Positions 1 through 64,000 of a DNA stretch of 64,000 bases are shown here, piece after piece; positions within the stretch are counted from its first letter, which is position 1, and the number at the start of each line of letters is the position of its first letter. The translations under genes were made by a program, and so were the position numbers. This stretch comes from a virus. Taxonomy: Duplodnaviria > Caudoviricetes. Location of the stretch: the IMG/VR virus record IMGVR_UViG_3300028832_000128, positions 1 through 64,000 of that record; one strand, 5' to 3'. The notes below the pieces were generated by a model. It worked only from the letters and a program-made list of their open reading frames with translations. It was not told where the DNA came from and made no database searches.

Positions 1-268
1 CTCCTTCGTTTGCGGCTTGATTTAATTGATCTTCTTGACCTTTTGTCAATGTTCCGCTACCGTAAGTTGAAATTAAATTATTAAAAAAATCTTCGTATGG
101 ACTTTGATAATTTTCATATCCGTAATCACTTAGATAACTTCTTGCCAATGCTTTACTTCTATCTTCTCTTTTTCTTTCTGCGGCTGCCTCATTTGCTCCG
201 AACATGTTACCTAAAAAACTACTTAAAACACTTGCACCGCCTAAAGCTACCATTGCCGGAATTGCCAT
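1..268 (-). CDS. Partial small putative ejection/internal virion protein (homolog of 36736..37233)
   Basis: Manual translation MAIPAMVALGGASVLSSFLG...SPYEDFFNNLISTYGSGTLTKGQEDQLN matches the B copy. Confidence 0.8.
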   Translation of the reverse strand, partial: MAIPAMVALGGASVLSSFLGNMFGANEAAAERKREDRSKALARSYLSDYGYENYQSPYEDFFNNLISTYGSGTLTKGQEDQLNQAANEG

Positions 269-269
269 T

Positions 270-602
270 TTATTCCACCTCTCTTAATTTATTTATTTGT
301 TCTATCAATTCATTTTTTTGTGATTTTTTTTGTGCTAAATATTGTTTTGCTTCTTGTTTCTTTTCTGTTGTCTGCTCGTCATCATCAATAATTAATATAT
401 CTCTAAGCATATCTATATTTATTTTTTCTATTTGTTTTTCCAATACAACAACTTGTTCATCTATAGTAGGACCGCTATTTTGCACAACTTCGTAATATTC
501 GCCCTTATCTTCGATATTTGCATTATTTGTATTACACCAAACAGCTGTATTTGCATAATCTTCATAATTTTTTATTGGTTTATAAATTTTTTTACCTAAC
601 AT
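270..602 (-). CDS. Tail-associated small protein (chaperone-like)
   Basis: 110 aa; homolog at 37236..37565; follows tail genes. Confidence 0.6.
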   Translation of the reverse strand: MLGKKIYKPIKNYEDYANTAVWCNTNNANIEDKGEYYEVVQNSGPTIDEQVVVLEKQIEKINIDMLRDILIIDDDEQTTEKKQEAKQYLAQKKSQKNELIEQINKLREVE

Positions 603-613
603 ATAAAAACCTC

Positions 614-1141
614 TTAAGCTTTATAACCGCAAACATACCACATAGGAGCACTATAATCATGTCCTATTGCTATTTTTGTAGAACTTATAATATAAGCGTC
701 TCTTTGATCTCCGGCAGAACTACTTCTGTTGTTACAGTTTAATAAACAATAATCAGTATCATTCATAGGTATTGCCAAAGTAACTTCTTTAAAACCATAA
801 GAATTTTGATATGCGTATCTTCCACCCTGTTCAACCCAACCGTTTGAATATATCCTATACCAAGTTGTTCCGTTTTTATAAGTTTGAGTTATATAAGATT
901 GTGGCACCGCAGGTTCATTTTCGCTTATACTTCTTTTATACAAAACGCCGTTGATATTTATACATAAAAAAATATTTCCGTTAGCATTATTAAATCCTAC
1001 ATTTCCGTTTTCCAAAACAGATAAAATTTCTTTATCGGTCTTATTATCGAACACTTTAAAGTTTTTATCTTGTGCCTGTTGAAATAAAATGTTAAACAAA
1101 GTATTAATTCTATCATTAGACACATTATAAGGTTTTTTCAT
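614..1141 (-). CDS. Tail/tail-fibre protein with gp53-like C-terminal domain
   Basis: WYRIYSNGWVEQGG motif typical of phage tail-fibre C-terminal domains; homolog in B. Confidence 0.6.
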   Translation of the reverse strand: MKKPYNVSNDRINTLFNILFQQAQDKNFKVFDNKTDKEILSVLENGNVGFNNANGNIFLCININGVLYKRSISENEPAVPQSYITQTYKNGTTWYRIYSNGWVEQGGRYAYQNSYGFKEVTLAIPMNDTDYCLLNCNNRSSSAGDQRDAYIISSTKIAIGHDYSAPMWYVCGYKA

Positions 1142-1143
1142 TT

Positions 1144-4095
1144 TTATCCTCTATGCAACTCTCTTAAAATCTGCCAATATAAAACAATATCATGTATTTC
1201 TGTTTGGTTTTCTGCCTGCCAACTGAATTTAAGTTTTATTGTTTGTCCTCTTACAATTCCTGTCAACGTTTTAATAATTTCTGTTAAATTATCTTTATAA
1301 GTTAAAACATAATTAACGTATTCTCCGTCGTTTACACTTACACCTACGGTTATATTTTGGCTTGCGATATATCTTGTTTTAATTTTTCTAAACAAATTTT
1401 CAAAATCACTTAACGCAAACTTTTTTGTTACAAAATAACTTGTATAGTTTGTTTCATCGTTTTTATATCCTGTCTCTTTTTTATAAACTTGTCCTTCATC
1501 AGCACTTACAGAAAATAAATCATCGTTGCTTTTGCAATAATCAAAATTGTTTTCACTGTCTTTGGTTGTCCAATATCCGGCTTTATCGTATATACACTCA
1601 ATAGCATTATTGTTTGATTCTTTGTCTTTCGGGATATTTAATCTGTATTTATCTTTATAAACAATAGCACATACTTTTGTTATATTTTCGCTTGTGTAGT
1701 AAGTTATTTTTAAATCATTAACAAAATTATCACAAAGCTCCGGAAATGTTACTTTGTATTGCACATATACATTAAGTGCTATATCGCTCGGTATCTGTTC
1801 GCCGTTAGCTATTTCATACCAACTTGCATTATTTAAATCGGTTAAATCTGCTCCGCTTCTTAAATATACCGTTGCTACGCCTGAATAAAAACCTCTTTCT
1901 ATTCTTGTAAATTCACTTATACCCCACGCAATCGGCGTTACAGTATTTATCTTAATAGGTTCGCTTATATAACTGTAAGCTCCGAGTGTCCAAAAAATAA
2001 ACCATCTTAAACCGAAAAATCCTTTTGTAAATTCTATTTTGTAACGAACGTATCTGTGAGCATTGTTTATATTTAAGGTTATATCGGCTAAATTTGTTAT
2101 TGTATATTCTGTAATATAAGCATTATCTATATCATCCCAATGCTCTACGCTTGTTGGATAATTAGCAACCGCAATTTTAATCGTATAATTACTGTAAGTG
2201 TCGCTTGCTGCCAACTGCAATCTGTTTATTGTAAATCCGCTTGATCCATAATCTATTTCAGAACTTTTGTAAGTATAATCGGCTAAATTTATATTAGTGT
2301 TATATTTTAATAAAGGACTTACATTTTGTAATTCATTGGCATAATAACCGTCTCCGGCATGGGCATAAGTTCCTAATTTGCATATAAATTGACATCCATA
2401 ACCGCTTACTTTTTGACTTGCTCCACCGTTGCCACATACCCAATAAGTTGTATTTGCTTCCATGGCAATATTATTAAAACTAAAGCTGTTATAGGCATTA
2501 ACGGAAATGTTATCATATCCTTTGTGTGCTGTTGAAGTAACAAGTTGACCGTTATAACTTCCTTTTCTAAGCTCTAAATACACATAACCGTCTTTTGTGT
2601 TATTGTTATAAGATTTAGATGTTATATATATTAATACATCTTGTAGATTCCAATTTTTTATTTTTGGTTCAATTTTAAAACAAAATCCTCTTTTAATGGT
2701 TTCGCTGCCTGTGTTTGTAAAACTTAAAATATTTCTTTCACCGTCTCTGCTTGCGGTCGATTCAAAATCCGTTCTTATACCGCAATTTAAAACTGTATCG
2801 GTTACATCTAAAAATTTTCCTATGCTTTCTTTTTGTGTCCATACTCCAAATTCGTTAAAATAAACAGAATTTGTTATTCTTCTTATTCCCTGTGGCAATA
2901 ATGTAACAATACCATTTGTTGTTGCTCCGGTATTATCCCAATTACTATTTTTTTTATAACTTCTTTCAATTTGTGTTCCGGTTGCTACAGATATATTTTT
3001 TGTTTTATCTTGTATTTGTTCGTCTATCAATACGGCAGTATTTCCGTTAAGCTGTGCCACTCCGTCAAGACTTAAATAAGTTAAATTTCCGTTAAACAGT
3101 CTTATTGTCTCATGAGCTACAGCTCCGTAAGTCGTGTCTACTTTATTGCTCGACCACTGATCTATATCGCCGTTTGTTAAATATCTATATACATGATGTT
3201 GTTTAAATATGTATATATAAGCTCCGCCAAAGGAAGCACCGCCTGTAATTTTTTCGCCGTCATCTTTTCCTACTGTATCATAATTTAAACCATAAACAGG
3301 TGTCCACCTTACAGGATCATACGGCTGGCTCCAATATACTCCGTTATCATCTTCAATACTTCCAAGCCCGAACAATCTTTCTTGATGTATAAATCCTATT
3401 TTTAATCCTTGTGGAACATTGTTGTCAACACAATCTGAATTTGCTGTTCTTGTATAAGTTACATTGTTGCTATCTGTTAAAGTGTCTCCGCTTACACTTG
3501 ATACGGTATATGTTATTTTTGTTCTGTAAAGATCGCTAAAAATAGCGTCTCCGTTTGTCGGCGTGCTGCTTAATGTATAATAAACATTTCCGTCATTATT
3601 GCTTATCCATGCGTAAAAACTGTCTCTGTTTATATACGTTGCTTTATTTCTATAAATTACAAGTATACAAGCGTCATTAAAATCTTCATTTTCAATTACC
3701 GGATATTTTCCTGTAAACACAAATAGACGGTCATTATACTGAGCAAATCTTACTCTTACGTTTTCATCTATTAAAACATCTTCATCAACGCCGTTATTGC
3801 TTATTTTGATTTTATTAAAATCATCTCTGTTTAGCGGACTATACCACAAATATCCGCCGCAAGCTACAATCAATAAACTGCCGTCTATTTTACTGTTATA
3901 TATTGCACAACCCATACAACTTGCATTATCAAGTAAAACGTTATTTACTTTTATTTTTCCTTTAATACTTTTAGGTAAATAATTGTCGCTTAAATCTATA
4001 TTGCAACAATCACTAAAAGCATTATCGCTTATTTTGTCGGCAGGCAATCTTGATATTAACCCTTTTGAAAAATTATCAATTGCTTTTATTTCCAT
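1144..4095 (-). CDS. Tail tubular/nozzle-like protein (983 aa)
   Basis: Size, position after adaptor, beta-rich repeats, FIHQERLF and YWSQP motifs; homolog at 38090..41041. Confidence 0.6.
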   Translation of the reverse strand: MEIKAIDNFSKGLISRLPADKISDNAFSDCCNIDLSDNYLPKSIKGKIKVNNVLLDNASCMGCAIYNSKIDGSLLIVACGGYLWYSPLNRDDFNKIKISNNGVDEDVLIDENVRVRFAQYNDRLFVFTGKYPVIENEDFNDACILVIYRNKATYINRDSFYAWISNNDGNVYYTLSSTPTNGDAIFSDLYRTKITYTVSSVSGDTLTDSNNVTYTRTANSDCVDNNVPQGLKIGFIHQERLFGLGSIEDDNGVYWSQPYDPVRWTPVYGLNYDTVGKDDGEKITGGASFGGAYIYIFKQHHVYRYLTNGDIDQWSSNKVDTTYGAVAHETIRLFNGNLTYLSLDGVAQLNGNTAVLIDEQIQDKTKNISVATGTQIERSYKKNSNWDNTGATTNGIVTLLPQGIRRITNSVYFNEFGVWTQKESIGKFLDVTDTVLNCGIRTDFESTASRDGERNILSFTNTGSETIKRGFCFKIEPKIKNWNLQDVLIYITSKSYNNNTKDGYVYLELRKGSYNGQLVTSTAHKGYDNISVNAYNSFSFNNIAMEANTTYWVCGNGGASQKVSGYGCQFICKLGTYAHAGDGYYANELQNVSPLLKYNTNINLADYTYKSSEIDYGSSGFTINRLQLAASDTYSNYTIKIAVANYPTSVEHWDDIDNAYITEYTITNLADITLNINNAHRYVRYKIEFTKGFFGLRWFIFWTLGAYSYISEPIKINTVTPIAWGISEFTRIERGFYSGVATVYLRSGADLTDLNNASWYEIANGEQIPSDIALNVYVQYKVTFPELCDNFVNDLKITYYTSENITKVCAIVYKDKYRLNIPKDKESNNNAIECIYDKAGYWTTKDSENNFDYCKSNDDLFSVSADEGQVYKKETGYKNDETNYTSYFVTKKFALSDFENLFRKIKTRYIASQNITVGVSVNDGEYVNYVLTYKDNLTEIIKTLTGIVRGQTIKLKFSWQAENQTEIHDIVLYWQILRELHRG

Positions 4096-4098
4096 TTT

Positions 4099-4737
4099 TT
4101 AACCTCTCGGTCTTGCAATAGTAAATTCGGTTACTTCATCAATCTTAAACTTTAAATCTTTAATATCTTTTAATCCTTGAATATACAAATTATTATATCT
4201 GTCGCTAAGTTGTATATTACCGTCTTCAAGCATACATCTGTAAATTACTCCGTCGATAATAGTTTGAGAAGCACTTTGTAACTGTTCCGTATTGTTAAAC
4301 GGTTTATCTGTAGAATTAACCATATCATCGGCAACGCCTATATAATGTAAAGTTATATCACTTGCGTTTGTCGGTTTTGGCACCAAATTTATAACATTAA
4401 ATTCCTGATAATATGTTTCCGGTTCTCCTGTTGCTTCTCTCCATATTCTTGAATTAAACAAACATTTATCATCAAGTTGTTGTGCTGTAGTTCCTATAAT
4501 TCTTTTGTTTTCATAAACAACCGCAACCACTTTTAAACAGTCTGCCGGAATAGGATAATTTTCTGCTACTGCATTAAAATTTACCGTAGCCGTTTTAAGC
4601 AACACTTCAGTTTTTCTGCAAATATCGGCTTGTATTAAATTAACTCTTCTTATAAGTTCGCTATCTGTCCAATGTCCGCCTGTATCAGGTTCTTTTAAAC
4701 TCCTTTTAATTTCTGCTAAAATTTCGCTCAATTGCAT
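4099..4737 (-). CDS. Head-tail adaptor / tail tubular protein A-like
   Basis: 212 aa directly after portal; W(T/S)DSEL motif; homolog in B. Confidence 0.6.
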   Translation of the reverse strand: MQLSEILAEIKRSLKEPDTGGHWTDSELIRRVNLIQADICRKTEVLLKTATVNFNAVAENYPIPADCLKVVAVVYENKRIIGTTAQQLDDKCLFNSRIWREATGEPETYYQEFNVINLVPKPTNASDITLHYIGVADDMVNSTDKPFNNTEQLQSASQTIIDGVIYRCMLEDGNIQLSDRYNNLYIQGLKDIKDLKFKIDEVTEFTIARPRG

Positions 4738-4748
4738 ATTTTATCTCC

Positions 4749-6839
4749 TTACTGTAAACTTACCGGAGCTTCAACTACACCCGGCACCTGTGCGGCTTGT
4801 TGTTCTGTCATACCTTTAGGAGCAAATGTCGGTTGTTCCTGTGCTGGTAACCCTGCTTCTTGTTTTGCAGCGTTACCCATCAACTGTTTTAATAATTCAT
4901 GTTGCAACATCTGCTGTTGTTGCTGTTGTTGTAACTGCAAATATCTTACATGCTCTTCAATATGTTTTTTACGTATCGGCTCATAAGCAGGATTAAGCTC
5001 AGCTGCTTCATGGACCTGAATGTGCATTAAATGGTTTTCTTGTTGTTTAGCAAACGGAGTTTCTCCTTGCTCCATCAAAATGTTTTCGTCTTGCGGACTT
5101 ATAAGTTGACTGTCAACTTCTTTTGAAATAATCGAAAGATCTCCGTCATTCAATACTTCTGCAATTTTTTTGGCAAGCTCTGCAATATTCCATATTCCGC
5201 CCGGACTTTTAATTGCAATATTGTAAAGGTTTAATAACTGTTGTCCTTTAACAACTTTATTTTCTGTCTCGCTTACCGACAACGGTATAAAATCAAAATC
5301 AGCAAGCAATACATCACTTAAATCATAATTTTTGTCAATCTTAATATTCATATCGGCAACATAAGCGGTAAACGCTTCTTCGCCTATAATCTTTTTTACA
5401 TCGTTTGAGCTCATAAACTGTAAATTGTAGCCGTAAGCTTTTCTTAAATATGCTTTTATAACTTCATCTTCAAACGTTCTTAATTTTGTAAATATCTCTC
5501 TTTGTGAAGAGTTATTTATTGCACTTGCTTCTGTTGCTGTTGTATCATATCTTGCAGGCAACCCTTGCAAATTTGCAGAAGCTCCGGTAACTGTCATAAT
5601 ATCGTTTTTGGTAAGCTGTATTCCTCGTAAAGCACTTTCGCTAACATTAGGCGGTCTCACAAAGGTTATACCGTTTACGCCGTTTTGGCTTGTAATAATA
5701 CCTCTTGGTCTTGACTTTAATTGTGAGTTTGGTATTCCTGCTTGAGCGTCAACCACCATCATACAATCAAGGATCAATGTTAAATCATCCATAAACTGAT
5801 TCATAAAATCGTTTAATGCAAGTTGACTTTCTTTTGCAAGTTCCGGCACACCTATACCAATACTTTCGGCTTGCTCAATATCTTCCCATTTGAATAATAC
5901 ATAAGGTTTTTCCTGAATATCATACGGATTAAGTTCGCACCTTATAACTTCTTTTCTATCTATCACGGTAATAATACATTCTTCTTCAATACCGTCATCG
6001 TCAATATCAAAATTACACCAACATTCAAGCAGTTCGTGTCTGTCTTTTTCTACTCTCATTGTATCGCCTGTTCCCACAATTTCGGCAGTATGAGCATAAT
6101 TTTCGGTAACATCCGGTTCAACAACGCCTGTCTGATGAGTTTGTAAATATTGTTCTATACCAAAATAGCTGTCGTTACTTTTAGCCATAATTCTTAAATC
6201 GCTTTCGTTTACGTTCGGTATCTTTTCAATAATAGCTTCCTGTTCTTCCCATTTTTTATAAAAATCCCAAAACACATTTTCAAGTTTAAGCGTATTAAAA
6301 TCGATATTATCATAAATAGGAACGCTCTCTTTCTGCACGTTCGGCATAAAAAATTCACCTGTTCCTACACGTTTTAACACATCCATAATACTTTTTCTTT
6401 TTTGCAATTTTTTTAATACGTATTTATTTTTCTGCACCCAGCTCACTTTAGCTATGGCAGTTCCTTTAATAATTGCACCTTCTAAAAAGCGTCTTACTTT
6501 TGTTCTGAAATTTATTTTCTGTTGCTGTAAATTCAATATTTTTGTATTTATTTCGGCTTTTCTTTCGTCATTAGGTCCGCCTACACCTTGCAACTTGAAA
6601 TTCGGCTTTTTAGCAAACAAACATTCATCACAAAAATTAAGCAACGTTCTTACCGCCTTACGTGTTTCCGGCACAAACAAGTTTGCTACACCTGCTGTAT
6701 AAGTTTTTTTGCTTGCTTTGTTGTTGTATAGCTTATCGTAATCGATCCATTTTTGTTCTGTTTCTGCTCTTTCGGAATATTTTGCAAATGTAGTTAAAAC
6801 GAACTTTAAAGCTTTTTCATGCAATTTTTGTTTATTCAT
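4749..6839 (-). CDS. Portal protein
   Basis: 696 aa directly after TerL, TATE motif, Gln-rich C-terminal tail. Confidence 0.75.
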   Translation of the reverse strand: MNKQKLHEKALKFVLTTFAKYSERAETEQKWIDYDKLYNNKASKKTYTAGVANLFVPETRKAVRTLLNFCDECLFAKKPNFKLQGVGGPNDERKAEINTKILNLQQQKINFRTKVRRFLEGAIIKGTAIAKVSWVQKNKYVLKKLQKRKSIMDVLKRVGTGEFFMPNVQKESVPIYDNIDFNTLKLENVFWDFYKKWEEQEAIIEKIPNVNESDLRIMAKSNDSYFGIEQYLQTHQTGVVEPDVTENYAHTAEIVGTGDTMRVEKDRHELLECWCNFDIDDDGIEEECIITVIDRKEVIRCELNPYDIQEKPYVLFKWEDIEQAESIGIGVPELAKESQLALNDFMNQFMDDLTLILDCMMVVDAQAGIPNSQLKSRPRGIITSQNGVNGITFVRPPNVSESALRGIQLTKNDIMTVTGASANLQGLPARYDTTATEASAINNSSQREIFTKLRTFEDEVIKAYLRKAYGYNLQFMSSNDVKKIIGEEAFTAYVADMNIKIDKNYDLSDVLLADFDFIPLSVSETENKVVKGQQLLNLYNIAIKSPGGIWNIAELAKKIAEVLNDGDLSIISKEVDSQLISPQDENILMEQGETPFAKQQENHLMHIQVHEAAELNPAYEPIRKKHIEEHVRYLQLQQQQQQQMLQHELLKQLMGNAAKQEAGLPAQEQPTFAPKGMTEQQAAQVPGVVEAPVSLQ

Positions 6840-6851
6840 GTTTTTTTCTCC

Positions 6852-8348
6852 TTACTGTCCTAAGCCGTAACCGGTAACACTACCCGAATTATAAATATAA
6901 TTATCCTGCTCGATAGATCTAAACGCTTTACCGTTTTTATATTTAATTTTTAATACTAAGGCATACCTTAAAGCGTCAGGTAAATCGTCATAAACTTTTT
7001 TCGGTCTTTCTTTAATTGCTGTTTGTCTGTTCGGTTCACTCCATACATATTTACCCATACAGCTTATAAGCTGCTTACATTTATCTCCGAAAAAATACAT
7101 ATTCGGTTCACCGTTGGCATTTATATGTAAATATTCGCTTACCGCATTTTTACCTACAACAAAATTCTTTGTGGAAGATCTAAACACAAGGTTCCATTTA
7201 AGGCGTAACCCTTCGGCTCCAAACTCTCTCTGTGCGTTTCTTCCTGATATTCTGTCCGGAGTTGCCGAAATCGAATCAATAAATCTATATTCGGCAGGTC
7301 CGCCTGTCTCCTGCTCTTTTGCTACAATTTTTTCTGCAATTTCTTTTACTGTTCCGCCTGTAACAAGCTCATCGTAAACAAACGCTCTATCTTTTTCATC
7401 AATTGCAACCCACACAACTACACAATCTTTTTGGCTATGATAATCCATCGCGCATATTCTTACCCAATTTTCCGGTATATCAAAACTCTTCATAATATGT
7501 TTGGAGCAAAACTCTTTATATACGAGTCCGGACAAATGTTTAAATTTTCCATAAACCCTTGCTTCTCTTTCTTCTTCGGGAATTTGTGAAATAAAAAATT
7601 CTCTTGCTTCGTCTGTTAAATAAATATTGTCAAAAAGTGAAAATTCAAACACGTCGGTATCTTTATCACCGTGTAACCCTTTTAAATAAATCTCGTCATA
7701 TATCCAAGGTTCATTTAAAGGAGTTGCAGTAATCCATACTTTTCCGTTAAATCTCATCAATCCCCTGATAGTAGCAGTATATTTGTCTTGTGGCGGCGGC
7801 TCATCAAAATGACATCCGTGTCCTGTCCATCCTTCGTATAAATCGGTTTCCTGCTCATAACTCATTAACTCGATTGTAGAGCCGTTTTTAAAATATATTT
7901 TCTTCCATTGTCCGCCTGAATACTTTGCAGGTCTGCCCTTTAAAGTTTCAGGCGGTATTAACTTTTGATATTTACTTACAATAACTTCCTGTATACCTTT
8001 ATCCAAATCGTTCGCACATACTCTTAATTTGTATGGCGGTCTGCACTTCATTTTTTCAATTGTATTATCAAGTCCTAATGCAATTCTTATATCTTCAGCA
8101 CAACCGCACTCGGTTTTACCTGTTTGGTTACCACCTAAAGCAAGTCTTATCTTTTTAAAACTGTTATGAAATTTCTGCTGATACGGTTGCGGACGGTAAT
8201 AACATATTCCGTAATTCTTTTCTCTGTCTTCCAACTCGTATTTATAATTAAGTAACGCATTTAATTTATCCATACTCAAACAATTCAAATCGATATTGTT
8301 TGCTTTTATAAACTCGTCAAATCTGATAGCTTCGATATTTTCGAACAT
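6852..8348 (-). CDS. terL: Terminase large subunit
   Basis: Walker A GGNQTGKT, Walker B GCHFDEPP, C-terminal nuclease motifs AMDYH and DDLPDALRY. Confidence 0.9.
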   Translation of the reverse strand: MFENIEAIRFDEFIKANNIDLNCLSMDKLNALLNYKYELEDREKNYGICYYRPQPYQQKFHNSFKKIRLALGGNQTGKTECGCAEDIRIALGLDNTIEKMKCRPPYKLRVCANDLDKGIQEVIVSKYQKLIPPETLKGRPAKYSGGQWKKIYFKNGSTIELMSYEQETDLYEGWTGHGCHFDEPPPQDKYTATIRGLMRFNGKVWITATPLNEPWIYDEIYLKGLHGDKDTDVFEFSLFDNIYLTDEAREFFISQIPEEEREARVYGKFKHLSGLVYKEFCSKHIMKSFDIPENWVRICAMDYHSQKDCVVVWVAIDEKDRAFVYDELVTGGTVKEIAEKIVAKEQETGGPAEYRFIDSISATPDRISGRNAQREFGAEGLRLKWNLVFRSSTKNFVVGKNAVSEYLHINANGEPNMYFFGDKCKQLISCMGKYVWSEPNRQTAIKERPKKVYDDLPDALRYALVLKIKYKNGKAFRSIEQDNYIYNSGSVTGYGLGQ

Positions 8349-8800
8349 TAAGCCCCTATTTTTGGTATACTTGTTGAAAAAGTTACTGCTTCAACTTCTT
8401 CAAGTGTTTTAGCTGCTTCTAAACTGTTTATTGCTACTCTCCAATTTTCTCTTGCCTGTGCAAGCGTTGCATACTGCTGTTGACTTATTACACCTTCTCC
8501 ATACTTAATTGCTTCATAATCTGTTTTGGCAAGCAGCTGTTGTAACATAACAATTTTTTCCGCTTTCTTTTGGTTTACTTCTGCGGCAATATATTTGTTC
8601 CAATACCAATCAAACTGAGATACAATTTGTTCTTTTGTAACCTCTTTAATAGCAAAACTTATAACATCGGCTTCATATATTTTTTGCCCGCTTTCATCTT
8701 TGGTTTCTTTTACGTTGTTATACATTGTTACATAATCCCAGCCACCTGTTTTAACAACGCTTACATTACCTTGTGGTAAATCTGTTATTTTTGTTTTCAT
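8348..8800 (-). CDS. Tail-fibre assembly chaperone-like protein, ATGA-coupled to RT
   Basis: C-terminal LAKTDY...RENWRVAIN motif resembles tail-fibre chaperones; homolog 45294..45770. Confidence 0.5.
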   Translation of the reverse strand: MKTKITDLPQGNVSVVKTGGWDYVTMYNNVKETKDESGQKIYEADVISFAIKEVTKEQIVSQFDWYWNKYIAAEVNQKKAEKIVMLQQLLAKTDYEAIKYGEGVISQQQYATLAQARENWRVAINSLEAAKTLEEVEAVTFSTSIPKIGA

Positions 8801-9822
8801 CTACACAACCCCCTTAATTGTTCTATGTTTATTAAATTGTAAATTTTGCAACCTAAATTAAAACTGTCAAACCATTTTAAATTACCAAGTCTACAACTAA
8901 GCCTTACAGCCCAATATTTACATGGTTTTTTAATATAGTTTTTCAAGGTTCTGTATAATCCGTATAAGTTTCTTTTTCTAAGTAATACATAACCATAGAA
9001 AAATCTATAACCAAGCATATCAATACCACGCACGGCAACCCGAAATATTTGCCAATTTCCTTTAAGCGTCAATCCAATTTTTGCAAGTATGGTAATAATT
9101 AAATCTACCAATCTGCGTAATTTTCTTTTATTTCCGCTTAAACTGATAAAATCGTCAACGTATCTTAAATAATAATTTATTCCATCGGCTTGTCTTATTG
9201 CAGTGTCCATATCAAGCAACAAAAGATTTTCAAACCATGCACTTGTATAATTTCCAAGCGGTAACCCGCCCATAGGTCCTAAACTGTAAGCTACTGTTGT
9301 AAGTAGTCTTAAATATTTTTTATCTTTTATAAATTGTTTAAAACTCTTAATAACATACTGCGGTCTTATATTTTCGTAACACTTTTTTATGTCGCATTTT
9401 AAGCACCATTTCGTTCCTTTTTTATCCGTATTAAGCCATTTTGTTATTGCCTTATAGCCGTAATGAATACCACGTCCGGGAATAGAAGCAATAGCGTAAG
9501 GATCCAACCTTTTCAATAATCTGTCATAAATCAAATCAATTAACAGATGATGAATACATTGGTCCGGATAAAATACAGGTTTATGCAACAATCTTTTCTT
9601 TTTTGACGGCTGATCTACTGTGTTACAAATAGTATAAGGAGACGGTTTATAACTTTCATTTAAAACCGTTTCTTTTAGTTTTTGAGCATACTTTTCTATA
9701 TTGCTAAGCACTTCTATTACCGGCTTTCTTTTTTTCTTGTGTTTAGCCGCTTTAAGAATGATTGCTTTACAATATTCGTTTGTAATTTTTTCTTCAGTAA
9801 TTAAAAATCCTATTCTTTTCAT
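8797..9822 (-). CDS. DGR reverse transcriptase (A)
   Basis: YVDD catalytic motif, LKCDIKKCY, GLPLGNYTSA, GIDMLGY; 341 aa; adjacent TR/VR pair. Confidence 0.95.
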   Translation of the reverse strand: MKRIGFLITEEKITNEYCKAIILKAAKHKKKRKPVIEVLSNIEKYAQKLKETVLNESYKPSPYTICNTVDQPSKKKRLLHKPVFYPDQCIHHLLIDLIYDRLLKRLDPYAIASIPGRGIHYGYKAITKWLNTDKKGTKWCLKCDIKKCYENIRPQYVIKSFKQFIKDKKYLRLLTTVAYSLGPMGGLPLGNYTSAWFENLLLLDMDTAIRQADGINYYLRYVDDFISLSGNKRKLRRLVDLIITILAKIGLTLKGNWQIFRVAVRGIDMLGYRFFYGYVLLRKRNLYGLYRTLKNYIKKPCKYWAVRLSCRLGNLKWFDSFNLGCKIYNLINIEQLRGLCR

Positions 9823-9970
9823 AGTGTTTTTTATCTTATTAGAGTGTTCGAATTATTTGCATTTTTAAAAACTACAAGCAACCTACTAACCCTATCCCTT
9901 GTTGCACTATTTTTGGCAAGTGCCACGGATTACATAAACAATCAAAACTGCTTTTTAAATTTAAGATATT

Positions 9971-10071
9971 AAACGCAACGCCCGCCATTATTCTGGTTAG
10001 TATTAGAAACGGTGTTGTTCAAATTCAAGTAGAACCCGCCCGCATTCGCCCCGTTGTTGCAGGTGCCGCCT
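9971..10071 (-). repeat. DGR template repeat TR-A
   Basis: 101-bp match to 10211..10311 with 13 mismatches, all at TR adenines; ten AAY codons in the VR frame. Confidence 0.97.
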
Positions 10072-10135
10072 ATTTTATGTAACCCTTCTTTTTTTACTTC
10101 TATTTAAAGAACAAACTGCTTTTATTTTTTTATCT

Positions 10136-10161
10136 TTAAGGGAAAAGGTTTTTTCCCTTAA
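10136..10161 (-). promoter_or_regulatory. Hairpin downstream of VR-A (candidate DGR target-recognition hairpin)
   Basis: ttaagggaaaa / ttttcccttaa 11-bp stem; same stem at 47135..47173. Confidence 0.65.
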
Positions 10162-10199
10162 CAACCCTTTTCTACGGTCTTTCCGCTACGCTTCAAGCC

Positions 10200-12230
10200 C
10201 TAAGGGATAAAAACGCAACGCCCGCCATAAGACTGGTTAGCAGTAGAAACGGTGCCGTTCAAAGCCAAGCAGAACCCGCCCGCATACGCCCCGAGGTTGC
10301 AGGTGCCGCCTGAAAACGCTCGATATACGGTATTGTTGGCGTGAGCATAATATTGATTATCGTTCGTTTTTCCGTTGCTGCTACCGTTCTTAAACAAGAA
10401 CATATCTTTACCTAAAAGTCTTGTAGCTTCGAATCTTCCGTTTGTTATCGTTCCGCCTGCATTTGTCGTTACCTCTATCCAATTGGCTTCTATAGACGAT
10501 TTTGTATAGCTTACGGTTCCGTCAGGATCAGGATTAAAATAAATATGTTCGGTTGTTCCGTCTCCTATTCCTGCTAAGCTGCCGACCATCTGTCCGGCAT
10601 TACCGATAAAATTATCAAGCCCAAAAGTTTTGTTAGGCATTTTACTTGCGTTATAATCACCGTTACCGGTATTTTCTCCGTCAAGTCCAAGCACGTTATC
10701 ACTACCGCCGGTAAGTTCCATACCTAAACACAATACAGTAGTATTTGCTGTTGTGCTTACGGTTCCCTCGATATAAACCTTTTTACAAGCTGTATCTGTT
10801 CCGCTTATACTTACAGTAACATCTTCAACCGATATAATCCTATACCAAGTTGTCGCACTTGCTGTTCCTACGCCTATGCACTGTTTATTTACAGGCACTG
10901 TATTTATTTGACTACTTGCGTTCCAATGTGTAGCCGTAAGTATTACATAATCGACGTTTGTTTCGTCCGTTACTGCTTTTGCGTCGCCTTTATATCCGGT
11001 AGTGTTGCCGTTACCTAAAGTAGCTTGCCAATCTAAATTGGCGTATTTAACAAGCCCTAAATACTGAATACTTGTTTGTTCTTTTATACCGAATAAACGT
11101 AATCCTTTTTTTCTCGGTAACGCTTCAAATTGTGCAATAGTTCTGCTGCATATAGGTGGTCTGCCTGTTGTGATTGTAAACGGAGTATTGTTTGTGGTCT
11201 GCATATCTTCACCGTTCCAATAATAATTGGTTCCGTTAAAGTTATACACACTATCAAAATCAGGTTCTACACCTTCATCCGTAGTATTATCACTTGTAGC
11301 CGTATAAATTAAACCGTTATAATACCACTTATCACCTTCGGTATAAGTTGCAGGTTGCTCTTCAAAAGCCACTAATTTAATTCTAAACGGCTCACCTATA
11401 GAATATTTTGATACTCCAATCCATTCATGTAACACGCCGTTTCTGTCGTGCATAGGTGATACTTTGTAACCGTCTTTAGCTTCTGCCGACAATATTACCA
11501 TTGTATTACCGTCATCATCGATTTCAAGCTTATACCAAAAGATATGAAACATTCTAAAACTGTAAAAACCGGGCAACCCGAAATGTGTCTCGTATTCATA
11601 GGTTCCTTCAACAGCAAACTGTTCGGCTTTACCTGTTTCGGCGTTATAGGTAACCAAAATATCATATCCTTCAAAAATTTCATGACCTTTAAAATCGTCG
11701 GTGCCTGCTGCAACATCTGTGCTTTTGGAAAAATTTAAGCTCGCCGCTCCCAAAATTCTTGTTCCTGCAGAGCTTGAAAGATTAAAACTTACTCCAAGTT
11801 CTTCATGACTTTTAACCGAATGGTTATACACGAACGCCGTTGTTGCTACTTTGTCGGATATATCGTCGTTATGTTGTGTAATTGCCTCTGTTATACCTTC
11901 AAATCGCTTATTGCCCGTTATTACCTCGGTTCCTGTTATATGCACAATATTATCTTCAGGTTTTGTTTGTAACGACGAACCATCCCAATAGTAATATACT
12001 CCGTCATACAAATAAGCTGTATTGTAGCTCGGATCTACTCCGCTGTCTTTTGTTGTTGTTGTAAGTGCGGTATAAATTTTTCCGTCATAAAACCATTTGC
12101 TACCTCTTACATAGGGCGTTGACGGCTGGCTTCCTATAGCAATTAAAGTTACAACTCCTGCACGTCCACCACCGCCGCTTGCTCCTACGGCTGCCCTTCC
12201 TGTATTAAATACTCCATCTGAATAACCCAT
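10200..12230 (-). CDS. DGR target protein A: putative receptor-binding/tail-fibre protein with C-terminal CLec-like VR
   Basis: VATTAFV tail-fibre motif; C-terminus GGTCNLGAYAGGFCLAL...SYGGRCV encoded by the VR. Confidence 0.9.
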   Translation of the reverse strand: MGYSDGVFNTGRAAVGASGGGGRAGVVTLIAIGSQPSTPYVRGSKWFYDGKIYTALTTTTKDSGVDPSYNTAYLYDGVYYYWDGSSLQTKPEDNIVHITGTEVITGNKRFEGITEAITQHNDDISDKVATTAFVYNHSVKSHEELGVSFNLSSSAGTRILGAASLNFSKSTDVAAGTDDFKGHEIFEGYDILVTYNAETGKAEQFAVEGTYEYETHFGLPGFYSFRMFHIFWYKLEIDDDGNTMVILSAEAKDGYKVSPMHDRNGVLHEWIGVSKYSIGEPFRIKLVAFEEQPATYTEGDKWYYNGLIYTATSDNTTDEGVEPDFDSVYNFNGTNYYWNGEDMQTTNNTPFTITTGRPPICSRTIAQFEALPRKKGLRLFGIKEQTSIQYLGLVKYANLDWQATLGNGNTTGYKGDAKAVTDETNVDYVILTATHWNASSQINTVPVNKQCIGVGTASATTWYRIISVEDVTVSISGTDTACKKVYIEGTVSTTANTTVLCLGMELTGGSDNVLGLDGENTGNGDYNASKMPNKTFGLDNFIGNAGQMVGSLAGIGDGTTEHIYFNPDPDGTVSYTKSSIEANWIEVTTNAGGTITNGRFEATRLLGKDMFLFKNGSSNGKTNDNQYYAHANNTVYRAFSGGTCNLGAYAGGFCLALNGTVSTANQSYGGRCVFIP
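10211..10311 (-). repeat. DGR variable repeat VR-A
   Basis: Adenine-specific divergence from TR-A; last ~34 codons of the target. Confidence 0.97.
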
Positions 12231-12276
12231 TGTATCACCTCTCTAAAAAGCTTTAAGCTCATGATGAGCTTCAGGC

Positions 12277-12435
12277 TCAAAATCGCCAAGTAAGTTTTAT
12301 GAATTTTCCGTCTATAAATTCATTGCTTATCGGCATATATAACCTGCTTGTAAATTCTATTTTCGGTATGTAAGGCGAATTTTTAACTTTATAATAAGCA
12401 ATTCCTACCTTACCTATTTTCCATAACTTTTTAAT
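12277..12435 (-). CDS. Unannotated 52-codon reading frame in frame behind the holin-like TGA
   Basis: Conserved with 49051..49209 with many synonymous changes; no ATG/GTG at 5' end. Confidence 0.65.
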   Translation of the reverse strand: MKKLWKIGKVGIAYYKVKNSPYIPKIEFTSRLYMPISNEFIDGKFIKLTWRF

Positions 12436-12816
12436 TCACTTGTTTTCATCTTTACCGATATACTCTTCAATCATTTCTTTTGCGTTTGCAAACTGAGCGT
12501 TATCGGCAATTTCTTTAATTAAAGTTTTTGCTTTTTCGAATGTAGAACTATCGGGCGTCTCTCCCTGTTCTTTCGTATAAGCTCTATTAAATTCAGCCAA
12601 AACATTAGCTGTAAATTTCAACCAATTTATTTGTGTTTCTTCAGGTTTAGGAATAACCTGTAACGCCAACTTTACGGCTTTAATTACATAGTTATCCACT
12701 ATTTCATCATCTTTTTTTGTTTCCGTCTGTCTTATGATCCAAAGCACAACTCTAAACAAAATGTAAACTAAAATTATCCATCCACCGTTTACAAATAAAC
12801 TTTTTAAAAATTCCAT
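12436..12816 (-). CDS. Holin-like membrane protein
   Basis: Single N-terminal hydrophobic segment then charged helical region; homolog 49210..49584. Confidence 0.5.
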   Translation of the reverse strand: MEFLKSLFVNGGWIILVYILFRVVLWIIRQTETKKDDEIVDNYVIKAVKLALQVIPKPEETQINWLKFTANVLAEFNRAYTKEQGETPDSSTFEKAKTLIKEIADNAQFANAKEMIEEYIGKDENK

Positions 12817-12848
12817 ACTTTTTTGTCTCCGTTTTTTTTTATTTTTTA

Positions 12849-13127
12849 TTACAACTCGTTTTCCAAATCTTTTAACTCTTTCAAACTTTTTACCTGCTCG
12901 ATTTTACTTAAATCGCTTTTTAAAACTTTTATACTGTCAAACTCTACCGTCATCGTGTATCTGTCTCCGTTTGTTTCCTGATAATGCGATACGCTTTTAA
13001 CTCTGCCATACCCTTTTACTACCACCTTTTCGTTAACTTTAAATTCAGGTATGTTATTTACATCGTTACTGTCTAAATAAATTGACTGTTTTGGTTTTTG
13101 TATATCTTCTACTTTGTTTTTAGCCAT
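12849..13127 (-). CDS. Hypothetical head-module protein
   Basis: 92 aa after capsid gene; homolog in B; C-terminus resembles scaffold termini. Confidence 0.7.
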   Translation of the reverse strand: MAKNKVEDIQKPKQSIYLDSNDVNNIPEFKVNEKVVVKGYGRVKSVSHYQETNGDRYTMTVEFDSIKVLKSDLSKIEQVKSLKELKDLENEL

Positions 13128-13147
13128 TTTTATCCTCTTTAAATTTG

Positions 13148-13181
13148 AAAAAGAGCAAGGGAAAAAATCCCTTGCTCTTTA
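13148..13181. terminator. Intrinsic terminator after capsid gene
   Basis: aagagcaaggga / tcccttgctctt stem flanked by A and T tracts; equivalent in B. Confidence 0.8.
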
Positions 13182-13186
13182 TATAC

Positions 13187-14350
13187 TTAGGCAGTTGCAC
13201 CGCAAAGGATATTAACACCGAACACGCCGTTCAATGTCTTTGCCACAAAAGGCACTTTATACCCTACGGTTCCTGTCATTTCCAAAGGTTGTGCTAAATC
13301 TTGCGGATTTTTAACAATGATTTTCTTTTTAACTCCGTCAAGATCAACAACGCCGAACGCTTCTCTTCCCAAAAGAGTTATTACATGCACAGCACCTGTT
13401 TCGCTTGCTACGCCTGCAACGCTTTCTCTATACACTTCGGTTGCCGAAACAAATCTTATTCCATACCATTCGCCGATTTCGCCTTCGTATATATCTTTTT
13501 TATCTTGATACTTCTTTACGTCTTTCCATTCGGAATCATTCATAAAGTCGTATTCTGTATCAGGATCAACGATACATACATATTTTCCATCTTCAAACGG
13601 CATAGCTTTTGCTCTCTTAAGATCTCTTCTTGCAAGTTTAATTGCAGCAGAAGAAAGAACGTCGGTCGCAGCAATACCGGTTCCTACAACAACTCTGAAA
13701 GCTGCTCCCGAAGGCACAGCTACAGGCAAAGCGTCAACAGTTAAAGTATCTGTTGCAGCGTCAAAATCGGTAACTTTTGTAGTAATACCGTAATTTGGTT
13801 TTGTAGGATCAGTAAACGTTATATATCCGCCGTTCCAATGATCGTTGTTTTGTGTTAATCCGGAACATGTTACAGCTGTTTTTGTTCCTGCTGCACTTGT
13901 TACACCGTCATACTGATATGTAGAATCGGCGTCTGCTCTTCTTCTGATAAAACCTGTTCCGATACAATCGTTAATTAACGAATTGACTGTTTCACCGCAA
14001 GCATTTGCAACAATATCAACTTTCTCTTTTACACCTTTATCAAGTGCGGTAAGAGAAGCTATTTCGGATATTTCTACAACATCACCATACCAATCGATGG
14101 TTGCTGAAATTTCCTGTTGTTGTAATGCTTTATTTGTTACTCCGCCGGTTGCAGATTCTGTTAAAGGAGTTTTGTTTTTAGGTAAAGGTTGGTAACGAGT
14201 AAAATAAATCGTTTTACCTTTTCCTTGTTCCAATGTTCTTTTTTGTGCAAATTGCTCGGCTACCATTAAAGGTTTTGCCATAAGCAACAATCTTTTGTCA
14301 TAATAAGCCTGCACAAAAGGGCTTAAGTTGGATGTAGTTGTAACTGACAT
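13187..14350 (-). CDS. Major capsid protein (N4 gp56-like) with internal insertion
   Basis: YYDKRLL, GKTIYFTRY, YGDVVEISE, GEIGEWYGIRFV motifs; follows scaffold; strong RBS. Confidence 0.85.
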   Translation of the reverse strand: MSVTTTSNLSPFVQAYYDKRLLLMAKPLMVAEQFAQKRTLEQGKGKTIYFTRYQPLPKNKTPLTESATGGVTNKALQQQEISATIDWYGDVVEISEIASLTALDKGVKEKVDIVANACGETVNSLINDCIGTGFIRRRADADSTYQYDGVTSAAGTKTAVTCSGLTQNNDHWNGGYITFTDPTKPNYGITTKVTDFDAATDTLTVDALPVAVPSGAAFRVVVGTGIAATDVLSSAAIKLARRDLKRAKAMPFEDGKYVCIVDPDTEYDFMNDSEWKDVKKYQDKKDIYEGEIGEWYGIRFVSATEVYRESVAGVASETGAVHVITLLGREAFGVVDLDGVKKKIIVKNPQDLAQPLEMTGTVGYKVPFVAKTLNGVFGVNILCGATA

Positions 14351-14433
14351 GATAAAAACCTCCGTTTTTTCAAATTTTTTGCAAATCTTAAACTTTTGCT
14401 TCTTTACTTCCTTACTTCTTTGCTCAATTTAAG

Positions 14434-14524
14434 ATTGTTCTGAAAAAATCAGAGGTCTTTTATTTTTGAGTTTTTATTTTTATTTTTTTATTTAACCTTA
14501 AAGATTATCTGCTTTCGCAAGGTC
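14434..14524 (-). promoter_or_regulatory. Two GACC-hairpin-AYAATC motifs in the capsid leader
   Basis: Both motifs conserved with compensatory changes at 51208..51307. Confidence 0.6.
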
Positions 14525-14557
14525 TTTGTGTTAAATAAAAAAGAAAAAATATCTGTT

Positions 14558-15568
14558 TTATTTCATCTTGTTTTCAAGTTCCTTCAATTCTTTTAAATTT
14601 TTAACATTGTTAATTTTTTTAATCATATCGTCATCGTTCGTAGTCGTTTTAGTAGGTGCGGCTGAAGCAGCAGCTTGTTTTTGTTTATTCTTTTTTTCCT
14701 GCTCTGCTGCAAGTATTCTTTCTTCTCTTGCTCTGCGTGCTTCGGCAATATCTCTTATAACATATAACGACGTTATTTCCGGATGTTCGACTGTTATCTT
14801 TTTAAATTCTTTAGCAAGACTTTCTTTTTCTTCTTTGCTCATACCTTCGGTTATATCATCCCATTCGGCTTGAGCTTGCTTTTCAAGTTCTTTTCTTTGT
14901 TCTTCTATTTTTTCTTGCTTGCTTTTATCATTATTTTTAGGTTCTGTTTTGCCTGTAAATTTTTCTATAACATTTTCTATAGCTTTAATAGGATCATTCA
15001 TAAATTCTTCGTTAAATTTATCAATCATCTCTTGTTTTTCTTCTTTGGTCGGCTCATTCTGTTTTTCTTTTACATTTTTAACATCCTGCTCCAACTGTTC
15101 AAGTCTTTGTTTTAACTTATCGTTTTCGGTTTTAATATTGTTGCGTTCGGCAAGTGCAGACGATTTACTTTTCTCGGCTTGTCTGCCCCATTCAACAACA
15201 TCTTCAACATATTTAAACTTATCCGGAATATTGTATTTTTTCCTTAACTCATCAGTTACAGGCGTTTTTTGTTTTTTATTTACTTTATCATTTCCGGTAT
15301 CATTATCATCATTATCATTATTATCTGCGTTGTTATCTTTATTATGTTCATCACTGTTATCATCGCCATCATCGTTATTGTTATCTGTATCATTGTTTTC
15401 ATCGTTGTTTTCTGTGTTATTATTTTGGTTATCATCGTTGTTGTTGTCATTATTATTGTTGTTATCGTTGTTTTTATCATCAACTTTTTCATCTTTTATT
15501 TGTGTTTCCATTTGTTCTAATTCTTCAATACTTTTTACACTGTTAATTTTATTTTCCAAATCAGCCAT
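14558..15568 (-). CDS. Capsid scaffolding protein
   Basis: Acidic, coiled-coil, Asn/Asp low-complexity tract, directly upstream of capsid gene. Confidence 0.75.
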   Translation of the reverse strand: MADLENKINSVKSIEELEQMETQIKDEKVDDKNNDNNNNNDNNNDDNQNNNTENNDENNDTDNNNDDGDDNSDEHNKDNNADNNDNDDNDTGNDKVNKKQKTPVTDELRKKYNIPDKFKYVEDVVEWGRQAEKSKSSALAERNNIKTENDKLKQRLEQLEQDVKNVKEKQNEPTKEEKQEMIDKFNEEFMNDPIKAIENVIEKFTGKTEPKNNDKSKQEKIEEQRKELEKQAQAEWDDITEGMSKEEKESLAKEFKKITVEHPEITSLYVIRDIAEARRAREERILAAEQEKKNKQKQAAASAAPTKTTTNDDDMIKKINNVKNLKELKELENKMK

Positions 15569-15803
15569 TTTGTTCTGTCTCCTTTTCTGTTATATTTTTA
15601 TACTCTTTAATAGTAGACAGCTCTACTATCAACTTTTTTATTGTTTTTGCTTTACTGTGTTCGGCAAAAATTTGTTCCGGTTTATCAGTGTTTAACATTT
15701 CGTTTAAAGATTGTTCTTTTTTTTCTTCTAAAAAAGAAAATAAAATATCACCTTCCGGTTTATTTAACATCTCGCATAACAAAACTCTTTGTTCGTCAGT
15801 CAT
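15561..15803 (-). CDS. Hypothetical head-module protein
   Basis: 80 aa; homolog 52329..52577. Confidence 0.65.
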   Translation of the reverse strand: MTDEQRVLLCEMLNKPEGDILFSFLEEKKEQSLNEMLNTDKPEQIFAEHSKAKTIKKLIVELSTIKEYKNITEKETEQNG

Positions 15804-16053
15804 GTCTATGCTCCTGTTGTTTTATATCAGCAGACAACTGTTTAATCGCAACTGTCAATTCTTCGATATTTTTCCAACTGTTATTAACTAATTCCTGTTG
15901 TTTTGTAATAAAATTCATAAGCTCGGTTTTTTCGTTTTTTGCGTCTTGTCTAATGGAATCAATATAATTCATACCCCATTTTGCAACTATTACAACAAGC
16001 ATTGCAAAAATACCAACAACACCAAAATCTTTTAATAATGTTGTAAAATCCAT
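15796..16053 (-). CDS. Holin-like protein (TM plus coiled coil)
   Basis: GVVGIFAMLVVIVAKW hydrophobic segment; near endolysin; homolog in B. Confidence 0.55.
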   Translation of the reverse strand: MDFTTLLKDFGVVGIFAMLVVIVAKWGMNYIDSIRQDAKNEKTELMNFITKQQELVNNSWKNIEELTVAIKQLSADIKQQEHRHD

Positions 16054-16059
16054 TTTTAT

Positions 16060-16356
16060 TTAACCCCAAAACTCAATTAACACCGAACATTCTGCTTCGG
16101 CTTTTATTCTAAATGTTCTATCGGTTCCGTCTTGCAAAATCCTTGTTTCCAAAACGCCTGCTGCCGCAAATCCACCGGCAACCAAATTATTATCGCCCGG
16201 CGTTCCCGGATCAGCATTTACATTAAAAAAAACATTTTCCGTTAGACTAAAAACTTTCACACCTTTTGCGTCATTTGGTATTTTTATACTTCTTACCGTA
16301 GAGCTTGCTGCAAGATATCCAAAACTACATTTGGCGTTACTTAAATCTTTTATCAT
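16060..16356 (-). CDS. Hypothetical protein
   Basis: 98 aa; homolog 52840..53136. Confidence 0.7.
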   Translation of the reverse strand: MIKDLSNAKCSFGYLAASSTVRSIKIPNDAKGVKVFSLTENVFFNVNADPGTPGDNNLVAGGFAAAGVLETRILQDGTDRTFRIKAEAECSVLIEFWG

Positions 16357-16380
16357 GTTTTTTACTCCTTAATATAAAAA

Positions 16381-16644
16381 TTAATTTTCCCAATTCGTAG
16401 GAGCAAAACATACGGTGCATTCTTTTTTATTTTCAACAAGTTCCGCTCCGCACCTTGCACATTTTTTTGTTTCTTTTGTCGGTTTTTCTGTTGTTTCTGT
16501 TGTTTTTTCTGTGTTTTCTGTATCTTTTGTCGCTTCTTCTGTCGGTTTTTCTGTTGTTTCTGTTGTTTTTTCTGTGTTTTCTGTATCTTTTGTCGCTTCT
16601 TCTGTCGGTTTTTCTTGTTTTAAATCTTTTTCTTTTTTAGTCAT
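16381..16644 (-). CDS. Small protein with C-terminal zinc ribbon
   Basis: CARC...CTVC; homolog 53163..53363. Confidence 0.65.
   Translation of the reverse strand: MTKKEKDLKQEKPTEEATKDTENTEKTTETTEKPTEEATKDTENTEKTTETTEKPTKETKKCARCGAELVENKKECTVCFAPTNWEN
16477..16614. repeat. 63-bp in-frame tandem duplication
   Basis: EKPTEEATKDTENTEKTTETT twice plus EKPT. Confidence 0.9.
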
Positions 16645-16669
16645 AGTTTTGTTCTCCTTTTAAAAAAAA

Positions 16670-17074
16670 TTAAATTATTTCAATATGTGGAATATCTGAA
16701 AAATTTTCGTCTTTTGTTTCGCCGTTTCTATTCCAATCTCCGCCCCATCTGAAATCAGATGTTATAAGTCCTAAACTTTTAAATCTTTCAGCTACTCCTA
16801 ACCAATATCCGGCTAAATATGCAAACCTTTCTCTATTCTTCCAATCTATAGGATAAGGAGCAATATCAATAGCTTGCGAAGGAACAAGTAAATGTTTGGA
16901 GTTCATCGTTTTGCTTTTACCTTCTTTAACATATTGTGCCTGCTGCTCTTTTGTTCTTATTGTAGATTCTAAAACAGTAAAATCTATTTTTTCTATAACA
17001 GCCATAGCAACAACTTGTATATCTCTATGGCATTGTCTGAGCAACGAAAAACTTTTTTCTCCAAACTTTGGCAT
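16670..17074 (-). CDS. Endolysin, M15 family peptidase
   Basis: R...Q, SKH...AIDIAPY, WGGDW, DIPHIE motifs. Confidence 0.88.
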   Translation of the reverse strand: MPKFGEKSFSLLRQCHRDIQVVAMAVIEKIDFTVLESTIRTKEQQAQYVKEGKSKTMNSKHLLVPSQAIDIAPYPIDWKNRERFAYLAGYWLGVAERFKSLGLITSDFRWGGDWNRNGETKDENFSDIPHIEII

Positions 17075-17084
17075 TTTAATACCT

Positions 17085-17363
17085 CTATTTCATTCCTAAA
17101 TAATCTATAACCGCTTTTGCTTCATCATCTATACTTAAAGGTCTTGTAAGAATTTTTCTTTGTAAAGCTGTTTTTGCTTTAGCTATATATTGTTTTTTAG
17201 TCTCTCCGTTATCTCTATACTTACAACCTTTACAATCGGCTTTACTGTCAAGCCAAATTTTGTCATGGTTACAAAAATAATCACCTTCAAAAGTGTCAAA
17301 CTGTCTAAAAATACAATCGTTTTCTTTTACTTCAATAATTGCGTATCTTTTCTCTTTAGCCAT
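17085..17363 (-). CDS. Hypothetical Cys-containing protein
   Basis: Homolog 53787..54062. Confidence 0.65.
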   Translation of the reverse strand: MAKEKRYAIIEVKENDCIFRQFDTFEGDYFCNHDKIWLDSKADCKGCKYRDNGETKKQYIAKAKTALQRKILTRPLSIDDEAKAVIDYLGMK

Positions 17364-17946
17364 GTTTCACCTCTTGTAAAACATAATACTTGTTACAGTT
17401 TCGGCATTTAAAAGTATATCCGTCAATTATTCTATCGATATAAATTTCTTTATGACAATCATCACATCTAAAAAAACGATCGTTTACATTTGTTTTTTCA
17501 TCAAACTTTACAATAGTGCATTTTTCTTTTACAAAAACTTCTTTTGTTGTTACATCGTCATTCAGTTTATCTTCGTGTTTTCCGCAACAACATAATCCTT
17601 CTTTGCCTTTTTCTGTCGCATTATCTGTAATATCTTGAGAAAAACAAGCTTCAAGTAAAATTAAATAATTAACAGTATCGCCTATTTTTTCATCAAGTAT
17701 ATTTTGACTTGGCAAAATACCATGTTTTTCGTATTTTTCAACCATATCAACAACACTTACTAAGTGTTTGTTTAACATACCAAGTAAAGCGTATTCTTTT
17801 GTATTACATCTAAAAAAACTTTTTGCTTCGTTAAAATTATGCAACCTGTCGTTTTTACTTGCGTATTCTTTAGCTTTGTTGCCTAAAACTTTATTTATTT
17901 TTTCTATACGGCTTTTTAATACTTTTTCAAAATCTTCATTTGTCAT
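17356..17946 (-). CDS. MazG-like/DUF1599-type alpha-helical protein with C-terminal zinc ribbon
   Basis: KAKEYA...DRLHNF...EKIGDTVNY pattern; CDDC..CRNC; homolog in B. Confidence 0.5.
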   Translation of the reverse strand: MTNEDFEKVLKSRIEKINKVLGNKAKEYASKNDRLHNFNEAKSFFRCNTKEYALLGMLNKHLVSVVDMVEKYEKHGILPSQNILDEKIGDTVNYLILLEACFSQDITDNATEKGKEGLCCCGKHEDKLNDDVTTKEVFVKEKCTIVKFDEKTNVNDRFFRCDDCHKEIYIDRIIDGYTFKCRNCNKYYVLQEVKHG

Positions 17947-18188
17947 GCTTTTGTCTCCTTAAATTCAAATCCTAATAATTTACAAATATTTTCTGCTGTT
18001 TCTTTTTTTACTTTTTCAAAATCACAAACTACAACAAACCTACCTTTTTCATATCTGTAAATTCCGCTCATGTTAAAATAAATATTTTTCTTAAACAAAA
18101 ACTGAGCGTTTATTTTTTTAATATAACATTCTCTATATCCGTTATCTTTGGCAACTTCTGCAATTTTTACAAACGTCTTAAAATTCAT
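17943..18188 (-). CDS. Hypothetical protein
   Basis: 81 aa; near-identical homolog 54639..54881. Confidence 0.7.
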   Translation of the reverse strand: MNFKTFVKIAEVAKDNGYRECYIKKINAQFLFKKNIYFNMSGIYRYEKGRFVVVCDFEKVKKETAENICKLLGFEFKETKA

Positions 18189-18296
18189 ACTTTTTGCGTC
18201 TCCTTAATTATTCCTTTTTCTGCTATCTCTGCCGTTTCGGCTCCGGCAGAAAAAGTTAAAACCCCGGAGCCATGCTGTATTTTAAGGAGACAGCAT

Positions 18297-18686
18297 TTAA
18301 AACGGCGGTGTATCGTCATCTTCTATGGCTTTATTATCTTGTTGTTGTTCCGGTTGTGTATCAGAACTCTTTTTTTCAACAACAATTCTTATAACTCTAC
18401 TTGCTGAAATTTTAATGTAAGTTCTTTTTTCTCCGTTATACTCTTCGGTATTTGTTTCAAGTTTTCCGTAAACTATAACCGGTTCACCTTTTTTTAATAA
18501 CATTGGTTTCCAAAGAACACAATTAAAAAAATACGCTCTGTTTACCCATTCGCCTGTATTTTTGTTTTTATAATCATCATTACAAGCGATTGCAAAAGTT
18601 GTCAGCTCTTTTCCTGAATTAGTCATTCTTTGCACACTGTCGGCAGTAACTCTGCCTGAAAGCGTTACACTGTTTAAATCTACCAC
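18297..18686 (-). CDS. ssb: Single-stranded DNA-binding protein
   Basis: NSVTLSGRVTAD OB-fold start, acidic DDDTPPF tail. Confidence 0.92.
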   Translation of the reverse strand: MVDLNSVTLSGRVTADSVQRMTNSGKELTTFAIACNDDYKNKNTGEWVNRAYFFNCVLWKPMLLKKGEPVIVYGKLETNTEEYNGEKRTYIKISASRVIRIVVEKKSSDTQPEQQQDNKAIEDDDTPPF

Positions 18687-18722
18687 TTTTTTCTGTCTCC
18701 TTATTTTTTAAAATTTTTGCAA

Positions 18723-18740
18723 ATTATCAATATTGATAAT
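18723..18740. promoter_or_regulatory. Isolated copy of the replication iteron palindrome
   Basis: attatcaatattgataat, same as iterons in the rep gene; also at 55859..55876. Confidence 0.7.
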
Positions 18741-19248
18741 CCGCCCGGCTTGAAAAAAAATTTTCAAAATCTACAACTAATAAAAAGCTTTTAATTTCTT
18801 AAAAAACTTTGCTTATCATTTTTGATAATTCTTCGCCATCTGTTTGATTCGAACAAACATCGCCATCTGTCTAAATCTATTATTTAATAGACTTAAAGTC
18901 GTTGGAATTTTAACCATTTAAACTAAGACAGCAGTAAATTTATATCATCAATGATAAATCTTTTAAATTTTCCGTGTTTCCGTCAGCCAAATTCAATTTT
19001 AAACAATAATTCTGTCTGTCTAAAATCGTTTTGTAAAAAACTCTCTGTATGGCTGACATTTTTAAAAGGAGAGCGGCTGTCAGGACCTACCCCCAACCGT
19101 GTCCGGACATCGAATCTTATATTATGTTAAGTTCGACCGCCTTTTTCCTTATTTTCTCGTCGATAAATTTGCTTTGTTTTACTTGTTTGTTTGTCTGCTT
19201 TGGCTTGCCCGGTTGCTTGTTTGTTTGGTTATCTGATCCAAACGCCTA

Positions 19249-19277
19249 TTGACATTTTAATACTTATCATGTAAAAT
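19249..19277 (+). promoter_or_regulatory. Sigma70-type promoter antisense to the late operon
   Basis: TTGACA-17-TAAAAT; conserved at 56392..56420. Confidence 0.7.
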
Positions 19278-19426
19278 ACATATATGCACGATAAATATAT
19301 TATTTATCACTTACCTACGCAGTTTAAAACAAGTCTAAAAAGGTCAAATTTTTCCCTTTAATTTCAACACGATAAAAACGGCTCATATTCCGATAACTCA
19401 CGTTATGTTAAGTTGCCAAAGACCAC

Positions 19427-20038
19427 CTAATTCATTAAATTTGATTGATTTTTCAATATATTTTTAATTAAAACTTTTGTAACTTTTGAATTATCTTCAG
19501 TTTTTTCGTTATTTTTTTCAAAATTAGCACTCTCAAAACTGCTTGAATTTTCAATACTTTTTGCATTTTTTGATTTTCCGTCAGTTAAAAGATCCAAAAT
19601 TTCAGTTCTTGAAGTCATTTTTACGGTCTCGGTTCTTGAAGTAACTCCACCGGAAAGCAATTGTATCTTATCTACTGCTATAGCCATCGCCATAGCTAAT
19701 TGACTTAATGACGCTTTTTCTCTCTTCTTTTTAAGCCCCATTTCCGTCAATATCTCTTGCGTTATTTCTTGCAGATTTTCGACGGTCTTTGTAGCCCAAT
19801 TCTTTGTTGTAGCAAGGACGGTATCTCGAATTTCCTTTTTTACCTGTCCTATTCTCTCCCCAAAGAGCCTGTTTATCTTAGTTATTGTATCAGGCGACAC
19901 TTTGTGTTTTTTTGCAATTTTGTCGTGCGAAACAAGCCCTATGCAAAGGTCAGAAACTATTGCATTGACTGTTGTTTCAGGGAGATTAATTTTTTCTAAA
20001 TTTTCAGTATTTTCCATATTATTTTTTATGCACGACAA
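19427..20038 (-). CDS. Putative terminase small subunit (HTH); start may be 20017
   Basis: N-terminal HTH (HDKIAKKHKVSPDTI) and helical oligomerisation-like segment; first gene of late region. Confidence 0.5.
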   Translation of the reverse strand: MSCIKNNMENTENLEKINLPETTVNAIVSDLCIGLVSHDKIAKKHKVSPDTITKINRLFGERIGQVKKEIRDTVLATTKNWATKTVENLQEITQEILTEMGLKKKREKASLSQLAMAMAIAVDKIQLLSGGVTSRTETVKMTSRTEILDLLTDGKSKNAKSIENSSSFESANFEKNNEKTEDNSKVTKVLIKNILKNQSNLMN

Positions 20039-20110
20039 CCTAATATTTTTAACTTCTAAAATCTTAATTTTATAGACGATAAAATCATTATACCGGTATC
20101 AAATACGGTA

Positions 20111-20455
20111 TTATTTAATTTCGCAAAGTAAAGCATATATCCGCCGTTCGCTTACACCTATCAACTTATGTATTTTTCGACGACCGTAACCAAGTTGAAA
20201 ATGTAAAAAAATAACAAATCTTTCAATTTTGGTATATCGTCCTAAAGCGGTTATCTTTGCTTTTTTTTCAAATTTCAAATAGCTGTTATATTCTGTTGAT
20301 CTTAATTTGCTTTTATAATTAACGGATATTTTCCGTTCTACATATTTTCGTCTAACAAACTTGTAAAACTTTTCATCCGGAATCAATTTTATCTTTGGAG
20401 CTTTGCTTTTATATTCGTCTATATCAAACAACAAATTTTGTCTTTTTCTCGTCAT
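20111..20455 (-). CDS. Sigma70 region-4-like HTH protein, candidate late regulator
   Basis: ERFVIFLHFQLGYGRRKIHKLIGVSERRI; position between replication and late genes. Confidence 0.6.
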   Translation of the reverse strand: MTRKRQNLLFDIDEYKSKAPKIKLIPDEKFYKFVRRKYVERKISVNYKSKLRSTEYNSYLKFEKKAKITALGRYTKIERFVIFLHFQLGYGRRKIHKLIGVSERRIYALLCEIK

Positions 20456-20460
20456 AAAAT

Positions 20461-20505
20461 AAAAAAGACGGCAATAAACAGAGTTTAACTCTGCTTATTA
20501 CCGTC
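20461..20505 (-). terminator. Intrinsic terminator upstream of late regulator
   Basis: 17-bp stem gacggtaataagcagag / ctctgtttattgccgtc then U6. Confidence 0.85.
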
Positions 20506-20593
20506 CATATTTGTTAAATTATTATAACTGCAAATAAAAAAAGCCAAAGAAAAAAATGTCCTTCTTACCCATTTTTTATCTTTCGCCGATTTG

Positions 20594-20622
20594 ATTTTAA
20601 TATATTTTAAAAAAAATGTCAA
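20594..20622 (-). promoter_or_regulatory. Sigma70-type promoter
   Basis: TTGACA-17-TAAAAT. Confidence 0.75.
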
Positions 20623-20630
20623 CATATTTT

Positions 20631-21803
20631 TTACCTATGCACGATAATTTTTAAAACTTGCACAAGTCTCGTAAGTTCTTGTTTCCAATTTTTTTTATAT
20701 TCGTCTATATGTTTAAGTGCTTCAAATTGTCCGTATTTACTTTTTAAATCTGCCATCATTACATTAAAATTCACAGTCTTATATACTATATCTTGTGTTT
20801 TGTTTTCTTTAATATCTATATGTTGTGTTTGTTCTTTTTGTTTTTCTTGTTCTTTTCTCTTATTTACTGCTGCAACACAAATTTGATTACAGGATGTTTC
20901 TAATACTTCCAACGAAAATTTATTATATTGCCAAGCAGATTTATTCGTCGCAAGTTTAAAAAATTCTTTAATAATATAAGCCGCTTTAAGTTCTCCATAA
21001 GTTGTAAATATTCTGTTCATTATGCTCATATCTTTTTTAAAATTACATTTAAATTGATTATTAAATTCGGACTGAAACAACATACACCAATAACCTAAAA
21101 GTCTTTTACTTGCGTTATCAGAATTGATTAATGATTTTTTGTTATTAATATCTTCGATATTAATTTTAATATTATTTATATATATATTATTATAAAAACT
21201 TTTTTTTGTAATTTCGTATTCATTCAAATTTGCATTGATTTTTGAATTGATTTCTTGTTTATTATCAATATTGATAATTTCCTTATTTTGTTGTAAATTA
21301 TTATTGATTTTTAAGTCGTTTTTTGAATTTTCAAGCGTGTTATCAATATTGATAATTTGTTCTTTTTTTTCTTCGTTATTTAAATTGTTATCAATATTGA
21401 TAATTTTAACATCCTTTTTTTCTTGGTTATCGTCTATCTTTAAGCTATTTTTTTGATTTTTATTTGAATTTTCAACCGCATTATCAATATTGATAATTTG
21501 TTGCCACTTTTTCGTATTTTTTACAACCGTAAAATAGTTTTTTTTGCCTACTTTTTCTTTTATTATTATTCCCATATTCTGTAGGTTTTTTAAGCCTCTT
21601 AAAACATTTGTAACGCCTAATCCGGTAAGTTCCACAAACTCGATGTTTTCTATGCAATTTTTATTCATACCGTAGCCGTAAGTCTTAGCCAATATTACAT
21701 ATAACACCTGATGTGTTTCTCCTGCGATCCTAAGCCCTGCTAATCTTTCCCATATTTCAACATCGATTAAACCTTTTCTTTTATTTTCAAATAAATCATC
21801 CAT
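20631..21803 (-). CDS. Replication initiator, lambda O-like
   Basis: N-terminal VLYVILAKTYGY...FVELTGL winged HTH; internal iterons; followed in operon order by helicase neighbour. Confidence 0.8.
   Translation of the reverse strand: MDDLFENKRKGLIDVEIWERLAGLRIAGETHQVLYVILAKTYGYGMNKNCIENIEFVELTGLGVTNVLRGLKNLQNMGIIIKEKVGKKNYFTVVKNTKKWQQIINIDNAVENSNKNQKNSLKIDDNQEKKDVKIINIDNNLNNEEKKEQIINIDNTLENSKNDLKINNNLQQNKEIINIDNKQEINSKINANLNEYEITKKSFYNNIYINNIKINIEDINNKKSLINSDNASKRLLGYWCMLFQSEFNNQFKCNFKKDMSIMNRIFTTYGELKAAYIIKEFFKLATNKSAWQYNKFSLEVLETSCNQICVAAVNKRKEQEKQKEQTQHIDIKENKTQDIVYKTVNFNVMMADLKSKYGQFEALKHIDEYKKNWKQELTRLVQVLKIIVHR
21261..21496. repeat. Replication origin: four palindromic iterons inside rep
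   Basis: ttatcaatattgataa at 21262, 21340, 21388, 21481 (IINIDN repeats) beside an AT-rich tract. Confidence 0.8.
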
Positions 21804-23142
21804 ATTGCTCGTTCTCCTTATTAAAAAATTTAGTTTGCGTTGCTTCGAATATTAAATCTATATCGCCACACGCACCGTTACGGTTTTTTCCTATTCGTAT
21901 TTTGGCGTTTCTTTGCACCGTATCGTCGTTCGGTTTATAATATCCCTCACGCCACACAAACAAAACAACATCTGCGTCTTGTTCAATCGCTCCGGAATCT
22001 CTTAAATCACTTAACACCGGAATAGAGTTTTTTACTCCCCTTTGTTCAGGAGCTCTTGAAAGCTGGCTTAAAACAATAACAGGCACATCCAAATCCCTTG
22101 CCAAACTTTTTAATTGCCTCGAAATATCAGCTATTTGGTTGTTTTTATCTTTAATACTACTATCTCCTCTTAAAAGCTGTAAATAATCAATTACAATCAA
22201 ATCTAAATGCTTTCCTTTGGTTTTTAATTTATTTGCACAATTTCGGCTCTTGCTTCGAATATCAAAAGCCGTAGAATCGGCACTGTCGTCAATTAAAATA
22301 TTCATACTTCCTAACGATTGAGCTGCATTAGATAATTCAGCCCATTCATTATCTGCAATATTTGCGTATTTCAGTTTACTTGCACTCATACCGCTTACGG
22401 ATGATAACAACCTTTGTATTAATAACTTACGGCTCATTTCTAAACTAAACACCGCAACCGCTTTACCTGATGTAGCCACATTTTCGGCAATATTCAACGC
22501 AAAAGCGGTCTTTCCCATGGACGGACGCCCTGCAATAATTATCAGTTCTCCGTTTTGAAATCCGCCAATCCTTTTGTCTAAGTCGACAAATCCGCTTGCA
22601 AGCCCCGGCACAGCGGACCTGTTGCTATGCAAATATTCGATGTTTTGCACCGCCGAAACAATATCTTTATAAATCTCCGTCAAACTATTATCTTTAACGT
22701 TTTCACTTGCAACGGCAAATAATTCTTGTTGTGCATTATCTAATATTTCTTTTGCAGTTTTGGTTTGTTCTGATACATCGTTTGCAATTTGCATTGCCGC
22801 TTTCAAAGTTGCTCTCAATATGCTTTTTTCTCGCACAATATCGATATAACTTCTATATCCCGCCGTAGTTTGGACGTTATTAATTAAATTAGTAAGCCAA
22901 ACCGGACCGCCTTTTTCGGCGTAAATTTTATTGCTTTTTAATTCGTTGTTTACCGTAACAAGATCGACACTTTGCCCGTTTGTCCATAGTTTTTTACATA
23001 CATTAAATATGTCTGCGTGTATTCCCATATAAAAATCATTTTCGTTTAATCTCGAGCAAATTTCGCCGATAGTATCGGAATTTATAACCATACAAGCTAC
23101 TATAGCTCGTTCAGCGTTTAAATCTTGAGGAAATTCTTTCAT
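21796..23142 (-). CDS. dnaB: DnaB-like replicative helicase
   Basis: AGRPSMGKT, IDYLQL, LSQLSR, DLRDSGAIEQDAD, KNRNG. Confidence 0.95.
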   Translation of the reverse strand: MKEFPQDLNAERAIVACMVINSDTIGEICSRLNENDFYMGIHADIFNVCKKLWTNGQSVDLVTVNNELKSNKIYAEKGGPVWLTNLINNVQTTAGYRSYIDIVREKSILRATLKAAMQIANDVSEQTKTAKEILDNAQQELFAVASENVKDNSLTEIYKDIVSAVQNIEYLHSNRSAVPGLASGFVDLDKRIGGFQNGELIIIAGRPSMGKTAFALNIAENVATSGKAVAVFSLEMSRKLLIQRLLSSVSGMSASKLKYANIADNEWAELSNAAQSLGSMNILIDDSADSTAFDIRSKSRNCANKLKTKGKHLDLIVIDYLQLLRGDSSIKDKNNQIADISRQLKSLARDLDVPVIVLSQLSRAPEQRGVKNSIPVLSDLRDSGAIEQDADVVLFVWREGYYKPNDDTVQRNAKIRIGKNRNGACGDIDLIFEATQTKFFNKENEQYG

Positions 23143-23151
23143 TTTGCACCC

Positions 23152-23349
23152 TTAAAATAATTTCATTTGTTTGTTTTCTCGTTGCTGCAAATCTTCATAA
23201 TCTTTTAAAATCTCTTCGAATATTGCAACTTGTCTGTCTGCCTGAGTTTGTGTCATTCTTTTAGCTAAAACCAAATTAGGATATACTTTTTTTCTAAATC
23301 CCAACTCTCTTTTTATTGCCTGAATTTTATCTCTTGTTGTTATCGACAT
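23152..23349 (-). CDS. Hypothetical early protein
   Basis: Packed in early operon; identical translation in B. Confidence 0.7.
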   Translation of the reverse strand: MSITTRDKIQAIKRELGFRKKVYPNLVLAKRMTQTQADRQVAIFEEILKDYEDLQQRENKQMKLF

Positions 23350-23608
23350 CCGCTCTCTCCTTTTTCTTAAAATGTTTCATTACTCTGTTTATTGTTTCTT
23401 GTGATATTTCTTGAATATCATCCATGCAAAGCCAAAACTCTCTATTTAAAATTTTAAAATTCAAATCCCATGGAAACATTAAATTACAAATTAATAAATC
23501 ATCGTCGGTTTTGCGACATCCATCTTCACAGCCGTGTGTTTTTCTGTATTCCTTGCAGACCACTAATAATTCTTTCCTGCTAAACTCAACAACTATCTTG
23601 TCGTCCAT
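23327..23608 (-). CDS. Hypothetical early protein
   Basis: Packed in early operon. Confidence 0.6.
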   Translation of the reverse strand: MDDKIVVEFSRKELLVVCKEYRKTHGCEDGCRKTDDDLLICNLMFPWDLNFKILNREFWLCMDDIQEISQETINRVMKHFKKKERADVDNNKR

Positions 23609-23891
23609 TTAATTGTTTCCTTTGTAAAAATTTAACAAACAGATCTTTTTTCTTTTTTAATTGTTTTTCGAGTTCTCTTATTTCTCGTTTCATTTTTTCA
23701 ATTTCGCTTTCCGGATCCATTACACTCCACACATGTTCTTTTCTTTCTCCCATATACACCGCTATCATTTCAGCACAATCAAACTTGTCCATTGTTCTAA
23801 AATCAAGTATTATTTGTCTGCAAACATCTCTAAATTGCTCTTCGTCTTTTTCGTAATGATATTTAATTAATCTAAGTATTGTATTAATCAT
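23586..23891 (-). CDS. Hypothetical early protein
   Basis: Packed in early operon with RBS. Confidence 0.65.
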   Translation of the reverse strand: MINTILRLIKYHYEKDEEQFRDVCRQIILDFRTMDKFDCAEMIAVYMGERKEHVWSVMDPESEIEKMKREIRELEKQLKKKKDLFVKFLQRKQLNGRQDSC

Positions 23892-24056
23892 TTATTCGTC
23901 CTCTTTTTTCAGTGCGAAAAAAATCTGCAAAGTATGTCCTCTTCCTACACTAACCACAACCTGTCTGTTGTCTTTATGAATTACTTTCTGTATTATCCAT
24001 TTTTTTCCATCGACTTCTTCTATTACTCTACCTACTTTGTAATCACTAATTTTCAT
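23892..24056 (-). CDS. Small hypothetical protein (54 aa, below ORF-track cutoff)
   Basis: MKISDYKVGRVIEEVDGKKWIIQKVIHK...KKEDE; fills the gap exactly. Confidence 0.65.
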   Translation of the reverse strand: MKISDYKVGRVIEEVDGKKWIIQKVIHKDNRQVVVSVGRGHTLQIFFALKKEDE

Positions 24057-24057
24057 A

Positions 24058-24378
24058 TCAGCTATTTTCATTATTTATTCCCTCTTTGTCGCCAAATTTT
24101 GTTTTTATAAATTCAATTAAAAAATCTATTTCAGATATACAATGCCGCAACATTCTTACATGTTCTGTTTCTTCATGCATAAAATCACGTTCAAAATGCA
24201 AATGCGGATAAAATATCTCTTTGTTTTTTTTAGCAATTTTTTCCCGTTCTTTTTCTTCTTTTTTTCTTCTGTCTTCTTCTTGTAATGCTTTTGCTACATA
24301 CTCCGCATGCAATTTTTCGATTCTGTTTTTTAAAAATTTTTTTCTATTTTCCAATTCTTTTAATGTTATATAACGCAT
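24058..24378 (-). CDS. Hypothetical early protein
   Basis: Packed in early operon. Confidence 0.65.
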   Translation of the reverse strand: MRYITLKELENRKKFLKNRIEKLHAEYVAKALQEEDRRKKEEKEREKIAKKNKEIFYPHLHFERDFMHEETEHVRMLRHCISEIDFLIEFIKTKFGDKEGINNENS

Positions 24379-24382
24379 ATAT

Positions 24383-24640
24383 TTAACCCTTTTTCTTTTT
24401 TATTCTGTTTATGAATTTCTTTAAGCCGATTCTTGCACCTTTTAACGTTTTGTAACAATAGTCGTTGTAAAACACTCGTCTAAAGTCGTCTAAATAATAA
24501 ATAAATACAGTATTCCCTATTAATTCTCCTCTAACAACACGAATTGTGATTTTATCTATTGTCAGTTTATCGCCTAACCAATGTGTAACATAGACGGTAT
24601 CTCCCTGTTTAAATTTGCTTTTTACCTGAAATTTACTCAT
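24383..24640 (-). CDS. Hypothetical early protein
   Basis: Packed in early operon. Confidence 0.65.
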   Translation of the reverse strand: MSKFQVKSKFKQGDTVYVTHWLGDKLTIDKITIRVVRGELIGNTVFIYYLDDFRRVFYNDYCYKTLKGARIGLKKFINRIKKKKG

Positions 24641-24941
24641 TTTTTAATACCTTAAATTCAATATCAAAAACTTTTCCGTTATACTTTAAATCCGTATCTT
24701 TACCGTCAATAATTCTTGCTCTTTTTATAATCGCTTTTATTATTTTTTCTTTGTCGTTTTTCTTAGGATAACCTAAAGTAAAAACAATGTTAGGATTAGG
24801 CGGAATATATACATAAGTTCCCAAGTTTAAATGCTTATATATTCTATTAATCCAATATTTATTCCAAATCCTATATTCGTGTGTTTTCTCTCCGGATTTT
24901 ACCTTTTCAAACCACTCTTTCTTTAGATGAAACATTAACAT
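24633..24941 (-). CDS. ASCH-domain protein
   Basis: LKKEWFEKVKSGEKTHEYR motif; start moved to ATG after aggag. Confidence 0.8.
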   Translation of the reverse strand: MLMFHLKKEWFEKVKSGEKTHEYRIWNKYWINRIYKHLNLGTYVYIPPNPNIVFTLGYPKKNDKEKIIKAIIKRARIIDGKDTDLKYNGKVFDIEFKVLKNE

Positions 24942-25326
24942 TGTTTTGCTCCTGCGTTTCAAATTTTTTATATTCTCTAATAAAAACAGTTAATGCAATA
25001 AAAAAATCTCCTATAACTGACACTTCTTCGGATGAAAAATTAAATTCTCTTTCACATAAATTAATCAATCCGAATCCAGTGTTATTTGTTATTCTAATTA
25101 TCATTAAATAAGTTTTCCCTTTGTTCCAAAGAGTGTTTCTGACTTCAAGAAAAACATTTATTCTATCGTTTTGAAAAATATATTCTCGTTTTGATAAGAT
25201 TTCTCTGTTTCTTGACTCTATTTCTTTATAAATATTGTTTTTATCTATACATTTAAAGTTTAATTGTTTAAACAAACGACATATTATGTCTATTTCGATT
25301 TCTATCATTTCAGAAAAATCCCTCAT
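24907..25326 (-). CDS. Hypothetical early protein
   Basis: Start moved to ATG after aaggag (MRDFSE). Confidence 0.6.
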   Translation of the reverse strand: MRDFSEMIEIEIDIICRLFKQLNFKCIDKNNIYKEIESRNREILSKREYIFQNDRINVFLEVRNTLWNKGKTYLMIIRITNNTGFGLINLCEREFNFSSEEVSVIGDFFIALTVFIREYKKFETQEQNNVNVSSKERVV

Positions 25327-25345
25327 TCTTTGTTCTCCTTGCGTT

Positions 25346-25858
25346 TTAACAAACTTGTAAATTATATTTTCCGTATTTTTTAACAAAGTCTATATACTTA
25401 AAACTTCCGTCTATTTGTTGGTTTTTTATTTCAGTCTCTGTTGAATAATCGCAGTCGACATATAAATGACAACCGGATTCGTTTTTGTATTTAGCTAAAT
25501 TAAGTTTTTTGTGCCAATAATCAAAATGTTGTCTATCTGATAAAACAAGTAGTTTAAAATCTTTTTTATCACAATTTAAGTTCGAACCGAACTTAATACA
25601 TTCATCTAAATTTTTACATCTTCGAATATAAACTTTCCAACCGTCATCAAAATGGACTCCGAAAGGGTTAGAAAAACTCGCTCCTTCTAAAGGTTTTAAA
25701 CATTCTTTGCCTAATAAAAAATAAAGATGATCTAAAAGATTATCCTCTGTTTCAAAAACAGGATAACTTGTAGTTTTGTATAAGCTTTTAAAGATTGCTA
25801 AATATAAAGGTTTTTTATATTCTTTACAGAAAAAACGTCTAATCCAAAATGGAACCAT
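25346..25858 (-). CDS. Hypothetical early protein
   Basis: 170 aa, start overlaps upstream stop. Confidence 0.6.
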   Translation of the reverse strand: MVPFWIRRFFCKEYKKPLYLAIFKSLYKTTSYPVFETEDNLLDHLYFLLGKECLKPLEGASFSNPFGVHFDDGWKVYIRRCKNLDECIKFGSNLNCDKKDFKLLVLSDRQHFDYWHKKLNLAKYKNESGCHLYVDCDYSTETEIKNQQIDGSFKYIDFVKKYGKYNLQVC

Positions 25859-26112
25859 TATTTTGTCTCCTTAAAATAAACATATTTACCGTCTTTCCTT
25901 GCGAACGCTCCGCATGGCACCGCAGGACAATGAAACCTATTCAGGTTAAAAAAACACTTCTTACACTGCTCTTTAATACTGCTTTCAATTACTTCCAATT
26001 TAAATTTTCTAACGCCGTAATTACCATCTTCCCATTGATAAAATACAGGTAACTCCACAACTTCAACTACCATCTTCCTAAATGTATCCTTGTTTTTAAT
26101 TCGTTTCTCCAA
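25858..26112 (-). CDS. Hypothetical Cys-containing early protein
   Basis: CKKC...C...C pattern. Confidence 0.6.
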   Translation of the reverse strand: MEKRIKNKDTFRKMVVEVVELPVFYQWEDGNYGVRKFKLEVIESSIKEQCKKCFFNLNRFHCPAVPCGAFARKDGKYVYFKETK

Positions 26113-26264
26113 TAGCCGATCCGGTAATCATTAATCACGGAATTAACCACAAATAAAATCATAAATACTTTAAAATACCATGCACAACTTAAACTACATA
26201 CAAACCAAACCAACGCTGCCGGAATTAAAATTGTTCTTACTACAGCCCAAATCATTCTAAACAT
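26067..26264 (-). CDS. Small membrane protein
   Basis: Two hydrophobic segments. Confidence 0.55.
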   Translation of the reverse strand: MFRMIWAVVRTILIPAALVWFVCSLSCAWYFKVFMILFVVNSVINDYRIGYWRNELKTRIHLGRW

Positions 26265-26583
26265 GTTTTTCTTCTCCTTGATATTTTTTTATTACGTCTA
26301 ATTTTGCTTTTGCAATATCAAAATCAAACTGATATGTTCCTACTACGTAACCCATACCACCGGCGTTGCTCATACCTACGCCGATTTTTTCAGTTTTGTT
26401 TTTTGTGTATTGCAAATAAGCGTTATAAAGCTCTGTATTACCTTTTATTTTTTGAGTAACAATATAATTGCGGATAATCATACCGTCTAAATACGGAGTT
26501 CTTTTGATTTTTGTTTTGTGATAAGTAAACCTTAACACTCTCTCCAATAATTTCCCTACCTTATCAACCTGATAACCCTTCAT
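26257..26583 (-). CDS. Hypothetical early protein
   Basis: ATGA-coupled to upstream gene. Confidence 0.65.
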   Translation of the reverse strand: MKGYQVDKVGKLLERVLRFTYHKTKIKRTPYLDGMIIRNYIVTQKIKGNTELYNAYLQYTKNKTEKIGVGMSNAGGMGYVVGTYQFDFDIAKAKLDVIKKYQGEEKHV

Positions 26584-26789
26584 TTGTCCAGCTCCTTTTT
26601 AATTTTATTTAAACTCCAATATTTACAACCGTTTCCGAATTTTTTACCTGCAATTCCCCAAATCTTCATACGATGATAAACTCCGTCTCTATCTTTTAAA
26701 CCGAAAAATTGTCTCAAAAACTCCGCATTTACATATTTGTCGCCAAAAAGCTCCTTAACATCGGGCTTAATTTCATTTACTACTTGCAT
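26580..26789 (-). CDS. Excisionase-like winged-HTH protein
   Basis: YVNAEFLRQFFGL...VYHRMK...KYWSL pattern; first gene of early operon. Confidence 0.55.
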   Translation of the reverse strand: MQVVNEIKPDVKELFGDKYVNAEFLRQFFGLKDRDGVYHRMKIWGIAGKKFGNGCKYWSLNKIKKELDK

Positions 26790-26851
26790 ACAACCCCCTT
26801 AAAACCTTTTACAACCGTTGCAAAAACTACACAAAACGGCTATAATTAATA

Positions 26852-26943
26852 AAAGGCTGTAGGATATGGGTAAGATAACCTACAGCCGGCTCATAGCTCT
26901 CTTTTGGCGAAAGATACAACAATATTATTGTTGTCGCTATGAT
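26852..26943 (-). ncRNA. Candidate C4/CI-like antisense RNA in early leader
   Basis: Nested stems (tcatagc/gctatga, acaacaat/attgttgt, ggctgtagg/cctacagcc) exposing segments complementary to two promoter leaders. Confidence 0.6.
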
Positions 26944-27014
26944 TTTTTATAAAAGTTTGTTGTGATAAGAAAAAAAGATTTTTACCCATTTTTTTACCTT
27001 TCGCCAATTTTTTG

Positions 27015-27054
27015 TTTTGATTTGATTGTAAAACTTTTGATTTGATTGTAAAAC
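27015..27054. promoter_or_regulatory. Tandem 20-bp operator-like repeat
   Basis: ttttgatttgattgtaaaac twice, overlapping the early promoter -10. Confidence 0.7.
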
Positions 27055-27073
27055 TTTTTTAAAAGTTTGTCAA
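27045..27073 (-). promoter_or_regulatory. Early lytic promoter (PR-like)
   Basis: TTGACA-17-TACAAT divergent from repressor. Confidence 0.8.
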
Positions 27074-27089
27074 GTATTTTTTTAAAAGA

Positions 27090-27449
27090 ATGAAAATAAC
27101 TAATTTAAAAAACAAAATTAAACATTTATTATTAGAGCAAGGTTTAAGTCAGAGCGACCTTGCAAAAAAGATTGGTGTGCATAGACAAGTTTTAACAAAT
27201 TGGCTAAGCGGAACAAGGAATCCTAAAATAGAAAATTTAGAAAAGATAGCAAAGGCACTAAATATATCTGTAGAGGATTTATTGAATGATAATAAAAATT
27301 TTTCAGACGTCCAAATCAATATTAACTCCAAAGGCAAAGTAAATCAGACAATCCAAAAACAAGATCTAAAAGACAAGGAGATTGAATTGCTTAAAAAAGA
27401 GATTGAATTGCTTAAAAAAGAATTAGAATTAAGGAGAAAACAAAAATGA
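27090..27449 (+). CDS. XRE-family HTH repressor (CI-like)
   Basis: LSQSDLAKKIGVHRQVLTNWLSGTRNPKIENLEKIAKAL. Confidence 0.9.
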   Translation: MKITNLKNKIKHLLLEQGLSQSDLAKKIGVHRQVLTNWLSGTRNPKIENLEKIAKALNISVEDLLNDNKNFSDVQININSKGKVNQTIQKQDLKDKEIELLKKEIELLKKELELRRKQK

Positions 27450-27703
27450 AAAAAATTCTATTATGCTGTTTGTTTTTGATGATACCAGCGTTATGTTTGG
27501 CGGATCAATATGTAAATGGTTATTATCGTAAAGATGGAACTTATGTAAATGGTTATTATAGGTCGTCTCCAAATAACACGTCAAGAGATAATTACTCTTA
27601 TAAAGATAACTATAATCCCTATACAGGAGAAACAGGATCGAATTATTACAGAAACGACAGAACATCAGAATATTACAACGGTTACGGTCAAGATAGAAGA
27701 TAA
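27446..27703 (+). CDS. Secreted accessory protein
   Basis: Signal peptide then YVNGYYRKDGTYV...NPYTG motif common in prophage accessory genes. Confidence 0.75.
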   Translation: MKKILLCCLFLMIPALCLADQYVNGYYRKDGTYVNGYYRSSPNNTSRDNYSYKDNYNPYTGETGSNYYRNDRTSEYYNGYGQDRR

Positions 27704-27705
27704 AA

Positions 27706-27909
27706 ATGCGAACAACAATAATTATTATTTTGGCTTTTGTTATAGGTTTTCTTGTCGGTCAAGCAACACATATCTATACTTTTAACAACAGGGGAGATAT
27801 TAGATTAAATACTATAACCGGAGATATTACAACTGTAGGAGATCTTCTAAGATCGAACTCTAAAAATAATAATCGATTAAATTTATCCGGATTAAATTTG
27901 GAAAAATAA
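27706..27909 (+). CDS. Small membrane-anchored accessory protein
   Basis: N-terminal TM; ends LSGLNLEK; packed between neighbours. Confidence 0.7.
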   Translation: MRTTIIIILAFVIGFLVGQATHIYTFNNRGDIRLNTITGDITTVGDLLRSNSKNNNRLNLSGLNLEK

Positions 27910-27911
27910 CA

Positions 27912-29015
27912 ATGCAAGAATTAGAAGAAAGAAACGGTAAATTCAGTTTTAGATACTTCGATGTTGACGGTCATTTTCGTCGTCATACTTGCGTTAGTTT
28001 ATTAAAAAGAGAAGCCGAGCTTGAGCAGGCACAATTTTTATTGGATCTAAAAAAATCAAAAGCAGATTATAACGGTAAATATAATATCGATTCTCTTTTA
28101 TGGTCTCATTTTTGTCAACTTTATTACAACAATTATGTAATACCGAACGAAATCGAACCATCAGCGGTTAAAACAGTAATAAAACAAATCGATGAAATTT
28201 TACATATAAAATATTTAAAAGAATTAGATAACGAAAATATAAATCGTTTTATTGCGGAACGCAGAAAAACAGTTGTTTCGTCCACAACAAACAGACAACT
28301 ACATGTAATTAAAAGCATGTGGACCTACGCTATTAATACTTTGGAGTTAAATATAAAAAGCCCGGCAAAACCTATAAAAGACGCTCCTGTAGAATTAATT
28401 AAAAATATAGAATTTTTTACAAACGATGAAAGAAAAAAAATATTAAACCAAATTCAACCGGCTCATATTAAAACAATATGCTGGCTTATGTTTAGTTTTG
28501 CTTTAAGAATTAAAGAAGCTGTGTCGGTTCAATGGCAGGATATTAATTTTAAAACAGGTAAAATTTTTATATATCCGTTCAAAACAAAACGCACGGATCC
28601 AAACAGAATATCGCTTACCATGCCAACCGATTTTATTGCTTATATAAAAAAATTACCACGTAAATCAGATTTTATATGCGGTAAAGATTATACAAGCAAA
28701 AATGCACGCTCGGTTATTTCAAAACAAATAAAAAAACGATTTATAGAGATTATAGGCAAAGGCAGGTCTCACATGTGCAGACACACTTTTGTCAGTCATG
28801 CAATAAATAATCCGGAAATAAAAGATAGGGATATAATGAAAGTAGCAAGGATAAAAAATCCTAAAGTATTAGAGATTTATGCTCACTACACAAAGGAAAG
28901 AGAACAAACCATAGCAAATAATATATACAACATACATCAAATCACGCCTCAGGAAATCGATAAAAAGATAAAAGAATTGCTTGAATTAAAGAGTAAATTA
29001 ACCAAATCTAAATAA
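27912..29015 (+). CDS. int: Tyrosine integrase
   Basis: Catalytic pattern ALRIKE, KTK, HMCRHTF, IYAHY; N-terminal arm-binding-like domain; beside att. Confidence 0.93.
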   Translation: MQELEERNGKFSFRYFDVDGHFRRHTCVSLLKREAELEQAQFLLDLKKSKADYNGKYNIDSLLWSHFCQLYYNNYVIPNEIEPSAVKTVIKQIDEILHIKYLKELDNENINRFIAERRKTVVSSTTNRQLHVIKSMWTYAINTLELNIKSPAKPIKDAPVELIKNIEFFTNDERKKILNQIQPAHIKTICWLMFSFALRIKEAVSVQWQDINFKTGKIFIYPFKTKRTDPNRISLTMPTDFIAYIKKLPRKSDFICGKDYTSKNARSVISKQIKKRFIEIIGKGRSHMCRHTFVSHAINNPEIKDRDIMKVARIKNPKVLEIYAHYTKEREQTIANNIYNIHQITPQEIDKKIKELLELKSKLTKSK

Positions 29016-29019
29016 TAAA

Positions 29020-29219
29020 TTTACCCAAATTTTACCCATATAGACGAGAGATATTACCTTGAGAGGGCGATGTCCTAAACCGCTAGACGATGGCAGCAGT
29101 TCCACTCTTTTAATACTGTTTTACACGACTTTTTATTGATTTTTGAATAAATTTCAACCTTTTTCAACCTTTCCAAACCTTTCCAAAACGTTATAAAATT
29201 TACCCAAATTTTACCCAAA
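29020..29219. repeat. att arm elements: paired TTTACCCA(A/T)A repeats each side of core, plus three AACCT repeats at 10-bp period
   Basis: 29020, 29031, 29199, 29210; aacct at 29156, 29166, 29176. Confidence 0.65.
29057..29097 (-). tRNA. 5' half of tRNA-Glu(CTC), att core at A/B junction
   Basis: GCTGCCA-TC-GTCT-AGCGGTTT-AGGAC-A-TCGCC-CTCTCAA-GG, then no 3' half. Confidence 0.88.
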
Positions 29220-29247
29220 TTAAATATCTTTAACTACCACAAAAAAT

Positions 29248-29276
29248 ATTATACACAAAAAAAAGACTATTGTAAA
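29248..29276 (-). promoter_or_regulatory. Promoter directed at the tRNA half
   Basis: TTTACA-17-TATAAT. Confidence 0.7.
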
Positions 29277-29295
29277 ACAAACAATAGTCTTTTTT
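29259..29295. terminator. Bidirectional terminator ending B late operon
   Basis: agactattgt / acaatagtct stem with A and T tracts. Confidence 0.8.
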
Positions 29296-29309
29296 ATATT
29301 CTTTTGTTT

Positions 29310-32300
29310 TTAAGCGGCTTTTTTTACCGCTTTTTTATACTTGCGTAGCATATTTACAATTTCGTTTTCCATTTGTATTTTTGTTTTTTCATTATCCTTT
29401 TGCTGTTTAAAGGTTAATTTTTTTCTGCTATCCGTAGAATTTTTAACAAACTTATTATACGCCGTTATTTTCTTGCTAATACCTTTTATATACGGAGAAT
29501 GTAACCTTAAATAATTCAGCTCTTCAGATGTCAATTTTCTCAAACCTTCTTTATAAGATTTTTCCAAAGCCTCAAACCTTTCTCTTTCGTCATAAAATTG
29601 TTGCATTTCTCGCCCGTAAATAAAATAACTTTCTTGTAGCCACGGTATAACAGATTTTCTAAATGCCTTTTCTTTTTCCGAAACATTACCGGTAACAAAA
29701 TCGGCAAGGTCTGTTTGTGTTTTACCTGACAATTTATCAAAAATAAATTCAGCACCTTTTTCAAGAATACTCCCAACTTGCCCCGCTACATTATAAATAT
29801 AATAATCTATTTTAATCGGAGCAATATTAAATTGCTTACCTAAAAACTTTGCAATGTTACTTGTTTTTTCGTCATACTGTAATGCTTTTTCTCTCTTTTG
29901 CAAATACTTCGGAACAATATCTTGCAACGTCGGATAAGTCTTTTTCCCGCCGCCAAGCATTAATCCTATTTTTACTATCTGCGGAAAATTTCTATACATC
30001 AATTGTTCCCATCCTGAATTATCTTTTTCAATTAAGGTTTTAAGTAAAGGAACAACAACGTTAAAATTATCCGGAATAACTCCGCCTGTTAAAGTTTCTG
30101 CGTATTCGCTCAATTTGTAATCATACTCGTTTTTAATTTCGTCATGAATCATTGCAGCTATAACAGCAGGAAAAGAATACAATTGCTCCCATGGCAACCT
30201 TAACAAATCCGTATTATTTAATCCAAACGGCAGATAAGCAAATCTCAAAAACTGAGCAGGATTTAACTGTTCTTTTAGATTTTTTCTTGTTTCATCCTTA
30301 ATATTATCCCACCACAACGAAACAACAAACTGAAATATACCATAACCTATCATGGCAAACAATGTTTTTAAGAATTTATTTTTTTCTTTGTATTCATAAA
30401 CACCTTTATTGTTTTGTTGTAAATTAACAACTTTACGTCTTTCTAATAAATTATTTCCTTTTGTTGTAAGCAAACTTCTTACACCTTGTCTTATTACCTG
30501 AAGAGAAGCGTTCATATATGGAACCGACCTTAATAAAGATCTGCCGAATCCGCCACCCCATAAACCTCTATCGCCAAACGGGACCGAAACTTCGTCAGCC
30601 ATTCTTTTAGCCGTAATAATATCAAAGCCCGCCGCTCTTGCTTTTACATACTCCGTTCTTCTTGTAACAACTTCAGACAGATTCGGTAAAAACGATAATA
30701 CTTTTCTTGCTCCGCCGAAAATTTTACTTAAAGTATTTGTTTTAAACGCTTCTGCTAAATCGTCCGGATTAACTTCATCCAAACTTGTAATAAGAGCTTT
30801 GTTATCTCCAAACAACTCGTTATATTCGTCATAATACTGTTTTAATTCAGGATTTTGTCTACATTTCACATAACTCATTAAAGGAGAAAAAAACGGAACA
30901 TATCCCATATCAGAATTAACAGCTGCCGTTATCTGATCTCTTGCAAAGTTAGTTGTTGCAAAAACAGGATTTTCCGCTGTAGTCATTAATGTAAAAAACT
31001 TTGCAGGAGCAACCATCAATTTTTCTATTAAGCTCATTTGATAATTATCAATCAAACTATCCCAAACCTTTTTAACAAACGGATCCATTTCTAAAGTTTG
31101 TTTAATATCTTTACCAGTTTGTCTGTTAGTTCCGACTACAACGAGCTTACTGTTATTTTTTTCGTCTCCTTTTGTATAAGGAACCTTTTGCATAAGGTCC
31201 GGATATAACTCGGCAATTTCGCCCATTCTGTTAGCTATCAACTGTTTATAACTTTTCTTATATGCTTCTTTCATTAGTTGTATCGAAGAGTATAACGGAG
31301 AAAGAATAGGCAACTCGCTACCTTCAATCTTTTTTAAGTTTTTAATATTCCAGTTCGAAGATACTATTTTTGGAATAACGTCGTTTTTTGCTCCGATTTT
31401 TTCAACAAACTCTTTACCATCCCCGGTAAGCTCATTATAAGCTACTCTGTTAAACGGAGCATAACCGTAATTAGCAACAAGCTCGTTATACATATCTTTA
31501 TCAATTAACTTTGCTGTTCTTAATACGGTTAAATTACACTTCATTAAAAAGTCATATTTTTTTGCAAGTTCTCTGTTTTGTGTATTATCTAAAAACTTAT
31601 ACGCCTCTTTAATTTTTTCTTCATTCTTTCCGCTTTTAGCAAGAATACTTTGCAACTCTTGCAACTTTGCACCGTCTTGTTCAATCTTTTTTGTAAGTTT
31701 GTCAATTTCTCTTTTTAAATCTTGTTCCAATTGAAACGTTGTTTTTTGATCGTGTATGTTATAAAAATCCTGCTCTTTAATTTTTTTGCTTACTTCGTCA
31801 TATCTTTTTTGCAGCTTCTTCAAATTGTTTCCACTAATCACAAGCCCGTTTGCAAGTTTATCTCGCATATCATACCAAGCCACAAAACGCCTTGCTACTA
31901 AATATCCGTTAAACTCACTTTGTGCTTTTTGCACATCTTCAATTAATGTTCTCCAATTAACAGTATCACTCACTTTTACCGGATTGCCGTGATTATCAAT
32001 TATATACATCTTACCTTTTTTGTTGGTTAAATTGTTTTCTAATATACCTTTTAAAACGGTTCTATATCCTTTTGCTGTTAAATACAAATCCTTGTCCAGC
32101 ATTTTTAATACGGCTTCACTATCAAATAATTGACTATCGATTCTTACCCCAAGCGGAATTTTTGTTTTATCTTTTACTTTTTGAGCTTTATCATATATCT
32201 CGGTTGTAAGTTGTTCTACAGGATTTAAACTTTCATAATCAACAACAATTTGTCTTGCGTCATTTCTAAAAGATTGTAAAGTATCGTTACCCATAGCCCA

Positions 32301-35300
32301 CTTATAAGCGTTAGGATATAAATTTTCTATCATATCCGGATTAATTATCGAATGTTGGATTATTGTAGCAAGTCCTTCAGCCAATCTGTTTTTTACACTT
32401 TGTTTTGAAATATCTACAGGATATAAGTCTTTACATGCTTTCAATATTTCTGCAGCTGCTTTACCTTCAAAAGTGTTTATATCAGGCACAAAGGTCGTAA
32501 ACGCTCTTTTGCCTTTATATGTTGTATTTGCTGTAAATCCTTTATCGTAAAGGTCTGTAATAATTTGTTGTTGGTCGTCAATAGCGTGCACAAGCTCATG
32601 AGCAACCACATCTACATTAAGTAAACTGTTTAAATAAATATTGCCTTTTCTGCTACCGTAATTATAATACACTCCCAAAGTATTTTTAGGTCTGTATTTG
32701 CTTTCGGCAATATTGCTTACCATATACTTTTTAGCCAAATCGTAAGTTCTTTGATACAATTTAAAATCTTTTTCTTTTGGTGTTTCGTTATTTTTTATTT
32801 TTACATCGGTTTTAAGTGCGGAACTATAAGCGGCTCTGCCTTTACCGCCTAAGGATAAATTTACAGAACCGTTTTCTTTTTCAATTTCTTTTTTTACTTC
32901 GTCTGCTTTGTTTTTAATCGATTTAAGATTTTTGAATTTAGATAAATATTTTGCCTGTTCACTGGTAAATTCTCTTGCGGTATTTGCAAGGTTTTCTTGT
33001 TGAAAGAATTTGTCTATAAGAAGATTACCGAGCTTATTTTCAAGTTCGGTTAAAGTGTCGGCGGTTACTCTTCCCCGTAAAACTTCGCTCCCTGTGATTT
33101 CTCCAACGCTTTCCACTCTTCCATTTCTTTGTCCATCTCCATCGATTCTTGCGGTGTTATCAGCCTGTTCGGCTTGCTGGATAAGCTGTCGAGCTTGGAG
33201 CTCTGTAAGCTCTTCTGAGGATTCTGCGATATTGTTTTTTCTGACATAATCATCCACTGCCCCCTTACTAAACTTATTATACAATATTTTTGCGTTTTTG
33301 TCATCCCCTATATTTGCTCCGCCTTGTCCTGCTCCTAAACAACTCGTTGCTACAACGGTTCCGCCGTTTCTTTCAATATATTTTCTTAGCTCGTTTATAT
33401 TTGCTCCCATTGTAAATATATCGTCCACTAAAATATATTGTAAATTAGGCACCACTTCGCCGCTAAACATTGCCTTGTCTACTATTCTATACATCGCTCC
33501 CGAACCGGTATGATAAGTTTTGTTTATTTGTTTAATCTTATCGTATAATTTTAATCCTGTAATTCGTCTAATTTTACCGGCATAAGCTAAAGGAATTTTG
33601 TTTTTACCTGCTTTTTCTATGGACCATAACGGCACAATTACAGCATTAGGATATTTTTCTTTTAATGCTTTTAATTGTTCGATTTTGCCTTGTATATTTT
33701 TTGCTACACTTGCACTTTTGCCGTTAGTATCAAATATTTTGTCCACTAATTCGTAAGCACTTTTTAAATCTCCTGCTTTAGCTTTTTTATGTAAATCACT
33801 ATATTTTATTACATTAGGCGTAATCGTTATTTGCACGGAATCAACAGGTTTTGTTATAGGGCAATTTATTTTTTGTAACGTATCATTTTGTATTACACTG
33901 TCTTCGATGTTTTTTGTTGCCTTTATTTGTTCGTTGTTTGTTTTTCCGTCAACGGCAAGCCCTAAATCTTCATATTTGCCTACAATTCTGTCGATACTTT
34001 CAAGTTCTTCCCAAATACTTGCGTTGTCGTTGCCTGTTGCTTCTTGCAAAGTATGCTCGGCTTGATCCCACGTATAACCTTTATTATTTATAATACCATC
34101 TTTTTCGTCATAAAAAAATTCTCTTCTTATTCTCGGACTTAAATGTTCATACTCTCCATAATTTGGATCGCCCTTTTTAGGTCTTACAATTCTACCGATA
34201 CCCATATCTTTTAATCTTTGTTTTTCGCTTTTAATTGTAGGTATAGCTCCATCTTGTTTTAACTCTTCGATAATCATTTGTTCGTATTCTTCTTTTGCTC
34301 TTGCCTCATCTTCCAATTGTTTGGCATAATTCTCATCCCACTCGGCAGGATTAAACGATGTATCGATATTACTATCGTCATTAATAATACTGTCTGTTTG
34401 TTCTGTTTCTATGTTTTCAATAGGTTGTTCAATAACTTGCGGATAATTTGTTGACACATCCACCAACACATTATTCGGACTTATATAATTTATACCGTTT
34501 CCGTAAGTAATAAACCCTAACAATCCGTTCTTTTCTCCTATATATATTCCGTAACTCGAATTATTTATTTTATAAATATTTCCTTTTACAGGTTCGAACT
34601 CTTTATTGTTTATATTGCTCGGCAAATTCTTCGATGTTTCTTCTGTAGGATTTTCAATTACATTTGCTAATCTTTGTCTTATAATACTTGCTTCTGTATT
34701 TTTTACTTGCTTTGTTATGTTTTCCAAAGTATCGTTATATTTAATGTTTACATCTGAATTAACCTTAACAATGTTTTTACCTGTTTCAATTCGCCCCGGT
34801 TCAATGTTTACATCTGTATTAATCGGTTTTTCTGCTTGCGGAATTTTTGCCATTTTGGTTTTGATATTTATTGCTACAGCGTCATCCGGGCTTATATTTT
34901 TAGCTGCTTTATCTATAGCGGTTTTAAACTGTTTTTCCTGCTCCGGACTTACTTTGTAGCCTGCTTTCTTCAATTTGTCAATTGTGTTATTTGCTGCGTC
35001 AGATAACAAAGTTTTTTTAAACTTGTTTACACCAGCACCTATAACAGCGGTATCTCCTACAGCTTCCAATAAGCTCGCTCCGAGTTTTATGTATTCGTTA
35101 GTATCTTCAGGTAACGTTTCAGCCAACATTCTTATTTGCATAGGAGAATATTTTTCGCCTTTAGCTTTTGTTACTATCAAATTTTTTAACTGTTGCAACC
35201 CCGCAAACCCTGCCAAGGCAGTTACAGGCATTGCACCGGTTAAAGCAAGTGTAGGCAATTGTGCCGATAACACTGCAAAATCTTGTTTATCTTTTAATTT

Positions 35301-35759
35301 TTTTAACTCTTCGATGTTTTTAACACTGCCACCGGCAGAGGCGACAGCTATTTTATTTCCTAAAATATCAAAACTATCAGGCTCATAAATTGTTTTAGCT
35401 TTATCGTCTTCGGCTGTTCTTGCTCTTAAAATAGGCTCTGTATTGTTATATTCTTTTACCATAGAACTGTTTGCGATATTTTTAATAACATTAACAGGAT
35501 TAACCGTATTTTTAATTGTATCTGTAACGGTATCGATATTTTTTGCAGCATTAACCGCAGGGCTTATAACTTTATTTACTCCGTCATACAACTTACTGCC
35601 TGCAGCTTCTAATATATCGGTAACGGATTTTTTATCTTTTTCTAAACCAAGCCCGGATAAATCCATTTCGCTTTTATCTTCTTTCTCTAAGTTTAATCCG
35701 CTCAAATCTATTTTGTTTTTATCTTCTTTTTCTAAGTTTAATCCGCTCAAATCAAGCAT
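29310..35759 (-). CDS. 2149-aa polyvalent / DNA-ejection protein (PRTase-like, zincin HExxH, LPD38-like C-terminus)
   Basis: YILVDDIFTMGAN, VAHELVHAID, NPVFATTNFARDQ motifs; last gene of virion operon. Confidence 0.65.
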   Translation of the reverse strand: MLDLSGLNLEKEDKNKIDLSGLNLEKEDKSEMDLSGLGLEKDKKSVTDILEAAGSKLYDGVNKVISPAVNAAKNIDTVTDTIKNTVNPVNVIKNIANSSMVKEYNNTEPILRARTAEDDKAKTIYEPDSFDILGNKIAVASAGGSVKNIEELKKLKDKQDFAVLSAQLPTLALTGAMPVTALAGFAGLQQLKNLIVTKAKGEKYSPMQIRMLAETLPEDTNEYIKLGASLLEAVGDTAVIGAGVNKFKKTLLSDAANNTIDKLKKAGYKVSPEQEKQFKTAIDKAAKNISPDDAVAINIKTKMAKIPQAEKPINTDVNIEPGRIETGKNIVKVNSDVNIKYNDTLENITKQVKNTEASIIRQRLANVIENPTEETSKNLPSNINNKEFEPVKGNIYKINNSSYGIYIGEKNGLLGFITYGNGINYISPNNVLVDVSTNYPQVIEQPIENIETEQTDSIINDDSNIDTSFNPAEWDENYAKQLEDEARAKEEYEQMIIEELKQDGAIPTIKSEKQRLKDMGIGRIVRPKKGDPNYGEYEHLSPRIRREFFYDEKDGIINNKGYTWDQAEHTLQEATGNDNASIWEELESIDRIVGKYEDLGLAVDGKTNNEQIKATKNIEDSVIQNDTLQKINCPITKPVDSVQITITPNVIKYSDLHKKAKAGDLKSAYELVDKIFDTNGKSASVAKNIQGKIEQLKALKEKYPNAVIVPLWSIEKAGKNKIPLAYAGKIRRITGLKLYDKIKQINKTYHTGSGAMYRIVDKAMFSGEVVPNLQYILVDDIFTMGANINELRKYIERNGGTVVATSCLGAGQGGANIGDDKNAKILYNKFSKGAVDDYVRKNNIAESSEELTELQARQLIQQAEQADNTARIDGDGQRNGRVESVGEITGSEVLRGRVTADTLTELENKLGNLLIDKFFQQENLANTAREFTSEQAKYLSKFKNLKSIKNKADEVKKEIEKENGSVNLSLGGKGRAAYSSALKTDVKIKNNETPKEKDFKLYQRTYDLAKKYMVSNIAESKYRPKNTLGVYYNYGSRKGNIYLNSLLNVDVVAHELVHAIDDQQQIITDLYDKGFTANTTYKGKRAFTTFVPDINTFEGKAAAEILKACKDLYPVDISKQSVKNRLAEGLATIIQHSIINPDMIENLYPNAYKWAMGNDTLQSFRNDARQIVVDYESLNPVEQLTTEIYDKAQKVKDKTKIPLGVRIDSQLFDSEAVLKMLDKDLYLTAKGYRTVLKGILENNLTNKKGKMYIIDNHGNPVKVSDTVNWRTLIEDVQKAQSEFNGYLVARRFVAWYDMRDKLANGLVISGNNLKKLQKRYDEVSKKIKEQDFYNIHDQKTTFQLEQDLKREIDKLTKKIEQDGAKLQELQSILAKSGKNEEKIKEAYKFLDNTQNRELAKKYDFLMKCNLTVLRTAKLIDKDMYNELVANYGYAPFNRVAYNELTGDGKEFVEKIGAKNDVIPKIVSSNWNIKNLKKIEGSELPILSPLYSSIQLMKEAYKKSYKQLIANRMGEIAELYPDLMQKVPYTKGDEKNNSKLVVVGTNRQTGKDIKQTLEMDPFVKKVWDSLIDNYQMSLIEKLMVAPAKFFTLMTTAENPVFATTNFARDQITAAVNSDMGYVPFFSPLMSYVKCRQNPELKQYYDEYNELFGDNKALITSLDEVNPDDLAEAFKTNTLSKIFGGARKVLSFLPNLSEVVTRRTEYVKARAAGFDIITAKRMADEVSVPFGDRGLWGGGFGRSLLRSVPYMNASLQVIRQGVRSLLTTKGNNLLERRKVVNLQQNNKGVYEYKEKNKFLKTLFAMIGYGIFQFVVSLWWDNIKDETRKNLKEQLNPAQFLRFAYLPFGLNNTDLLRLPWEQLYSFPAVIAAMIHDEIKNEYDYKLSEYAETLTGGVIPDNFNVVVPLLKTLIEKDNSGWEQLMYRNFPQIVKIGLMLGGGKKTYPTLQDIVPKYLQKREKALQYDEKTSNIAKFLGKQFNIAPIKIDYYIYNVAGQVGSILEKGAEFIFDKLSGKTQTDLADFVTGNVSEKEKAFRKSVIPWLQESYFIYGREMQQFYDERERFEALEKSYKEGLRKLTSEELNYLRLHSPYIKGISKKITAYNKFVKNSTDSRKKLTFKQQKDNEKTKIQMENEIVNMLRKYKKAVKKAA

Positions 35760-35769
35760 AATAAACCTC

Positions 35770-36702
35770 TTATTTGTTTTTCTTTAAAACCGCAATAACT
35801 TTATTTATATTGTCTTCGGTAACTTTATAACCTTGTGCTTTTAATTGTTCAATTGCTTTTTGTCTTAAATCGTCGTTGTTGTTTGTTGTTTGTTTTTTCT
35901 CTTTTTTATTTCCAAACATCCTGCTCCAAAATCCGCCATCGTCTTCTTTGGTTCCTGTAGAATCTTGTCTGTTTTTGATTATCGTATTATATTTTTTCAA
36001 TACATCGTCATACAATCCGCTTGCTCTTAAATAACCGTTAGCAATCGAATCTTCTACCATACCAACTAAAACATCTTCGTCGCTTTTATTTCCGTATGGA
36101 TCGAACCCTTTTCGCCATTTATTCAATTGATTCATTGCTTCCTTAGGCGTTATTACCCCGGCGTTTTCCTGTCTTCTTTGGTTAGTAGTTAAAGAGGATA
36201 GTCCGGATAATAAATTATAAGGCACTCTTTGCCCTGCTTTATATTTTGTATTGTAAACAGTATTTAAAATTTTTGCGGTTTGGTCGTCTAAGCTAACCAT
36301 ATAGTTACTTCCGCTTGTTACATCTTCTTTCGGCACATATCTTAAACCGTTGTTTCTTAACCTGCCGAAATCGCTTATATCTATCTTGTCTATTCTCTGT
36401 TGACTTTCTTGAGGTGTAGCAACCGTTGTAAAACTTTTTTTTGCAACTGTTTGTTCAGGTATAACTGTTTGCTCTCCTGCTACAAGATTATTCTCGTATA
36501 AATCCGCATTACCTTTTAAAGCGTTAGTCATCATACTTGTTACTATAGCGTCTTTTAATTTCTGTTCATAGGTCTTATCCTGATACGCTCTGTCGTCAGC
36601 AACATTATCTCTATTTAATTGATTTTGTATAAATAAATTTAACATACCCGATAAATTTCTAAATGCTTTTGCAAAACCTAACTCGTTTGCATAATTAGAC
36701 AT
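35770..36702 (-). CDS. Putative ejection/internal virion protein
   Basis: Middle gene of a small-medium-large trio, as in podovirus ejection clusters. Confidence 0.5.
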   Translation of the reverse strand: MSNYANELGFAKAFRNLSGMLNLFIQNQLNRDNVADDRAYQDKTYEQKLKDAIVTSMMTNALKGNADLYENNLVAGEQTVIPEQTVAKKSFTTVATPQESQQRIDKIDISDFGRLRNNGLRYVPKEDVTSGSNYMVSLDDQTAKILNTVYNTKYKAGQRVPYNLLSGLSSLTTNQRRQENAGVITPKEAMNQLNKWRKGFDPYGNKSDEDVLVGMVEDSIANGYLRASGLYDDVLKKYNTIIKNRQDSTGTKEDDGGFWSRMFGNKKEKKQTTNNNDDLRQKAIEQLKAQGYKVTEDNINKVIAVLKKNK

Positions 36703-36735
36703 ATTGCTCCCCCTGTTTATTCTTTTATATTATCC

Positions 36736-37233
36736 TTAAGCATATTGTGCTAATAACTCTTTTTGCCTCATACCGGCTTGCTGTTGATTCAACCAATCGC
36801 TTAAATTAAACTGATCTCTTATGTTAGCTGCATTTAAAGCTGTAGCCACATTTTGATCGCTTAATGCAAGTCGTTGACTTGCTAAATCATTATTAAGTTT
36901 TTGTGTTGCTGCAATCTGTCCGCCTACGGTTCCGCCTCTGTTTGCCATAACCGTAGCAATAGACGAAGCTCCCTCTGCAGCTGCTCGGTTTAACTGATCT
37001 TCTTGTCCTTTTGTCAATGTTCCACTACCGTAAGTCGAAATCAAATTATTAAAAAAATCTTCATAAGGACTTGTATAACCTTCGTATCCGTAATCTTCTA
37101 AATATCCTCTTGCTCTTGCGTCTTTTTTATCCTGCCTGTTATTAGCGTTGCTTTGTGCCTTACCGCTAAACATACCGTCAAGAAAACCGCTTAAAGTATT
37201 TGCTGCTACTAATGCTGCTACTGGTAAAGCCAT
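36736..37233 (-). CDS. Putative small ejection/pilot protein
   Basis: Ala/Gly-rich hydrophobic N-terminus; homolog at 1..268. Confidence 0.55.
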   Translation of the reverse strand: MALPVAALVAANTLSGFLDGMFSGKAQSNANNRQDKKDARARGYLEDYGYEGYTSPYEDFFNNLISTYGSGTLTKGQEDQLNRAAAEGASSIATVMANRGGTVGGQIAATQKLNNDLASQRLALSDQNVATALNAANIRDQFNLSDWLNQQQAGMRQKELLAQYA

Positions 37234-37235
37234 AA

Positions 37236-37565
37236 TTACACCTCTCTTAATTTATTTATTTTTTCTATCAAATCATTTTTTTGTATTTTCTTTTGTGCTA
37301 AATACCGCTTTGCTTCTTCTTTTCTTTCTGTCGTTTGTTCGTCGTCGTCAATAATTAATATATCTCTGAGCATATCTATATTTATTTTTTCTATTTGTTT
37401 TTCTAATACTGCAATTTGTTCGTCTGCCGTAGGTTCGCTATTTCGCACAACTTCGTAATATTCGCCCTTATCTTCGATATGAGCATTGTTTTCGTCGCAC
37501 CATTTTGCTACGGTTGCATAATAAAAATTATCTTTTATAGGTTTTTGTATTTTTGTTCCTATCAT
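37236..37565 (-). CDS. Tail-associated small protein
   Basis: Homolog of 270..602. Confidence 0.6.
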   Translation of the reverse strand: MIGTKIQKPIKDNFYYATVAKWCDENNAHIEDKGEYYEVVRNSEPTADEQIAVLEKQIEKINIDMLRDILIIDDDEQTTERKEEAKRYLAQKKIQKNDLIEKINKLREV

Positions 37566-37577
37566 AACTTTTTCTCC

Positions 37578-38087
37578 TTAATAACCGCAGGCATACCAAT
37601 AACAACTTGCATTATAATCGTTTCCTATTTTAAAATCGGTTTTACTGTGGGTTCTAATATCTACCGCCTCATCGATACCTGTATTGATTAATGTTGCAAC
37701 TATTGTGTAATCTGTTGTTGTAAAAGGCGTAGGAAAATTTCTTGTTGTGTTTGCTGTTGCTGTTCCGCCTTGTTCTTTCCATCCGTCCGAATAAACCCTA
37801 TACCAATCTGTTCCGTTTCTATATGTTTGTGTTATATATGCTCTTGGTTCTATAGGTTCCACTTCTTGACTTATACTTCTTTTATATAAAACGCCATTAA
37901 CATTTATACATATATAAATATTTCCATTAACATTATTAAATCCTACATTTCCGTTTTCCAAAACAGATAAAATTTCTTTATCGGTCTTATTATCAAATAC
38001 TTTAAAATTTTTATCCTGTGCCTGATTAAACAGAATATTAAACAAAGTATTGATTTTATCGTCAGATACATTATAAGGTTTTTTCAT
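37578..38087 (-). CDS. Tail protein with gp53-like C-terminal domain
   Basis: WYRVYSDGWKEQGG; start set to MKKPY by homology with A. Confidence 0.6.
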   Translation of the reverse strand: MKKPYNVSDDKINTLFNILFNQAQDKNFKVFDNKTDKEILSVLENGNVGFNNVNGNIYICINVNGVLYKRSISQEVEPIEPRAYITQTYRNGTDWYRVYSDGWKEQGGTATANTTRNFPTPFTTTDYTIVATLINTGIDEAVDIRTHSKTDFKIGNDYNASCYWYACGY

Positions 38088-38089
38088 AT

Positions 38090-41041
38090 TTACCCTCTGT
38101 TCAACTCTCTTAAAGTTTGCCAATACAAAACAATATCATGAATTTCTGTTTGATTTTCAGCTTGCCAACTAAATTTAAGTTTTATTGTTTGTCCTCTTAC
38201 GATACCCGTCAACGTCTTAATTATTTCCGTTAAAACATCTTTATAAGTTAAAACATAATTAACGTATTCTCCGTCGTTTACACTTACTCCAACGGTTATA
38301 TTTTGGCTTGCGATATATCTTGTTTTTATTTTTCTAAACAAGTTTTCAAAATCGCTTAAAGCAAACTTTTTTGTTACAAAATAACTTATATAATTACTTT
38401 CGTCGTTTTTATATCCTGTTTCTTTTTTATAAACCTGTCCTTCTGTAGCACTTATTGCAAACAAATCGTCGTTACTTTTGCAATAATCAAAATTATTTTC
38501 GTTATCTTTAATTGTCCAATATCCGGCTTTATCATAAACACATTCAATAGCGTTGTCGCTCGATTGTTTATCTTGCGGAATATTTAACCTGTATTTATCT
38601 TTATAAACAATCGCACATACTTTGGTTATGTTTTCGCTTGTGTAATATGTTACTTTTAAATCATTGACAAAATTATCACAAAGCTCAGGAAACGTTACTT
38701 TAAATTGAATATAAATATTAAGTGTAATATCATTCGGCACTTGTTCGCCGTTAGCTATTTCATACCAAGTAGCATTACTTAAATCTGTTAAATCTGCTCC
38801 GCTTCTCATATATACGGTTGCTACGCCTGAATAAAATCCTCTTTCTATTCTTGTAAATTCGCTTATTCCCCAAGCCTGAGGCGTTACGGTATTTATTTTT
38901 ATAGGTTCACTTATATAACTATAACTTCCGAGCGTCCAAAAAATAAACCATCTTAAACCGAAAAACCCTTTTGTAAACTCTATTTTATAACGAACGTATC
39001 TGTGAGCATTATTTATGTTTAAAGATATATCGGATAAATTTGTTATTGTATATTCTGTAATATAAGCACTGTCTATATCGCTCCAATGTTCTACGCTTGT
39101 AGGATAATTCGCAACCGAAATTTTTATCGTATATCCGCTATAAGTATCGTCAGCCGCTAATTGTAATCTATTAATCGTAAATCCTGTTGCTCCGTAATCT
39201 ATCTCGGCACTTTTATAAGTATAATCGGCTAAATCTATATTTGTGTTATACTTTAATAACGGGCTTTGATTTTGCAGTGTATCGGCATAATAACCGTCTC
39301 CGTTATGAGAATATGTTGCTAATTTTACAATAAATTGACATCCATATCCGCTAACTCTTTCACTTGCTCCGCCGTTACCGCATACCCAATAAGTTGTATT
39401 AGCTTCCATAGCAACGTTATTGAAACTAAAGCTGTTGTAAGCATTAACAGATATAGAATCATACCCTTTGTTTGCTGTTGTGGCTACAACTTGACCGTTA
39501 TAACTTCCTTTTCTAAGTTGTAAAAACACATATCCGTCTTTTGTATTGTTGTTATAACTTTTAGATGTTATGTATATTTGCACATCTTGCAAATTCCAAT
39601 TTTTTATTTTAGGTTCGATTTTAAAACAAAAACCTCTTCTTATAACTTCACTACCTGTAGAGGTATAAGATAAAATATTTTTCGTATCGCTGCTACTTGC
39701 AGTCGATTCAAAATCCGTTCTTATGCCGCAATTTAAAACAGTATCTGTTACATCCAAAAACTTACCGACGCTTTCTTTTTGCGTCCATACTCCGGTTTCG
39801 CTAAAATATACAGAGTTAGTTATTCTTCTTATTCCTTGCGGTAACAATGTAACAATACCGTTTGTAGTTGCTCCGGTATTATCCCAATTACTATTTTTCT
39901 TATAGCTTCTTTCAATTTGCGTTCCGGTTGCTACAGATATATTTTTTGTCTTATCCTGTATTTGTTCGTCTATTAATACGGCAGTATTACCGTTTAATTG
40001 TGCTACTCCGTCAAGACTCAAATATGTTAAAAACCCGTTAAACAGTCTTATTGTCTCATGAGCTACGGTTCCGTAAGTTGTATCAACTTTATTACTTGTC
40101 CACTGGTCTATATCTCCGTTTGTTAAATATCTGTAGACGTGATGTTGTTTAAATATGTATATGTAAGCACCGCCAAACGAAGCACCGCCTGTAATCTTTT
40201 CTCCGTCGTCTTTACCCACAGTATCATAATTAAGCCCGTAAACAGGCGTCCATCTTACAGGATCATACGGTTGGCTCCAATATACTCCGTTATCGTCTTC
40301 TATACTGCCAAGTCCAAACAGTCTCTCCTGATGTATAAAGCCGATTCTTAATCCTTGCGGAACATTATTATTTACACAATCAGATGTTTCTGTTCTTGTA
40401 TATGTTACTCCGCCGCTATCTGTTAAAGTTGTTCCGCTTACACTTGATACTGTATATTGTATTTTTGTTCTGTAAAGGTCGCTAAAAATAACGGCTCCGC
40501 TTGATGGATTATCACTTAAAGTATAATATACATTTCCGTCATTATTGCTTAACCAGCCGTAAAAATTATCTCTGTTTAAGTAAGTTGCTTTATTTCTGTA
40601 AATTACAAGTATGCAAGCGTTATTAAAATCTTCGTTTTCAATTACCGGATATTTTCCTGTAAACACAAATAAGCGGTCGTTGTATTGAGCGAATCTCACT
40701 CTTACATTTTCGTCTATTAAAACATCTTCGTCGGTTCCGTTATTATTTATTTTAATTTTGTTAAAATTGTCTCTGTTTAGCGGACTATACCATAAATATC
40801 CGCCGCAAGCCACAATTAGCAAACTGCCGTCAACTTTACTGTTGTAAATGGCACAACCCATACAGCTTTTATTATCAAGTAAAGTGCCGTTTACTTTAAT
40901 TTTACCTTTAATGCTTTTCGGTAAATAGTTGTCCGACAAATCTATATTACAACAATCACTAAAAGCATTGTCGCTTATTTTGTCAGCCGGTAACCTTGAA
41001 ATAAGCCCTTTTGAAAAATTATCAATAACTTTAGTTTCCAT
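38090..41041 (-). CDS. Tail tubular/nozzle-like protein
   Basis: Homolog of 1144..4095. Confidence 0.6.
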   Translation of the reverse strand: METKVIDNFSKGLISRLPADKISDNAFSDCCNIDLSDNYLPKSIKGKIKVNGTLLDNKSCMGCAIYNSKVDGSLLIVACGGYLWYSPLNRDNFNKIKINNNGTDEDVLIDENVRVRFAQYNDRLFVFTGKYPVIENEDFNNACILVIYRNKATYLNRDNFYGWLSNNDGNVYYTLSDNPSSGAVIFSDLYRTKIQYTVSSVSGTTLTDSGGVTYTRTETSDCVNNNVPQGLRIGFIHQERLFGLGSIEDDNGVYWSQPYDPVRWTPVYGLNYDTVGKDDGEKITGGASFGGAYIYIFKQHHVYRYLTNGDIDQWTSNKVDTTYGTVAHETIRLFNGFLTYLSLDGVAQLNGNTAVLIDEQIQDKTKNISVATGTQIERSYKKNSNWDNTGATTNGIVTLLPQGIRRITNSVYFSETGVWTQKESVGKFLDVTDTVLNCGIRTDFESTASSSDTKNILSYTSTGSEVIRRGFCFKIEPKIKNWNLQDVQIYITSKSYNNNTKDGYVFLQLRKGSYNGQVVATTANKGYDSISVNAYNSFSFNNVAMEANTTYWVCGNGGASERVSGYGCQFIVKLATYSHNGDGYYADTLQNQSPLLKYNTNIDLADYTYKSAEIDYGATGFTINRLQLAADDTYSGYTIKISVANYPTSVEHWSDIDSAYITEYTITNLSDISLNINNAHRYVRYKIEFTKGFFGLRWFIFWTLGSYSYISEPIKINTVTPQAWGISEFTRIERGFYSGVATVYMRSGADLTDLSNATWYEIANGEQVPNDITLNIYIQFKVTFPELCDNFVNDLKVTYYTSENITKVCAIVYKDKYRLNIPQDKQSSDNAIECVYDKAGYWTIKDNENNFDYCKSNDDLFAISATEGQVYKKETGYKNDESNYISYFVTKKFALSDFENLFRKIKTRYIASQNITVGVSVNDGEYVNYVLTYKDVLTEIIKTLTGIVRGQTIKLKFSWQAENQTEIHDIVLYWQTLRELNRG

Positions 41042-41044
41042 TTT

Positions 41045-41683
41045 TTAACCTCTCGGTCTTGCAATAGTAAATTCGGTTACTGCGTCAATCTTAAATTTTA
41101 AATCTTTAATATCTTTTAAATCTTGCAAATATAAACTGTTATATCTGTCGCTAAGTGCAATATTACCGTCTTCAAGCATACATCTGTAAATTACTCCGTC
41201 AATAATCGCTTGCGAAGCACTTTGTAATTGTTCCGTATTATTAAACGGTTTATCTGTAGAATCAACCATATTATCGGCAACACCTATATAATGTAACGTT
41301 ATATCGCTTGCCGCTTGAGGTTTCGGCACTAAATTTATAACATTAAATTCTTGATAATATGCTTTAGGTTCGCCTGTTTCTTCTCTCCATACTTTTGAAT
41401 TAAATATACACATATCGTCAAGCTGTTGTGCTGTAGTTCCCATAAGTCTTTTATTTTCATACACAACGGCAACCACTTTTAAACAATCTGCAGGAATAGA
41501 ATAGTTTTCGGCTATAGCGTTAAAACTTACCGTATTTGTTTTTAATAACAATTCTGTTTTTCTGCAAATATCGGCTTGTATTAAATTAGCTCTTCTTAAA
41601 AGTTCGCTATCTGTCCAATGTCCGCCTGTTTCAGGTTCTTTTAAACTTCTTTTTATTTCTGCTAAAATTTCGCTCCATTGCAT
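41045..41683 (-). CDS. Head-tail adaptor-like protein
   Basis: Homolog of 4099..4737. Confidence 0.6.
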   Translation of the reverse strand: MQWSEILAEIKRSLKEPETGGHWTDSELLRRANLIQADICRKTELLLKTNTVSFNAIAENYSIPADCLKVVAVVYENKRLMGTTAQQLDDMCIFNSKVWREETGEPKAYYQEFNVINLVPKPQAASDITLHYIGVADNMVDSTDKPFNNTEQLQSASQAIIDGVIYRCMLEDGNIALSDRYNSLYLQDLKDIKDLKFKIDAVTEFTIARPRG

Positions 41684-41694
41684 ACATTATCTCC

Positions 41695-43785
41695 TTACTG
41701 TAAACTTACCGGAGTTTCTACCATGCCCGGCACTTGTGCGGCTTGCTCTTCCGTCATACCTTTAGGAGCAAAATTAGGTTGCTCCTGCGGTGGTAACCCT
41801 GCCTGTTGCGGCTTTTGTGCGCCCATCAACTGTCTTAATATTTCCTGTTGCATAAGTTGTTGTTGCTGCTGTTGTTGCAACTGCAAATATCTTACATGCT
41901 CCTCAATATGTTTTTGTCTTATCGGTTCGTAAGCGGGATTAAGCTCAACTGCTTCATGTGCCTGAATATGAGCAACGTGATTTTCTTGCTGTTTTGCAAA
42001 CGGTGTTTCTCCTTGACTCATTAAAATATTTTCGTCTTGCGGACTTACAAGTTGGCTATCAACTTCTTTTGAAATAATAGAAAGGTCGCCGTCATTTAAT
42101 ATTTCGGCAATCTTTTTGGCAAGCTCTGTAATATTCCAAATACCGCCCGGACTTTTAATTGCCATATTGTAAAGGTTCATTAACTGTTGCCCTTTTACAA
42201 CTTTATTTTCTGTCTCGCTTACCGAAAGTGGTATAAAATCAAAATCGCTCATTAACACCTTACTTAAATCGTAATCGTCATTAATCTTAATATTCATTGC
42301 AGCAACATAAGCCCCAAACGCTTCGGCTCCTATTATCTTTTTTACGTCGTTTGTGCTCATAAATTGCAAATTATAGCCGTATGCTTTTCGTAAATACGCT
42401 TTTATAACTTCGTCTTCGAATGTTCTGAGTTTTGTAAATATTTCTCTTTGCGAAGAATTATTTATTGCGTTAGCTTCCGTTGCCGTTGTATCATATCTTG
42501 CAGGCAATCCTTGTAAATTTGCAGAAGCTCCCGTAACTGTCATAATATCGTTTTTGGTTAGCTGTATTCCTCTTAACGCAGCCTCGGACACATTCGGCGG
42601 TCTTACAAATGTTACGCCGTCTTTACCTGTTTGACTGTGCATAATACCTCTCGGTCTTGATTTTAATTCCGATTCAGGTATTCCTGCCTGAGCGTCCACA
42701 ACCATCATACAATCAAGTATCATAGTCAAATCGTCCATAAATTGATTCATAAAATCATTTAATGCGAGTTGACTTTCTTTTGCAAGCTCGGGCACGCCCA
42801 TCCCTATACTTTCGGCTTTTTTAATATCTTCCCACTTAAAAAGCACATAAGGCTTTTCCTGAATATCATAAGGATTTAATTCACATCTTATTACCTGTTT
42901 TTTATCTATAACGGTTATAATACATTCTTCTTCTATACCGTCGTCGTCAATATCAAAATTACACCAACATTCAAGCAACTCATGTCTTTTTTTATCGACT
43001 CTCATTGTGTCGCCCGTTCCTACACTGGCAGCGGTATGAGCATAATTTTCAGTAACGTCAGGCTCTGTAATACCGGCTTCATGGCGTTGTAAATACTCTT
43101 CAACTCCAAAATAACTGTCGTTACCTTTAGCCATAATTCTTAAATCGCTTTCGCTTACATTCGGTATTTTTTCAATAATAGCTTCCTGTTCTTCCCATTT
43201 TCTGTAAAAATCCCAAAACACATTTTCAAGTTCAAGCACGCTAAAATCTATATTATCGTAAATAGGAACACTATCTTTTTTAACTTTCGGTATAAAAAAC
43301 TCGCCTGTTCCTATACTTTTAATAATACCCATAATACCTTTTCTGTCTTCTATATTTTTTAATACATACTTCTTTTTTTGCACCCAGCTCACTTTAGCTA
43401 TTGCCGTTCCGTTAATAATTGCTGTTTCTAAAAAACGTCTTACTTTTGTTCTAAAGTTTATTTTCTGTTGCTGTAAATTTAAAATTTTTGTATTTATTTC
43501 GGCTTTCTTTTCGTCATTCGGTCCGCCTACACCTTGCAACTTAAAGTTAGGTTTTTTTGCAAACAAACATTCGTCGCAAAAATTCAATAAAGTTCTTACC
43601 GCTTTTCTTGTTTCGGGCACAAACAAGTTGGCTACACCGTTGACATAAGTTTTTTTAGAATATTTATTGTTATATAGCTTATCGTAATCAATCCACTTTT
43701 GTTCGGTTTCTGATCTTTCAGAATACCTTGAAAAAGTAGTTAAAACAAAATTCAAAGCCTTTTGGTGTAATTTTTCTTTATTCAT
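41695..43785 (-). CDS. Portal protein
   Basis: Homolog of 4749..6839. Confidence 0.75.
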   Translation of the reverse strand: MNKEKLHQKALNFVLTTFSRYSERSETEQKWIDYDKLYNNKYSKKTYVNGVANLFVPETRKAVRTLLNFCDECLFAKKPNFKLQGVGGPNDEKKAEINTKILNLQQQKINFRTKVRRFLETAIINGTAIAKVSWVQKKKYVLKNIEDRKGIMGIIKSIGTGEFFIPKVKKDSVPIYDNIDFSVLELENVFWDFYRKWEEQEAIIEKIPNVSESDLRIMAKGNDSYFGVEEYLQRHEAGITEPDVTENYAHTAASVGTGDTMRVDKKRHELLECWCNFDIDDDGIEEECIITVIDKKQVIRCELNPYDIQEKPYVLFKWEDIKKAESIGMGVPELAKESQLALNDFMNQFMDDLTMILDCMMVVDAQAGIPESELKSRPRGIMHSQTGKDGVTFVRPPNVSEAALRGIQLTKNDIMTVTGASANLQGLPARYDTTATEANAINNSSQREIFTKLRTFEDEVIKAYLRKAYGYNLQFMSTNDVKKIIGAEAFGAYVAAMNIKINDDYDLSKVLMSDFDFIPLSVSETENKVVKGQQLMNLYNMAIKSPGGIWNITELAKKIAEILNDGDLSIISKEVDSQLVSPQDENILMSQGETPFAKQQENHVAHIQAHEAVELNPAYEPIRQKHIEEHVRYLQLQQQQQQQLMQQEILRQLMGAQKPQQAGLPPQEQPNFAPKGMTEEQAAQVPGMVETPVSLQ

Positions 43786-43797
43786 GTTTTTTTCTCC

Positions 43798-45294
43798 TTA
43801 TTGTCCTAACCCGTAACCGGTAACACTACCCGAATTATAAACATAATTATCTTGCTCAATAGCTCTAAACGCTTTACCGTGTTTATATTTAATTTTCAAT
43901 ACAAGTGCATATCTTAAAGCGTCAGGCAAATCGTCATAAACTTTTTTAGGTCTTTCTTTAATTGCCGTTTGTCTGTTCGGTTCGCTCCATACATATTTAC
44001 CCATACAACTTATAAGTTGTTTGCATTTATCTCCGAAAAAATACATATTCGGTTCGCCGTTAGCGTTTATATGCAAATATTCACATACCGCATTTTTACC
44101 TACAACGAAATTTTTTGTAGAAGATCTAAACACAAGGTTCCATTTTAATCTTAGTCCTTCAGCTCCAAACTCTCTCTGTGCGTTTCTTCCCGATATTCTG
44201 TCAGGTGTTGCTGAAATAGAATCAATAAATCTATACTCGGCAGGTCCGCCTGTTTCTTGTTCTTTGGCTACAATTTTCTCGGCAATCTCTTTAACCGTTC
44301 CGCCTGTAACAAGTTCATCGTAAACAAACGCCCTGTCTTTTTCGTCAATTGCTACCCACACAACAACACAATCTTTTTGGCTATGATAATCCATAGCACA
44401 AATTCTTACCCAATTTTCAGGTATATCAAAACTTTTCATTATATGTTTGGCACAAAACTCTTTATAAACAAGCCCGGACAAATGTTTAAATTTGCCGTAA
44501 ACTCTTGCTTCTCTTTCTTCTTCCGGTATTTGGCTTATAAAAAATTCTCTTGCTTTATCTGTCAAATAAATATTGTCAAACAACGAAAATTCAAACACAT
44601 CGGTATCTTTGTCGCCATGCAAACCTTTTAAATAAATCTCGTCATATATCCAAGGTTCATTTAAAGGAGTTGCCGTAATCCATACCTTTCCGTCAAATCT
44701 CATTAAACCCCTTATTGTAGCCGTATATTTATCCTGTGGCGGCGGTTCGTCAAAATGACATCCGTGTCCTGTCCAACCTTCATATAAATCGGTTTCTTGT
44801 TCATAACTCATAAGTTCGATAGTAGAACCGTTTTTAAAATATATCTTCTTCCATTGTCCGCCCGAATACTTTGCAGGTCTTCCTTTTAATGTTTCGGGCG
44901 GAATCAATTTTTGATATTTACTTACAATAACTTCTTGAATACCTTTGTCTAAATCGTTCGCACATACTCTTAATTTATATGGCGGTCTGCACTTCATTTT
45001 TTCAATTGTATTACCAAGTCCTAACGCAATTCTTATATCTTCGGCACATCCGCATTCTGTTTTACCTGTCTGATTGCCACCTAAAGCAAGTCTCACTTTT
45101 TTAAAACTGTTATGAAACTTTTGCTGATACGGTTGCGGACGGTAATAACATATTCCGTAGTTTTTTTCTCTGTCTTCAAGTTCATATTTATAATTAAGCA
45201 AAGCATTCAGCTTATCAAGCGATAAACTTTCCAAGTCAATATTATTCGCTTTTACAAACTCGTCAAATCTGATAGGTTCTATATTTTCAAACAT
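43798..45294 (-). CDS. terL: Terminase large subunit
   Basis: Same motifs as A copy. Confidence 0.9.
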   Translation of the reverse strand: MFENIEPIRFDEFVKANNIDLESLSLDKLNALLNYKYELEDREKNYGICYYRPQPYQQKFHNSFKKVRLALGGNQTGKTECGCAEDIRIALGLGNTIEKMKCRPPYKLRVCANDLDKGIQEVIVSKYQKLIPPETLKGRPAKYSGGQWKKIYFKNGSTIELMSYEQETDLYEGWTGHGCHFDEPPPQDKYTATIRGLMRFDGKVWITATPLNEPWIYDEIYLKGLHGDKDTDVFEFSLFDNIYLTDKAREFFISQIPEEEREARVYGKFKHLSGLVYKEFCAKHIMKSFDIPENWVRICAMDYHSQKDCVVVWVAIDEKDRAFVYDELVTGGTVKEIAEKIVAKEQETGGPAEYRFIDSISATPDRISGRNAQREFGAEGLRLKWNLVFRSSTKNFVVGKNAVCEYLHINANGEPNMYFFGDKCKQLISCMGKYVWSEPNRQTAIKERPKKVYDDLPDALRYALVLKIKYKHGKAFRAIEQDNYVYNSGSVTGYGLGQ

Positions 45295-45770
45295 TATGCT
45301 CCTATTTTCGGAATACTTGTTGAAAATTCTACGGCTTCAATTTGTTCAATTGTTGTGCATTGTTCCAAAGCATTTATTGCGGTTCTCCATGCGGCTCTTG
45401 CCTGTGCAAGTGCTGCATACTGCTCTTGGCTTATTACGCCCTCGCCATACTTAATTGCTTCATAATCGGTCGCCTCAAGCAACTTTTTTAATCTGTTTAT
45501 TTTTAATTCTTTGTTTGCAATTACATCGGCTTCAATTGCCTTGTTCCAATAATAATCAAAATGAGCAACAATACTCTCTTTTGTTATATTTGCAACTTTC
45601 GGATATATCAATCTTACTGCGTCAACTTCATATACGGTTTTATTTTGTCCGTTTTCGGTTTCAACGGTTTTTTCAACCGCATTTTTAAACAACAAAACTT
45701 CCGTAAATCTATCTGTTTGTCTAACATCAACATTATCTTGTGGCACTACATCAACCGTTATTTTGCTCAT
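45294..45770 (-). CDS. Tail-fibre assembly chaperone-like protein
   Basis: LEATDY...RAAWRTAIN; ATGA-coupled to RT. Confidence 0.5.
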   Translation of the reverse strand: MSKITVDVVPQDNVDVRQTDRFTEVLLFKNAVEKTVETENGQNKTVYEVDAVRLIYPKVANITKESIVAHFDYYWNKAIEADVIANKELKINRLKKLLEATDYEAIKYGEGVISQEQYAALAQARAAWRTAINALEQCTTIEQIEAVEFSTSIPKIGA

Positions 45771-46783
45771 TTACACAACCCCCTTAATTGACTATAATTT
45801 ATTTTTGAATTTATGTAATTTTCCAACTTAAAACTGCTAAACCATTTTAATCCGCCAAGTCTGCAACTTAATCTTGTAGCCCAATATTTACACGGTTTTT
45901 TAACATAATGTTTTAATGTTCTGTATAATCCGTATAAATTTCTTTTTCTAAGTAAAACATAATTATAAAAGAACCTGTAACCGAGCATATCAATCCCTCT
46001 TACTTTGGTTCTGAAAATTTGCCAATTTTGTTTAAGTTTTAATTCTGCTTTTTGTAATATTTCCACTATGGTAGGTAATAATCTGCGTAATTTTCTTTTA
46101 TTGCTTGAAAGCACAATAAAATCGTCAACGTATCTCAAATAATAATTAATTCCGTCCGATTGTCTTATTGTTGTATCTAATTTTAATAACAAAAGATTCT
46201 CAAACCATGCACTTGTGTAATTTCCAAGCGGTAAACTTTTCATACTAAATGCTACTGTTTGTAACAGTTTTAAATATTTTTTATCTTTTATAAAACGTTT
46301 AAAGCACTCTACAACATACTGCGGTTTTATATTGTCGTAACATTTTTTAATATCACATTTAAGGCACCACTTCGTTCCTTTTTTGTCGGTATTAAGCCAT
46401 CTTGTAATTGCTTTGTAACCGTAATGAATACCACGCCCCGGAATTGAAGCAATAGCGTATGGATCCAATCTTTTCAACAATCTGTCATACACCAAATCAA
46501 TTAACAGATGGTGTATACACTGGTCCGGATAAAATACAGGTTTGTGTAATACTCTACGCTTGCCTGACGGTTGGTCGACTATATTACATACGGTATAAGG
46601 CGACGGTTTATATGTTTGTGTTAAAACCATCTCTTTTAATTCTTCCGCATAAAAATCAATATTGTTTAAAACTTTTTTAACACTGTTTCTTTTAGTTTTA
46701 AACTTTGCGGCTTTTAAAATTATCCGTTTACAATACTCTGTTGTAATTTTCTCGTTGGTAATCAAATTTCCAACTCTTTTCAT
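45767..46783 (-). CDS. DGR reverse transcriptase (B)
   Basis: YVDD, LPLGNYTSA, GIDMLGY; 338 aa. Confidence 0.95.
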   Translation of the reverse strand: MKRVGNLITNEKITTEYCKRIILKAAKFKTKRNSVKKVLNNIDFYAEELKEMVLTQTYKPSPYTVCNIVDQPSGKRRVLHKPVFYPDQCIHHLLIDLVYDRLLKRLDPYAIASIPGRGIHYGYKAITRWLNTDKKGTKWCLKCDIKKCYDNIKPQYVVECFKRFIKDKKYLKLLQTVAFSMKSLPLGNYTSAWFENLLLLKLDTTIRQSDGINYYLRYVDDFIVLSSNKRKLRRLLPTIVEILQKAELKLKQNWQIFRTKVRGIDMLGYRFFYNYVLLRKRNLYGLYRTLKHYVKKPCKYWATRLSCRLGGLKWFSSFKLENYINSKINYSQLRGLCK

Positions 46784-46963
46784 TTCGTTTTATTTCCTGT
46801 TTTTTTATCTTTTTTTACACTTCTTATAGTGTTTATATCTTTCAGAGTTTTCTATTCGTTAAAAACGAAATACTAACCCTGCCTTTTGTTGTCTTATTTT
46901 CACCAAGTGGTGCGGATTATACAAACAATAGAAAATATTTTTACTCCAAGTTTTTAAGATATT

Positions 46964-47064
46964 AACTCAGCGGGCACCGTTATTCCGCCTCGCATTGTCA
47001 AGCCCGTTGTTCAAATTCCAGTAGAAAGCCCCGTAATTCGCCCCGTTGTTGCAATTGCCGCCAT
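46964..47064 (-). repeat. DGR template repeat TR-B
   Basis: 101-bp match to 47202..47302; 15 mismatches at TR adenines, 1 at a C. Confidence 0.97.
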
Positions 47065-47134
47065 TTTGTATAACCCGTAGGGATTAATCCCTGTTTTACC
47101 TCTATTTAAAGAACAAGTTTTTATTTCTTTAGCT

Positions 47135-47173
47135 TTAAGGGAAAAGGCGGCACTGCGTGCCTTTTTCCCTTAA
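47135..47173 (-). promoter_or_regulatory. Hairpin downstream of VR-B
   Basis: Same 11-bp outer stem as in A plus inner ggcac-gca-gtgcc hairpin. Confidence 0.65.
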
Positions 47174-47192
47174 CAACCCTTTTCTAAAAGGC

Positions 47193-49034
47193 TCACTGTA
47201 AAACACAGCGGGCACCGTAATACCGCCTCGCATAGTCAAGCCCGTCGACCAAATGCCAAGAGAAAGCCCCGCAAAGCGCCCCGTAGCTGCAATAGCCGCC
47301 ATACCAAGCCGACTTTTGTCCTGCTGACGCTGTTAAATAACTGTAGTCGTCGGTTAAATATTTTACGTTTTGCACTCTTGTAACACCGGTATTCGATGGC
47401 AAGAAAGCAAATAAAGCAAGGCTGCTTAAAGCTACAAACTTTTTATCCCATCCCTCGCTTGTTCCTATATTTCCTACAGCTGTCCAATTTTTATTGTTTG
47501 CCGTATTTGTGTAAGCGTAATCGCTGTTATTTGGTTTTGGATTAACATATACCGTAGCCACTCCGTCAGCAACAATGTTTTCCATACCGCCCACGGCTTT
47601 GTTTTCGTTAGCATACCACTCACATATACCCATAACTTTCATAGGTCTTCTTGTTGTTGTGGTTATTGCTCCGTTTGCCGTATAATATCCGTCGTCGCCG
47701 AGTATTGCGTCTGCTCCGCCGGAAGCCCTTAATCCTAAATATATTGTTTGGTTTACCGTAGTAGTAATTTCGGTATCGATATTTATTTTTTTACAAGCTG
47801 TTTCAACGCCGTCTATTGTTTCGGTAACATCTTCTACACTCGAAATTTTATATCCTGTTGACGACGTATTCACATAAACAATATTATTTGTAATATCTTG
47901 TTCCAAACTTGCAACCCAATTTGTAGCCAAAATTATTATGCTGTTTTCATTACTCTGAGCAACGGCAACTTTTGTTTCTTTCCATCCCTCGCTTATACCT
48001 TGTCCTACGGAATATTGCCAATTCAAACTTGCATATTTAACTATACCAAGTAATTGTATGGCGGTTATTTCGTTTAGGTTCATAAGTCTTTGCGTTTTTG
48101 CTCTGAGCAACGCCTCAAACTGTTGGTTTGTTTTATAAGTTAAAGGAATACAATCTTTTCTTACGCAACAACCATTGTCGTCTGCTCCCTCGGGATAACA
48201 TACCTCATACTTGCCGTAATAGATATATTCTTTTAAATTTCCGTCGTCGTCTTTAAACCCCGGAGCTACTTCATAACCTTGCTCAGGCGAATCACTAAGC
48301 CATATTTCAATACCGTCGTCGGTAATTTGGCTTTTGTGCCAAAATATTCTTTTAGCAACAAATCTATCCCATCCCTCGCTATTTTTGTATTGTTCAAACT
48401 CATAGGTTCCCTCTACATACATTGTTCTTACTTGTGTCTGAGGATTATAATTAACAATACAATCAAATTTGCTGTAAATAGGATGATCTTTAAAATCGTC
48501 TGTTCCTGCTTCTGTATCGGATGAAGGGCTAAAATCCATACTTGTAGCACCGCCAAGTCTTGTGATAGTTCCATCGTATTTAATCAATACACCCAACTTT
48601 GTAGCACTTTTATATACTTGTTCTATATGATTAAACACAAAAGCCGTCGTTGCTACTTTTCTGCTAATATCGTCCATCGGCTGAGTTACCGCTTTTAATT
48701 CTCCTGAAAAATCTTTGTTACCTGTTATCTCTTCGGTGCCTGTAATATGCACAAGGTTTGTTTCAGGTTGTCCTTGTAATTCTTCGCCGTTCCAATAATA
48801 GTAAGTTCCGTTATACAAGTATGCTATTCTGCTGTCAGGATCAACTCCGCTGTCTTTTGTTGTTGTTGTAAGTGCAGTATATATTTTATCGTTATAAAAC
48901 CATTTGCTGCCTCTTACATACGGTGTTGACGGTTCTTCGCCCATTGCAATTAAAGCAACAACTCCTACGTTTCCGCCGTTATTGCCGCCTACTCTTGTTC
49001 TTCCTGTATTTCTTACTCCGTCTTCATAACCCAT
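47193..49034 (-). CDS. DGR target protein B (receptor-binding, CLec-like VR)
   Basis: N-terminus shared with target A; ends GGYCSYGALCGAFSW...RYYGARCVLQ; start at ATG after gaggtg. Confidence 0.9.
   Translation of the reverse strand: MGYEDGVRNTGRTRVGGNNGGNVGVVALIAMGEEPSTPYVRGSKWFYNDKIYTALTTTTKDSGVDPDSRIAYLYNGTYYYWNGEELQGQPETNLVHITGTEEITGNKDFSGELKAVTQPMDDISRKVATTAFVFNHIEQVYKSATKLGVLIKYDGTITRLGGATSMDFSPSSDTEAGTDDFKDHPIYSKFDCIVNYNPQTQVRTMYVEGTYEFEQYKNSEGWDRFVAKRIFWHKSQITDDGIEIWLSDSPEQGYEVAPGFKDDDGNLKEYIYYGKYEVCYPEGADDNGCCVRKDCIPLTYKTNQQFEALLRAKTQRLMNLNEITAIQLLGIVKYASLNWQYSVGQGISEGWKETKVAVAQSNENSIIILATNWVASLEQDITNNIVYVNTSSTGYKISSVEDVTETIDGVETACKKINIDTEITTTVNQTIYLGLRASGGADAILGDDGYYTANGAITTTTRRPMKVMGICEWYANENKAVGGMENIVADGVATVYVNPKPNNSDYAYTNTANNKNWTAVGNIGTSEGWDKKFVALSSLALFAFLPSNTGVTRVQNVKYLTDDYSYLTASAGQKSAWYGGYCSYGALCGAFSWHLVDGLDYARRYYGARCVLQ
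47202..47302 (-). repeat. DGR variable repeat VR-B
   Basis: Adenine-biased divergence from TR-B. Confidence 0.97.
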
Positions 49035-49050
49035 TGTAACCACCTCTTTT

Positions 49051-49209
49051 TTAAAATCGCCAAGTAAGTTTTATGAATTTCCCGTCTATAAACTCGTTAC
49101 TTATTGGCATATATAACCTGCTTGTAAATTCTATTTTTGGCATATACGGACTGTTTTTGATTTTGTAATAACAAATTCCTGCTTTACCTACTTTCCACAA
49201 CCTAAACAG
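49051..49209 (-). CDS. 52-codon frame behind holin-like TGA (B)
   Basis: Homolog of 12277..12435, same length. Confidence 0.65.
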   Translation of the reverse strand: MFRLWKVGKAGICYYKIKNSPYMPKIEFTSRLYMPISNEFIDGKFIKLTWRF

Positions 49210-49584
49210 TCATTTAAAATCTTCATTGTTTTTGTATTGATCTAACACATCTTTAATATTTTTAAGTTCAATATTATCTGCAATTTCTTCTATAAGTTTT
49301 TTAGCTTTTTCAATTGTTGTAATGTCCGGAGCGTCTCCTTGTTCTTTTGTGTATGCTTCGTTAAATTTTCCAAGTGCATTACCAACAAACTTAACCCAAT
49401 TTACATTTGAGTTTTGCGGTATGATTTTTAACGCAAAACTGACAGCCTGATTAACATATTTATCCAATATAACATCGTCTGTCTTTGTTTCTGTTTTTCT
49501 TACAATCCAAATTCCGATTCTAACCAAACAATAAAATAAAATTACCCATCCGCCATTTATAAAAATCTGTTTTAAAAATTCCAT
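49210..49584 (-). CDS. Holin-like membrane protein
   Basis: Homolog of 12436..12816. Confidence 0.5.
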   Translation of the reverse strand: MEFLKQIFINGGWVILFYCLVRIGIWIVRKTETKTDDVILDKYVNQAVSFALKIIPQNSNVNWVKFVGNALGKFNEAYTKEQGDAPDITTIEKAKKLIEEIADNIELKNIKDVLDQYKNNEDFK

Positions 49585-49619
49585 ATCTTTACTTGTCTCC
49601 TTTTTTATTTTTTTTATTT

Positions 49620-49901
49620 CTACATTTCTTGTTCTAATTGTTTTAATTCTTTCAAACTTTTTACTTGCTCGATTTTACTTAAATCACTTTTTAAAACTTT
49701 TATGTCGTCAAACTCTACCGTCATTGTGTATCTGTCTCCGTCTTCTTCCTGATAATGCGAAACGCTTTTAACTCTGCCATACCCTTTTACAACTACTTTT
49801 TCATTAACTTTAAAATCGGGTATATTTTCTACTTCTTTGTTGTCTAAATAAATACTTTGTTTTGGTTTTTCTATTTCTGCTATCTTTTTGTCTTTTGACA
49901 T
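49620..49901 (-). CDS. Hypothetical head-module protein
   Basis: Homolog of 12849..13127. Confidence 0.7.
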   Translation of the reverse strand: MSKDKKIAEIEKPKQSIYLDNKEVENIPDFKVNEKVVVKGYGRVKSVSHYQEEDGDRYTMTVEFDDIKVLKSDLSKIEQVKSLKELKQLEQEM

Positions 49902-49924
49902 CTGTTTACATCTCCTTTATTTGT

Positions 49925-49958
49925 AAAAGAGCAAGAGAGAAAATCTCCCTTGCTCTTT
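49925..49958. terminator. Terminator after capsid gene
   Basis: aagagcaag...cttgctctt stem. Confidence 0.75.
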
Positions 49959-49965
49959 GTTATGT

Positions 49966-51129
49966 TTAGGCAGTTGCACCGCAAAGGATGTTTACACCAA
50001 ACACGCCGTTCAATGTCTTTGCCACAAACGGAACTTTATAACCTACCGTTCCGGTCATTTCCAAAGGTTGTGCCAAATCTTGAGGATTTTTAACAATGAT
50101 TTTTCTCTTTACTCCGTCAAGATCTACAACGCCGAATGCTTCTCTTCCTAAAAGTGTGATTACGTGCACAGCACCTGTTTCACTTGCTACGCCCGCAACT
50201 GATTCTCTATACACTTCTGTTGCAGAAACAAACCTTATTCCATACCATTCGCCGAGTTCGCCTTCGTATATATCTTTTTTATCCTGATACTTCTTAACAT
50301 CTTTCCATTCGGAATCGTTCATAAAATCGTATTCCGTGTCAGGATCAACAATACATACATATTTTCCATCTTCGAACGGCATAGCTTTTGCTCTTTTGAG
50401 ATCTCTTCTTGCAAGTTTAATTGCGGTAGAAGAAAGCACATCGGTTGCAGCAATACCTGTTCCTACAACAACTCTAAACGAAGCACCGGAAGGAACGGCT
50501 ACAGGCAAAGCGTCAACGGTTAAAGTATCTGTTGAAGCGTCAAAGTCTGTAACTTTTACGGTAATACCGTAGTTCGGCTTTGTAGGATCTGTAAATGTTA
50601 CATATCCGCCGTTCCAGTGATCATTTGATTCGGTTAAAGAAGAAGAAATAATTGTTGTTTTTGTTCCTGCTGCAGTAGAAACAACATCTTTTTGATATGT
50701 TCCGTCTGCGTCGGCTCTTCTTCTGATAAAACCTGTTCCGATTTCGTCATTGATTAAACTATTGATTGTTTCGCCGCATGCGTTTGCCACAATATCAACT
50801 TTCTCTTTTACACCTTTATCGAGTGCGGTAAGAGAAGCGATTTCGGAAATTTCAACAACATCGCCATACCAGTTAATATTTGCAGATATTTCCTGCTGTT
50901 GTAGGGCTTTGTTGGTTATTCCGCCTGTTGCCGATTCCTGAAGAGGAGTTTTGTTTTTAGGTAAAGGTTGGTAACGAGTAAAATATATCGTTTTACCTTT
51001 TCCTTGTTCGAGTGTTCTTTTTTGTGCAAATTGCTCAGCTACCATTAAAGGTTTTGCCATAAGCAACAATCTTTTGTCATAATAAGCCTGCACAAAAGGG
51101 CTTAAGTTGGATGTAGTTGTTACTGACAT
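49966..51129 (-). CDS. Major capsid protein (N4 gp56-like)
   Basis: Start set to ATG after ggaggg; 387 aa as in A. Confidence 0.85.
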   Translation of the reverse strand: MSVTTTSNLSPFVQAYYDKRLLLMAKPLMVAEQFAQKRTLEQGKGKTIYFTRYQPLPKNKTPLQESATGGITNKALQQQEISANINWYGDVVEISEIASLTALDKGVKEKVDIVANACGETINSLINDEIGTGFIRRRADADGTYQKDVVSTAAGTKTTIISSSLTESNDHWNGGYVTFTDPTKPNYGITVKVTDFDASTDTLTVDALPVAVPSGASFRVVVGTGIAATDVLSSTAIKLARRDLKRAKAMPFEDGKYVCIVDPDTEYDFMNDSEWKDVKKYQDKKDIYEGELGEWYGIRFVSATEVYRESVAGVASETGAVHVITLLGREAFGVVDLDGVKRKIIVKNPQDLAQPLEMTGTVGYKVPFVAKTLNGVFGVNILCGATA

Positions 51130-51207
51130 GATAAAATCCCTCCGTTTAATTTTTTTTGCAATTCTTAAAATCTTGCTTTTACTGCTTACTTCTTCGCTCA
51201 ATTTAAG

Positions 51208-51307
51208 ATTGTTCTGTAAAATAAACAGAGGTCTTTTATTTTTGAGTTTTTATTTTAAATTTTTGTTAGCAGTTTAAAGGATTATCTGTAAGCAAACTTA
51301 CAAGGTC
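51208..51307 (-). promoter_or_regulatory. Two GACC-hairpin-AYAATC motifs (B)
   Basis: See 14434..14524. Confidence 0.6.
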
Positions 51308-51337
51308 CCGCTATCTGCCAAACAAATTTTTAAATTT

Positions 51338-52342
51338 CTAATTCATACTTTTTTCAAGTTCTTCTAATTCTTTTTTGTTTTTAACTTTATTAATCTTTTC
51401 AATTATATCGTTCTCGTTCGTAGTCGTTTTAGTTGGTGCCGCTGCTGCTGCCGCAACTTTTTGTTTGTTTTTCTTTTCTTGCTCTATTTTAAGTATTCTT
51501 TCTTCTTCAGCTTTACGTCCTTTTAAAATATCCTTTACTATATACAAAGATGTTATTTCCGGATATTCGTCAGTTATTTTTTTACAGTCTTTTGCAAACT
51601 CTTCTTTTTCTTCTTGGCTCATACCTTTGGTTATATCATCCCATTCGGCTTGAGCTTTTTTTTCAAAAGCAACTTTTTGTTTTTCAATCTCTGCTTTTTC
51701 GTCTTTATTATCTTTTGGTTTAACGTCAATTTGAAGTTTTTTAACAATATTTTCAATAGCCTCGATAGGATTATTCATAAATTCTTCGTTAAACTTATCA
51801 ATCATTTTTTGTTTTTCTTCTTCAGTCGGTTCATTCTGTTTGTCTTCCACTTTTTTAACAGCTTGCTCCAACTGCTCAAGTCTTTGTTTTAACTTATCGT
51901 TTTCAGCTTTTACATCGTTTCTTTCTGTCAACGCCGAAGATTTACTTTTTTCAGCCTGCCTACCCCATTCAACCACATCTTCGATATATTTAAACTTTTC
52001 CGGTATGTTATATTTTTTTCTTATATCATCCGTAATAGGAGTTTTCTTTTTTGTTTTTTCGTTGTTTTTATTATCACTATTGTCGGCATTATCCTCATTA
52101 TTGTCAGTATTATCATTGTCGTTATTTTCGCTACCGTCTTGATTGTCTTCGTTATTATCTTCGTTATTGTCTTCTGTGTCGTTGTTATTTGCATTGTTGT
52201 CAACATTATCATTATTATCAGCGTTTGGCGGCGTATCATTGCTACCGCCGTTATCTTTATTTTCTTCTGTTATTTGTGTTTCAAGCTGTTCAAGTTCTTC
52301 AACACTTTTTGCTTTACTTATTTGGTTTTCAATTCCCGGCAT
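51338..52342 (-). CDS. Capsid scaffolding protein
   Basis: Homolog of A; start at ATG after aaggagacag. Confidence 0.75.
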   Translation of the reverse strand: MPGIENQISKAKSVEELEQLETQITEENKDNGGSNDTPPNADNNDNVDNNANNNDTEDNNEDNNEDNQDGSENNDNDNTDNNEDNADNSDNKNNEKTKKKTPITDDIRKKYNIPEKFKYIEDVVEWGRQAEKSKSSALTERNDVKAENDKLKQRLEQLEQAVKKVEDKQNEPTEEEKQKMIDKFNEEFMNNPIEAIENIVKKLQIDVKPKDNKDEKAEIEKQKVAFEKKAQAEWDDITKGMSQEEKEEFAKDCKKITDEYPEITSLYIVKDILKGRKAEEERILKIEQEKKNKQKVAAAAAAPTKTTTNENDIIEKINKVKNKKELEELEKSMN

Positions 52343-52577
52343 TTTCTGTCTCCTTTGATTCATTATTTAAATTTTTAATACTTAAAAGCTCAAGTATTAA
52401 CAAGTTATAACTTTTAACTTTGCTATACTCGGCAAAAATTTTATTACTATCTTCATAACTTAACATTTTGTTTAAACATTGCTGTTTTTTTTCTTCTAAA
52501 AAAGAAATTAAAACAGTTCCTTCTTCTTTGTTTAATATCTCATGTAAAACAACTCTTTTTCTGTCTTTTTCTGTCAT
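52329..52577 (-). CDS. Hypothetical head-module protein
   Basis: Homolog of 15561..15803. Confidence 0.65.
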   Translation of the reverse strand: MTEKDRKRVVLHEILNKEEGTVLISFLEEKKQQCLNKMLSYEDSNKIFAEYSKVKSYNLLILELLSIKNLNNESKETENAGN

Positions 52578-52831
52578 TGTTGTTTATGCTCCTGTGCTTT
52601 TATATCAGCTGACAATTGTTTAATTGCAACTGTCAATTCTTCAATGTTTTTCCAACTGTTATTAACTAATTCCTGTTGCTTTGTTATAAAATTCATAAGC
52701 TCGGTTTTTTCGTTTTTTGCGTCTTGTCTAATGGAATCAATGTAATTCATACCCCATTTTGCAACCGCCACAACAAGCATTGCAAAAATACCAACAACAC
52801 CAAAATCTTTTAATAATGTTGTAAAATCCAT
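52574..52831 (-). CDS. Holin-like protein
   Basis: Homolog of 15796..16053. Confidence 0.55.
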   Translation of the reverse strand: MDFTTLLKDFGVVGIFAMLVVAVAKWGMNYIDSIRQDAKNEKTELMNFITKQQELVNNSWKNIEELTVAIKQLSADIKAQEHKQQ

Positions 52832-52839
52832 TTTTTTAT

Positions 52840-53136
52840 TTATCCCCAAAACTCAATTAATACAGAACATGTATTTGCAGCTTTTATCCTAAATGTTCTA
52901 TCAACTCCGTCTTGCAAAATTCTCGGCTCCAATATTCCGGCAACAGCAAATCCGCCTGCGGTCAAAGTATTGTCTCCCGGTGTTCCCGGATCAGCGTCTA
53001 CATTAAAAAAAACCGTATCCGTTTCGCAAAAAACTTTTACACCTTTTGCGTCATTAGGGATTTTTATACTTCTGATAGCAGTGCTTGCCTCAAAATATCC
53101 AAAACTACATTTAGCATTACTTAAATCTCTTATCAT
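52840..53136 (-). CDS. Hypothetical protein
   Basis: Homolog of 16060..16356. Confidence 0.7.
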   Translation of the reverse strand: MIRDLSNAKCSFGYFEASTAIRSIKIPNDAKGVKVFCETDTVFFNVDADPGTPGDNTLTAGGFAVAGILEPRILQDGVDRTFRIKAANTCSVLIEFWG

Positions 53137-53162
53137 TGTGTTTTACTCCTTAAATAAAAATT

Positions 53163-53363
53163 TTATCTTTCCCAATTTACAGGAGCTAAACATACGGGAC
53201 ATTCTGTTTTACCGCTAATAAGTTCGGCTCCACATCTTCCACATTTTTTTTGCGTCTCTTTTGTTTTAGGTTTTTCTTGCTCAATATCGTTTGTTGGATT
53301 TACTCCGACCTCTTCCATTACTGTTTTTTCTTCTTGTTTTTGCTCTTCTTTTTTCTTTGCCAT
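53163..53363 (-). CDS. Small zinc-ribbon protein
   Basis: CGRC...CPVC; start MAKKK. Confidence 0.65.
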   Translation of the reverse strand: MAKKKEEQKQEEKTVMEEVGVNPTNDIEQEKPKTKETQKKCGRCGAELISGKTECPVCLAPVNWER

Positions 53364-53377
53364 AGTTTTTTTCTCCT

Positions 53378-53782
53378 TTATATAATTTCTATATGAGGAA
53401 TATCTGAAAATTTTTCGTCTTTTGTTTCTCCGTTTCTGTTCCAATCTCCGCCCCATCTGAAATTTGACGTTATAAGTCCTAAGCTTTTAAATCTTTCAGC
53501 TACTCCTAACCAATATCCAGCTAAATATGCAAACCTTTCTCTATTCTTCCAATCAATCGGATAAGGAGCAATATCAATCGCCTGTGATGGAACAAGTAAA
53601 TGTTTAGAGTTCATTGTTTTACTTTTACCTTCTTTTACATACTGTGCCTGTTGTTCTTTTGTTCTTATAGTAGAAGATAAAATAGTAAAATCTATTTTTT
53701 CTATAACAACCATAGCAACAACTTGTATATCTCTATGGCATTGTCTAAGCAACGAAAAACTTTGTTCTGAAAACTTTGGCAT
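53378..53782 (-). CDS. Endolysin, M15 family peptidase
   Basis: Near-identical to A copy. Confidence 0.88.
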   Translation of the reverse strand: MPKFSEQSFSLLRQCHRDIQVVAMVVIEKIDFTILSSTIRTKEQQAQYVKEGKSKTMNSKHLLVPSQAIDIAPYPIDWKNRERFAYLAGYWLGVAERFKSLGLITSNFRWGGDWNRNGETKDEKFSDIPHIEII

Positions 53783-53786
53783 AATA

Positions 53787-54062
53787 TTATTCCTTTGTTC
53801 CCACAAAATTCATAACGGCATTTACCGCCGTTTTTATCTGTTCAAAACTAAAAATTTTTTCTCTCATTAAAGCCGTTTTTATTTTACTTTTAATTTGTTT
53901 TGCGGTTTCTCCGCAATCTTTATATTTACATCCTTTACAATCGTTTTTACTGTCAAGCCACACTTTATCATGATTGCAAAAATAATCTCCCTCAAAAGTG
54001 TCAAATTGTCTAAATATACAGTCTCCTTGTTTTACTTCTACAACAGCATATTTTTTAACCAT
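53787..54062 (-). CDS. Hypothetical protein
   Basis: Homolog of 17085..17363. Confidence 0.65.
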   Translation of the reverse strand: MVKKYAVVEVKQGDCIFRQFDTFEGDYFCNHDKVWLDSKNDCKGCKYKDCGETAKQIKSKIKTALMREKIFSFEQIKTAVNAVMNFVGTKE

Positions 54063-54639
54063 TTTTATCCTCTTGTAAAATAAAATGTTGCTTGCATTTT
54101 TGACATTGAAAAATATATCCGTGCACTACTTTATCAATATAAAATTCATTGCCACACTGACACTTAAGCGGCTGATTTATATTTGTTTTATCATTAAACC
54201 TTACAACTATACATTTTTCTCTTACAAAGACTTCTTTTGTTTCTACATCGTCGTTCGGCTTATCTTCGTGTTTTCCGCAATGACACGTTCCGTTCGTATT
54301 TTTTTCTGTTGCATTATTTAAAATATCTTCCAAAAATAAAGCCTCAAGTAAAATCGAATAATTGATAGTGTCGCCTATTTTTTCGTCAACCATACTTACG
54401 CTTGGTAAAATACCGTATTTTTCCCATTTTTCAATCATATCAACAACGCTTACCAAATGTTTGTTTAGCATACCGAGTAAAGCGTATTCTTTTGTCTCAC
54501 ATCTAAAAATCTTTCTTGCTTCGTTAAAATTATGCAATCTGTCAATTCTGCTTGCATATTCTTCGGCTTTATTACCTAAAACATTTTTTATTTTTTCTAT
54601 ACGATTTTTTACTACTTGTTCAAATTTTTCGTCTGTCAT
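54055..54639 (-). CDS. MazG-like/DUF1599-type protein
   Basis: Homolog of 17356..17946. Confidence 0.5.
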   Translation of the reverse strand: MTDEKFEQVVKNRIEKIKNVLGNKAEEYASRIDRLHNFNEARKIFRCETKEYALLGMLNKHLVSVVDMIEKWEKYGILPSVSMVDEKIGDTINYSILLEALFLEDILNNATEKNTNGTCHCGKHEDKPNDDVETKEVFVREKCIVVRFNDKTNINQPLKCQCGNEFYIDKVVHGYIFQCQKCKQHFILQEDKNG

Positions 54640-54881
54640 TATTTTGTCTCCTTAAATTCAAACCCTAATAATTTACAAATATTTTCTGCTGTTTCTTTTT
54701 TTACTTTTTCAAAATCACAAACTACAACAAACCTGCCTTTTTCATATCTGTAAATTCCGCTCATGTTAAAATAAATATTTTTCTTAAACAAAAAAGAAGC
54801 ATTTATTTTTTTAATATAACACTCTCTATATCCGTTATCTTTTGCAACTTCGGCAATTTTTACAAACTGTTTAAAAGTCAT
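54639..54881 (-). CDS. Hypothetical protein
   Basis: Homolog of 17943..18188. Confidence 0.7.
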   Translation of the reverse strand: MTFKQFVKIAEVAKDNGYRECYIKKINASFLFKKNIYFNMSGIYRYEKGRFVVVCDFEKVKKETAENICKLLGFEFKETK

Positions 54882-54982
54882 TATTTTAATATCCTCTTAT
54901 TTTTTATTTTTCTGCCTGCCGTTTTGGCTCCGCCAGAAAAAGTTAAAATAACGGAGCCATGCTGTATTTTAAGGAGACAGCA

Positions 54983-55381
54983 TTAAAACGGCGGTATATC
55001 GTCTTCCTCAACGGCTCTGTTATCTTGCTGTTGCGTGTCAGACTGTGCCGTATTTTCGGAGTTTTTCTTTTCAACAATAACTTTCATAACCCTGTTTGCC
55101 GAAATTTTAATATACGTCCTTTTTTCTCCGTTATACTCTTCAGTATTTGTTTCAAGTTTTCCTGTAACAATAACCGGTTCTCCTTTTTTTAATACTATCG
55201 GTTTCCAAATAACACAATTAAAAAAATAAGCTCTGTTTACCCATTCGCCCGTATTTTTGTTTTTGTAATCGTCATTACAAGCTATCGCAAAACTTGTAAG
55301 CTCTTTTCCTGAGTTAGTCATTCTTTGCACACTATCGGCAGTAACTCTGCCTGATAATGTTACACTGTTTAAATCAACCAT
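54983..55381 (-). CDS. ssb: Single-stranded DNA-binding protein
   Basis: OB-fold start; EEDDIPPF tail. Confidence 0.92.
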   Translation of the reverse strand: MVDLNSVTLSGRVTADSVQRMTNSGKELTSFAIACNDDYKNKNTGEWVNRAYFFNCVIWKPIVLKKGEPVIVTGKLETNTEEYNGEKRTYIKISANRVMKVIVEKKNSENTAQSDTQQQDNRAVEEDDIPPF

Positions 55382-55425
55382 TTTGTTTCTGTCTCCTTTT
55401 TTTAAAAAACTTTTTCTATGTTTTT

Positions 55426-55501
55426 CGCTTTCTGTAGGATTCGAACCTACACTCCCAAATACACCGGTTCTTTGGTGTTCTTCCGTCTAAACTAAGAAAG
55501 C
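55426..55501 (-). tRNA. tRNA-like element with non-canonical anticodon arm (B only)
   Basis: GCTTTCT/AGAAAGC acceptor, GTAGG-TTCGAAT-CCTAC T arm, D arm with GG; CCAAA/TTTGG stem encloses 11 nt. Confidence 0.55.
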
Positions 55502-55502
55502 A

Positions 55503-55760
55503 TTATATCGGCAACAAATTATTTTGTATAAAAGCGTATAACCTGTTATAACTCCACCCGAATTTATCGGCAATCTGTTTTGTTGTATATTTCTTATACA
55601 ATCTCATATACAAATCAATATGTTTGTCTTTTAAATTTGCCTTTTTATCCATACACCGCCTAAACGGTCTATCTATTTTCTTTCTTAATTTTGCACAATA
55701 AAAGTAAGTTCCTTTTTTACTATCTTCCACAGTGGCAAAATTACAATCAATACAATTCAT
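55503..55760 (-). CDS. Cys-cluster plus HTH protein (B only)
   Basis: CIDC...C...C then YTTKQIADKFGWSYNRL. Confidence 0.65.
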   Translation of the reverse strand: MNCIDCNFATVEDSKKGTYFYCAKLRKKIDRPFRRCMDKKANLKDKHIDLYMRLYKKYTTKQIADKFGWSYNRLYAFIQNNLLPI

Positions 55761-56391
55761 CTGCTTATCCTTTTAAGTTGCTTTTTAAGCCGAGAAAAAA
55801 AGAAAAAATATATTTTATCGTCGTAAATTTAAGTTGCTGGCAAGTTGCTTTTTTGCAAATTATCAATATTGATAATCCGCCCGGCTTTAAAAAAAATTTT
55901 TTCAAAATCTACCACTTAATAAAAGGCTTTTAATTTCTTAAAAACTCGAAATTATCAAAACTGATAAAATTAAAAACGCCGTTGGTTTGATTCGAACAAA
56001 CATCGTCAATTGTCTAAATCTATCGGTGGACAGATTTAAAGTCATTGAAATTTTAACCGCTTAAACTACAACAGCATTAATTTATACCAACAAAGATAAA
56101 TCTCTTAAAATTTCAGCCTTTCCGTTAGCCCAAAACAAAATTAAATTGTTTTTATTACCTTATTATCTCGCTTTTTATAAAAAACTCTCTGTAAGGCTGA
56201 CATTTTATAAGCCGGAGCCGCTGTCGGGACCTACCGGCAACCGTGTCCGGTGCCGAACTTGATATTATGTTAAGTTCAGGCGTCAAATTCTTTGTTTTAT
56301 CGTCGGAAACTTTGCTTTATTTTTGCTTGTTTGTGTGTCTGATATGGCTTGTGCGATTGTTTGTTTTGTCTGATCCTGATACAGACATCTA

Positions 56392-56420
56392 TTGACATTT
56401 TAAAACTTATCATGTAAAAT
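56392..56420 (+). promoter_or_regulatory. Antisense sigma70-type promoter (B)
   Basis: TTGACA-17-TAAAAT. Confidence 0.7.
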
Positions 56421-56569
56421 ACATATATGCACGATAAATTTACTTTTTATCACACGCCAAATCAGTTTAAAACATTCCTTAAAAGGTCAAATTCAACCCT
56501 TTAAAATAACTACCGCAAAAACGAGCTTTGTTCCTATAACTCACGTTATGTTAAGTTGCCAAAGACCAC

Positions 56570-57181
56570 CTAATTCATTAAATTTGATTCATTTTTCAAT
56601 ATATTTTTAATTAAAACTTTTGTAACTTTTGAATTATCTTCGTTTTTTTCGTTATTTTTTTCAAAATTAGCACTCTCAAAACTTGTTGAATTTTCAATAC
56701 TTTTTTGGTTTTGTCGTTTTCCGTCGGTTAAAATATCTATAATTTCGGCTTTACTTGTCATTTTTACGGTCTCAGTGCGTTGCGTTACTCCGCCTGAAAG
56801 CAATTGAATTTTATCTATTGCTATAGCCATCGCCATAGCTAATTGACTTAATGAGGCTTTTTCTCTCTTCTTTTTAAGCCCTATTTCCGTCAATATATCC
56901 TTTGTTATATCTTGCAGACTCTCGACGGTCTTTGTCGCCCAATTTTTTGTTGTAGCAAGGACGGTGTCTCGAATTTCCTTTTTTACCTGTCCTATTCTCT
57001 CCCCAAAGAGCCTGTTTATCTTAGTTATTGTATCAGGCGACACTTTGTGTTTTTTTGCAATTTTGTCGTGCGAAACAAGCCCTATGCAAAGGTCAGAAAC
57101 TATTGCATTGACTGTTGTTTCAGGGAGATTAATTTTTTCTAAATTTTCAGTATTTTCCATATTATTTTTTATGCACGACAA
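56570..57181 (-). CDS. Putative terminase small subunit
   Basis: N-terminal part identical to A, C-terminal part diverged. Confidence 0.5.
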   Translation of the reverse strand: MSCIKNNMENTENLEKINLPETTVNAIVSDLCIGLVSHDKIAKKHKVSPDTITKINRLFGERIGQVKKEIRDTVLATTKNWATKTVESLQDITKDILTEIGLKKKREKASLSQLAMAMAIAIDKIQLLSGGVTQRTETVKMTSKAEIIDILTDGKRQNQKSIENSTSFESANFEKNNEKNEDNSKVTKVLIKNILKNESNLMN

Positions 57182-57253
57182 CCTAATATTTTTAACTTCT
57201 AAAATCTTAATTTTATAGACGATAAAATCATTATACCGGTATCAAATACGGTA

Positions 57254-57598
57254 TTATTTAATTTCGCAAAGTAAAGCATATATCCGCCGTTCGCTTACAC
57301 CTATCAACTTATGTATTTTTCGACGACCGTAACCAAGTTGAAAATGTAAAAAAATAACAAATCTTTCAATTTTGGTATATCGTCCTAAAGCGGTTATCTT
57401 TGCTTTTTTTTCAAATTTCAAATAGCTGTTATATTCTGTTGATCTTAATTTGCTTTTATAATTAACGGATATTTTCCGTTCTACATATTTTCGTCTAACA
57501 AACTTGTAAAACTTTTCATCCGGAATCAATTTTATCTTTGGAGCTTTGCTTTTATATTCGTCTATATCAAACAACAAATTTTGTCTTTTTCTCGTCAT
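57254..57598 (-). CDS. Sigma70 region-4-like HTH late regulator candidate
   Basis: Identical translation to A. Confidence 0.6.
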   Translation of the reverse strand: MTRKRQNLLFDIDEYKSKAPKIKLIPDEKFYKFVRRKYVERKISVNYKSKLRSTEYNSYLKFEKKAKITALGRYTKIERFVIFLHFQLGYGRRKIHKLIGVSERRIYALLCEIK

Positions 57599-57603
57599 AA
57601 AAT

Positions 57604-57648
57604 AAAAAAGACGGCAATAAACAGAGTTTAACTCTGCTTATTACCGTC
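57604..57648 (-). terminator. Intrinsic terminator (B copy)
   Basis: Same as 20461..20505. Confidence 0.85.
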
Positions 57649-57773
57649 CATATTTGTTAAATTATTATAACTGCAAATAAAAAAAGCCAAAGAAAAAAAT
57701 GTCCTTCTTACCCATTTTTTATCTTTCGCCGATTTGATTTTAATATATTTTAAAAAAAATGTCAACATATTTT

Positions 57774-58946
57774 TTACCTATGCACGATAATTTTTAAAAC
57801 TTGCACAAGTCTCGTAAGTTCTTGTTTCCAATTTTTTTTATATTCGTCTATATGTTTAAGTGCTTCAAATTGTCCGTATTTACTTTTTAAATCTGCCATC
57901 ATTACATTAAAATTCACAGTCTTATATACTATATCTTGTGTTTTGTTTTCTTTAATATCTATATGTTGTGTTTGTTCTTTTTGTTTTTCTTGTTCTTTTC
58001 TCTTATTTACTGCTGCAACACAAATTTGATTACAGGATGTTTCTAATACTTCCAACGAAAATTTATTATATTGCCAAGCAGATTTATTCGTCGCAAGTTT
58101 AAAAAATTCTTTAATAATATAAGCCGCTTTAAGTTCTCCATAAGTTGTAAATATTCTGTTCATTATGCTCATATCTTTTTTAAAATTACATTTAAATTGA
58201 TTATTAAATTCGGACTGAAACAACATACACCAATAACCTAAAAGTCTTTTACTTGCGTTATCAGAATTGATTAATGATTTTTTGTTATTAATATCTTCGA
58301 TATTAATTTTAATATTATTTATATATATATTATTATAAAAACTTTTTTTTGTAATTTCGTATTCATTCAAATTTGCATTGATTTTTGAATTGATTTCTTG
58401 TTTATTATCAATATTGATAATTTCCTTATTTTGTTGTAAATTATTATTGATTTTTAAGTCGTTTTTTGAATTTTCAAGCGTGTTATCAATATTGATAATT
58501 TGTTCTTTTTTTTCTTCGTTATTTAAATTGTTATCAATATTGATAATTTTAACATCCTTTTTTTCTTGGTTATCGTCTATCTTTAAGCTATTTTTTTGAT
58601 TTTTATTTGAATTTTCAACCGCATTATCAATATTGATAATTTGTTGCCACTTTTTCGTATTTTTTACAACCGTAAAATAGTTTTTTTTGCCTACTTTTTC
58701 TTTTATTATTATTCCCATATTCTGTAGGTTTTTTAAGCCTCTTAAAACATTTGTAACGCCTAATCCGGTAAGTTCCACAAACTCGATGTTTTCTATGCAA
58801 TTTTTATTCATACCGTAGCCGTAAGTCTTAGCCAATATTACATATAACACCTGATGTGTTTCTCCTGCGATCCTAAGCCCTGCTAATCTTTCCCATATTT
58901 CAACATCGATTAAACCTTTTCTTTTATTTTCAAATAAATCATCCAT
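57774..58946 (-). CDS. Replication initiator, lambda O-like
   Basis: Identical translation to A; iterons at 58404..58639. Confidence 0.8.
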   Translation of the reverse strand: MDDLFENKRKGLIDVEIWERLAGLRIAGETHQVLYVILAKTYGYGMNKNCIENIEFVELTGLGVTNVLRGLKNLQNMGIIIKEKVGKKNYFTVVKNTKKWQQIINIDNAVENSNKNQKNSLKIDDNQEKKDVKIINIDNNLNNEEKKEQIINIDNTLENSKNDLKINNNLQQNKEIINIDNKQEINSKINANLNEYEITKKSFYNNIYINNIKINIEDINNKKSLINSDNASKRLLGYWCMLFQSEFNNQFKCNFKKDMSIMNRIFTTYGELKAAYIIKEFFKLATNKSAWQYNKFSLEVLETSCNQICVAAVNKRKEQEKQKEQTQHIDIKENKTQDIVYKTVNFNVMMADLKSKYGQFEALKHIDEYKKNWKQELTRLVQVLKIIVHR

Positions 58947-60285
58947 ATTGCTCGTTCTCCTTATTAAAAAATTTAGTTTGCGTTGCTTCGAATATTAAAT
59001 CTATATCGCCACACGCACCGTTACGGTTTTTTCCTATTCGTATTTTGGCGTTTCTTTGCACCGTATCGTCGTTCGGTTTATAATATCCCTCACGCCACAC
59101 AAACAAAACAACATCTGCGTCTTGTTCAATCGCTCCGGAATCTCTTAAATCACTTAACACCGGAATAGAGTTTTTTACTCCCCTTTGTTCAGGAGCTCTT
59201 GAAAGCTGGCTTAAAACAATAACAGGCACATCCAAATCCCTTGCCAAACTTTTTAATTGCCTCGAAATATCAGCTATTTGGTTGTTTTTATCTTTAATAC
59301 TACTATCTCCTCTTAAAAGCTGTAAATAATCAATTACAATCAAATCTAAATGCTTTCCTTTGGTTTTTAATTTATTTGCACAATTTCGGCTCTTGCTTCG
59401 AATATCAAAAGCCGTAGAATCGGCACTGTCGTCAATTAAAATATTCATACTTCCTAACGATTGAGCTGCATTAGATAATTCAGCCCATTCATTATCTGCA
59501 ATATTTGCGTATTTCAGTTTACTTGCACTCATACCGCTTACGGATGATAACAACCTTTGTATTAATAACTTACGGCTCATTTCTAAACTAAACACCGCAA
59601 CCGCTTTACCTGATGTAGCCACATTTTCGGCAATATTCAACGCAAAAGCGGTCTTTCCCATGGACGGACGCCCTGCAATAATTATCAGTTCTCCGTTTTG
59701 AAATCCGCCAATCCTTTTGTCTAAGTCGACAAATCCGCTTGCAAGCCCCGGCACAGCGGACCTGTTGCTATGCAAATATTCGATGTTTTGCACCGCCGAA
59801 ACAATATCTTTATAAATCTCCGTCAAACTATTATCTTTAACGTTTTCACTTGCAACGGCAAATAATTCTTGTTGTGCATTATCTAATATTTCTTTTGCAG
59901 TTTTGGTTTGTTCTGATACATCGTTTGCAATTTGCATTGCCGCTTTCAAAGTTGCTCTCAATATGCTTTTTTCTCGCACAATATCGATATAACTTCTATA
60001 TCCCGCCGTAGTTTGGACGTTATTAATTAAATTAGTAAGCCAAACCGGACCGCCTTTTTCGGCGTAAATTTTATTGCTTTTTAATTCGTTGTTTACCGTA
60101 ACAAGATCGACACTTTGCCCGTTTGTCCATAGTTTTTTACATACATTAAATATGTCTGCGTGTATTCCCATATAAAAATCATTTTCGTTTAATCTCGAGC
60201 AAATTTCGCCGATAGTATCGGAATTTATAACCATACAAGCTACTATAGCTCGTTCAGCGTTTAAATCTTGAGGAAATTCTTTCAT
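58939..60285 (-). CDS. dnaB: DnaB-like helicase
   Basis: Identical translation to A. Confidence 0.95.
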   Translation of the reverse strand: MKEFPQDLNAERAIVACMVINSDTIGEICSRLNENDFYMGIHADIFNVCKKLWTNGQSVDLVTVNNELKSNKIYAEKGGPVWLTNLINNVQTTAGYRSYIDIVREKSILRATLKAAMQIANDVSEQTKTAKEILDNAQQELFAVASENVKDNSLTEIYKDIVSAVQNIEYLHSNRSAVPGLASGFVDLDKRIGGFQNGELIIIAGRPSMGKTAFALNIAENVATSGKAVAVFSLEMSRKLLIQRLLSSVSGMSASKLKYANIADNEWAELSNAAQSLGSMNILIDDSADSTAFDIRSKSRNCANKLKTKGKHLDLIVIDYLQLLRGDSSIKDKNNQIADISRQLKSLARDLDVPVIVLSQLSRAPEQRGVKNSIPVLSDLRDSGAIEQDADVVLFVWREGYYKPNDDTVQRNAKIRIGKNRNGACGDIDLIFEATQTKFFNKENEQYG

Positions 60286-60294
60286 TTTGCACCC

Positions 60295-60492
60295 TTAAAA
60301 TAATTTCATTTGTTTGTTTTCTCGTTGCTGCAAATCTTCATAATCTTTTAAAATCTCTTCGAATATTGCAACTTGTCTGTCTGCCTGAGTTTGTGTCATT
60401 CTTTTAGCTAAAACCAAATTAGGATATACTTTTTTTCTAAATCCCAACTCTCTTTTTATTGCCTGAATTTTATCTCTTGTTGTTATCGACAT
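60295..60492 (-). CDS. Hypothetical early protein
   Basis: Copy of 23152..23349. Confidence 0.7.
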   Translation of the reverse strand: MSITTRDKIQAIKRELGFRKKVYPNLVLAKRMTQTQADRQVAIFEEILKDYEDLQQRENKQMKLF

Positions 60493-60751
60493 CCGCTCTC
60501 TCCTTTTTCTTAAAATGTTTCATTACTCTGTTTATTGTTTCTTGTGATATTTCTTGAATATCATCCATGCAAAGCCAAAACTCTCTATTTAAAATTTTAA
60601 AATTCAAATCCCATGGAAACATTAAATTACAAATTAATAAATCATCGTCGGTTTTGCGACATCCATCTTCACAGCCGTGTGTTTTTCTGTATTCCTTGCA
60701 GACCACTAATAATTCTTTCCTGCTAAACTCAACAACTATCTTGTCGTCCAT
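60470..60751 (-). CDS. Hypothetical early protein
   Basis: Copy of 23327..23608. Confidence 0.6.
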   Translation of the reverse strand: MDDKIVVEFSRKELLVVCKEYRKTHGCEDGCRKTDDDLLICNLMFPWDLNFKILNREFWLCMDDIQEISQETINRVMKHFKKKERADVDNNKR

Positions 60752-61034
60752 TTAATTGTTTCCTTTGTAAAAATTTAACAAACAGATCTTTTTTCTTTTT
60801 TAATTGTTTTTCGAGTTCTCTTATTTCTCGTTTCATTTTTTCAATTTCGCTTTCCGGATCCATTACACTCCACACATGTTCTTTTCTTTCTCCCATATAC
60901 ACCGCTATCATTTCAGCACAATCAAACTTGTCCATTGTTCTAAAATCAAGTATTATTTGTCTGCAAACATCTCTAAATTGCTCTTCGTCTTTTTCGTAAT
61001 GATATTTAATTAATCTAAGTATTGTATTAATCAT
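60729..61034 (-). CDS. Hypothetical early protein
   Basis: Copy of 23586..23891. Confidence 0.65.
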   Translation of the reverse strand: MINTILRLIKYHYEKDEEQFRDVCRQIILDFRTMDKFDCAEMIAVYMGERKEHVWSVMDPESEIEKMKREIRELEKQLKKKKDLFVKFLQRKQLNGRQDSC

Positions 61035-61199
61035 TTATTCGTCCTCTTTTTTCAGTGCGAAAAAAATCTGCAAAGTATGTCCTCTTCCTACACTAACCAC
61101 AACCTGTCTGTTGTCTTTATGAATTACTTTCTGTATTATCCATTTTTTTCCATCGACTTCTTCTATTACTCTACCTACTTTGTAATCACTAATTTTCAT
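61035..61199 (-). CDS. Small hypothetical protein (54 aa)
   Basis: Copy of 23892..24056. Confidence 0.65.
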   Translation of the reverse strand: MKISDYKVGRVIEEVDGKKWIIQKVIHKDNRQVVVSVGRGHTLQIFFALKKEDE

Positions 61200-61200
61200 A

Positions 61201-61521
61201 TCAGCTATTTTCATTATTTATTCCCTCTTTGTCGCCAAATTTTGTTTTTATAAATTCAATTAAAAAATCTATTTCAGATATACAATGCCGCAACATTCTT
61301 ACATGTTCTGTTTCTTCATGCATAAAATCACGTTCAAAATGCAAATGCGGATAAAATATCTCTTTGTTTTTTTTAGCAATTTTTTCCCGTTCTTTTTCTT
61401 CTTTTTTTCTTCTGTCTTCTTCTTGTAATGCTTTTGCTACATACTCCGCATGCAATTTTTCGATTCTGTTTTTTAAAAATTTTTTTCTATTTTCCAATTC
61501 TTTTAATGTTATATAACGCAT
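61201..61521 (-). CDS. Hypothetical early protein
   Basis: Copy of 24058..24378. Confidence 0.65.
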   Translation of the reverse strand: MRYITLKELENRKKFLKNRIEKLHAEYVAKALQEEDRRKKEEKEREKIAKKNKEIFYPHLHFERDFMHEETEHVRMLRHCISEIDFLIEFIKTKFGDKEGINNENS

Positions 61522-61525
61522 ATAT

Positions 61526-61783
61526 TTAACCCTTTTTCTTTTTTATTCTGTTTATGAATTTCTTTAAGCCGATTCTTGCACCTTTTAACGTTTTGTAACA
61601 ATAGTCGTTGTAAAACACTCGTCTAAAGTCGTCTAAATAATAAATAAATACAGTATTCCCTATTAATTCTCCTCTAACAACACGAATTGTGATTTTATCT
61701 ATTGTCAGTTTATCGCCTAACCAATGTGTAACATAGACGGTATCTCCCTGTTTAAATTTGCTTTTTACCTGAAATTTACTCAT
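61526..61783 (-). CDS. Hypothetical early protein
   Basis: Copy of 24383..24640. Confidence 0.65.
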   Translation of the reverse strand: MSKFQVKSKFKQGDTVYVTHWLGDKLTIDKITIRVVRGELIGNTVFIYYLDDFRRVFYNDYCYKTLKGARIGLKKFINRIKKKKG

Positions 61784-62084
61784 TTTTTAATACCTTAAAT
61801 TCAATATCAAAAACTTTTCCGTTATACTTTAAATCCGTATCTTTACCGTCAATAATTCTTGCTCTTTTTATAATCGCTTTTATTATTTTTTCTTTGTCGT
61901 TTTTCTTAGGATAACCTAAAGTAAAAACAATGTTAGGATTAGGCGGAATATATACATAAGTTCCCAAGTTTAAATGCTTATATATTCTATTAATCCAATA
62001 TTTATTCCAAATCCTATATTCGTGTGTTTTCTCTCCGGATTTTACCTTTTCAAACCACTCTTTCTTTAGATGAAACATTAACAT
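61776..62084 (-). CDS. ASCH-domain protein
   Basis: Copy of 24633..24941. Confidence 0.8.
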   Translation of the reverse strand: MLMFHLKKEWFEKVKSGEKTHEYRIWNKYWINRIYKHLNLGTYVYIPPNPNIVFTLGYPKKNDKEKIIKAIIKRARIIDGKDTDLKYNGKVFDIEFKVLKNE

Positions 62085-62469
62085 TGTTTTGCTCCTGCGT
62101 TTCAAATTTTTTATATTCTCTAATAAAAACAGTTAATGCAATAAAAAAATCTCCTATAACTGACACTTCTTCGGATGAAAAATTAAATTCTCTTTCACAT
62201 AAATTAATCAATCCGAATCCAGTGTTATTTGTTATTCTAATTATCATTAAATAAGTTTTCCCTTTGTTCCAAAGAGTGTTTCTGACTTCAAGAAAAACAT
62301 TTATTCTATCGTTTTGAAAAATATATTCTCGTTTTGATAAGATTTCTCTGTTTCTTGACTCTATTTCTTTATAAATATTGTTTTTATCTATACATTTAAA
62401 GTTTAATTGTTTAAACAAACGACATATTATGTCTATTTCGATTTCTATCATTTCAGAAAAATCCCTCAT
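62050..62469 (-). CDS. Hypothetical early protein
   Basis: Copy of 24907..25326. Confidence 0.6.
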   Translation of the reverse strand: MRDFSEMIEIEIDIICRLFKQLNFKCIDKNNIYKEIESRNREILSKREYIFQNDRINVFLEVRNTLWNKGKTYLMIIRITNNTGFGLINLCEREFNFSSEEVSVIGDFFIALTVFIREYKKFETQEQNNVNVSSKERVV

Positions 62470-62488
62470 TCTTTGTTCTCCTTGCGTT

Positions 62489-63001
62489 TTAACAAACTTG
62501 TAAATTATATTTTCCGTATTTTTTAACAAAGTCTATATACTTAAAACTTCCGTCTATTTGTTGGTTTTTTATTTCAGTCTCTGTTGAATAATCGCAGTCG
62601 ACATATAAATGACAACCGGATTCGTTTTTGTATTTAGCTAAATTAAGTTTTTTGTGCCAATAATCAAAATGTTGTCTATCTGATAAAACAAGTAGTTTAA
62701 AATCTTTTTTATCACAATTTAAGTTCGAACCGAACTTAATACATTCATCTAAATTTTTACATCTTCGAATATAAACTTTCCAACCGTCATCAAAATGGAC
62801 TCCGAAAGGGTTAGAAAAACTCGCTCCTTCTAAAGGTTTTAAACATTCTTTGCCTAATAAAAAATAAAGATGATCTAAAAGATTATCCTCTGTTTCAAAA
62901 ACAGGATAACTTGTAGTTTTGTATAAGCTTTTAAAGATTGCTAAATATAAAGGTTTTTTATATTCTTTACAGAAAAAACGTCTAATCCAAAATGGAACCA
63001 T
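62489..63001 (-). CDS. Hypothetical early protein
   Basis: Copy of 25346..25858. Confidence 0.6.
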   Translation of the reverse strand: MVPFWIRRFFCKEYKKPLYLAIFKSLYKTTSYPVFETEDNLLDHLYFLLGKECLKPLEGASFSNPFGVHFDDGWKVYIRRCKNLDECIKFGSNLNCDKKDFKLLVLSDRQHFDYWHKKLNLAKYKNESGCHLYVDCDYSTETEIKNQQIDGSFKYIDFVKKYGKYNLQVC

Positions 63002-63255
63002 TATTTTGTCTCCTTAAAATAAACATATTTACCGTCTTTCCTTGCGAACGCTCCGCATGGCACCGCAGGACAATGAAACCTATTCAGGTTAAAAAAACAC
63101 TTCTTACACTGCTCTTTAATACTGCTTTCAATTACTTCCAATTTAAATTTTCTAACGCCGTAATTACCATCTTCCCATTGATAAAATACAGGTAACTCCA
63201 CAACTTCAACTACCATCTTCCTAAATGTATCCTTGTTTTTAATTCGTTTCTCCAA
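63001..63255 (-). CDS. Hypothetical early protein
   Basis: Copy of 25858..26112. Confidence 0.6.
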   Translation of the reverse strand: MEKRIKNKDTFRKMVVEVVELPVFYQWEDGNYGVRKFKLEVIESSIKEQCKKCFFNLNRFHCPAVPCGAFARKDGKYVYFKETK

Positions 63256-63407
63256 TAGCCGATCCGGTAATCATTAATCACGGAATTAACCACAAATAAA
63301 ATCATAAATACTTTAAAATACCATGCACAACTTAAACTACATACAAACCAAACCAACGCTGCCGGAATTAAAATTGTTCTTACTACAGCCCAAATCATTC
63401 TAAACAT
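63210..63407 (-). CDS. Small membrane protein
   Basis: Copy of 26067..26264. Confidence 0.55.
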   Translation of the reverse strand: MFRMIWAVVRTILIPAALVWFVCSLSCAWYFKVFMILFVVNSVINDYRIGYWRNELKTRIHLGRW

Positions 63408-63726
63408 GTTTTTCTTCTCCTTGATATTTTTTTATTACGTCTAATTTTGCTTTTGCAATATCAAAATCAAACTGATATGTTCCTACTACGTAACCCATAC
63501 CACCGGCGTTGCTCATACCTACGCCGATTTTTTCAGTTTTGTTTTTTGTGTATTGCAAATAAGCGTTATAAAGCTCTGTATTACCTTTTATTTTTTGAGT
63601 AACAATATAATTGCGGATAATCATACCGTCTAAATACGGAGTTCTTTTGATTTTTGTTTTGTGATAAGTAAACCTTAACACTCTCTCCAATAATTTCCCT
63701 ACCTTATCAACCTGATAACCCTTCAT
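63400..63726 (-). CDS. Hypothetical early protein
   Basis: Copy of 26257..26583. Confidence 0.65.
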   Translation of the reverse strand: MKGYQVDKVGKLLERVLRFTYHKTKIKRTPYLDGMIIRNYIVTQKIKGNTELYNAYLQYTKNKTEKIGVGMSNAGGMGYVVGTYQFDFDIAKAKLDVIKKYQGEEKHV

Positions 63727-63932
63727 TTGTCCAGCTCCTTTTTAATTTTATTTAAACTCCAATATTTACAACCGTTTCCGAATTTTTTACCTGCAATTCC
63801 CCAAATCTTCATACGATGATAAACTCCGTCTCTATCTTTTAAACCGAAAAATTGTCTCAAAAACTCCGCATTTACATATTTGTCGCCAAAAAGCTCCTTA
63901 ACATCGGGCTTAATTTCATTTACTACTTGCAT
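63723..63932 (-). CDS. Excisionase-like protein
   Basis: Copy of 26580..26789. Confidence 0.55.
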   Translation of the reverse strand: MQVVNEIKPDVKELFGDKYVNAEFLRQFFGLKDRDGVYHRMKIWGIAGKKFGNGCKYWSLNKIKKELDK

Positions 63933-64000
63933 ACAACCCCCTTAAAACCTTTTACAACCGTTGCAAAAACTACACAAAACGGCTATAATTAATAAAAGGC

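Follow-up and report, generated by a model that had tools for sequence, protein, structure and literature searches.

The window analysed here is a stretch of 64,000 nt taken from a 75.6-kb virus contig that contains two diverged tandem units (A and B). The initial annotation had placed a DGR cassette of this window in a 'prophage A'; the record does carry an integrase and a repressor, yet it is a virus record in which host flanks are absent, and that designation was not maintained. The cassette lies between capsid/holin-like genes and terL, and the following features were recognized in it and in the protein that it diversifies:

8348..8800, minus strand: acidic 150-aa protein (pI 5.3), its start overlapping the stop of the reverse transcriptase (RT) gene and its stop overlapping the start of terL
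8797..9822, minus strand: DGR reverse transcriptase of 341 aa, with LGNYTSA at residue 189 and YVDD at residue 221 (RVT_1, 2e-14; phrog_1423, 2e-65)
9824..9925, minus strand: structured RNA element in the TR-RT spacer, of the Rfam RT-18/RT-17 type (RT-18 match and covariation)
9971..10071, minus strand: template repeat (TR), non-coding, with 26 adenines; the same sequence is found in a related locus (L094)
10136..10161, minus strand: hairpin with an 11-bp stem and an AACC loop, recognized in the sequence
10211..10311, minus strand: variable repeat (VR), residues ~641-673 of the target, with 13 mismatches to the TR in 101 positions, all at TR adenines
10200..12230, minus strand: DGR target gene, an ORF of 676 aa (tail protein phrog_5302, 1.6e-7)
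Target residues ~1-130: N-terminal anchor module, common to non-DGR fibres
Target residues ~294-345: second CBM5/12-like repeat
Target residues ~414-504: tailspike-like beta domain by structure comparison (best Z 8.6)
Target residues ~540-676: C-terminal C-type-lectin-like variable domain, by profile and model matches

The minus-strand layout runs from the target and its VR through the hairpin to the TR and then, after a spacer of 148 nt, to the RT, and this order was seen in both the sequence and the ORFs as initially claimed. The site of the cassette had been called unusual; the position itself was confirmed, but it corresponds to the gene order of this phage, and the set formed by the target, the TR, the RT and the 150-aa gene behaves as a module that recurs in other gene contexts. 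In fact, more than 100 related loci presented the same VR-TR-RT layout with adenine-biased mismatches. A blastn search of the cassette against a phage collection gave no match, and the nearest cellular relatives were found in Elusimicrobiaceae and Clostridia MAGs. The phage is of the temperate type, ~37 kb in size and from the ruminant gut, possibly with an Elusimicrobiaceae host.

The 101-nt direct repeat formed by positions 9971-10071 and 10211-10311 ranked first among the repeat families of the region. One copy, the VR, is embedded in the 3′ end of the coding target, its 3′ limit being 3 codons upstream of the stop of ORF 10200-12230, and the other, the TR, is non-coding and close to the RT. 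The comparison of both copies on the minus strand reproduced the adenine-only pattern reported from the first inspection, since at each of the 13 differing positions the TR had an A and the VR another base, an outcome with a chance probability of 1.3e-9 (hypergeometric; 26 A in the 101 nt of the TR). Similarly, a codon count returned the 25 adenines and ten AAY codons that had been described in the VR frame: among the 33 complete TR codons in the target frame, these 25 adenines were spread over 15 codons (10 AAY, 3 ACY, TAC and CAG), and no stop could be reached by changing A. The two repeats share a GC-rich end, GGCGGGCGTTGCGTTT, after which the sequences diverge. No second VR was found elsewhere in the whole 75.6-kb record, which gives one VR per TR.

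The RT preserved an intact catalytic YxDD and belonged to the DGR lineage. Its best solved relative in the PDB was the Bordetella bRT (8ub7, 1.6e-16), with group II intron-type, retron-type and Drt3a RTs behind, and the group II, retron and DRT models of NCBIfam all scored far under their cut-offs. Motif 4 departed from the [I/L/V]GxxxSQ signature, LGNYTSA keeping the L, G and S and having A for Q; this signature is frequent in DGR RTs and is not a requirement. The motif ended in SG in relatives with 52-55% RT identity, IGNYTSQ was found in more distant relatives (RT identity 35-45%), and the SA variant was common to units A and B, both of which show the adenine pattern.

A BPP-1-type Avd gene (~128 aa, basic, four-helix bundle) was not found, and none of the neighbouring small ORFs gave an Avd match in Pfam, NCBIfam or PHROG. 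No other known DGR accessory gene was found, and no ORF was present in the 139 nt that separate the VR from the TR. Two candidates for Avd were considered and rejected, namely the 150-aa ORF, which had no Avd-family match and is acidic, and a 126-aa ORF, which also had no Avd-family match and carries an N-terminal membrane helix. Because the Avd gene is absent, the element was assigned to the accessory-less architecture instead of the BPP-1 type, and the initial description of a complete DGR holds in the Avd-less sense only.

The natural relatives of the target provided evidence on the activity of the element. In 15 database relatives with at least 90% identity to the target, 13 distinct VR peptides were observed; all 15 A-codons varied, with 3-10 residues each, 15 of the 18 A-free VR codons were invariant, and the pairwise difference was 46.7% in the VR versus 2.9% elsewhere. 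Hypervariability in these near-identical copies was confined to A-coded VR positions, as expected for a DGR and in agreement with the adenine-specific TR-to-VR mutagenesis that had been proposed. Since the VRs of relatives are hypervariable at A-codons, the sequences indicate that the DGR has been active in nature, and a difference of 47% in the VR versus 2.9% elsewhere would require recent, repeated homing. Moreover, the VRs of loci L001 and L094 differed from each other, and the TR of L094, the sole one sequenced of the two, was identical to that of the window. An RT 100% identical to that of the window was carried by a second contig bearing a different VR, and other VR variants were found on contigs of runs X4 and X9. 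In these metagenome runs, VR variation was judged on assembled contigs, and in the source run one contig spanned the TR and VR, with no difference seen in these contig-level data. This single VR of the source sample, together with the RT devoid of the Q of the SQ signature and the absence of Avd, could be taken as the marks of a relic, formerly active, whose relatives simply inherited their VR diversity. Such a history is very unlikely, considering that the RT, the TR, the spacer RNA and the VR frame are all intact, that an identical RT accompanies a different VR, that relatives so little diverged elsewhere differ in the VR precisely at A-codons, and that the SA motif occurs in both units together with the adenine pattern. 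The element is a clean, apparently active DGR.

The spacer separating the TR from the RT was also structured. The spacer of unit A matched the Rfam RT-18 model with 39.1 bits (E 2e-5), just under the gathering threshold of 41.3, and the copy in unit B reached 45.4 and 44.1 bits, over gathering. The P1 hairpin of this RNA (TGGC-ACTT-GCCA) was located at 9914-9925, and compensatory changes among 18 relatives were observed at 7 of the 10 consensus pairs, including P1 and P2. The separate hairpin downstream of the target starts 38 nt past its stop codon and 49 nt past the last VR base, and hairpins of different sequence occupy the same site in most relatives. It was discarded as an intrinsic terminator, being uncalled by the terminator scan and having no T-run after the stem. 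In BPP-1-type DGRs, a GC-rich IMH closes the VR 3′ end and a hairpin or cruciform close behind it directs homing; the more distant hairpin of the window may act likewise or could instead be an RNA 3′-end or stability element.

The C-terminal domain of the target, which holds the VR, was assigned to the C-type-lectin fold by a family profile, which matched TaqVP (3e-11) and the VR region of Mtd (1.7e-5), and by an AF2 model of low confidence (pLDDT 66), for which VIA-align returned 8 chains with Z of at least 2, all of them of the C-type-lectin fold, headed by TaqVP (Z 5.2, rmsd 7.0, 141 residues aligned) and AvpA (Z 3.6). A first AF2 model, built from 20 sequences and covering the C-terminal 326 aa, was of poor quality in the VR domain (pLDDT <50). 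In the PDB, a Foldseek search with the pLDDT 66 model and a phmmer search with the single target protein were both without matches. The C-type-lectin-fold C-terminus claimed initially was upheld by the profile and by the pLDDT 66 model. The likeness extends to TaqVP (5VF4), Mtd (1YU4) and AvpA (5IOO), apart from which the profile and model matched only C-type lectins; identity to these three proteins is at most 17%, and the matches come from the family profile and the low-confidence model, not from the target protein taken singly. The VR pattern was GG..C..GA.AG.F......S......G.RCV.

The target is most likely a distal tail fibre or receptor-binding protein, and its context makes a receptor-binding role on the tail plausible, by indirect evidence. 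A gene resembling a fibre chaperone comes after the RT, and, in addition to the tail-protein PHROG match, its central domain resembled phage tailspikes and tail proteins and had tail-fibre matches in BFVD, its N-terminal module was also found in fibres with other C-terminal tips, and cassettes homologous to that of the window come after annotated tail or tail-fibre genes in isolated phages. Two scans of viral contigs, meant to show whether the 150-aa gene comes after non-DGR fibres bearing this N-terminal module, recovered no such fibres. A diversified protein of another kind, such as a surface or adhesion protein of the lysogen or a capsid decoration, would be compatible with a gene placed outside any obvious tail module, with the lack of a strong family assignment and with the CBM5/12-like repeats. 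It is, however, an unlikely identity for a protein whose PHROG, nearest structural neighbours (phage tailspikes and tail tips), exchangeable C-terminal tips and counterparts in isolated phages all lead to the tail. The object of diversification would be a distal fibre, presumably located in the virion and contacting the receptor.

The observed anatomy, adenine-only pattern, RT kinship, RNA motif, C-type-lectin signal and hypervariability in natural relatives make it highly probable that the locus is a functional Avd-less DGR that diversifies the C-terminal tip of its target. By analogy with Bordetella phage BPP-1, the RT would reverse-transcribe an RNA over the TR and the structured spacer, inserting random nucleotides opposite template adenines, and the cDNA would replace the VR with which the 676-aa gene ends at its 3′ side. 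The 15 A-containing codons would be rewritten in this manner, allowing up to ~6e14 peptides without stops, and the rewritten residues would be displayed on the ligand-binding face of the C-type-lectin-fold domain. This mechanism is already known, and the element is a well-preserved example of it.

As in the DGR of BPP-1 (mtd-avd-TR-brt), a domain of the C-type-lectin fold carries the VR at its very C-terminus, TR and VR differ in an adenine-specific, AAY-rich manner, the TR precedes the RT, a structured spacer RNA occupies the interval, and a hairpin follows the VR. In contrast to BPP-1, there is no avd between the target and the TR, the RT motif is LGNYTSA instead of IGSLTSQ, the hairpin is 49 nt from the VR end, and the RT 3′ end is coupled to an acidic gene of 150 aa. 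The spacer RNA also differs, being of the RT-17/18 type, while RT-10 occupies the same TR-RT position in BPP-1 (Weinberg 2017). Neither RT-17 nor RT-18 was assigned to DGRs in their published description (Weinberg 2017), and the window spacer matched both Rfam models (RF03020 and RF03021, respectively), unit A remaining just under gathering. With its target-TR-RT order and without avd, HRDC or MSL, the element resembles the accessory-less DGRs (Architecture A, avd-less Lineage 3; PMC5758913), a class for which Avd-independent homing was proposed (Wu et al. 2018, PMC5758913).

Large DGR surveys had already shown most of what is repeated here. Even so, the mechanism of the Avd-less class is still unexplained, and the element offers a clean example and a compact test system, consisting of a 341-aa RT, a 101-nt TR, a covarying Rfam-type spacer RNA and a tightly linked small gene, for which numerous rumen samples supply natural libraries of VRs. 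Furthermore, targeted tail-fibre hypervariation is documented in phages linked to Elusimicrobiaceae, a family for which, to our knowledge, no cultured phages are known.

The coupling of the acidic 150-aa gene to the RT across the RT clade is new here. The family accounted for 88 of the 117 unique post-RT ORFs of the clade and was present directly behind the RT over the whole range of RT identities (31-100%), in many cases with an overlap of the RT stop, with other flanks changing. Its strong homologues in 301 Elusimicrobiota genomes all followed an RT when upstream DNA was present on the contig, one further strong homologue (L218) being cut by the contig end. Since it abuts terL, the ORF was also considered as terS, and this was discarded, as most relatives have it behind the RT with no terL nearby. 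The family leads, although weak, were Phage_tail_APC, tail fibre assembly, XkdW and DUF2977, all of them pointing to fibre partners, and a weak homologue came after a tail-fibre-like gene that had no RT in its vicinity. The 150-aa protein is probably an assembly factor or other partner of the tail fibre. Because an assembly partner is the most likely identity of this gene, the TR and RT would be flanked by a fibre gene on one side and its chaperone on the other.

The constancy of the gene directly downstream of the RT in a cassette devoid of Avd also invites the reading that the family is a DGR cofactor standing in for Avd, which would bind the RT and/or the RT-17/18 spacer RNA. It might even be the CH1 of Wu et al. 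2018 (PMC5758913), an acidic accessory gene of 160-169 aa and pI 4.7 that was found only in avd-less DGRs and was reported from Bacteroides and relatives. The pI range of the family (4.3-5.4) would suit CH1, and the attached small acidic ORF recalls Architecture E (CH1 gene; PMC5758913), a likeness to CH1 by description alone; in contrast to CH1, the nearest cellular relatives of the window element are from Elusimicrobiaceae and Clostridia MAGs. In Bacteroides phage Versailles, the ORF located after the RT was not matched by the profile of the 150-aa family. If true, the cofactor role would mean that mutagenic retrohoming has a second route, independent of Avd, but this role is rather improbable: Avd is basic and the 150-aa protein acidic, the fibre-partner leads and the homologue far from any RT favour the assembly role, and the C-terminal half of the protein also occurs after the RT in a phage that has Avd. 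This is Roseburia phage Shimadzu (LR596903.1), which, like the window, has a DGR after a tail fibre gene and, behind it, a small ORF in overlap with the RT stop. This ORF (orf25) is a 73-aa homologue in which the C-terminal half of the 150-aa sequence is represented and the N-terminal half is missing, and an annotated Avd is placed between the fibre and the TR, unlike in the window.

The initial annotation's reading of this locus as a DGR was well supported by the adenine-only differences between its template and variable repeats (TR and VR), by its bRT-like reverse transcriptase (RT) and by the variability of VR in relatives, and the element is well supported as an Avd-less, CLec-targeting phage DGR. 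It belongs to unit A, the first of two tandem phage copies in the record, and comprises, with the small gene that follows RT:

8348–8800, minus strand: 150-aa gene, pI 5.3, overlapping the 3′ end of RT and the 5′ end of terL
8797–9822, minus strand: RT, 341 aa, matching RVT_1 and phrog_1423
9971–10071, minus strand: TR
10136–10161: hairpin with an 11-bp stem, 3′ of the target gene
10200–12230, minus strand: target gene, 676 aa
10211–10311, minus strand: VR, at the 3′ end of the target gene

The 101-nt direct repeat formed by TR and VR was the largest repeat family within positions 8000–13000. On the minus strand the copies differed at 13 positions, all with A in TR, the RT-proximal copy, and C, G or T in VR (13/13); with 26 A in the 101 nt of TR, the hypergeometric probability of all mismatches falling on A was 1.3e-9. 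VR was in frame with the target ORF, terminating three codons ahead of the stop codon, and in this frame TR presented 15 adenine-containing codons (10 AAY, three ACY, TAC and CAG; 25 A), from none of which a stop codon can be reached by changes at A. The numbers reported earlier (13 of 101 positions mismatched, all at TR adenines; 25 in-frame A and ten AAY codons) were thus reproduced. Across the record, each TR had one VR.

The target cluster at ≥90% identity had 21 database members, and among the 15 listed members used for the VR comparison 13 different VR peptides were found. In these relatives, all 15 adenine codons were variable, with 3–10 different residues apiece, whereas 15 of the 18 VR codons lacking adenine were invariant; the mean pairwise difference was 46.7% in VR versus 2.9% in residues 101–642. 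This pattern points to activity of the element in nature. At the DNA level, VRs differing from that of the window were carried by L001 and L094, independent contigs of this phage that both terminate at VR; L094 has a 100% identical RT and an identical TR, and L001 stops at the target stop codon, short of TR. The L094 end (1–400) is a TR/VR chimera, and the 365-kb contig begins with a chimera of TR-upstream sequence and the 3′ part of a VR; such contig ends are assembly breaks from the TR/VR repeat or from VR heterogeneity. Further VR variants were present in contigs from other rumen runs, and the source run gave, in contig-level data, a single contig over TR and VR with zero differences. The runs containing this sequence were bovine and sheep gut or rumen metagenomes.

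The solved structure nearest to RT was bRT, the Bordetella phage DGR enzyme (8ub7, E 1.6e-16), followed by group II intron-type, retron-type and Drt3a RTs, and NCBIfam models for group II, retron and DRT enzymes scored far under their cut-offs. The catalytic motif YVDD was present, and the signature LGNYTSA replaced the IGSLTSQ of bRT, an SA variant that is of modest note. There was no room for an ORF in the VR–TR interval, and no Avd match was detected among the neighbouring small ORFs. About 190 loci with related RTs (30–100% identity), taken from viral, metagenome and genome collections, were compared, and nearly all followed the order VR, 100–330 nt, TR, about 150 nt, RT, a layout into which avd cannot fit, and had adenine-biased mismatches. 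Wu et al. 2018 (PMC5758913) describe the matching arrangements, namely the accessory-less Architecture A and a DGR lineage lacking avd.

The 148-nt TR–RT spacer matched the Rfam motif RT-18 with 39.1 bits (gathering score 41.3), as well as RT-17, and the homologous spacer of unit B, the second phage copy, reached 45.4 and 44.1 bits, exceeding both gathering scores. Moreover, an alignment of 18 related spacers revealed compensatory changes at 7 of 10 consensus pairs. In BPP-1 the same position is occupied by RT-10, and it was guessed that other DGRs are served by other RT motifs (Weinberg et al. 2017, PMC5737381); this locus bears out that guess for RT-17/18, and the tie of a named Rfam motif to a DGR spacer is likewise of modest note.

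The hairpin had no T-run and was not called in the terminator scan, and relatives carried hairpins of different sequence at the same place. At a distance of 49 nt from the end of VR, it may act in homing, like the BPP-1 hairpin, or may mark an RNA end. Just upstream of TR, an AT-rich block, TTGTTCTTTAAATAGARGTAAAA (10072–10135 and 47065–47140), was conserved between units A and B despite their unrelated TRs and may be a promoter or a 5′ element of the DGR RNA.

For the target, a profile built from the last 170 residues of 86 relatives matched two DGR variable proteins, TaqVP (5VF4, E 3e-11) and Mtd (1YU4, E 1.7e-5); in Mtd the match spanned its VR. The AF2 model of this domain was modest (pLDDT 66) and gave no Foldseek match. 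When 48,161 chains were scanned exhaustively by structure, only eight reached Z ≥ 2, all of the C-type-lectin fold; the best were TaqVP (Z 5.2) and AvpA, an archaeal protein (Z 3.6). The confidently modelled central beta domain resembled tailspikes and tail-tip proteins of phages (best Z 8.6), with tail fibres among its BFVD matches, and phrog_5302 'tail protein' aligned with residues 231–676. In addition, the first ~110 residues were ~65% identical to proteins with a quite different, non-variable C-terminus, and a common N-terminus with differing tips is a trait of receptor-binding fibres. Taken together, the C-terminal profile and structure, the central domain, the modular N-terminus and phrog_5302 make the target a likely tail fibre or receptor-binding protein.

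Relatives of target residues ~20–130 (P0016–P0030; 531–723 aa) had in common this N-terminal module and a conserved, non-variable C-terminus (...DLTAEDIAIATGKGWTVTR), which would represent alternative fibre tips on one anchor. The unit A target also carried an extra ~60-residue segment (~residues 294–345; 11196–11351), missing from that of unit B, which repeats the N-terminal motif GxKWYYNGxIYTA...YYWNG (12067–12105 / 11299–11337) with a weak CBM_5_12 match. This suggests that a carbohydrate-binding-like module was duplicated within the protein.

Homologues of the 150-aa gene lay directly after RT in relatives with 49–100% RT identity, among which only L084 also shared terL, portal and capsid. 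Of the 117 unique ORFs located after RT, an iterated profile of the family recovered 88, spread over the entire RT clade, and in 301 Elusimicrobiota genomes RT preceded every strong homologue whose upstream DNA was present. The conservation of this small gene and its coupling to RT are also of modest note. An Avd-like protein was ruled out, the product being acidic. A DGR cofactor, which might correspond to the acidic 'CH1' gene described by Wu et al., is a rather improbable reading. The only family leads, all weak, were fibre partners (Phage_tail_APC, tail fibre assembly, XkdW and DUF2977), and in another Elusimicrobiota genome a weak homologue followed a tail-fibre-like gene with RT absent. 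In Roseburia phage Shimadzu, the genes for tail fibre, Avd and RT are followed by a 73-aa ORF that is homologous to the C-terminal half. In our reading the protein is a partner in fibre assembly, which would place TR and RT between the fibre gene and its putative chaperone.

The whole record is one virus contig of 75,585 bp formed by two diverged tandem ~37-kb units (offset ~36.9–37.4 kb; 76–98% identity by segment) and the beginning of a third copy, which matches the first 1225 bases of unit A at 94.5% identity. Several relatives assemble as contigs of about 37–38 kb. The tandem record could be a genuine array, or it could have arisen when strain variants of a circular genome were strung together during assembly. 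An integrase and a repressor are encoded but host DNA is absent, so that the prophage named initially stays a putative one. Each full unit carries its own DGR, with unrelated TR sequences; two features concern unit B:

45767–49043: complete DGR of unit B (TR 46964–47064, VR 47202–47302)
55425–55502: tRNA-Pro(CGG), inside a ~430-bp insertion found in unit B only

Of the 16 mismatches between the unit B repeats, 15 fell at A and the remaining one was C-to-T. The RT and target of unit B were 78% and 39% identical to those of unit A, and its hairpin was longer.

The cassette position between capsid/holin-like genes and terL, described as unusual, was shared only with L084; the same module was placed elsewhere in other phages, and in isolated phages it preceded lysis genes. 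Among species genomes, the closest relatives were three Elusimicrobiaceae MAGs (RT 57%). In one of them, on the 83-kb contig L162, the cassette (RT 57%, 150-aa homologue 36%) was flanked by ordinary bacterial housekeeping genes (NuoF, H+-PPase, TGT, ClpB-like and MetRS) and no other unit A gene was shared; the cassette is therefore a module that travels from one phage to another.

Follow-up and report, generated by a model that had tools for sequence, protein, structure and literature searches.

In the RNA phage Qbeta, the coat gene ends in a leaky UGA at which a minority of ribosomes insert tryptophan, giving rise to the A1 protein with its C-terminal extension. Programmed readthrough of this type is well documented in RNA phages and in eukaryotic viruses; in tailed DNA phages, where frameshifting dominates, it is to our knowledge hardly known. 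In phage lambda, S105 and S107 form a dual-start holin/antiholin pair in which the charge of the cytoplasmic C-terminus tunes the timing of lysis, and we know of no holin for which a recoding-based, two-isoform regulation of lysis has been described. In phage phiKT, the cationic peptide gp28 replaces the spanins (bioRxiv 10.1101/515445). Finally, runs of nine A residues (A9), such as those used by Thermus dnaX and IS elements, are documented slippage sites; AT-rich organisms may suppress such slippage (PMC1088944).

Here, the first 64,000 nucleotides (hereafter the window) of a 75.6-kb IMG/VR virus record were analysed, with attention to a gene encoding a holin-like membrane protein that ends in TGA and is followed, in the same frame, by 52 further codons, an arrangement that occurs twice. 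As in Qbeta A1, a leaky UGA would end the main product and a conserved C-terminal extension would be appended, with both forms being kept. Unlike Qbeta, the carrier is a dsDNA podovirus-like phage of Elusimicrobia, the gene concerned encodes a membrane (holin-like) rather than a capsid protein, the readthrough is a prediction from sequence, and the extension is also found as a free-standing gene in relatives. The locus also resembles known stop-coupled genes, in which the downstream frame lies at or overlaps the upstream stop, lacks a Shine-Dalgarno (SD) sequence, needs upstream translation and stands in a lysis context. Such genes begin with AUG, GUG or UUG, whereas 11 of the 26 in-frame junctions considered below offer AUA, AUU or CUG only, and the constraint on UGA observed here is not required by coupling.

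The proposed outcome is reminiscent of lambda S105/S107 in that two isoforms, one major and one minor, would come from a single membrane lysis gene and would differ by a charged cytoplasmic end; unlike in lambda, the difference would be C-terminal and would arise through recoding rather than from two starts, and the upstream protein is a putative holin with no holin-family match. With phiKT gp28, the small protein encoded by the 52 codons shares small size, cationic character, the lack of a signal peptide, a position between holin-like and endolysin genes, and occurrence in a podophage of a diderm host. It differs from gp28, which is all-helical and amphipathic, in showing no sequence similarity to that peptide and in its predicted helix and beta-hairpin, and some of the cassettes described here also carry a membrane/coiled-coil gene of weak Rz-like similarity. 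In two relatives, an A9 run precedes the stop such that one extra A would join the two frames, as in slippage in Thermus dnaX and IS elements (PMC1088944); unlike in those systems, this arrangement is confined to a sister lineage and is not that of the window, and slippage is a candidate mechanism put forward from the sequence.

Results

The record contains two related phage units of approximately 37 kb each, termed A and B, whose structural genes (portal, adaptor and large terminase) are SU10-like. The portal and adaptor matched the SU10-type families PF23899 and PF24175 (4099-8348 and 41045-45294; these and all other window coordinates given here refer to the minus strand), pointing to an Elusimicrobia phage with a podophage morphogenesis module of Kuravirus-like type.

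In unit A, the gene encoding the holin-like protein, a one-pass membrane protein of 126 residues belonging to what is here called family I (12436..12816), is preceded by the SD sequence GGAGA, starts with ATG and ends in TGA (12436..12438) in the context AAG TGA A. Directly behind this junction stop lies the small frame (12277..12435), comprising 52 codons (12280-12435) and a TGA of its own (12277-12279) and encoding a cationic product of net charge +8. The first codon after the junction stop (c1; 12433..12435) is ATT, a candidate near-cognate restart codon. Unit B shows the same layout (49051..49584), with a membrane-protein gene encoding 124 residues (49210..49584) that ends in TGA in the context AAA TGA C, followed by a small frame of 52 in-frame codons and a TAA (49051..49209, with the stop at 49051-49053). 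The initial annotation had reported the continuation of both copies for 52 codons, the peptides so encoded, the first codons ATT (A) and CTG (B), and the lack of ATG or GTG near the 5' end, all of which were confirmed here. It had, however, missed that the fourth codon of copy B is a TTG (49198..49200), a possible canonical restart site 9 nt past the stop. This codon is TTG in copy B, TTA in copy A and CTG in the relative L006, and as such varies as an ordinary Leu codon.

In copy A, the ATG of a tail-protein gene lies 47 nt beyond the stop of the small frame, and this tail protein is targeted by a diversity-generating retroelement. In each unit, the retroelement adjoins the pair on its downstream side and comprises the target tail-protein gene, a spacer and a reverse transcriptase gene (8797-12230 and 45767-49043). 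The reverse transcriptase matched RVT_1 (2e-14) and phrog_1423 (2e-65), and the spacer of unit B matched Rfam RT-17/RT-18 RNA at the gathering score (46829-46917), with no such match in unit A.

Codon comparison of the two small frames bore out the earlier claim that they differ mostly by synonymous changes, including a TCG/AGT switch at a Ser codon, and gave dN of 0.08 and dS of 0.75 (NG86, 43-codon core), corresponding to dN/dS of approximately 0.1. Across 21 lineages, dN ranged from 0.02 to 0.45 and dS from approximately 0.5 to saturation, dN/dS being low for every pair. The invariant ending, L-T-W-R-F, is spelled with CTT, TTG or TTA for Leu and with CGA, AGG or AGA for Arg. Because one reading frame is preserved in 34 distinct homologous sequences whose synonymous sites are saturated, its conservation goes far beyond chance. 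The stretch of 49-52 codons is thus a real, conserved coding sequence. Relaxed constraint, as dN/dS near 1 or frameshifts, was not seen in lineages that offer no start codon; purifying selection acts there as well.

These 34 sequences, each consisting of junction plus small frame, come from rumen and termite Elusimicrobia phages and prophages, most of them from rumen metagenomes, and were gathered by scanning viral, genome and metagenome collections at the DNA level and by looking up contigs; L060 was left out as a decayed copy. Since several of the sequences sit in Elusimicrobia or Endomicrobia metagenome-assembled genomes (MAGs), Elusimicrobia was taken to be the host phylum. The family is rare, with an exhaustive profile search of 1.8 billion representative proteins returning six matches and no true fusion. 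No Pfam or PHROG match was obtained for either the small protein or the upstream protein, tblastn against GenBank phages gave no match, and none of the database homologs naturally joins the two parts through a sense codon at the junction.

Database entries of 116-172 residues that appear to be fusions were rejected as gene-caller artefacts, since wherever the DNA could be read (P0015 not included) they translate only with TGA as Trp. Gene callers either cut the gene to pieces of 30 or 40 residues from internal ATGs or set short contigs to TGA=W. False or truncated calls were seen in public protein sets among the entries P0006, P0011-P0027 and P0033-P0038, one false fusion being spuriously named 'RatA toxin'.

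The small frame lies in phase directly behind the upstream gene in 26 of the 34 distinct sequences. The junction stop is TGA in all 26, with no change on an NJ tree of these sequences. By contrast, the small frame's own stop, only 150 nt away, underwent at least 10 changes on the same tree (TAA in 14, TGA in 10 and TAG in 2), and TGA ends 10 of the 55 genes in the window. From this difference we conclude that selection maintains TGA as the junction stop. The base following the junction TGA is A or C in every in-frame case. In the set of 26 in-frame junctions, c1 is ATA in 20, ATT in three and CTG in three, CTG accounting for 1.9% of Leu codons in the phage; in L063, which belongs to the 26-sequence tree set, c1 is ATG.

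Nearly all other genes in the window carry GGAG or GAGG 5-9 nt before ATG; an SD sequence before the small frame is absent in every coupled copy. No ATG, GTG or TTG occurs in codons 1-4 in 11 of the 26 in-frame sequences, namely copy A and ten others representing about eight lineages (L006, L025-27, L031, L033, L037, L039, L041 and L058), and such a codon is present in the other 15. Copy A opens with ATT AAA AAG TTA and reaches no ATG, GTG or TTG until an internal Met codon. A canonical start stands near the stop in copy B (the TTG at +9), in the L003 group and in L063, while copy B and L004 (both with TTG), the L003 group and L036 have TTG, ATG or GTG at most 9 nt from the stop.

Codons 2-4 show the substitutions expected of translated sequence, c2 encoding Leu, Ile or Phe (by TTA, TTG, CTA, CTG, ATA or TTT), c3 Lys or Arg (by AAA, AAG, AGA or CGG), and c4 Met, Val, Leu or Ile (by ATG, GTT, CTT, ATT, GTA, GTG or ATA). 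Between copy A and L006, codons 1-11 differ by four synonymous and two conservative changes, with dS saturated. Canonical starts at c2 or c4 appear at about the frequency expected from codon usage. As the first four codons thus evolve as codons, and canonical starts arise there at roughly the codon-usage rate, translation enters at c1 or upstream of it.

Three other descriptions of the junction were considered and rejected. SD-led initiation fails, as there is no SD sequence and a start at one of the internal ATGs would not account for the conserved N-terminal half, while an NTG overlapping the junction stop would open a frame that meets a stop immediately. A 'start compensation' between TTA plus ATG and TTG plus GTT, seen in the first few loci, failed with more lineages.

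No consensus RNA fold was found at the junction. Within the small frame of copy A, a hairpin at 12367..12414 has a predicted stability of -11.7 kcal/mol (z -2.8), and 10 of 16 lineages have comparable, significant hairpins inside the small frame, in registers that differ. These hairpins were rejected as a classic readthrough stimulator, being too far from the stop (19-31 nt) and in differing registers. The stable ones pair W-G codons with S-P or S-S codons, with z down to -5 (12367-12414; L013:2434-2481; L030:2007-2054), and seem to be weak or missing in several of the lineages that have TTG or GTG at codon 4 (copy B, L004, L036 and L050).

Other arrangements of the two genes were found among the relatives. 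In L017, from an Endomicrobia MAG, TGA TAA is followed by ATG, with the small frame at +2, and in L059, TAA is followed by 2 nt and ATG ATG, with the small frame in another frame; fusion is impossible in both, and a normal ATG is present. In L005, the small gene has its own -35/-10 promoter, SD sequence and ATG. As these three outgroups carry stand-alone genes with ATG, the domain is able to function on its own as a free protein. It is in these outgroups only that the separate gene with a normal start, which the initial annotation had named as evidence against its reading, was encountered.

In L034 and L050, the small frame is at -1, and the upstream stop, TAA, shares one base with c1 (TAATT and TAATA, respectively), such that readthrough is unworkable. 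The two sequences are mutually diverged (dS saturated), and L034 was assembled from two samples; L034 has no canonical start, yet purifying selection still acts on its small frame. In L034 as in L050, an A9 run stands 4 nt ahead of the stop. No other A run of at least nine residues occurs in either locus; nine sister loci lack such runs altogether, and the 75.6-kb record has a single one. Addition of a single A to the mRNA would restore the fusion frame, as would a -1 slip on A_AAA_AAA, and the region (L034:1987-2003; L050:1981-1997) is accordingly best described as a candidate transcriptional-slippage or -1 frameshift site. A further -1 arrangement, a TAATA overlap in L008, has no slippery run; an internal ATG is present.

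In L009 (L009:695-772) and L015, an ORF encoding 16-20 hydrophobic residues (M-L-T-A-F-F-F… or M-F-G-F-F-L…) lies between the small frame and a DUF5675 gene. The tiny ORF of L009 is likewise in phase behind a TGA.

Whether TGA is a stop codon in these phages was considered in both phage and host. The window genes ending in TGA include the copy A small frame. Three host MAGs encode RF2 (scores above 510 bits; cut-off 370) and a tRNA-Trp(CCA) whose anticodon stem has the normal 5 bp, and no suppressor tRNA was found in the 75.6-kb phage record. Given these hosts, the lack of a phage suppressor and the use of TGA to end other genes, the code is standard. The idea, taken from PMC13092985, that the anticodon stem of the host tRNA-Trp might be shortened to 4 bp was rejected, the stems being of 5 bp. 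No SECIS-like element was evident at the junction, the hairpins standing in no fixed register.

Both units contain a tRNA-like element (18833-18933 and 55976-56076) that ARAGORN called in intron mode only, as a tRNA-Ser(aga) whose anticodon loop carries a 26-nt insert; it was rejected as a reader of UGA. A normal tRNA-Pro(cgg) is present in unit B alone (55425-55502).

Two types of upstream protein precede the small frame, namely family I, the type found in the window (124-179 residues), and family II (66-99 residues). Since a membrane helix, a subsequent T-x-T-x-K-D-D motif and an amphipathic helix are common to both, the two families are probably distant homologs. The longer members of each carry a signal-peptide-like N-terminal segment (…VFA|D or …IFA|E) before the helix; short members have a tail of approximately 12 residues only. 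The presence of this segment ahead of the membrane helix argues for an N-out/C-in topology, in which the C-terminal tail, and any extension fused to it, would be cytoplasmic.

In relatives, the genes downstream of the pair encode Peptidase_M15_3 (PHROG 'endolysin'), M15_4, NlpC/P60 or DUF5675 proteins, and the upstream neighbour is often a gene whose product combines a membrane segment with a coiled coil and resembles Rz weakly. Judging from this gene neighbourhood, the pair probably belongs to a lysis module. In the window's own record, no endolysin was found beside the pair, nor was a DUF5675 or M15_3 gene; because no such hydrolase was found there, 'holin-like' is to be read as a label and not as a result. 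The upstream protein showed a weak likeness (0.84) to an Atlas 'putative phage holin' and no holin match in Pfam or PHROG.

As for the small protein itself, AF2 modelling from a 14-sequence alignment (pLDDT 78) predicted that residues 3-14 form a helix and residues 21-30/35-45 a beta-hairpin, while a model of the readthrough fusion (pLDDT 52) was uninformative. The protein has a net charge of +5 to +8 and a pI of approximately 10. When the small-domain model was searched with Foldseek, neither PDB nor BFVD returned anything at E <= 0.001, and no signal sequence, lipobox or conserved Cys was found in the protein. Language-model look-alikes were short C-terminal fragments of outer-membrane barrel families (0.92-0.95), a weak resemblance with low shared-feature counts.

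The L-T-W-R-F ending fits, by eye, the outer-membrane beta-signal to which it had been compared at the outset; no export signal is present, and an outer-membrane anchor is in conflict with the cytoplasmic location that the fused form would have. The related proposal of a spanin (o-spanin or u-spanin) found no support, the small protein having neither a signal peptide nor a lipobox Cys and the fused form being expected in the cytoplasm. As originally worded, the spanin and beta-signal idea is thus unsupported, the C-terminus of the upstream protein being predicted to be cytoplasmic.

Discussion

Given that the small frame lies directly in frame behind an invariant TGA, often without a normal start, it is most likely produced by leaky reading of that TGA, with a stop-coupled start at AUA or AUU being less likely. 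That programmed UGA readthrough yields a long isoform is a reading to which we assign roughly even chances. Under such a scheme, the 52 codons would be a coding extension of the membrane-protein gene. For most ribosomes, UGA would end translation, giving the 126-residue membrane protein with its N-terminus outside and its helical C-terminal tail in the cytoplasm. A minority would decode UGA by a near-cognate tRNA, most likely tRNA-Trp, and so add a cationic helix/beta-hairpin domain of 52 residues. The resulting isoform of 179 residues, with about eight added positive charges on the cytoplasmic tail, would be a minor regulatory form of the holin-like protein. Here, the entry by readthrough, its rate and its role are what we infer.

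Readthrough is favoured because it accounts for a TGA that never varies and is always followed by A or C, for the strict phase and for the indifference to start codons, because the junction persists behind two very different upstream families, and because the A9 run is limited to the -1 lineage while an ATG appears only where fusion is impossible. Against it count the lack of a stimulatory RNA structure at the usual distance, the ordinary appearance of host tRNA-Trp and RF2, the restriction of c1 to ATA, ATT, CTG or ATG, all of which are start-capable, the TAATA overlap of L008 in the -1 frame without a slippery run, the lack of an endolysin adjoining the pair in the window, the failure to find a natural sense-codon fusion among database homologs, and the poor AF2 model of the fusion. 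Moreover, as the domain works free in L005, L017 and L059, a free product everywhere would be more parsimonious. Such a product is what one would obtain were the small frame a separate gene translated by termination-reinitiation without an SD sequence, on a codon abutting or overlapping the stop (AUU in copy A; AUA, CUG or AUG, or UAAUU and UAAUA overlaps, elsewhere). Some lineages would restart at a nearby UUG, AUG or GUG, and all would make a free cationic protein of 49-52 residues (6 kDa). We regard this as the main rival, less likely than readthrough. Beyond the start-capable c1 codons, it draws on the TGA ATG of L063 and on the use of CTG, a very rare Leu codon. In L034, L050 and L008, it would recognize the classic one-base stop/start overlap with ATT or ATA replacing ATG, and with outgroups producing a free protein from ATG it would give one product type for all lineages. 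The TTG, ATG or GTG within 9 nt of the stop in copy B, L004, the L003 group and L036 fits as well, as does a site between the holin-like gene and an endolysin gene for a protein of charge +5 to +8 with no signal peptide, matching the described spanin substitute. Possibly, the free protein would stay in the cytoplasm until the membrane is holed and would then act on the outer membrane like phiKT gp28. Termination-reinitiation nonetheless leaves TGA at 26 of 26 junctions unexplained while the other stop drifts freely, gives no reason for an A9 run in the -1 lineage alone, and would lead one to expect ATG at c1 in more than a single lineage, ATA to ATG being a single transition. In addition, a coupling reporter in E. 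coli showed no restart at AUA (PMC9955659). Non-canonical restarts are also disfavoured by IF3 (PMC2268962).

Further explanations share parts of this evidence. Were unrecycled ribosomes to decode on after release at UGA, without initiation, a free peptide starting with Ile or Leu would result, accounting for the strict in-frame abutment and for the translation of c1-c3 without a start codon; downstream reading in phase with the stop has indeed been documented upon failed recycling (PMC9955659). Such resumption is known under RRF deficiency only, there is no evidence that these phages disturb recycling, and the TGA specificity and the -1 lineages would remain unexplained, so that we consider it very improbable. 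Hardly more can be said for a loss of the start in copy A (TTG to TTA), leaving that copy silent or decaying and copy B alone expressed as an ordinary coupled gene. The TTG found in copy B and L004 where copy A has TTA is in keeping with this, yet copy A and L006 keep the whole frame, codons 1-11 included, under purifying selection at saturated dS, and nine more start-less sequences (about seven lineages) keep the frame. Least credible of all is that TGA is a sense codon (whether through genetic code 4 or 25, through selenocysteine or through a suppressor tRNA of the phage) and the two parts one ordinary gene. Public gene callers do read several short contigs with TGA as Trp, giving the 116-172-residue 'fusions', but this is contradicted by the TGA-ended genes of the window, host RF2, the canonical tRNA-Trp(CCA) and the lack of a suppressor tRNA or SECIS-like element.

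Leaky reading of TGA, while preferred, need not act alone. In lineages with ATG, GTG or TTG 3-9 nt from the stop, as with the TTG of copy B, a free small protein is probably made too, and readthrough and restart may both operate in lineages like copy B. The two mechanisms put forward in the initial annotation, readthrough and a stop-coupled non-canonical start, are accordingly both still live, and its interpretation is supported in part. Either route of entry would be unusual, and the comparative data lend support to that view for each. More tentatively, the phages of this Elusimicrobia lineage could have kept two recoding devices, a leaky UGA in most, the window included, and A9 slippage in the sister lineage, that append a cationic domain to the tail of the holin-like protein and so form a two-isoform lysis regulator. 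In functional terms, the small domain would serve either in a long isoform whose cationic cytoplasmic tail modulates the holin-like protein or as a free cationic peptide acting after membrane permeabilisation.

With TGA retained through saturating divergence while a control stop only 150 nt off is free to drift, the locus offers an exceptionally clean recoding signature in comparative terms. Whichever mechanism holds, standard gene callers miss or truncate the gene. The small protein represents a new family, tied to lysis modules in phages of a poorly studied diderm phylum, and the case may reveal a new route by which the ratio of two lysis-protein isoforms is set or by which a toxic small lysis protein is dosed.

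In some relatives with a family II upstream protein, the gene after the small frame encodes an Acb2/Tad1-hairpin domain, according to precomputed Pfam assignments (L064:1953-2336; L067:989-1372). The domain is that of the anti-CBASS/Thoeris sponge family.

Follow-up and report, generated by a model that had tools for sequence, protein, structure and literature searches.

A leader-encoded antisense RNA candidate with two-part targets at two promoters in prophages assigned to rumen Elusimicrobia

Prophages assigned to rumen Elusimicrobia carry, in the leader of their early operon, a structured RNA whose two short recognition segments are complementary to the start of that leader and to a second two-part site at a promoter 6.4 kb away. 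These pairings co-vary between phage variants, which argues for a real RNA control layer, and on this comparison of related sequences we conclude that the pairing is real. The DNA analyzed (the window) comprises positions 1-64,000 of IMGVR_UViG_3300028832_000128, the whole contig being 75.6 kb, and the relatives used for comparison were drawn from rumen metagenomes and one Elusimicrobia metagenome-assembled genome (MAG). The segments, called a and b in the targets and a' and b' in the RNA, are the following.

27007-26995, minus strand: a1, first half of the nearby target, TTGGCGAAAGGTA
26989-26982, minus strand: b1, second half of the nearby target, ATGGGTAA, carrying the ATG of the early leader open reading frame (ORF)
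26916-26904, minus strand: a', TATCTTTCGCCAA, complementary to a1 and a2
26875-26866, minus strand: b', TCTTACCCAT, complementary to b1 and b2
20587-20577, minus strand: a2, distant target, GGCGAAAGATA
20572-20563, minus strand: b2, distant target, ATGGGTAAGA
57706-57730, minus strand: a2/b2 of the second tandem phage unit, identical to the first, with the same promoter, leader, and terminator

An earlier note on this DNA had described the first six segments on the minus strand, and all of them are present in the sequence at these positions. The pairing lengths it gave also hold: a1:a' forms 13 bp including one G-U pair, b1:b' 8 bp, a2:a' 11 bp, and b2:b' 10 bp. The variable position of a' is a U that lies opposite G in a1 and opposite A in a2. 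The nearby target precedes a' by 66-91 nt and shares its strand and promoter, and the two halves of a target are separated by 5-6 nt, compared with 28 nt between a' and b'. In both leaders a is rich in purines and resembles a Shine-Dalgarno sequence, and b contains the ATG of a leader ORF (early or late); a1 includes a Shine-Dalgarno-like AAAGG 7 nt upstream of the ATG. When the contig was sampled at random 4000 times, adjacent segments shared a complementary run of at least 13 in 53 samples, some of these falling on real hairpins. In the 75.6-kb contig the combined a and b pattern was found only at the expected sites. Pairing by chance is thus unlikely, and the doubt left over is removed by covariation in the relatives.

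Covariation of a with a' and b with b' in related phages had been proposed as a check on the claim that a structured RNA from the early leader pairs with a nearby and a distant two-part target. It was found in four specificity types at the nearby site and in three at the distant one, and this compensatory change supports the claim; a, a', b, and b' change together from type to type. The window type is GGCGAAAGG/ATGGGTAA. The type represented by L010 and L011 has the same a as the window, with b1 ATGCTTG facing b' CAAGCAT. In L005 and L012, a1 is CGGTCAAGGT with a' ACCTTGACCG, and b1 is ATGGTTAG with b' CTAACCAT; in L008, L009, and the MAG, a1 is TGGCGAGGA with a' TCCTCGCCA, and b1 is TGAGTGA with b' TCACTCA. 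Consequently, b1 and b' covary in all four types, and a1 and a' in the latter two. The distant site is known in three types, and in each its a2 and b2 track the type's own a' and b'. For example, the second promoter region of L011 is nearly identical to that of the window except that b2 is ATGCTTGG, fitting its own b' CCAAGCAT, and the MAG has a2 GGCGAGGA and b2 GAGTGAGA, both of which fit the a' and b' of the MAG itself. Each of the three complete sets has a b' that matches nucleotides present in b2 and absent from b1. Together with the U of a' that pairs with both G and A, this indicates that the structured RNA has itself been fitted to the distant site. When duplex energies were compared in a 4 x 7 matrix, the cognate duplex was the strongest in each row and column. 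A further variant, L034, carries a modular re-assortment of a and b, and its late leader implies a predicted sRNA partner with a' UCUUUCGCC and b' UCUCACUCAU. The repressor proteins also vary between specificity types.

Searches beyond these relatives returned little. Positions 26780-27100 had no blastn match among phage records, the first early protein (69 aa) and DnaB had no close protein relatives among viral contigs, and a scan of viral contigs with a pattern of the invariant blocks found no match. The exact a and b pattern matched viral contigs four times, in one unrelated sequence with no a' or b' nearby, and we judged these matches irrelevant. Among sequencing runs, no RNA run was listed as containing the stretch, and three runs presumed to be RNA yielded only contig pieces of relatives.

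The RNA itself folds into four helices.

26943-26851 (approximate), minus strand: sRNA gene, about 95 nt, from fold and covariation
26941-26936 with 26897-26892, minus strand: P1, 6 bp, enclosing P2 and P2b only
26934-26928 with 26922-26916, minus strand: P2
26914-26910 with 26904-26900, minus strand: P2b, loop CGCCA
26887-26879 with 26863-26855, minus strand: P3, terminator hairpin of 9 bp, with a TTTT tail at 26854-26851

The a' segment makes up the 5' strand and loop of the small hairpin P2b, with its CGCC core in the loop. As the earlier note had described, b' lies in the loop of a U-tailed hairpin: P3 has a 15-nt loop on its 9-bp stem, is followed by TTTT, and stands apart from the part enclosed by P1. 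The fold scores z = -6.2 relative to shuffles, single-sequence folds agree across all four specificity types, and RNAalifold recovers P1, P2, P2b, and P3, which compensatory changes also support. In the alignment 88% of cells are paired and 8 pairs show compensatory change, which none of 500 shuffles matched. These counts understate the pairing because the MAFFT/CM alignment shifts L005 and L012 by one column in P2 and P3, and those helices were checked by eye. G-U pairs that exist only in the minus sense occur in P3 of L005, in P2 of the E-type, and in a1:a'; on the plus strand they would be A-C mismatches. The U tail and the target transcripts likewise belong to the minus strand. In the L010/L011 type the U tail of P3 is poor (CCUAUUAAUU). 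A second, identical copy of the RNA is found at contig positions 63995-64153, just beyond the end of the window.

On the early side, the RNA is surrounded by the following elements.

27045-27073, minus strand: early promoter P_E, TTGACA-17-TACAAT, the best sigma-70 match in 20300-27500
26891-26989, minus strand: early leader ORF, 32 codons plus TGA, MGKNLFF..., starting in b1
26818-26846, plus strand: convergent promoter P_as, TTGCAA-17-TATAAT, 10/12 match, adjoining P3 and facing the repressor gene
26580-26789, minus strand: first early gene, 69 aa, no family, with a strong AAGGGGG ribosome-binding site
27090-27449, plus strand: gene for a CI-like HTH repressor, 119 aa, with HTH_3 and a coiled-coil tail, from Pfam and PHROG matches
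27912-29015: integrase gene, which follows small ORFs beyond the repressor gene

The early leader ORF spans P1, P2, and a', and its stop codon lies 3 nt ahead of the 5' arm of P3. Despite indels, the stop falls between 3 nt before and at most 5 nt inside that arm in 7 of 8 variants, a count that includes the distant homologues L017, L018, and L032; in L005 an A run that differs by one base shortens the ORF. P_as keeps its -35 and -10 elements around a variable spacer in 8 of 8 variants, again including the distant ones. A transcript from P_as would open with the mirror image of P3 and run antisense across the entire sRNA and leader. The leader ORF stop at the foot of P3, the placement of a' in a hairpin of its own, and the conserved convergent promoter are features newly added by this analysis. 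The P_E spacer holds an 18-bp palindrome, and two 21-bp direct repeats follow downstream; these are probably operators, and the repeats of the P_E region are specific to each specificity type. The repressor has no peptidase domain. Read-through of P3 would express the 69-aa early gene, after which come DnaB and an O-like replication protein.

The distant target has a comparable setting.

20594-20622, minus strand: second promoter, TTGACA-17-TAAAAT, 11/12 match, heading the late operon
20522-20572, minus strand: late leader ORF, 16 codons, MGKKDIFFFGFFYLQL plus stop, initiating within b2
20456-20506, minus strand: strong intrinsic terminator with an 18-19 bp stem and a T run

The top two sigma-70 matches in 20300-27500 (27073-27045 and 20622-20594) are each directly upstream of an a/b pair. 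The distant pair, 6.4 kb from the sRNA, comes just after the second promoter at the 5' end of a late transcript that covers genes for SSB, endolysin, major head protein, DGR, large terminase, and portal. Here a2 is predicted to lie in the stem of a 5' hairpin and b2 in its loop. The start codon is inside b2 in four variants (ATG, ATG, GTG, and ATG), and the sequence of the leader peptide is not conserved across variants; in the MAG type the spacing between the a2 Shine-Dalgarno and the start is long (12 nt). Thus, as the earlier note had proposed, b holds the AUG of an MGK leader peptide in both targets (MGKNLFF... and MGKKDIFFF...), ahead of a terminator-like hairpin. The late terminator sits between the leader and the first late gene (20111-20455). 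The late ORF stops 15-21 nt ahead of the terminator in three variants and only 5 nt ahead in L034, so it is not obvious that a ribosome would block this terminator. A search of the late leader for an alternative anti-terminator fold found none that was convincing. Action in trans on both tandem units, also suggested earlier, follows from the identity of their targets and RNA copies.

In the mechanism we propose, the leader-encoded sRNA of about 95 nt would end at the intrinsic terminator P3. A ribosome on the early leader ORF, stopping at the foot of P3, would prevent the hairpin and let polymerase enter the early genes; the sRNA bound to a1/b1 would block that ribosome, so that P3 forms and transcription ends. 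This pairing could take place in cis, once a' and b' have been transcribed, or in trans from an accumulated pool. Each stopped transcript would be a new sRNA molecule, and the loop would thereby keep itself off. The same sRNA would pair in trans with a2/b2 on the constitutive late transcript and hold the late operon behind its leader terminator, and termination at P3 would also shield the face-to-face repressor promoter from read-through. The sRNA would then add a layer of sequence-specific immunity to that of the HTH repressor, with a specificity that derives from a and b and can be re-assorted between phages. If the HTH repressor shuts P_E in the lysogen, no sRNA would be made there, so an immunity role needs leaky or partial activity of P_E. 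We infer that the sRNA accumulates, that the leader ORFs are translated, and that pairing lowers downstream expression, with repression, and hence immunity, as the presumed outcome. The account as a whole, in which the sRNA blocks leader translation and enforces termination at both the early and the late leader as a form of immunity, is one that we hold with moderate confidence.

The regulation could also have the opposite sign. An sRNA made after induction would open the 5' hairpin of the late leader, leading to read-through or to a stabilized transcript, and turn the late operon on. The operator-like repeats at P_E suggest that lytic growth may be the main phase of RNA production, the late promoter, a consensus sigma-70 site, would need some anti-termination signal, and a2 is sequestered in a hairpin that binding would open. 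IsrK, of the C4 clan, activates in this manner, through remodeling of its target (PMC4825925). However, the start codon of the late leader ORF lies in b2, where pairing should block translation, and no anti-terminator structure was found that opening the hairpin could release. In addition, the 3' end of the sRNA comes from termination at P3, and its yield should therefore peak in the attenuated state. For these reasons we regard activation as rather unlikely.

The main regulator could instead be the countertranscript that starts at P_as and forms the 5' UTR of the repressor mRNA. It would act on the nascent early leader, as in pT181, pIP501, and pCF10 attenuation, and would reach the late leader by way of the stretch complementary to a1/b1; a' and b' would then serve chiefly to fold the RNA or to pair with that mRNA. 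This is consistent with the retention of P_as in 8 of 8 variants around a spacer that varies. It also suits the distant homologues L017, L018, and L032, where P_as persists together with the scaffold and the leader ORF, but convincing a/b complementarity to the leader of the same homologue was not seen. The complement of a1/b1 would, moreover, form a reasonably good duplex with a2/b2. At the positions where a1 and b1 differ from a2 and b2, however, a' and b' fit a2/b2 better than that complement does in all three complete sets, and the G-U pairs of the helices and of a1:a' become A-C mismatches on the plus strand. The countertranscript and the sRNA are not mutually exclusive as regulators; as the main one, the countertranscript seems to us distinctly unlikely. 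In genome G148, a scan for UUAUCUGCAAAUA targets, made to look for a trans target of the loop in the distant homologues, returned only its own copies and one site resembling coding sequence. The distant copies of the module are located before pilin-like genes.

A purely structural role in cis would make a1:a' a long-range helix and b1:b' a pseudoknot, the likeness of a2/b2 being a relic of paralogous promoter-leader units. The minimum-energy fold of the whole leader does pair a1 with a', the early and late promoter regions share sequence outside a and b (AATCAAATC), and a2 has an intramolecular partner of its own in the late leader. Yet b2 has no partner in cis, and in L011 it is b2 alone that has changed within a near-identical region, toward that phage's own b'. 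The match of b' to b2-specific nucleotides missing from b1 in three sets, and the modular re-assortment in L034, further argue against this explanation, which we consider very improbable. Finally, a and b as DNA operators for a bipartite protein, looped to the inverted copy downstream, would suit sites that occupy +1 to +25 at both promoters and recur in inverted form 90 bp away, as well as repressor proteins that vary by type, but that copy is embedded in RNA-covarying helices with b' exactly in the hairpin loop before the U tail, its segments are 28 nt apart rather than 5-6 nt, G-U is tolerated at the variable position of a1/a2, and a and b coincide with a ribosome-binding site and start codon, making this barely credible.

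The pairing sRNA that we favor invites comparison with C4 of phages P1 and P7 (clan CL00128), a small structured RNA made from the leader of the operon that it controls, which acts beside a protein repressor. The a2/b2 of C4 spans the initiation site of a small ORF (icd) whose translation is needed for downstream expression, and its specificity alleles correspond to different immunity types. The earlier note had held that a strong Rfam match would make the present RNA a known one. The whole window gave no match to RF01695 (C4) at the gathering score, and positions 26600-27200 gave none to the C4, c4-a1b1, and isrK models at E<=10, though an equal-size P1 control reached 68.8 bits against RF01695 (cut-off 45) and 51 bits against c4-a1b1 (RF03163). 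The RNA is thus not a known C4 member; with P1 matching and no C4-clan model matching here, it is to be seen as an analogue of C4 rather than a detectable homologue. One other candidate, the ES056 sRNA (RF02752), scored 27.2 bits against a cut-off of 43. The match falls on the hypervariable b' loop UUACCCAU, which differs in the other specificity types, and we read it as coincidence.

Like C4, the present RNA is encoded in a leader and uses two short segments, one in a hairpin loop, against a1/b1 and a2/b2; here, too, specificity differs between types, the second target covers the start of a small ORF, and an HTH repressor stands alongside. The build is different. C4 holds both elements inside one long closing stem and is tRNA-like, whereas b' here is in a separate 3' intrinsic terminator, and a' and b' follow each other in the opposite order. 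The ends of C4 are made by processing, with RNase P at the 5' end, while the 3' end here is a predicted intrinsic terminator. At 11-13 and 8-10 nt, the segments are longer than the 7 and 8 nt of P1. In C4, a2/b2 follows directly downstream, before the antirepressor; here it is 6.4 kb off, with its own promoter, and heads the late operon with its lysis, head, and packaging genes, and no homologue of ant or icd was seen. Rfam lists C4 for Proteobacteria and the phages that infect them (PMC2864571), whereas the host here belongs to the Elusimicrobia.

In satellite phage P4, the CI RNA comes from the early-operon leader and pairs with a site that lies upstream of it in that transcript, which brings about premature termination; the regulator itself derives from the terminated or processed transcript (PMC4825925, citing Sabbattini 1995 and Briani 2000). 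A regulator derived from the leader it controls, with a pairing site upstream of itself, is likewise present here. However, P4 uses one segment (seqB with seqA and seqC) and Rho-dependent termination, has both targets in the same leader, and involves no protein repressor, whereas the present system combines two segments with intrinsic terminators and leader ORFs, includes an HTH repressor, and has one of its targets at a separate promoter. IsrK of the prophage Gifsy-1 (RF01394), a relative in the C4 clan, is made by leader termination and acts in trans on a longer read-through transcript from its own locus, which it remodels and thereby activates (PMC4825925). It opens structure to activate translation through a single pairing region and is Hfq-dependent, in contrast to the two segments found here. 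Since IsrK activates rather than represses, the sign of regulation in the present case is not derivable from analogy.

Two further kinds of attenuation share individual elements. Face-to-face promoters, a leader intrinsic terminator that decides read-through, and loop-loop recognition recall countertranscript attenuation. In pT181, pIP501, pAMbeta1, and Anti-Q of pCF10, the regulator is a fully complementary RNA from the opposite strand, whereas the covarying segments here are on the targets' own strand and also serve a distant promoter. As in pyrBI attenuation, the leader ORF reaches the terminator, so that a closely following ribosome can prevent the hairpin. The signal in pyrBI is polymerase pausing at low UTP; the signal proposed here is an antisense RNA that would block initiation.

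To our knowledge, RNA-based phage immunity with a two-part address has hitherto been known from P1/P7, P4, and proteobacterial relatives, and the phage biology of Elusimicrobia is essentially unknown. The comparative sequence evidence makes a convincing case for a covariation-supported analogue of C4 and P4 CI in Elusimicrobia prophages, and the lack of detectable C4 homology together with the different build points to convergent evolution of the same logic. As a more speculative proposal, possible but short of probable in our view, these prophages may have evolved, independently of C4 and P4 CI, a self-reinforcing switch in which a terminator-born sRNA blocks the ribosome that opposes its own terminator, protects the repressor promoter, and locks the late operon through two re-assortable segments. 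The module (XRE repressor gene, convergent promoter, leader ORF ending at a terminator, and structured RNA) may, given its distant copies ahead of pilin-like genes, be a general control cassette of Elusimicrobia. It links an antisense RNA with leader-peptide attenuators at two separate promoters and with a convergent repressor promoter, a compact system that would lend itself to tests of the lysis-lysogeny decision. The natural specificity types, one differing in b only and one re-assorting a and b, provide a ready set of orthogonal RNA-target pairs and may allow rumen phages to be sorted into immunity groups by sequence alone.

The structured minus-strand RNA (about 95 nt, roughly 26943-26851) lies in the early leader of a rumen Elusimicrobia prophage and carries two segments, a' and b', complementary both to a nearby two-part target in its own leader (a1/b1) and to a distant one 6.4 kb away (a2/b2). 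The earlier note had placed all six segments correctly, as reading the minus strand directly confirmed.

Segments and neighboring features
27007-26995, minus strand: a1
26989-26982, minus strand: b1
26916-26904, minus strand: a'
26875-26866, minus strand: b', within the 15-nt loop of a 9-bp hairpin (26887-26879 with 26863-26855) followed by UUUU
20587-20577, minus strand: a2
20572-20563, minus strand: b2
57730-57706: second, identical a2/b2, within the window
63995-64153 of the 75,585-nt record (the window being its first 64,000): second, identical copy of the RNA
27090-27449, plus strand: HTH_3 repressor gene (119 aa), followed by small ORFs and an integrase
20506-20466 plus a T run: strong intrinsic terminator between the late leader and the first late gene

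Pairing of a1 with a' spans 13 bp, including one G-U, and that of b1 with b' 8 bp; for the distant target, the figures are 11 bp (a2:a') and 10 bp (b2:b'). The top two sigma-70 matches in 20300-27500, at 27073-27045 and 20622-20594, each have an a/b pair directly downstream. Complementary runs of at least 13 between neighboring segments are rare in the contig (53 of 4000 samples, some of them real hairpins), and the joint a and b pattern occurs in the contig at the expected places only. The RNA region has a much stronger fold than its shuffles (z = -6.2). We are highly confident that the two-site pairing is real.

The early operon, on the strand opposite to the repressor gene, encodes a 69-aa protein, DnaB, and an O-like replication protein, in that order. 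The second promoter is placed after the O-like gene and opens a long operon that includes SSB, endolysin, major head protein, a DGR, large terminase, and portal; it is therefore the late promoter. The first gene past the late terminator (20111-20455, minus strand; 114 aa) gives only a weak HTH_23 hint, starts inside the terminator T run, and has no visible ribosome-binding site. The 75.6-kb viral record consists of related phage units of ~37 kb each, at least two and a quarter of them, arranged head to tail; this is either a true tandem polylysogeny or an assembly joining strain variants. Depending on the segment, the units are 74% to 98% identical to one another, most closely in the immunity and early region (18714-29225 versus 55850-66369). 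Elsewhere, the Rfam motifs RT-17 and RT-18 scored above gathering at 46829-46917 (minus strand), adjoining a reverse-transcriptase region, and a tRNA model match of 51 bits at 55426-55501 (minus strand) has 11 nt in place of the 7-nt anticodon loop.

Phage records and viral contigs yielded no close relatives. Homology to the 69-aa protein pointed to loci L005-L010, which are rumen metagenome contigs, and a pattern scan with the invariant block behind the hairpin gave three further loci: L011 (14.5 kb), L012, and L013, a 146-kb contig of a sheep-rumen Elusimicrobia genome (the MAG; extended as L015). Their alignment resolved four specificity types.

Specificity types, named after members, with their P2b hairpins
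Window type: a1 GGCGAAAGG; a' CUUUCGCC; b1 AUGGGUAA; b' UUACCCAU; P2b UCUUU-CGCCA-AAAGA
L010/L011 type: a1 and a' as in the window; b1 AUGCUUG; b' CAAGCAU
L005/L012 type: a1 CGGUCAAGGU; a' ACCUUGACCG; b1 AUGGUUAG; b' CUAACCAU; P2b ACCU-UGACC-GGGU
L008/L009/MAG type: a1 UGGCGAGGA; a' UCCUCGCCA; b1 UGAGUGA; b' UCACUCA; P2b UCCU-CGCCA-AGGA

The covariation of a with a' and of b with b' that the earlier note proposed to seek in related phages was thus present in four types at the nearby site, and also in the three (window, L011, and MAG) with a distant site available for comparison. From its second promoter through leader and terminator, L011 is almost identical to the window but for b2, AUGCUUGG, which is perfectly complementary to the L011 b' (CCAAGCAU). 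Behind the homologous second promoter of the MAG stand GGCGAGGA and GAGUGAGA, complementary to the a' and b' of that same genome. Of all RNA-target combinations, the cognate ones had the strongest RNAduplex energies, and b alone discriminated the window and L011 types. The late leader of a further locus, L034 (150-400), combines a window-like a (GGCGAAAGA) with a MAG-like b (ATGAGTGAGA), so that the two address segments seem to be exchanged as separate modules. The leader ORF of L034 uses a different frame and ends 5 nt ahead of the terminator. L034 belongs to a relative of this phage, and directly before SSB in its late operon is a gene (2128-2550) matching the Acb2/Tad1-hairpin Pfam entry, an anti-defence sponge family. 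One relative's contig (run X18) matches from 26576 to 26932 and diverges beyond, a mosaic breakpoint within the RNA gene at helix P2, which fits recombinational exchange of the specificity region.

The partner of the distant site could also be a plus-strand RNA from the convergent promoter behind P3, the terminator hairpin, carrying the complement of a1/b1. This explains the data less well. In all three complete sets, b' fits nucleotides that are present in b2 and absent from b1 (GA in the window, G in L011, GA in the MAG). At the single a1/a2 difference (G in a1, A in a2), the U of a' pairs with both, whereas the complement of a1 would leave an A-C mismatch. G-U pairs occur in the minus sense only, in P3 of L005, the P2 closing pair of the MAG type, and a1:a'; no A-C pairs were seen. 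The structured minus-strand RNA is thus fitted to both sites.

A covariance model of this RNA, built from seven distinct sequences, had 88% of cells paired in its alignment and compensatory change at 8 pairs, values reached by none of 500 shuffles; slid controls dropped to 35-52%. RNAalifold independently recovered four helices (P1, P2, P2b, and P3), and single-sequence folds of all four types concur. Helix P1 (6 bp) has two compensatory pairs and P3 five. Since a' forms the 5' strand and loop of the small hairpin P2b and b' lies in the P3 loop, both recognition elements are displayed in loops. In each of the three types with a distant site, the late leader is predicted to fold into a 5' hairpin whose stem contains a2 and whose loop contains b2, which would suit a loop-loop first contact.

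Two features went unused in the earlier note: a leader ORF stopping at P3, and a conserved convergent promoter. Beginning within b1, the early leader ORF passes through P1, P2, and a'; its stop codon falls at the P3 foot, anywhere between 3 nt ahead of the 5' arm and 5 nt within it, in seven variants (window, L011, MAG, L012, and the distant homologues L017, L018, and L032 from other Elusimicrobia genomes). This position is kept despite indels and unrelated peptide sequences; the sole exception is L005, where the ORF is shortened by one base in an A run. By our own estimate, an open frame of ~30 codons in DNA this AT-rich has a chance of roughly 0.1. That such a frame recurs in some four independent lineages, with its end at the hairpin every time, is therefore not a matter of chance. 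A ribosome halted at this stop would cover the P3 5' arm. On the opposite strand directly behind P3, all eight variants carry TTGNNA-17-TA(T/C)AAT, with hexamers kept and spacer variable. It is directed at the repressor gene, ahead of which there are no other promoter-like sites, and its transcript would begin with the mirror image of P3, antisense to the RNA and leader.

These data show the structure, the covarying complementarities, and where promoters, ORFs, and terminators lie; we infer the remainder of the mechanism. Leader translation would keep P3 from forming, so that transcription could continue into the early genes. Once a'/b' paired with a1 (the ribosome-binding region) and b1 (the start codon), the ribosome would be blocked and transcription would end at P3. 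Every terminated transcript would join the RNA pool, making the attenuated state self-sustaining, and in this state the convergent repressor promoter would also be protected against read-through. In addition, the RNA would bind the constitutive late transcript at its 5' end and confine it to the region ahead of its terminator. A negative sign is argued mainly by two points: the termination that the RNA would promote is the very event that creates its 3' end, and start codons lie within b. Several points weaken the repressive model. The P3 U tail is poor in the L011 type, in three of four variants the late leader ORF ends 15-21 nt before the terminator, an alternative fold of the late leader was sought and not found, and IsrK, a C4-clan relative, is an activator (PMC4825925). 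On balance, we lean modestly toward the full repressive mechanism.

The finding is real, and the earlier reading of a C4/CI-like antisense RNA switch was essentially right. It had allowed that a strong Rfam C4 match would make the element a known one; the 601-nt phage P1 control matched C4 (68.8 bits), c4-a1b1 (51 bits), and isrK, while none of these was listed for 26600-27200 (E<=10) or matched in the whole window at gathering score. The best sub-threshold Rfam match was ES056, with 27 bits (cut-off 43). Because it depends on the loop UUACCCAU, the hypervariable b', we treated it as coincidence. Phage P1 is annotated, in order, with a promoter, a1, b1, the 77-nt C4 RNA, a2, b2, icd, and ant. 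Our element differs in having b' in a separate 3' terminator, a reversed a'/b' order, other segment lengths, its second target on another transcription unit, different controlled operons, and a host in Elusimicrobia, C4 being found in Proteobacteria and their phages (PMC2864571). It resembles P4 CI RNA in leader origin, upstream target, and a probable tie to termination (PMC4825925), but has neither a single segment nor Rho dependence, and a protein repressor is present. Face-to-face promoters recall countertranscript-driven attenuation, and traits of ribosome-mediated attenuation are combined as well. The element is a non-homologous analogue of C4/CI-type RNA immunity; its architecture is distinct, and it has two conserved features in addition.

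The covariance model was applied to 104 genomes from the same order and to a phylum-wide sample of 151; it matched the MAG and, weakly, three other genomes. Distant homologues of the scaffold, at 31-41 bits, are L017 (G148:C39), L018 (G148:C87), and L032 (G194:C236), each adjoining a divergent XRE-HTH gene; in two cases, the downstream gene is prepilin-like. They share the loop UUAUCUGCAAAUA, for which a search found no target. The scaffold, the leader ORF stopping at the P3 foot, and the convergent promoter behind P3 are all present in them, but clear a/b complementarity is not, which suggests that two-site addressing may be an elaboration, in one phage lineage, of a more general cassette.

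Follow-up and report, generated by a model that had tools for sequence, protein, structure and literature searches.

Organization of the DGR-B cassette

The analysed window covers positions 1-64,000 of the 75,585-bp IMG/VR record IMGVR_UViG_3300028832_000128 and contains, from 45767 to 49034, a DGR cassette (DGR-B) with the order target, variable repeat (VR), hairpin, template repeat (TR), spacer and reverse transcriptase (RT), all on the minus strand. The RT gene (RT-B, 45767-46783) starts 180 nt downstream of TR-B, and its intact reading frame encodes a 338-aa protein that contains YVDD and matches Pfam RVT_1 (6.4e-18) and PHROG 1423 (6.1e-67). Its best match among solved structures is 8ub7_A, a reverse transcriptase of 328 aa (E 5e-15), which we take to be the BPP-1 bRT complex. 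The usual signature of DGR-clade RTs is (I/L/V)GxxxSQ; RT-B and the RT of the second cassette described below (RT-A) both read LGNYTSA, with SA replacing SQ, and all NCBIfam matches were below the cut-offs.

A repeat search identified TR-B (46964-47064) and VR-B (47202-47302) as 84% identical minus-strand repeats. As counted in the first-pass annotation and confirmed base by base, 16 of the 101 nt are mismatched, 15 of them at TR adenines, and the remaining one is a C-to-T change inside a TAC to TCT replacement. The TR-B core contains 26 adenines, which gives a hypergeometric P of 3.7e-10 for at least 15 of 16 mismatches at adenines. The GC-rich 3' end GGTGCCCGCTG is identical in TR-B and VR-B, and the homology stops 4-6 nt beyond it, as in an IMH. 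TR-B carries ten in-frame AAY codons, so that stop codons are avoided in the target, and an in-frame TGA in place of the VR's TGT. A search of IMG/VR, excluding the window's own record, with a VR-B pattern in which N replaced the adenines gave no match.

A hairpin (TTAAGGGAAAA...TTTTCCCTTAA, 47135-47173, minus strand) lies ~30 nt downstream of VR-B, with a DNA fold of -18.5 kcal/mol (z -2.96). In the alignment of the two cassettes its outer stem is also conserved after VR-A, and the B form has a 13-nt extension. The 180-nt spacer between TR-B and RT-B (46784-46963, minus strand) is presumably the 3' part of the DGR RNA. It contains a small hairpin (46901-46912, CACC-ACTT-GGTG) that differs from its counterpart in the other cassette (9914-9925, TGGC-ACTT-GCCA) by three compensatory pair changes, a covariation seen by alignment and RNAalifold in only two independent sequence types and therefore weak evidence. 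Promoter and terminator sites in the cassette were no more numerous than in shuffled sequence.

The target gene (47193-49034, minus strand) is tail-fibre/receptor-binding-like and matches PHROG 5302 'tail protein' (E 1.7e-23). The product is 613 aa long from the ATG at 49034, which aligns with the start of the target of the second cassette, or 616 aa if the GTG at 49043 given in the ORF list is taken as the start, and VR-B spans its last ~35 codons. N-terminal domains of the BppL_N or T7 tail-fibre type are found in homologues of its C-terminal domain. The target itself had no match in Pfam or, by phmmer, among PDB sequences; AlphaFold models of its C-terminal 195 aa from alignments of 4 and 16 rows reached pLDDT values of 33 and 47, and a Foldseek search of the PDB had no match below E 2.6, so that neither a C-type-lectin nor an Ig fold was recognized. 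The VR motif GG.C..GA..G.F...G.RCV may resemble those of CLec VRs.

An ORF of 158 aa (45294-45770, minus strand) follows RT-B, its ATG overlapping the RT-B stop codon (ATGA). Its structural neighbours in the Atlas are PF16778 Phage_tail_APC (TM 0.68) and DUF4376 (TM 0.64), and it may thus encode a tail-assembly-chaperone-like protein, an assignment that we regard as a lead only; it is not Avd. Avd is present in about 74% of DGRs and is not universal. No ORF between 45294 and 49901 matched Avd in Pfam, PHROGs or NCBIfam, whereas a 141-aa ORF of a relative (L002) matches the Avd model NF033474 at 1.4e-5. Since 29% of curated DGRs lack an accessory gene, with an avd-less lineage described among them (Wu et al. 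2018, PMC5758913), the absence of Avd is compatible with DGR membership, and DGR-B is a genuine DGR of the simple type without Avd.

Comparison with DGR-A

The window contains another cassette of the same order and spacing, DGR-A (8797-12230, minus strand), made up of RT-A (8797-9822), TR-A (9972-10072), VR-A (10212-10312) and target-A (10200-12230). Its 13 TR/VR mismatches are all at TR adenines (P 1.3e-9). The identity between the two cassettes is 78% for the RT and 39% for the target (amino acids) and 71% for the TR (nucleotides; 72 of 101 positions in register).

The first-pass annotation described DGR-B as a second, distinct DGR, which it is: it is complete, with its own RT, TR, VR and target. 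The description of the two TRs also holds, as both are 101 nt long, both contain the blocks TGCAACAACGGGGCGAAT and AATTTGAACAAC, and each core has ten in-frame AAY codons (TR-B has one extra AAT at its fuzzy 5' edge), while the GC-rich 3' ends differ, GGCGGGCGTTGC being found only in TR-A and VR-A and GGTGCCCGCTG only in TR-B and VR-B. The targets had been said to share their N-terminus and then to diverge. Their first ~170 aa are indeed ~70% identical, but the two proteins are homologous and colinear over the whole length, target-A having an insertion of ~60 aa. It had further been proposed that the systems are probably orthogonal at the priming end and that the shared blocks could nevertheless allow cross-templating or RT sharing. 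At 19 of 19 diagnostic non-adenine positions, both VR-A and VR-B match their own TR; in practice the systems are thus orthogonal, and these positions hold no sign of cross-templating. Finally, the phrase 'two parallel diversifiers in one locus' is borne out as to the second complete DGR but is not supported as to the single locus: the cassettes lie 37 kb apart, each at the equivalent position of one of two diverged phage copies. DGR-B is the orthologue of DGR-A, its ordinary counterpart in the second copy.

Activity of DGR-B

DGR-B was compared with a 19.8-kb B-type contig from another metagenome (L008), which is 96-98% identical to the B copy and 98.4% identical over the cassette. The two VRs differ at 22 of 77 nt, 20 of these differences being at TR-adenine positions, whereas the rest of the cassette shows 34 differences in ~3.3 kb, a background of ~1%. 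Within L008, all 17 TR/VR differences are at TR adenines, and the sole polymorphism of its TR, a C-to-T change, reappears in its VR. At the position of the C-to-T change in the window's VR-B, the L008 VR retains the C of the TR, and the change in VR-B is therefore private. VR turnover far above the background, together with a VR that tracks a private TR polymorphism, indicates that DGR-B is recently active and self-templated. That it might instead be a decayed relic with old TR/VR mismatches is hardly credible: the non-adenine mismatch in VR-B and the lack of an Avd gene would fit such a relic, but RT-B has kept its frame and its YVDD, cassettes that are 98% identical differ at 22 positions of a 77-nt VR stretch, the L008 VR has followed its TR, and 29% of curated DGRs do without an accessory gene (PMC5758913).

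In the mechanism that we propose, TR-B and the spacer would be transcribed and RT-B would copy the RNA into cDNA, placing random bases opposite the template adenines. The cDNA would then take the place of VR-B, with the GC-rich 3' end GGTGCCCGCTG that is identical in both repeats as a guide, and probably also the downstream hairpin, whose role is putative. As a result, the tail-fibre-like receptor-binding protein would have ~26 positions rewritten within its last ~35 codons.

Two phage copies on one contig

The record holds 2.03 colinear, head-to-tail units of a ~37-kb phage genome. The unit copies are 76-83% identical, apart from one exactly repeated block of 9,396 bp that ends at attP (19824-29219, and again from 56967 to the window's end at 64000, continuing to 66362 of the contig). 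This block carries replication genes, a CI-like repressor, a tyrosine integrase and attP, its annotations including DnaB, RepO, an HTH repressor and integrase. As the integrase (27912-29015, plus strand; PHROG 1 integrase 1.9e-38, Pfam Phage_integrase 1.1e-13) indicates, the phage is temperate. The attP core, read from the sequence at 29059-29144, resembles the 5' half of a tRNA and lies between TTTACCCAAATTTTACCCA repeats; a 37-nt stretch of it also occurs in a 35.5-kb relative and in a 36.9-kb IMG/VR phage record. The latter was discarded as a relative, since its common part is limited to the ~89-nt tRNA-like core and it is otherwise unrelated. Each of the two inter-unit junctions (29.1 and 66.3 kb) has the attP form, and no frame breaks occur at the unit boundaries. 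A third partial copy, different again, follows the second unit, the 1.2-kb terminal overlap of the record is only 94.5% identical, and no host DNA was found in the whole 75,585 bp.

The phage is a ~37-kb temperate, podovirus-like phage of rumen Elusimicrobia. Its group carries SU10-type portal and adaptor proteins. No match was obtained when positions 41000-52000 were compared by megablast with 50,697 phage records, and tblastn of TerL against phage records gave only matches below 30% identity.

The most probable reason why the two copies share a contig is that two or three phage variants present together in the sample were joined during assembly, DGR-B being a genuine, active orthologue of DGR-A. 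The assembler would have walked from one variant to another through the identical 9.4-kb early/immunity/integration block, which would leave two phages with one DGR each instead of one locus with two diversifiers. Contigs in IMG/VR in which the same genome occurs 2.0-6.8 times have been considered 'probably artifacts of metagenomic assembly' by the authors of CheckV (PMC8116208). The present record resembles these concatenated contigs in its length of about two units, its head-to-tail arrangement and the absence of host flanks, but its copies are 76-83% identical rather than one sequence repeated, so that an artefact would be a walk through different strains and not a loop around one.

Abundance in the probable source run (X1) points in the same direction. 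The two units were not equally abundant there, exact A-type contigs having a word depth of 8.4-17.3 and the B-type boundary contig one of 81.3, each value being one mean per Logan contig that gives no copy number. This boundary contig begins in the B-type part, continues in the shared block and has the B copy's bases at 32 of the 33 differences listed. Loose ends in the same run carry sequences absent from the record, which indicates further variants in the sample. In three other runs (X3, X8 and X12), picked for containing the B stretch, the A-specific region 9901-19800 had little or no Logan-contig cover, which is not proof of absence and carries no weight here as evidence; among the matches listed, the A part in X3 was represented by four exact 151-nt pieces at depth 2.

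Contigs the size of a single unit are also found elsewhere. Proteins of the RT-B cluster are encoded on contigs of 37,499, 37,652 and 38,781 nt, and one of the RT-A cluster on a 37,111-nt contig; the exact RT-B sequence is present on 12 contigs (the longest of 95,240 nt) and that of RT-A on 4 (the longest of 365,571 nt). An Elusimicrobia MAG has one copy of a related prophage within a 146-kb contig. TerL was matched in 3 of 401 Elusimicrobiota genomes, with one match each, none being of the close A or B type except in the MAG already found. Adjacency in the relatives is mosaic, L008 joining B-type late genes to an arm like the right arm of the third copy (R3 type) and the MAG joining them to an R1-like arm, and this settles nothing as to which right arm belongs to B.

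Several observations run counter to a joining by the assembler. The contig traverses the 9.4-kb repeat two times and leaves it differently each time, which is not obvious for a purely coverage-driven short-read walk, and a minority of cells could still hold A and B in tandem. The integrase, the CI-like repressor and the intact attP-form junctions also fit a true tandem lysogen, that is, a head-to-tail array of two or three related homoimmune prophages that occupy a single tRNA att site of an Elusimicrobia chromosome, with two orthogonal DGRs per cell and a 9.4-kb block made identical by gene conversion or recent recombination. The junctions at 29.1 kb and 66.3 kb look like the interior junctions of such an array, the exact block terminates right at the outer attP arm, and the contig is colinear with uninterrupted frames at its unit boundaries. 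We nevertheless find a true tandem polylysogen rather unlikely. The 75.6 kb contain no host DNA, and another, different partial copy follows; in X1, the exact A-type contigs have depths of 8-17 and the B-type boundary contig has 81; and the three TerL-matching Elusimicrobiota genomes (of 401) show single copies only. In addition, the same repressor in both units would be expected, by lambda-type immunity, to block sequential superinfection, and an exact direct repeat of 9.4 kb would probably soon be lost to homologous recombination.

The head-to-tail order, the ~37-kb unit and the lack of host DNA would also suit a hetero-concatemer or heterodimer that arose, as an intermediate of replication or packaging, by recombination between two co-infecting relatives, for which the shared exact block would be the substrate. 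Compared with monomers, such molecules are short-lived and rare, the unequal depths of A and B speak against a stoichiometric molecule, and no sequence feature demands this explanation, which we consider very improbable.

The first-pass annotation had named an origin of A and B in different cells as the finding that would overturn its interpretation; the balance of the evidence leans towards such an origin, short of proof. It is unlikely that the contig represents one chromosome with tandem homoimmune sister prophages, an identical immunity/integration block and two mutually orthogonal DGRs. On such a chromosome, the two DGRs would be distinguished by different IMH ends, covarying spacer hairpins and RTs that are 78% identical, and they would diversify two receptor-binding proteins having a common virion-attachment N-terminus. 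One induced lysogen would then yield phenotypically mixed particles with two independently hypermutating receptor-binding repertoires.

Relation to known DGRs and significance

Like the prototype DGR of Bordetella phage BPP-1 (mtd-avd-TR-brt), DGR-B is phage-borne and acts on a tail-fibre receptor-binding protein, of which it varies the C-terminal ~35-50 codons; both show adenine-specific TR/VR differences, an identical GC-rich 3' end followed by divergence (IMH-like) and an inverted repeat downstream of the VR. DGR-B differs from it in having no avd between VR and TR or elsewhere in the cassette, in the LGNYTSA of its RT and in the chaperone-like ORF translationally coupled to the RT stop. 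In its target-TR-RT order without an Avd, HRDC, MSL or CH1 gene, DGR-B resembles the Architecture A DGRs (TR-RT core; Wu et al. 2018, PMC5758913), a likeness in gene content; its host is a phage of rumen Elusimicrobia.

Several DGRs are found in ~10% of DGR-bearing complete genomes (PMC5758913). In Syntrophobotulus glycolicus, five near-identical DGR copies exist (PMC5758913), and as in the present record each lies in its own prophage copy. DGR-A and DGR-B are diverged, in contrast, and their co-residence in a single genome is doubtful. A 75.6-kb 'virus genome' composed of two diverged copies should accordingly not be taken as one locus, and claims of an interplay between the two DGRs, or between other duplicated features on the contig, hinge on a putative physical linkage. 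If the tandem array were true, it would offer a natural test bed for DGR orthogonality, that is, for which parts of TR, spacer and IMH separate co-resident systems. DGR-B provides a clean DGR of demonstrable activity in a little-known group of temperate phages of rumen Elusimicrobia, and it adds a data point to the DGRs without Avd, with a chaperone-like gene coupled to the RT.

DGR-B cassette

A repeat search of the window detected a 101-nt direct repeat on the minus strand, at 46964-47064 and 47202-47302 with 84% identity, as well as a second pair, at 9972-10072 and 10212-10312, that is distantly related to it. The downstream copy of the first pair (46964-47064) is the template repeat, TR-B, of the diversity-generating retroelement DGR-B, and the other (47202-47302), inside the 3' end of the ORF at 47193-49034, is its variable repeat, VR-B. 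As the first-pass annotation had claimed, base-by-base comparison gave 16 mismatches, 15 of them at TR adenines and one a C>T in a TAC>TCT codon. Given 26 adenines in 101 nt, the probability of at least 15 of 16 mismatches falling at adenines is P = 3.7e-10.

The minus-strand order of the cassette is target, VR, hairpin (47135-47173), TR, a 180-nt spacer, the reverse transcriptase RT-B (45767-46783; 338 aa, with RVT_1 and PHROG 1423 matches and a YVDD motif) and a 158-aa ORF. The target gene (target-B, 47193-49034, minus strand) encodes 613 aa, the last ~35 codons being the VR, and matches PHROG 5302 'tail protein'. Its C-terminal domain has 17 relatives among 1.84 billion representatives, in phage proteins of 500-830 aa, some of which carry BppL_N or T7-tail-fibre N-terminal domains. 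Because of these domains and the PHROG match, target-B is best read as a putative receptor-binding tail fibre. Predicted-structure attempts on target-B yielded no assignment for the fold of the variable domain.

Of the defining features of a DGR, this element has adenine-specific TR/VR differences, an intact RT next to the TR, a VR placed 3'-terminally in a tail-fibre-like gene, an end with hairpin resembling the IMH, the identical GC-rich 3' end, and VR turnover; it would work in the manner of the BPP-1 prototype. It differs in RT-B, which has SA at the motif position where SQ is usual in DGR RTs, and in the accessory protein Avd, for which no match was found among the ORFs in or beside the cassette. 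In the curated collection of Wu et al. (PMC5758913), 29% of DGRs have no accessory gene.

In both this cassette and that of DGR-A, the retroelement of the other genome copy, an ORF of 150-158 aa overlaps the RT stop in an ATGA (45767-45770 in B, 158 aa; 8797-8800 in A). An Atlas structure with a TM of 0.68 to PF16778 offers a lead, but only a lead, that the 158-aa product is tail-assembly-chaperone-like. This ORF coupled to the RT stop is absent from three related phages (L001, L002 and L005) and travels with the DGR and target module. Both spacers between TR and RT also contain a 4-bp hairpin on the minus strand (46901-46912 in B, 9914-9925 in A), whose loop ACTT is kept while three of the four stem pairs are changed compensatorily. 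This comparison, of only two sequence types, hints that each system has an RNA element of its own and makes the hairpin a candidate for a DGR-specific RT-recognition element.

Comparison of the two systems and VR turnover

TR-A and TR-B are of equal length, with an in-register identity of 72/101, and both contain TGCAACAACGGGGCGAAT and AATTTGAACAAC and ten in-frame AAY codons in the core. Their GC-rich 3' ends differ (GGCGGGCGTTGC in A, GGTGCCCGCTG in B), each being common to its own VR only. The equal lengths, the shared blocks, the AAY codons and the differing 3' ends had been noticed in the first-pass annotation, which had also described the targets as sharing the N-terminus and diverging after it. 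The N-termini are indeed alike, with ~70% identity in the first ~170 residues against 39% for the whole proteins, but colinearity is kept to the end, so that target-A and target-B are diverged orthologues and not different proteins with a common head.

The recent history of DGR-B could be followed in L008, a 19.8-kb B-type contig from a different metagenome with 98.4% identity over the 3.4-kb cassette. The 56 differences between the two cassettes are concentrated in the VR, where 22 lie within 77 nt, against 34 across the remaining ~3.3 kb; 20 of these 22 are at TR-adenine positions. Within L008, VR and TR disagree at 17 positions, every one an adenine in the TR, and the sole difference between the two TRs, a C>T, recurs in the L008 VR. 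The VR turnover and the copied C>T together show that TR-to-VR transfer has occurred repeatedly, and recently, in the B lineage. At the position of the C>T in VR-B, the L008 VR still has the C of the TR, as does TR-A, and the change in VR-B is therefore private.

It had also been proposed that the shared blocks might allow cross-templating. The two TRs have 19 diagnostic differences at which neither carries an adenine, and at these VR-A agrees with TR-A (19/19) and VR-B with TR-B (19/19), so there is no cross-templating in the assembled sequences. RT sharing between the two systems would leave no sequence trace.

Origin of the two genome copies

Self-comparison of the single 75,585-bp virus record, of which the window is the initial 64 kb, resolved it into 2.03 head-to-tail copies of a ~37-kb genome. 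The products of this genome include TerL, an SU10-type portal and adaptor, the major capsid protein, a 2,149-aa virion protein, the replication proteins DnaB and RepO, a CI-like repressor and a tyrosine integrase. Copies A and B have 76-83% identity everywhere outside one exact stretch of 9,396 bp (19824-29219, identical to 56967-66362, of which the window holds 56967-64000). The A-specific region spans 1-19823 and the B-specific region 36980-56966. The 9,396-bp exact repeat, which comprises the replication, immunity, integrase and attP module, runs from within a gene to the outer attP arm; features inside it that seem conserved in both units are one sequence counted twice. Between the final 1,226 nt of the record (contig positions 74360-75585) and its initial 1,225 nt, identity is only 94.5% and no exact run exceeds 106 nt, which indicates that a third phage variant begins there and that the record is not a clean circle. 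No host DNA was found in the 75,585-bp record.

Copy B has two short stretches of its own. ARAGORN called a tRNA-Pro(CGG) at 55425-55502 (minus strand), in ~430 nt without a copy-A counterpart (gap between the alignment blocks 18718 and 55414-55850). Right after attP, at contig positions 66363-66610, are ~220 extra nt, absent from copy A, that may hold a small minus-strand ORF; the position is one typical of morons.

The B stretch 40501-50500 recurs near word-for-word in runs of about a dozen cattle and sheep gut studies, and Logan contigs of four such runs were aligned to 9901-29900. Runs X1 and X2 represent the probable source sample. In X1, the probable source run, contigs with zero differences from the A-specific part had word depths of 17.3, 8.4, 11.1 and 8.4, compared with 41-81 for shared-block contigs. 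One 2.3-kb contig, with a depth of 81.3, extends into the shared block from its left side and has precisely the B bases at 32 of the 33 listed differences from A, and several loose ends carry sequence found nowhere in the record. The loose ends and unequal depths indicate that the sample has more variants than the contig, B being several-fold commoner than A. A true tandem lysogen would suit a temperate phage, and the attP-form junctions are as expected inside a tandem array, but we consider it the less likely explanation. A stoichiometric A-B array does not fit the unequal depths of A-type and B-type contigs in X1, although the depth of a contig is a rough gauge and would be compatible with tandem lysogens as a minority. 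A real hetero-concatemer seems highly improbable. Elsewhere, contigs of 37.5-38.8 kb encode RT-B-cluster proteins and a 37.1-kb contig encodes one of the RT-A cluster, the size of a single unit; exact RT-A also occurs on a contig of 365,571 nt and exact RT-B on one of 95,240 nt. The authors of CheckV judged IMG/VR contigs holding a genome 2-6.8 times to be probable assembly artefacts (PMC8116208). We consider an assembly walk through variants the probable reason for two copies on one contig. With copies joined by an exact block, no host DNA and unequal depths, the claim of two diversifiers in one locus, which was the attraction of the finding, is doubtful, and this feature probably belongs to no single genome.

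Host and exchange of the receptor-binding module

The attP-like site (29059-29144) adjoins the integrase and has a core like the 5' half of a tRNA, with TTTACCCAAATTTTACCCA repeats on its flanks. An otherwise unrelated 36.9-kb IMG/VR phage (G002) has 37 nt of this core identical, and several rumen phages thus seem to use one tRNA att site.

A sheep-rumen Elusimicrobia MAG carries one related prophage (L005; TerL 97% identity) inside a 146-kb contig, which makes a rumen member of the Elusimicrobia the very likely host. A 35.5-kb IMG/VR relative (L002; TerL 80% identity), whose capsid gene is directly followed by TerL, has a different DGR in a different genomic place (L002:4498-7347), composed of a 327-aa target, a 141-aa ORF weakly matching Avd, a TR and a 375-aa RT; DGRs have therefore entered this group of phages on more than one occasion. 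The L005 prophage has no DGR; in its place (L005:8663-9966) are a 115-aa protein, which starts MGLEDGVRN..RTR and shares its first ~20 residues with both DGR targets, and ORFs of 185 and 129 aa. This replacement marks the stretch between the holin-like gene and TerL as an exchangeable receptor-binding module, of which the conserved head of ~20 residues may be the virion-attachment peptide.
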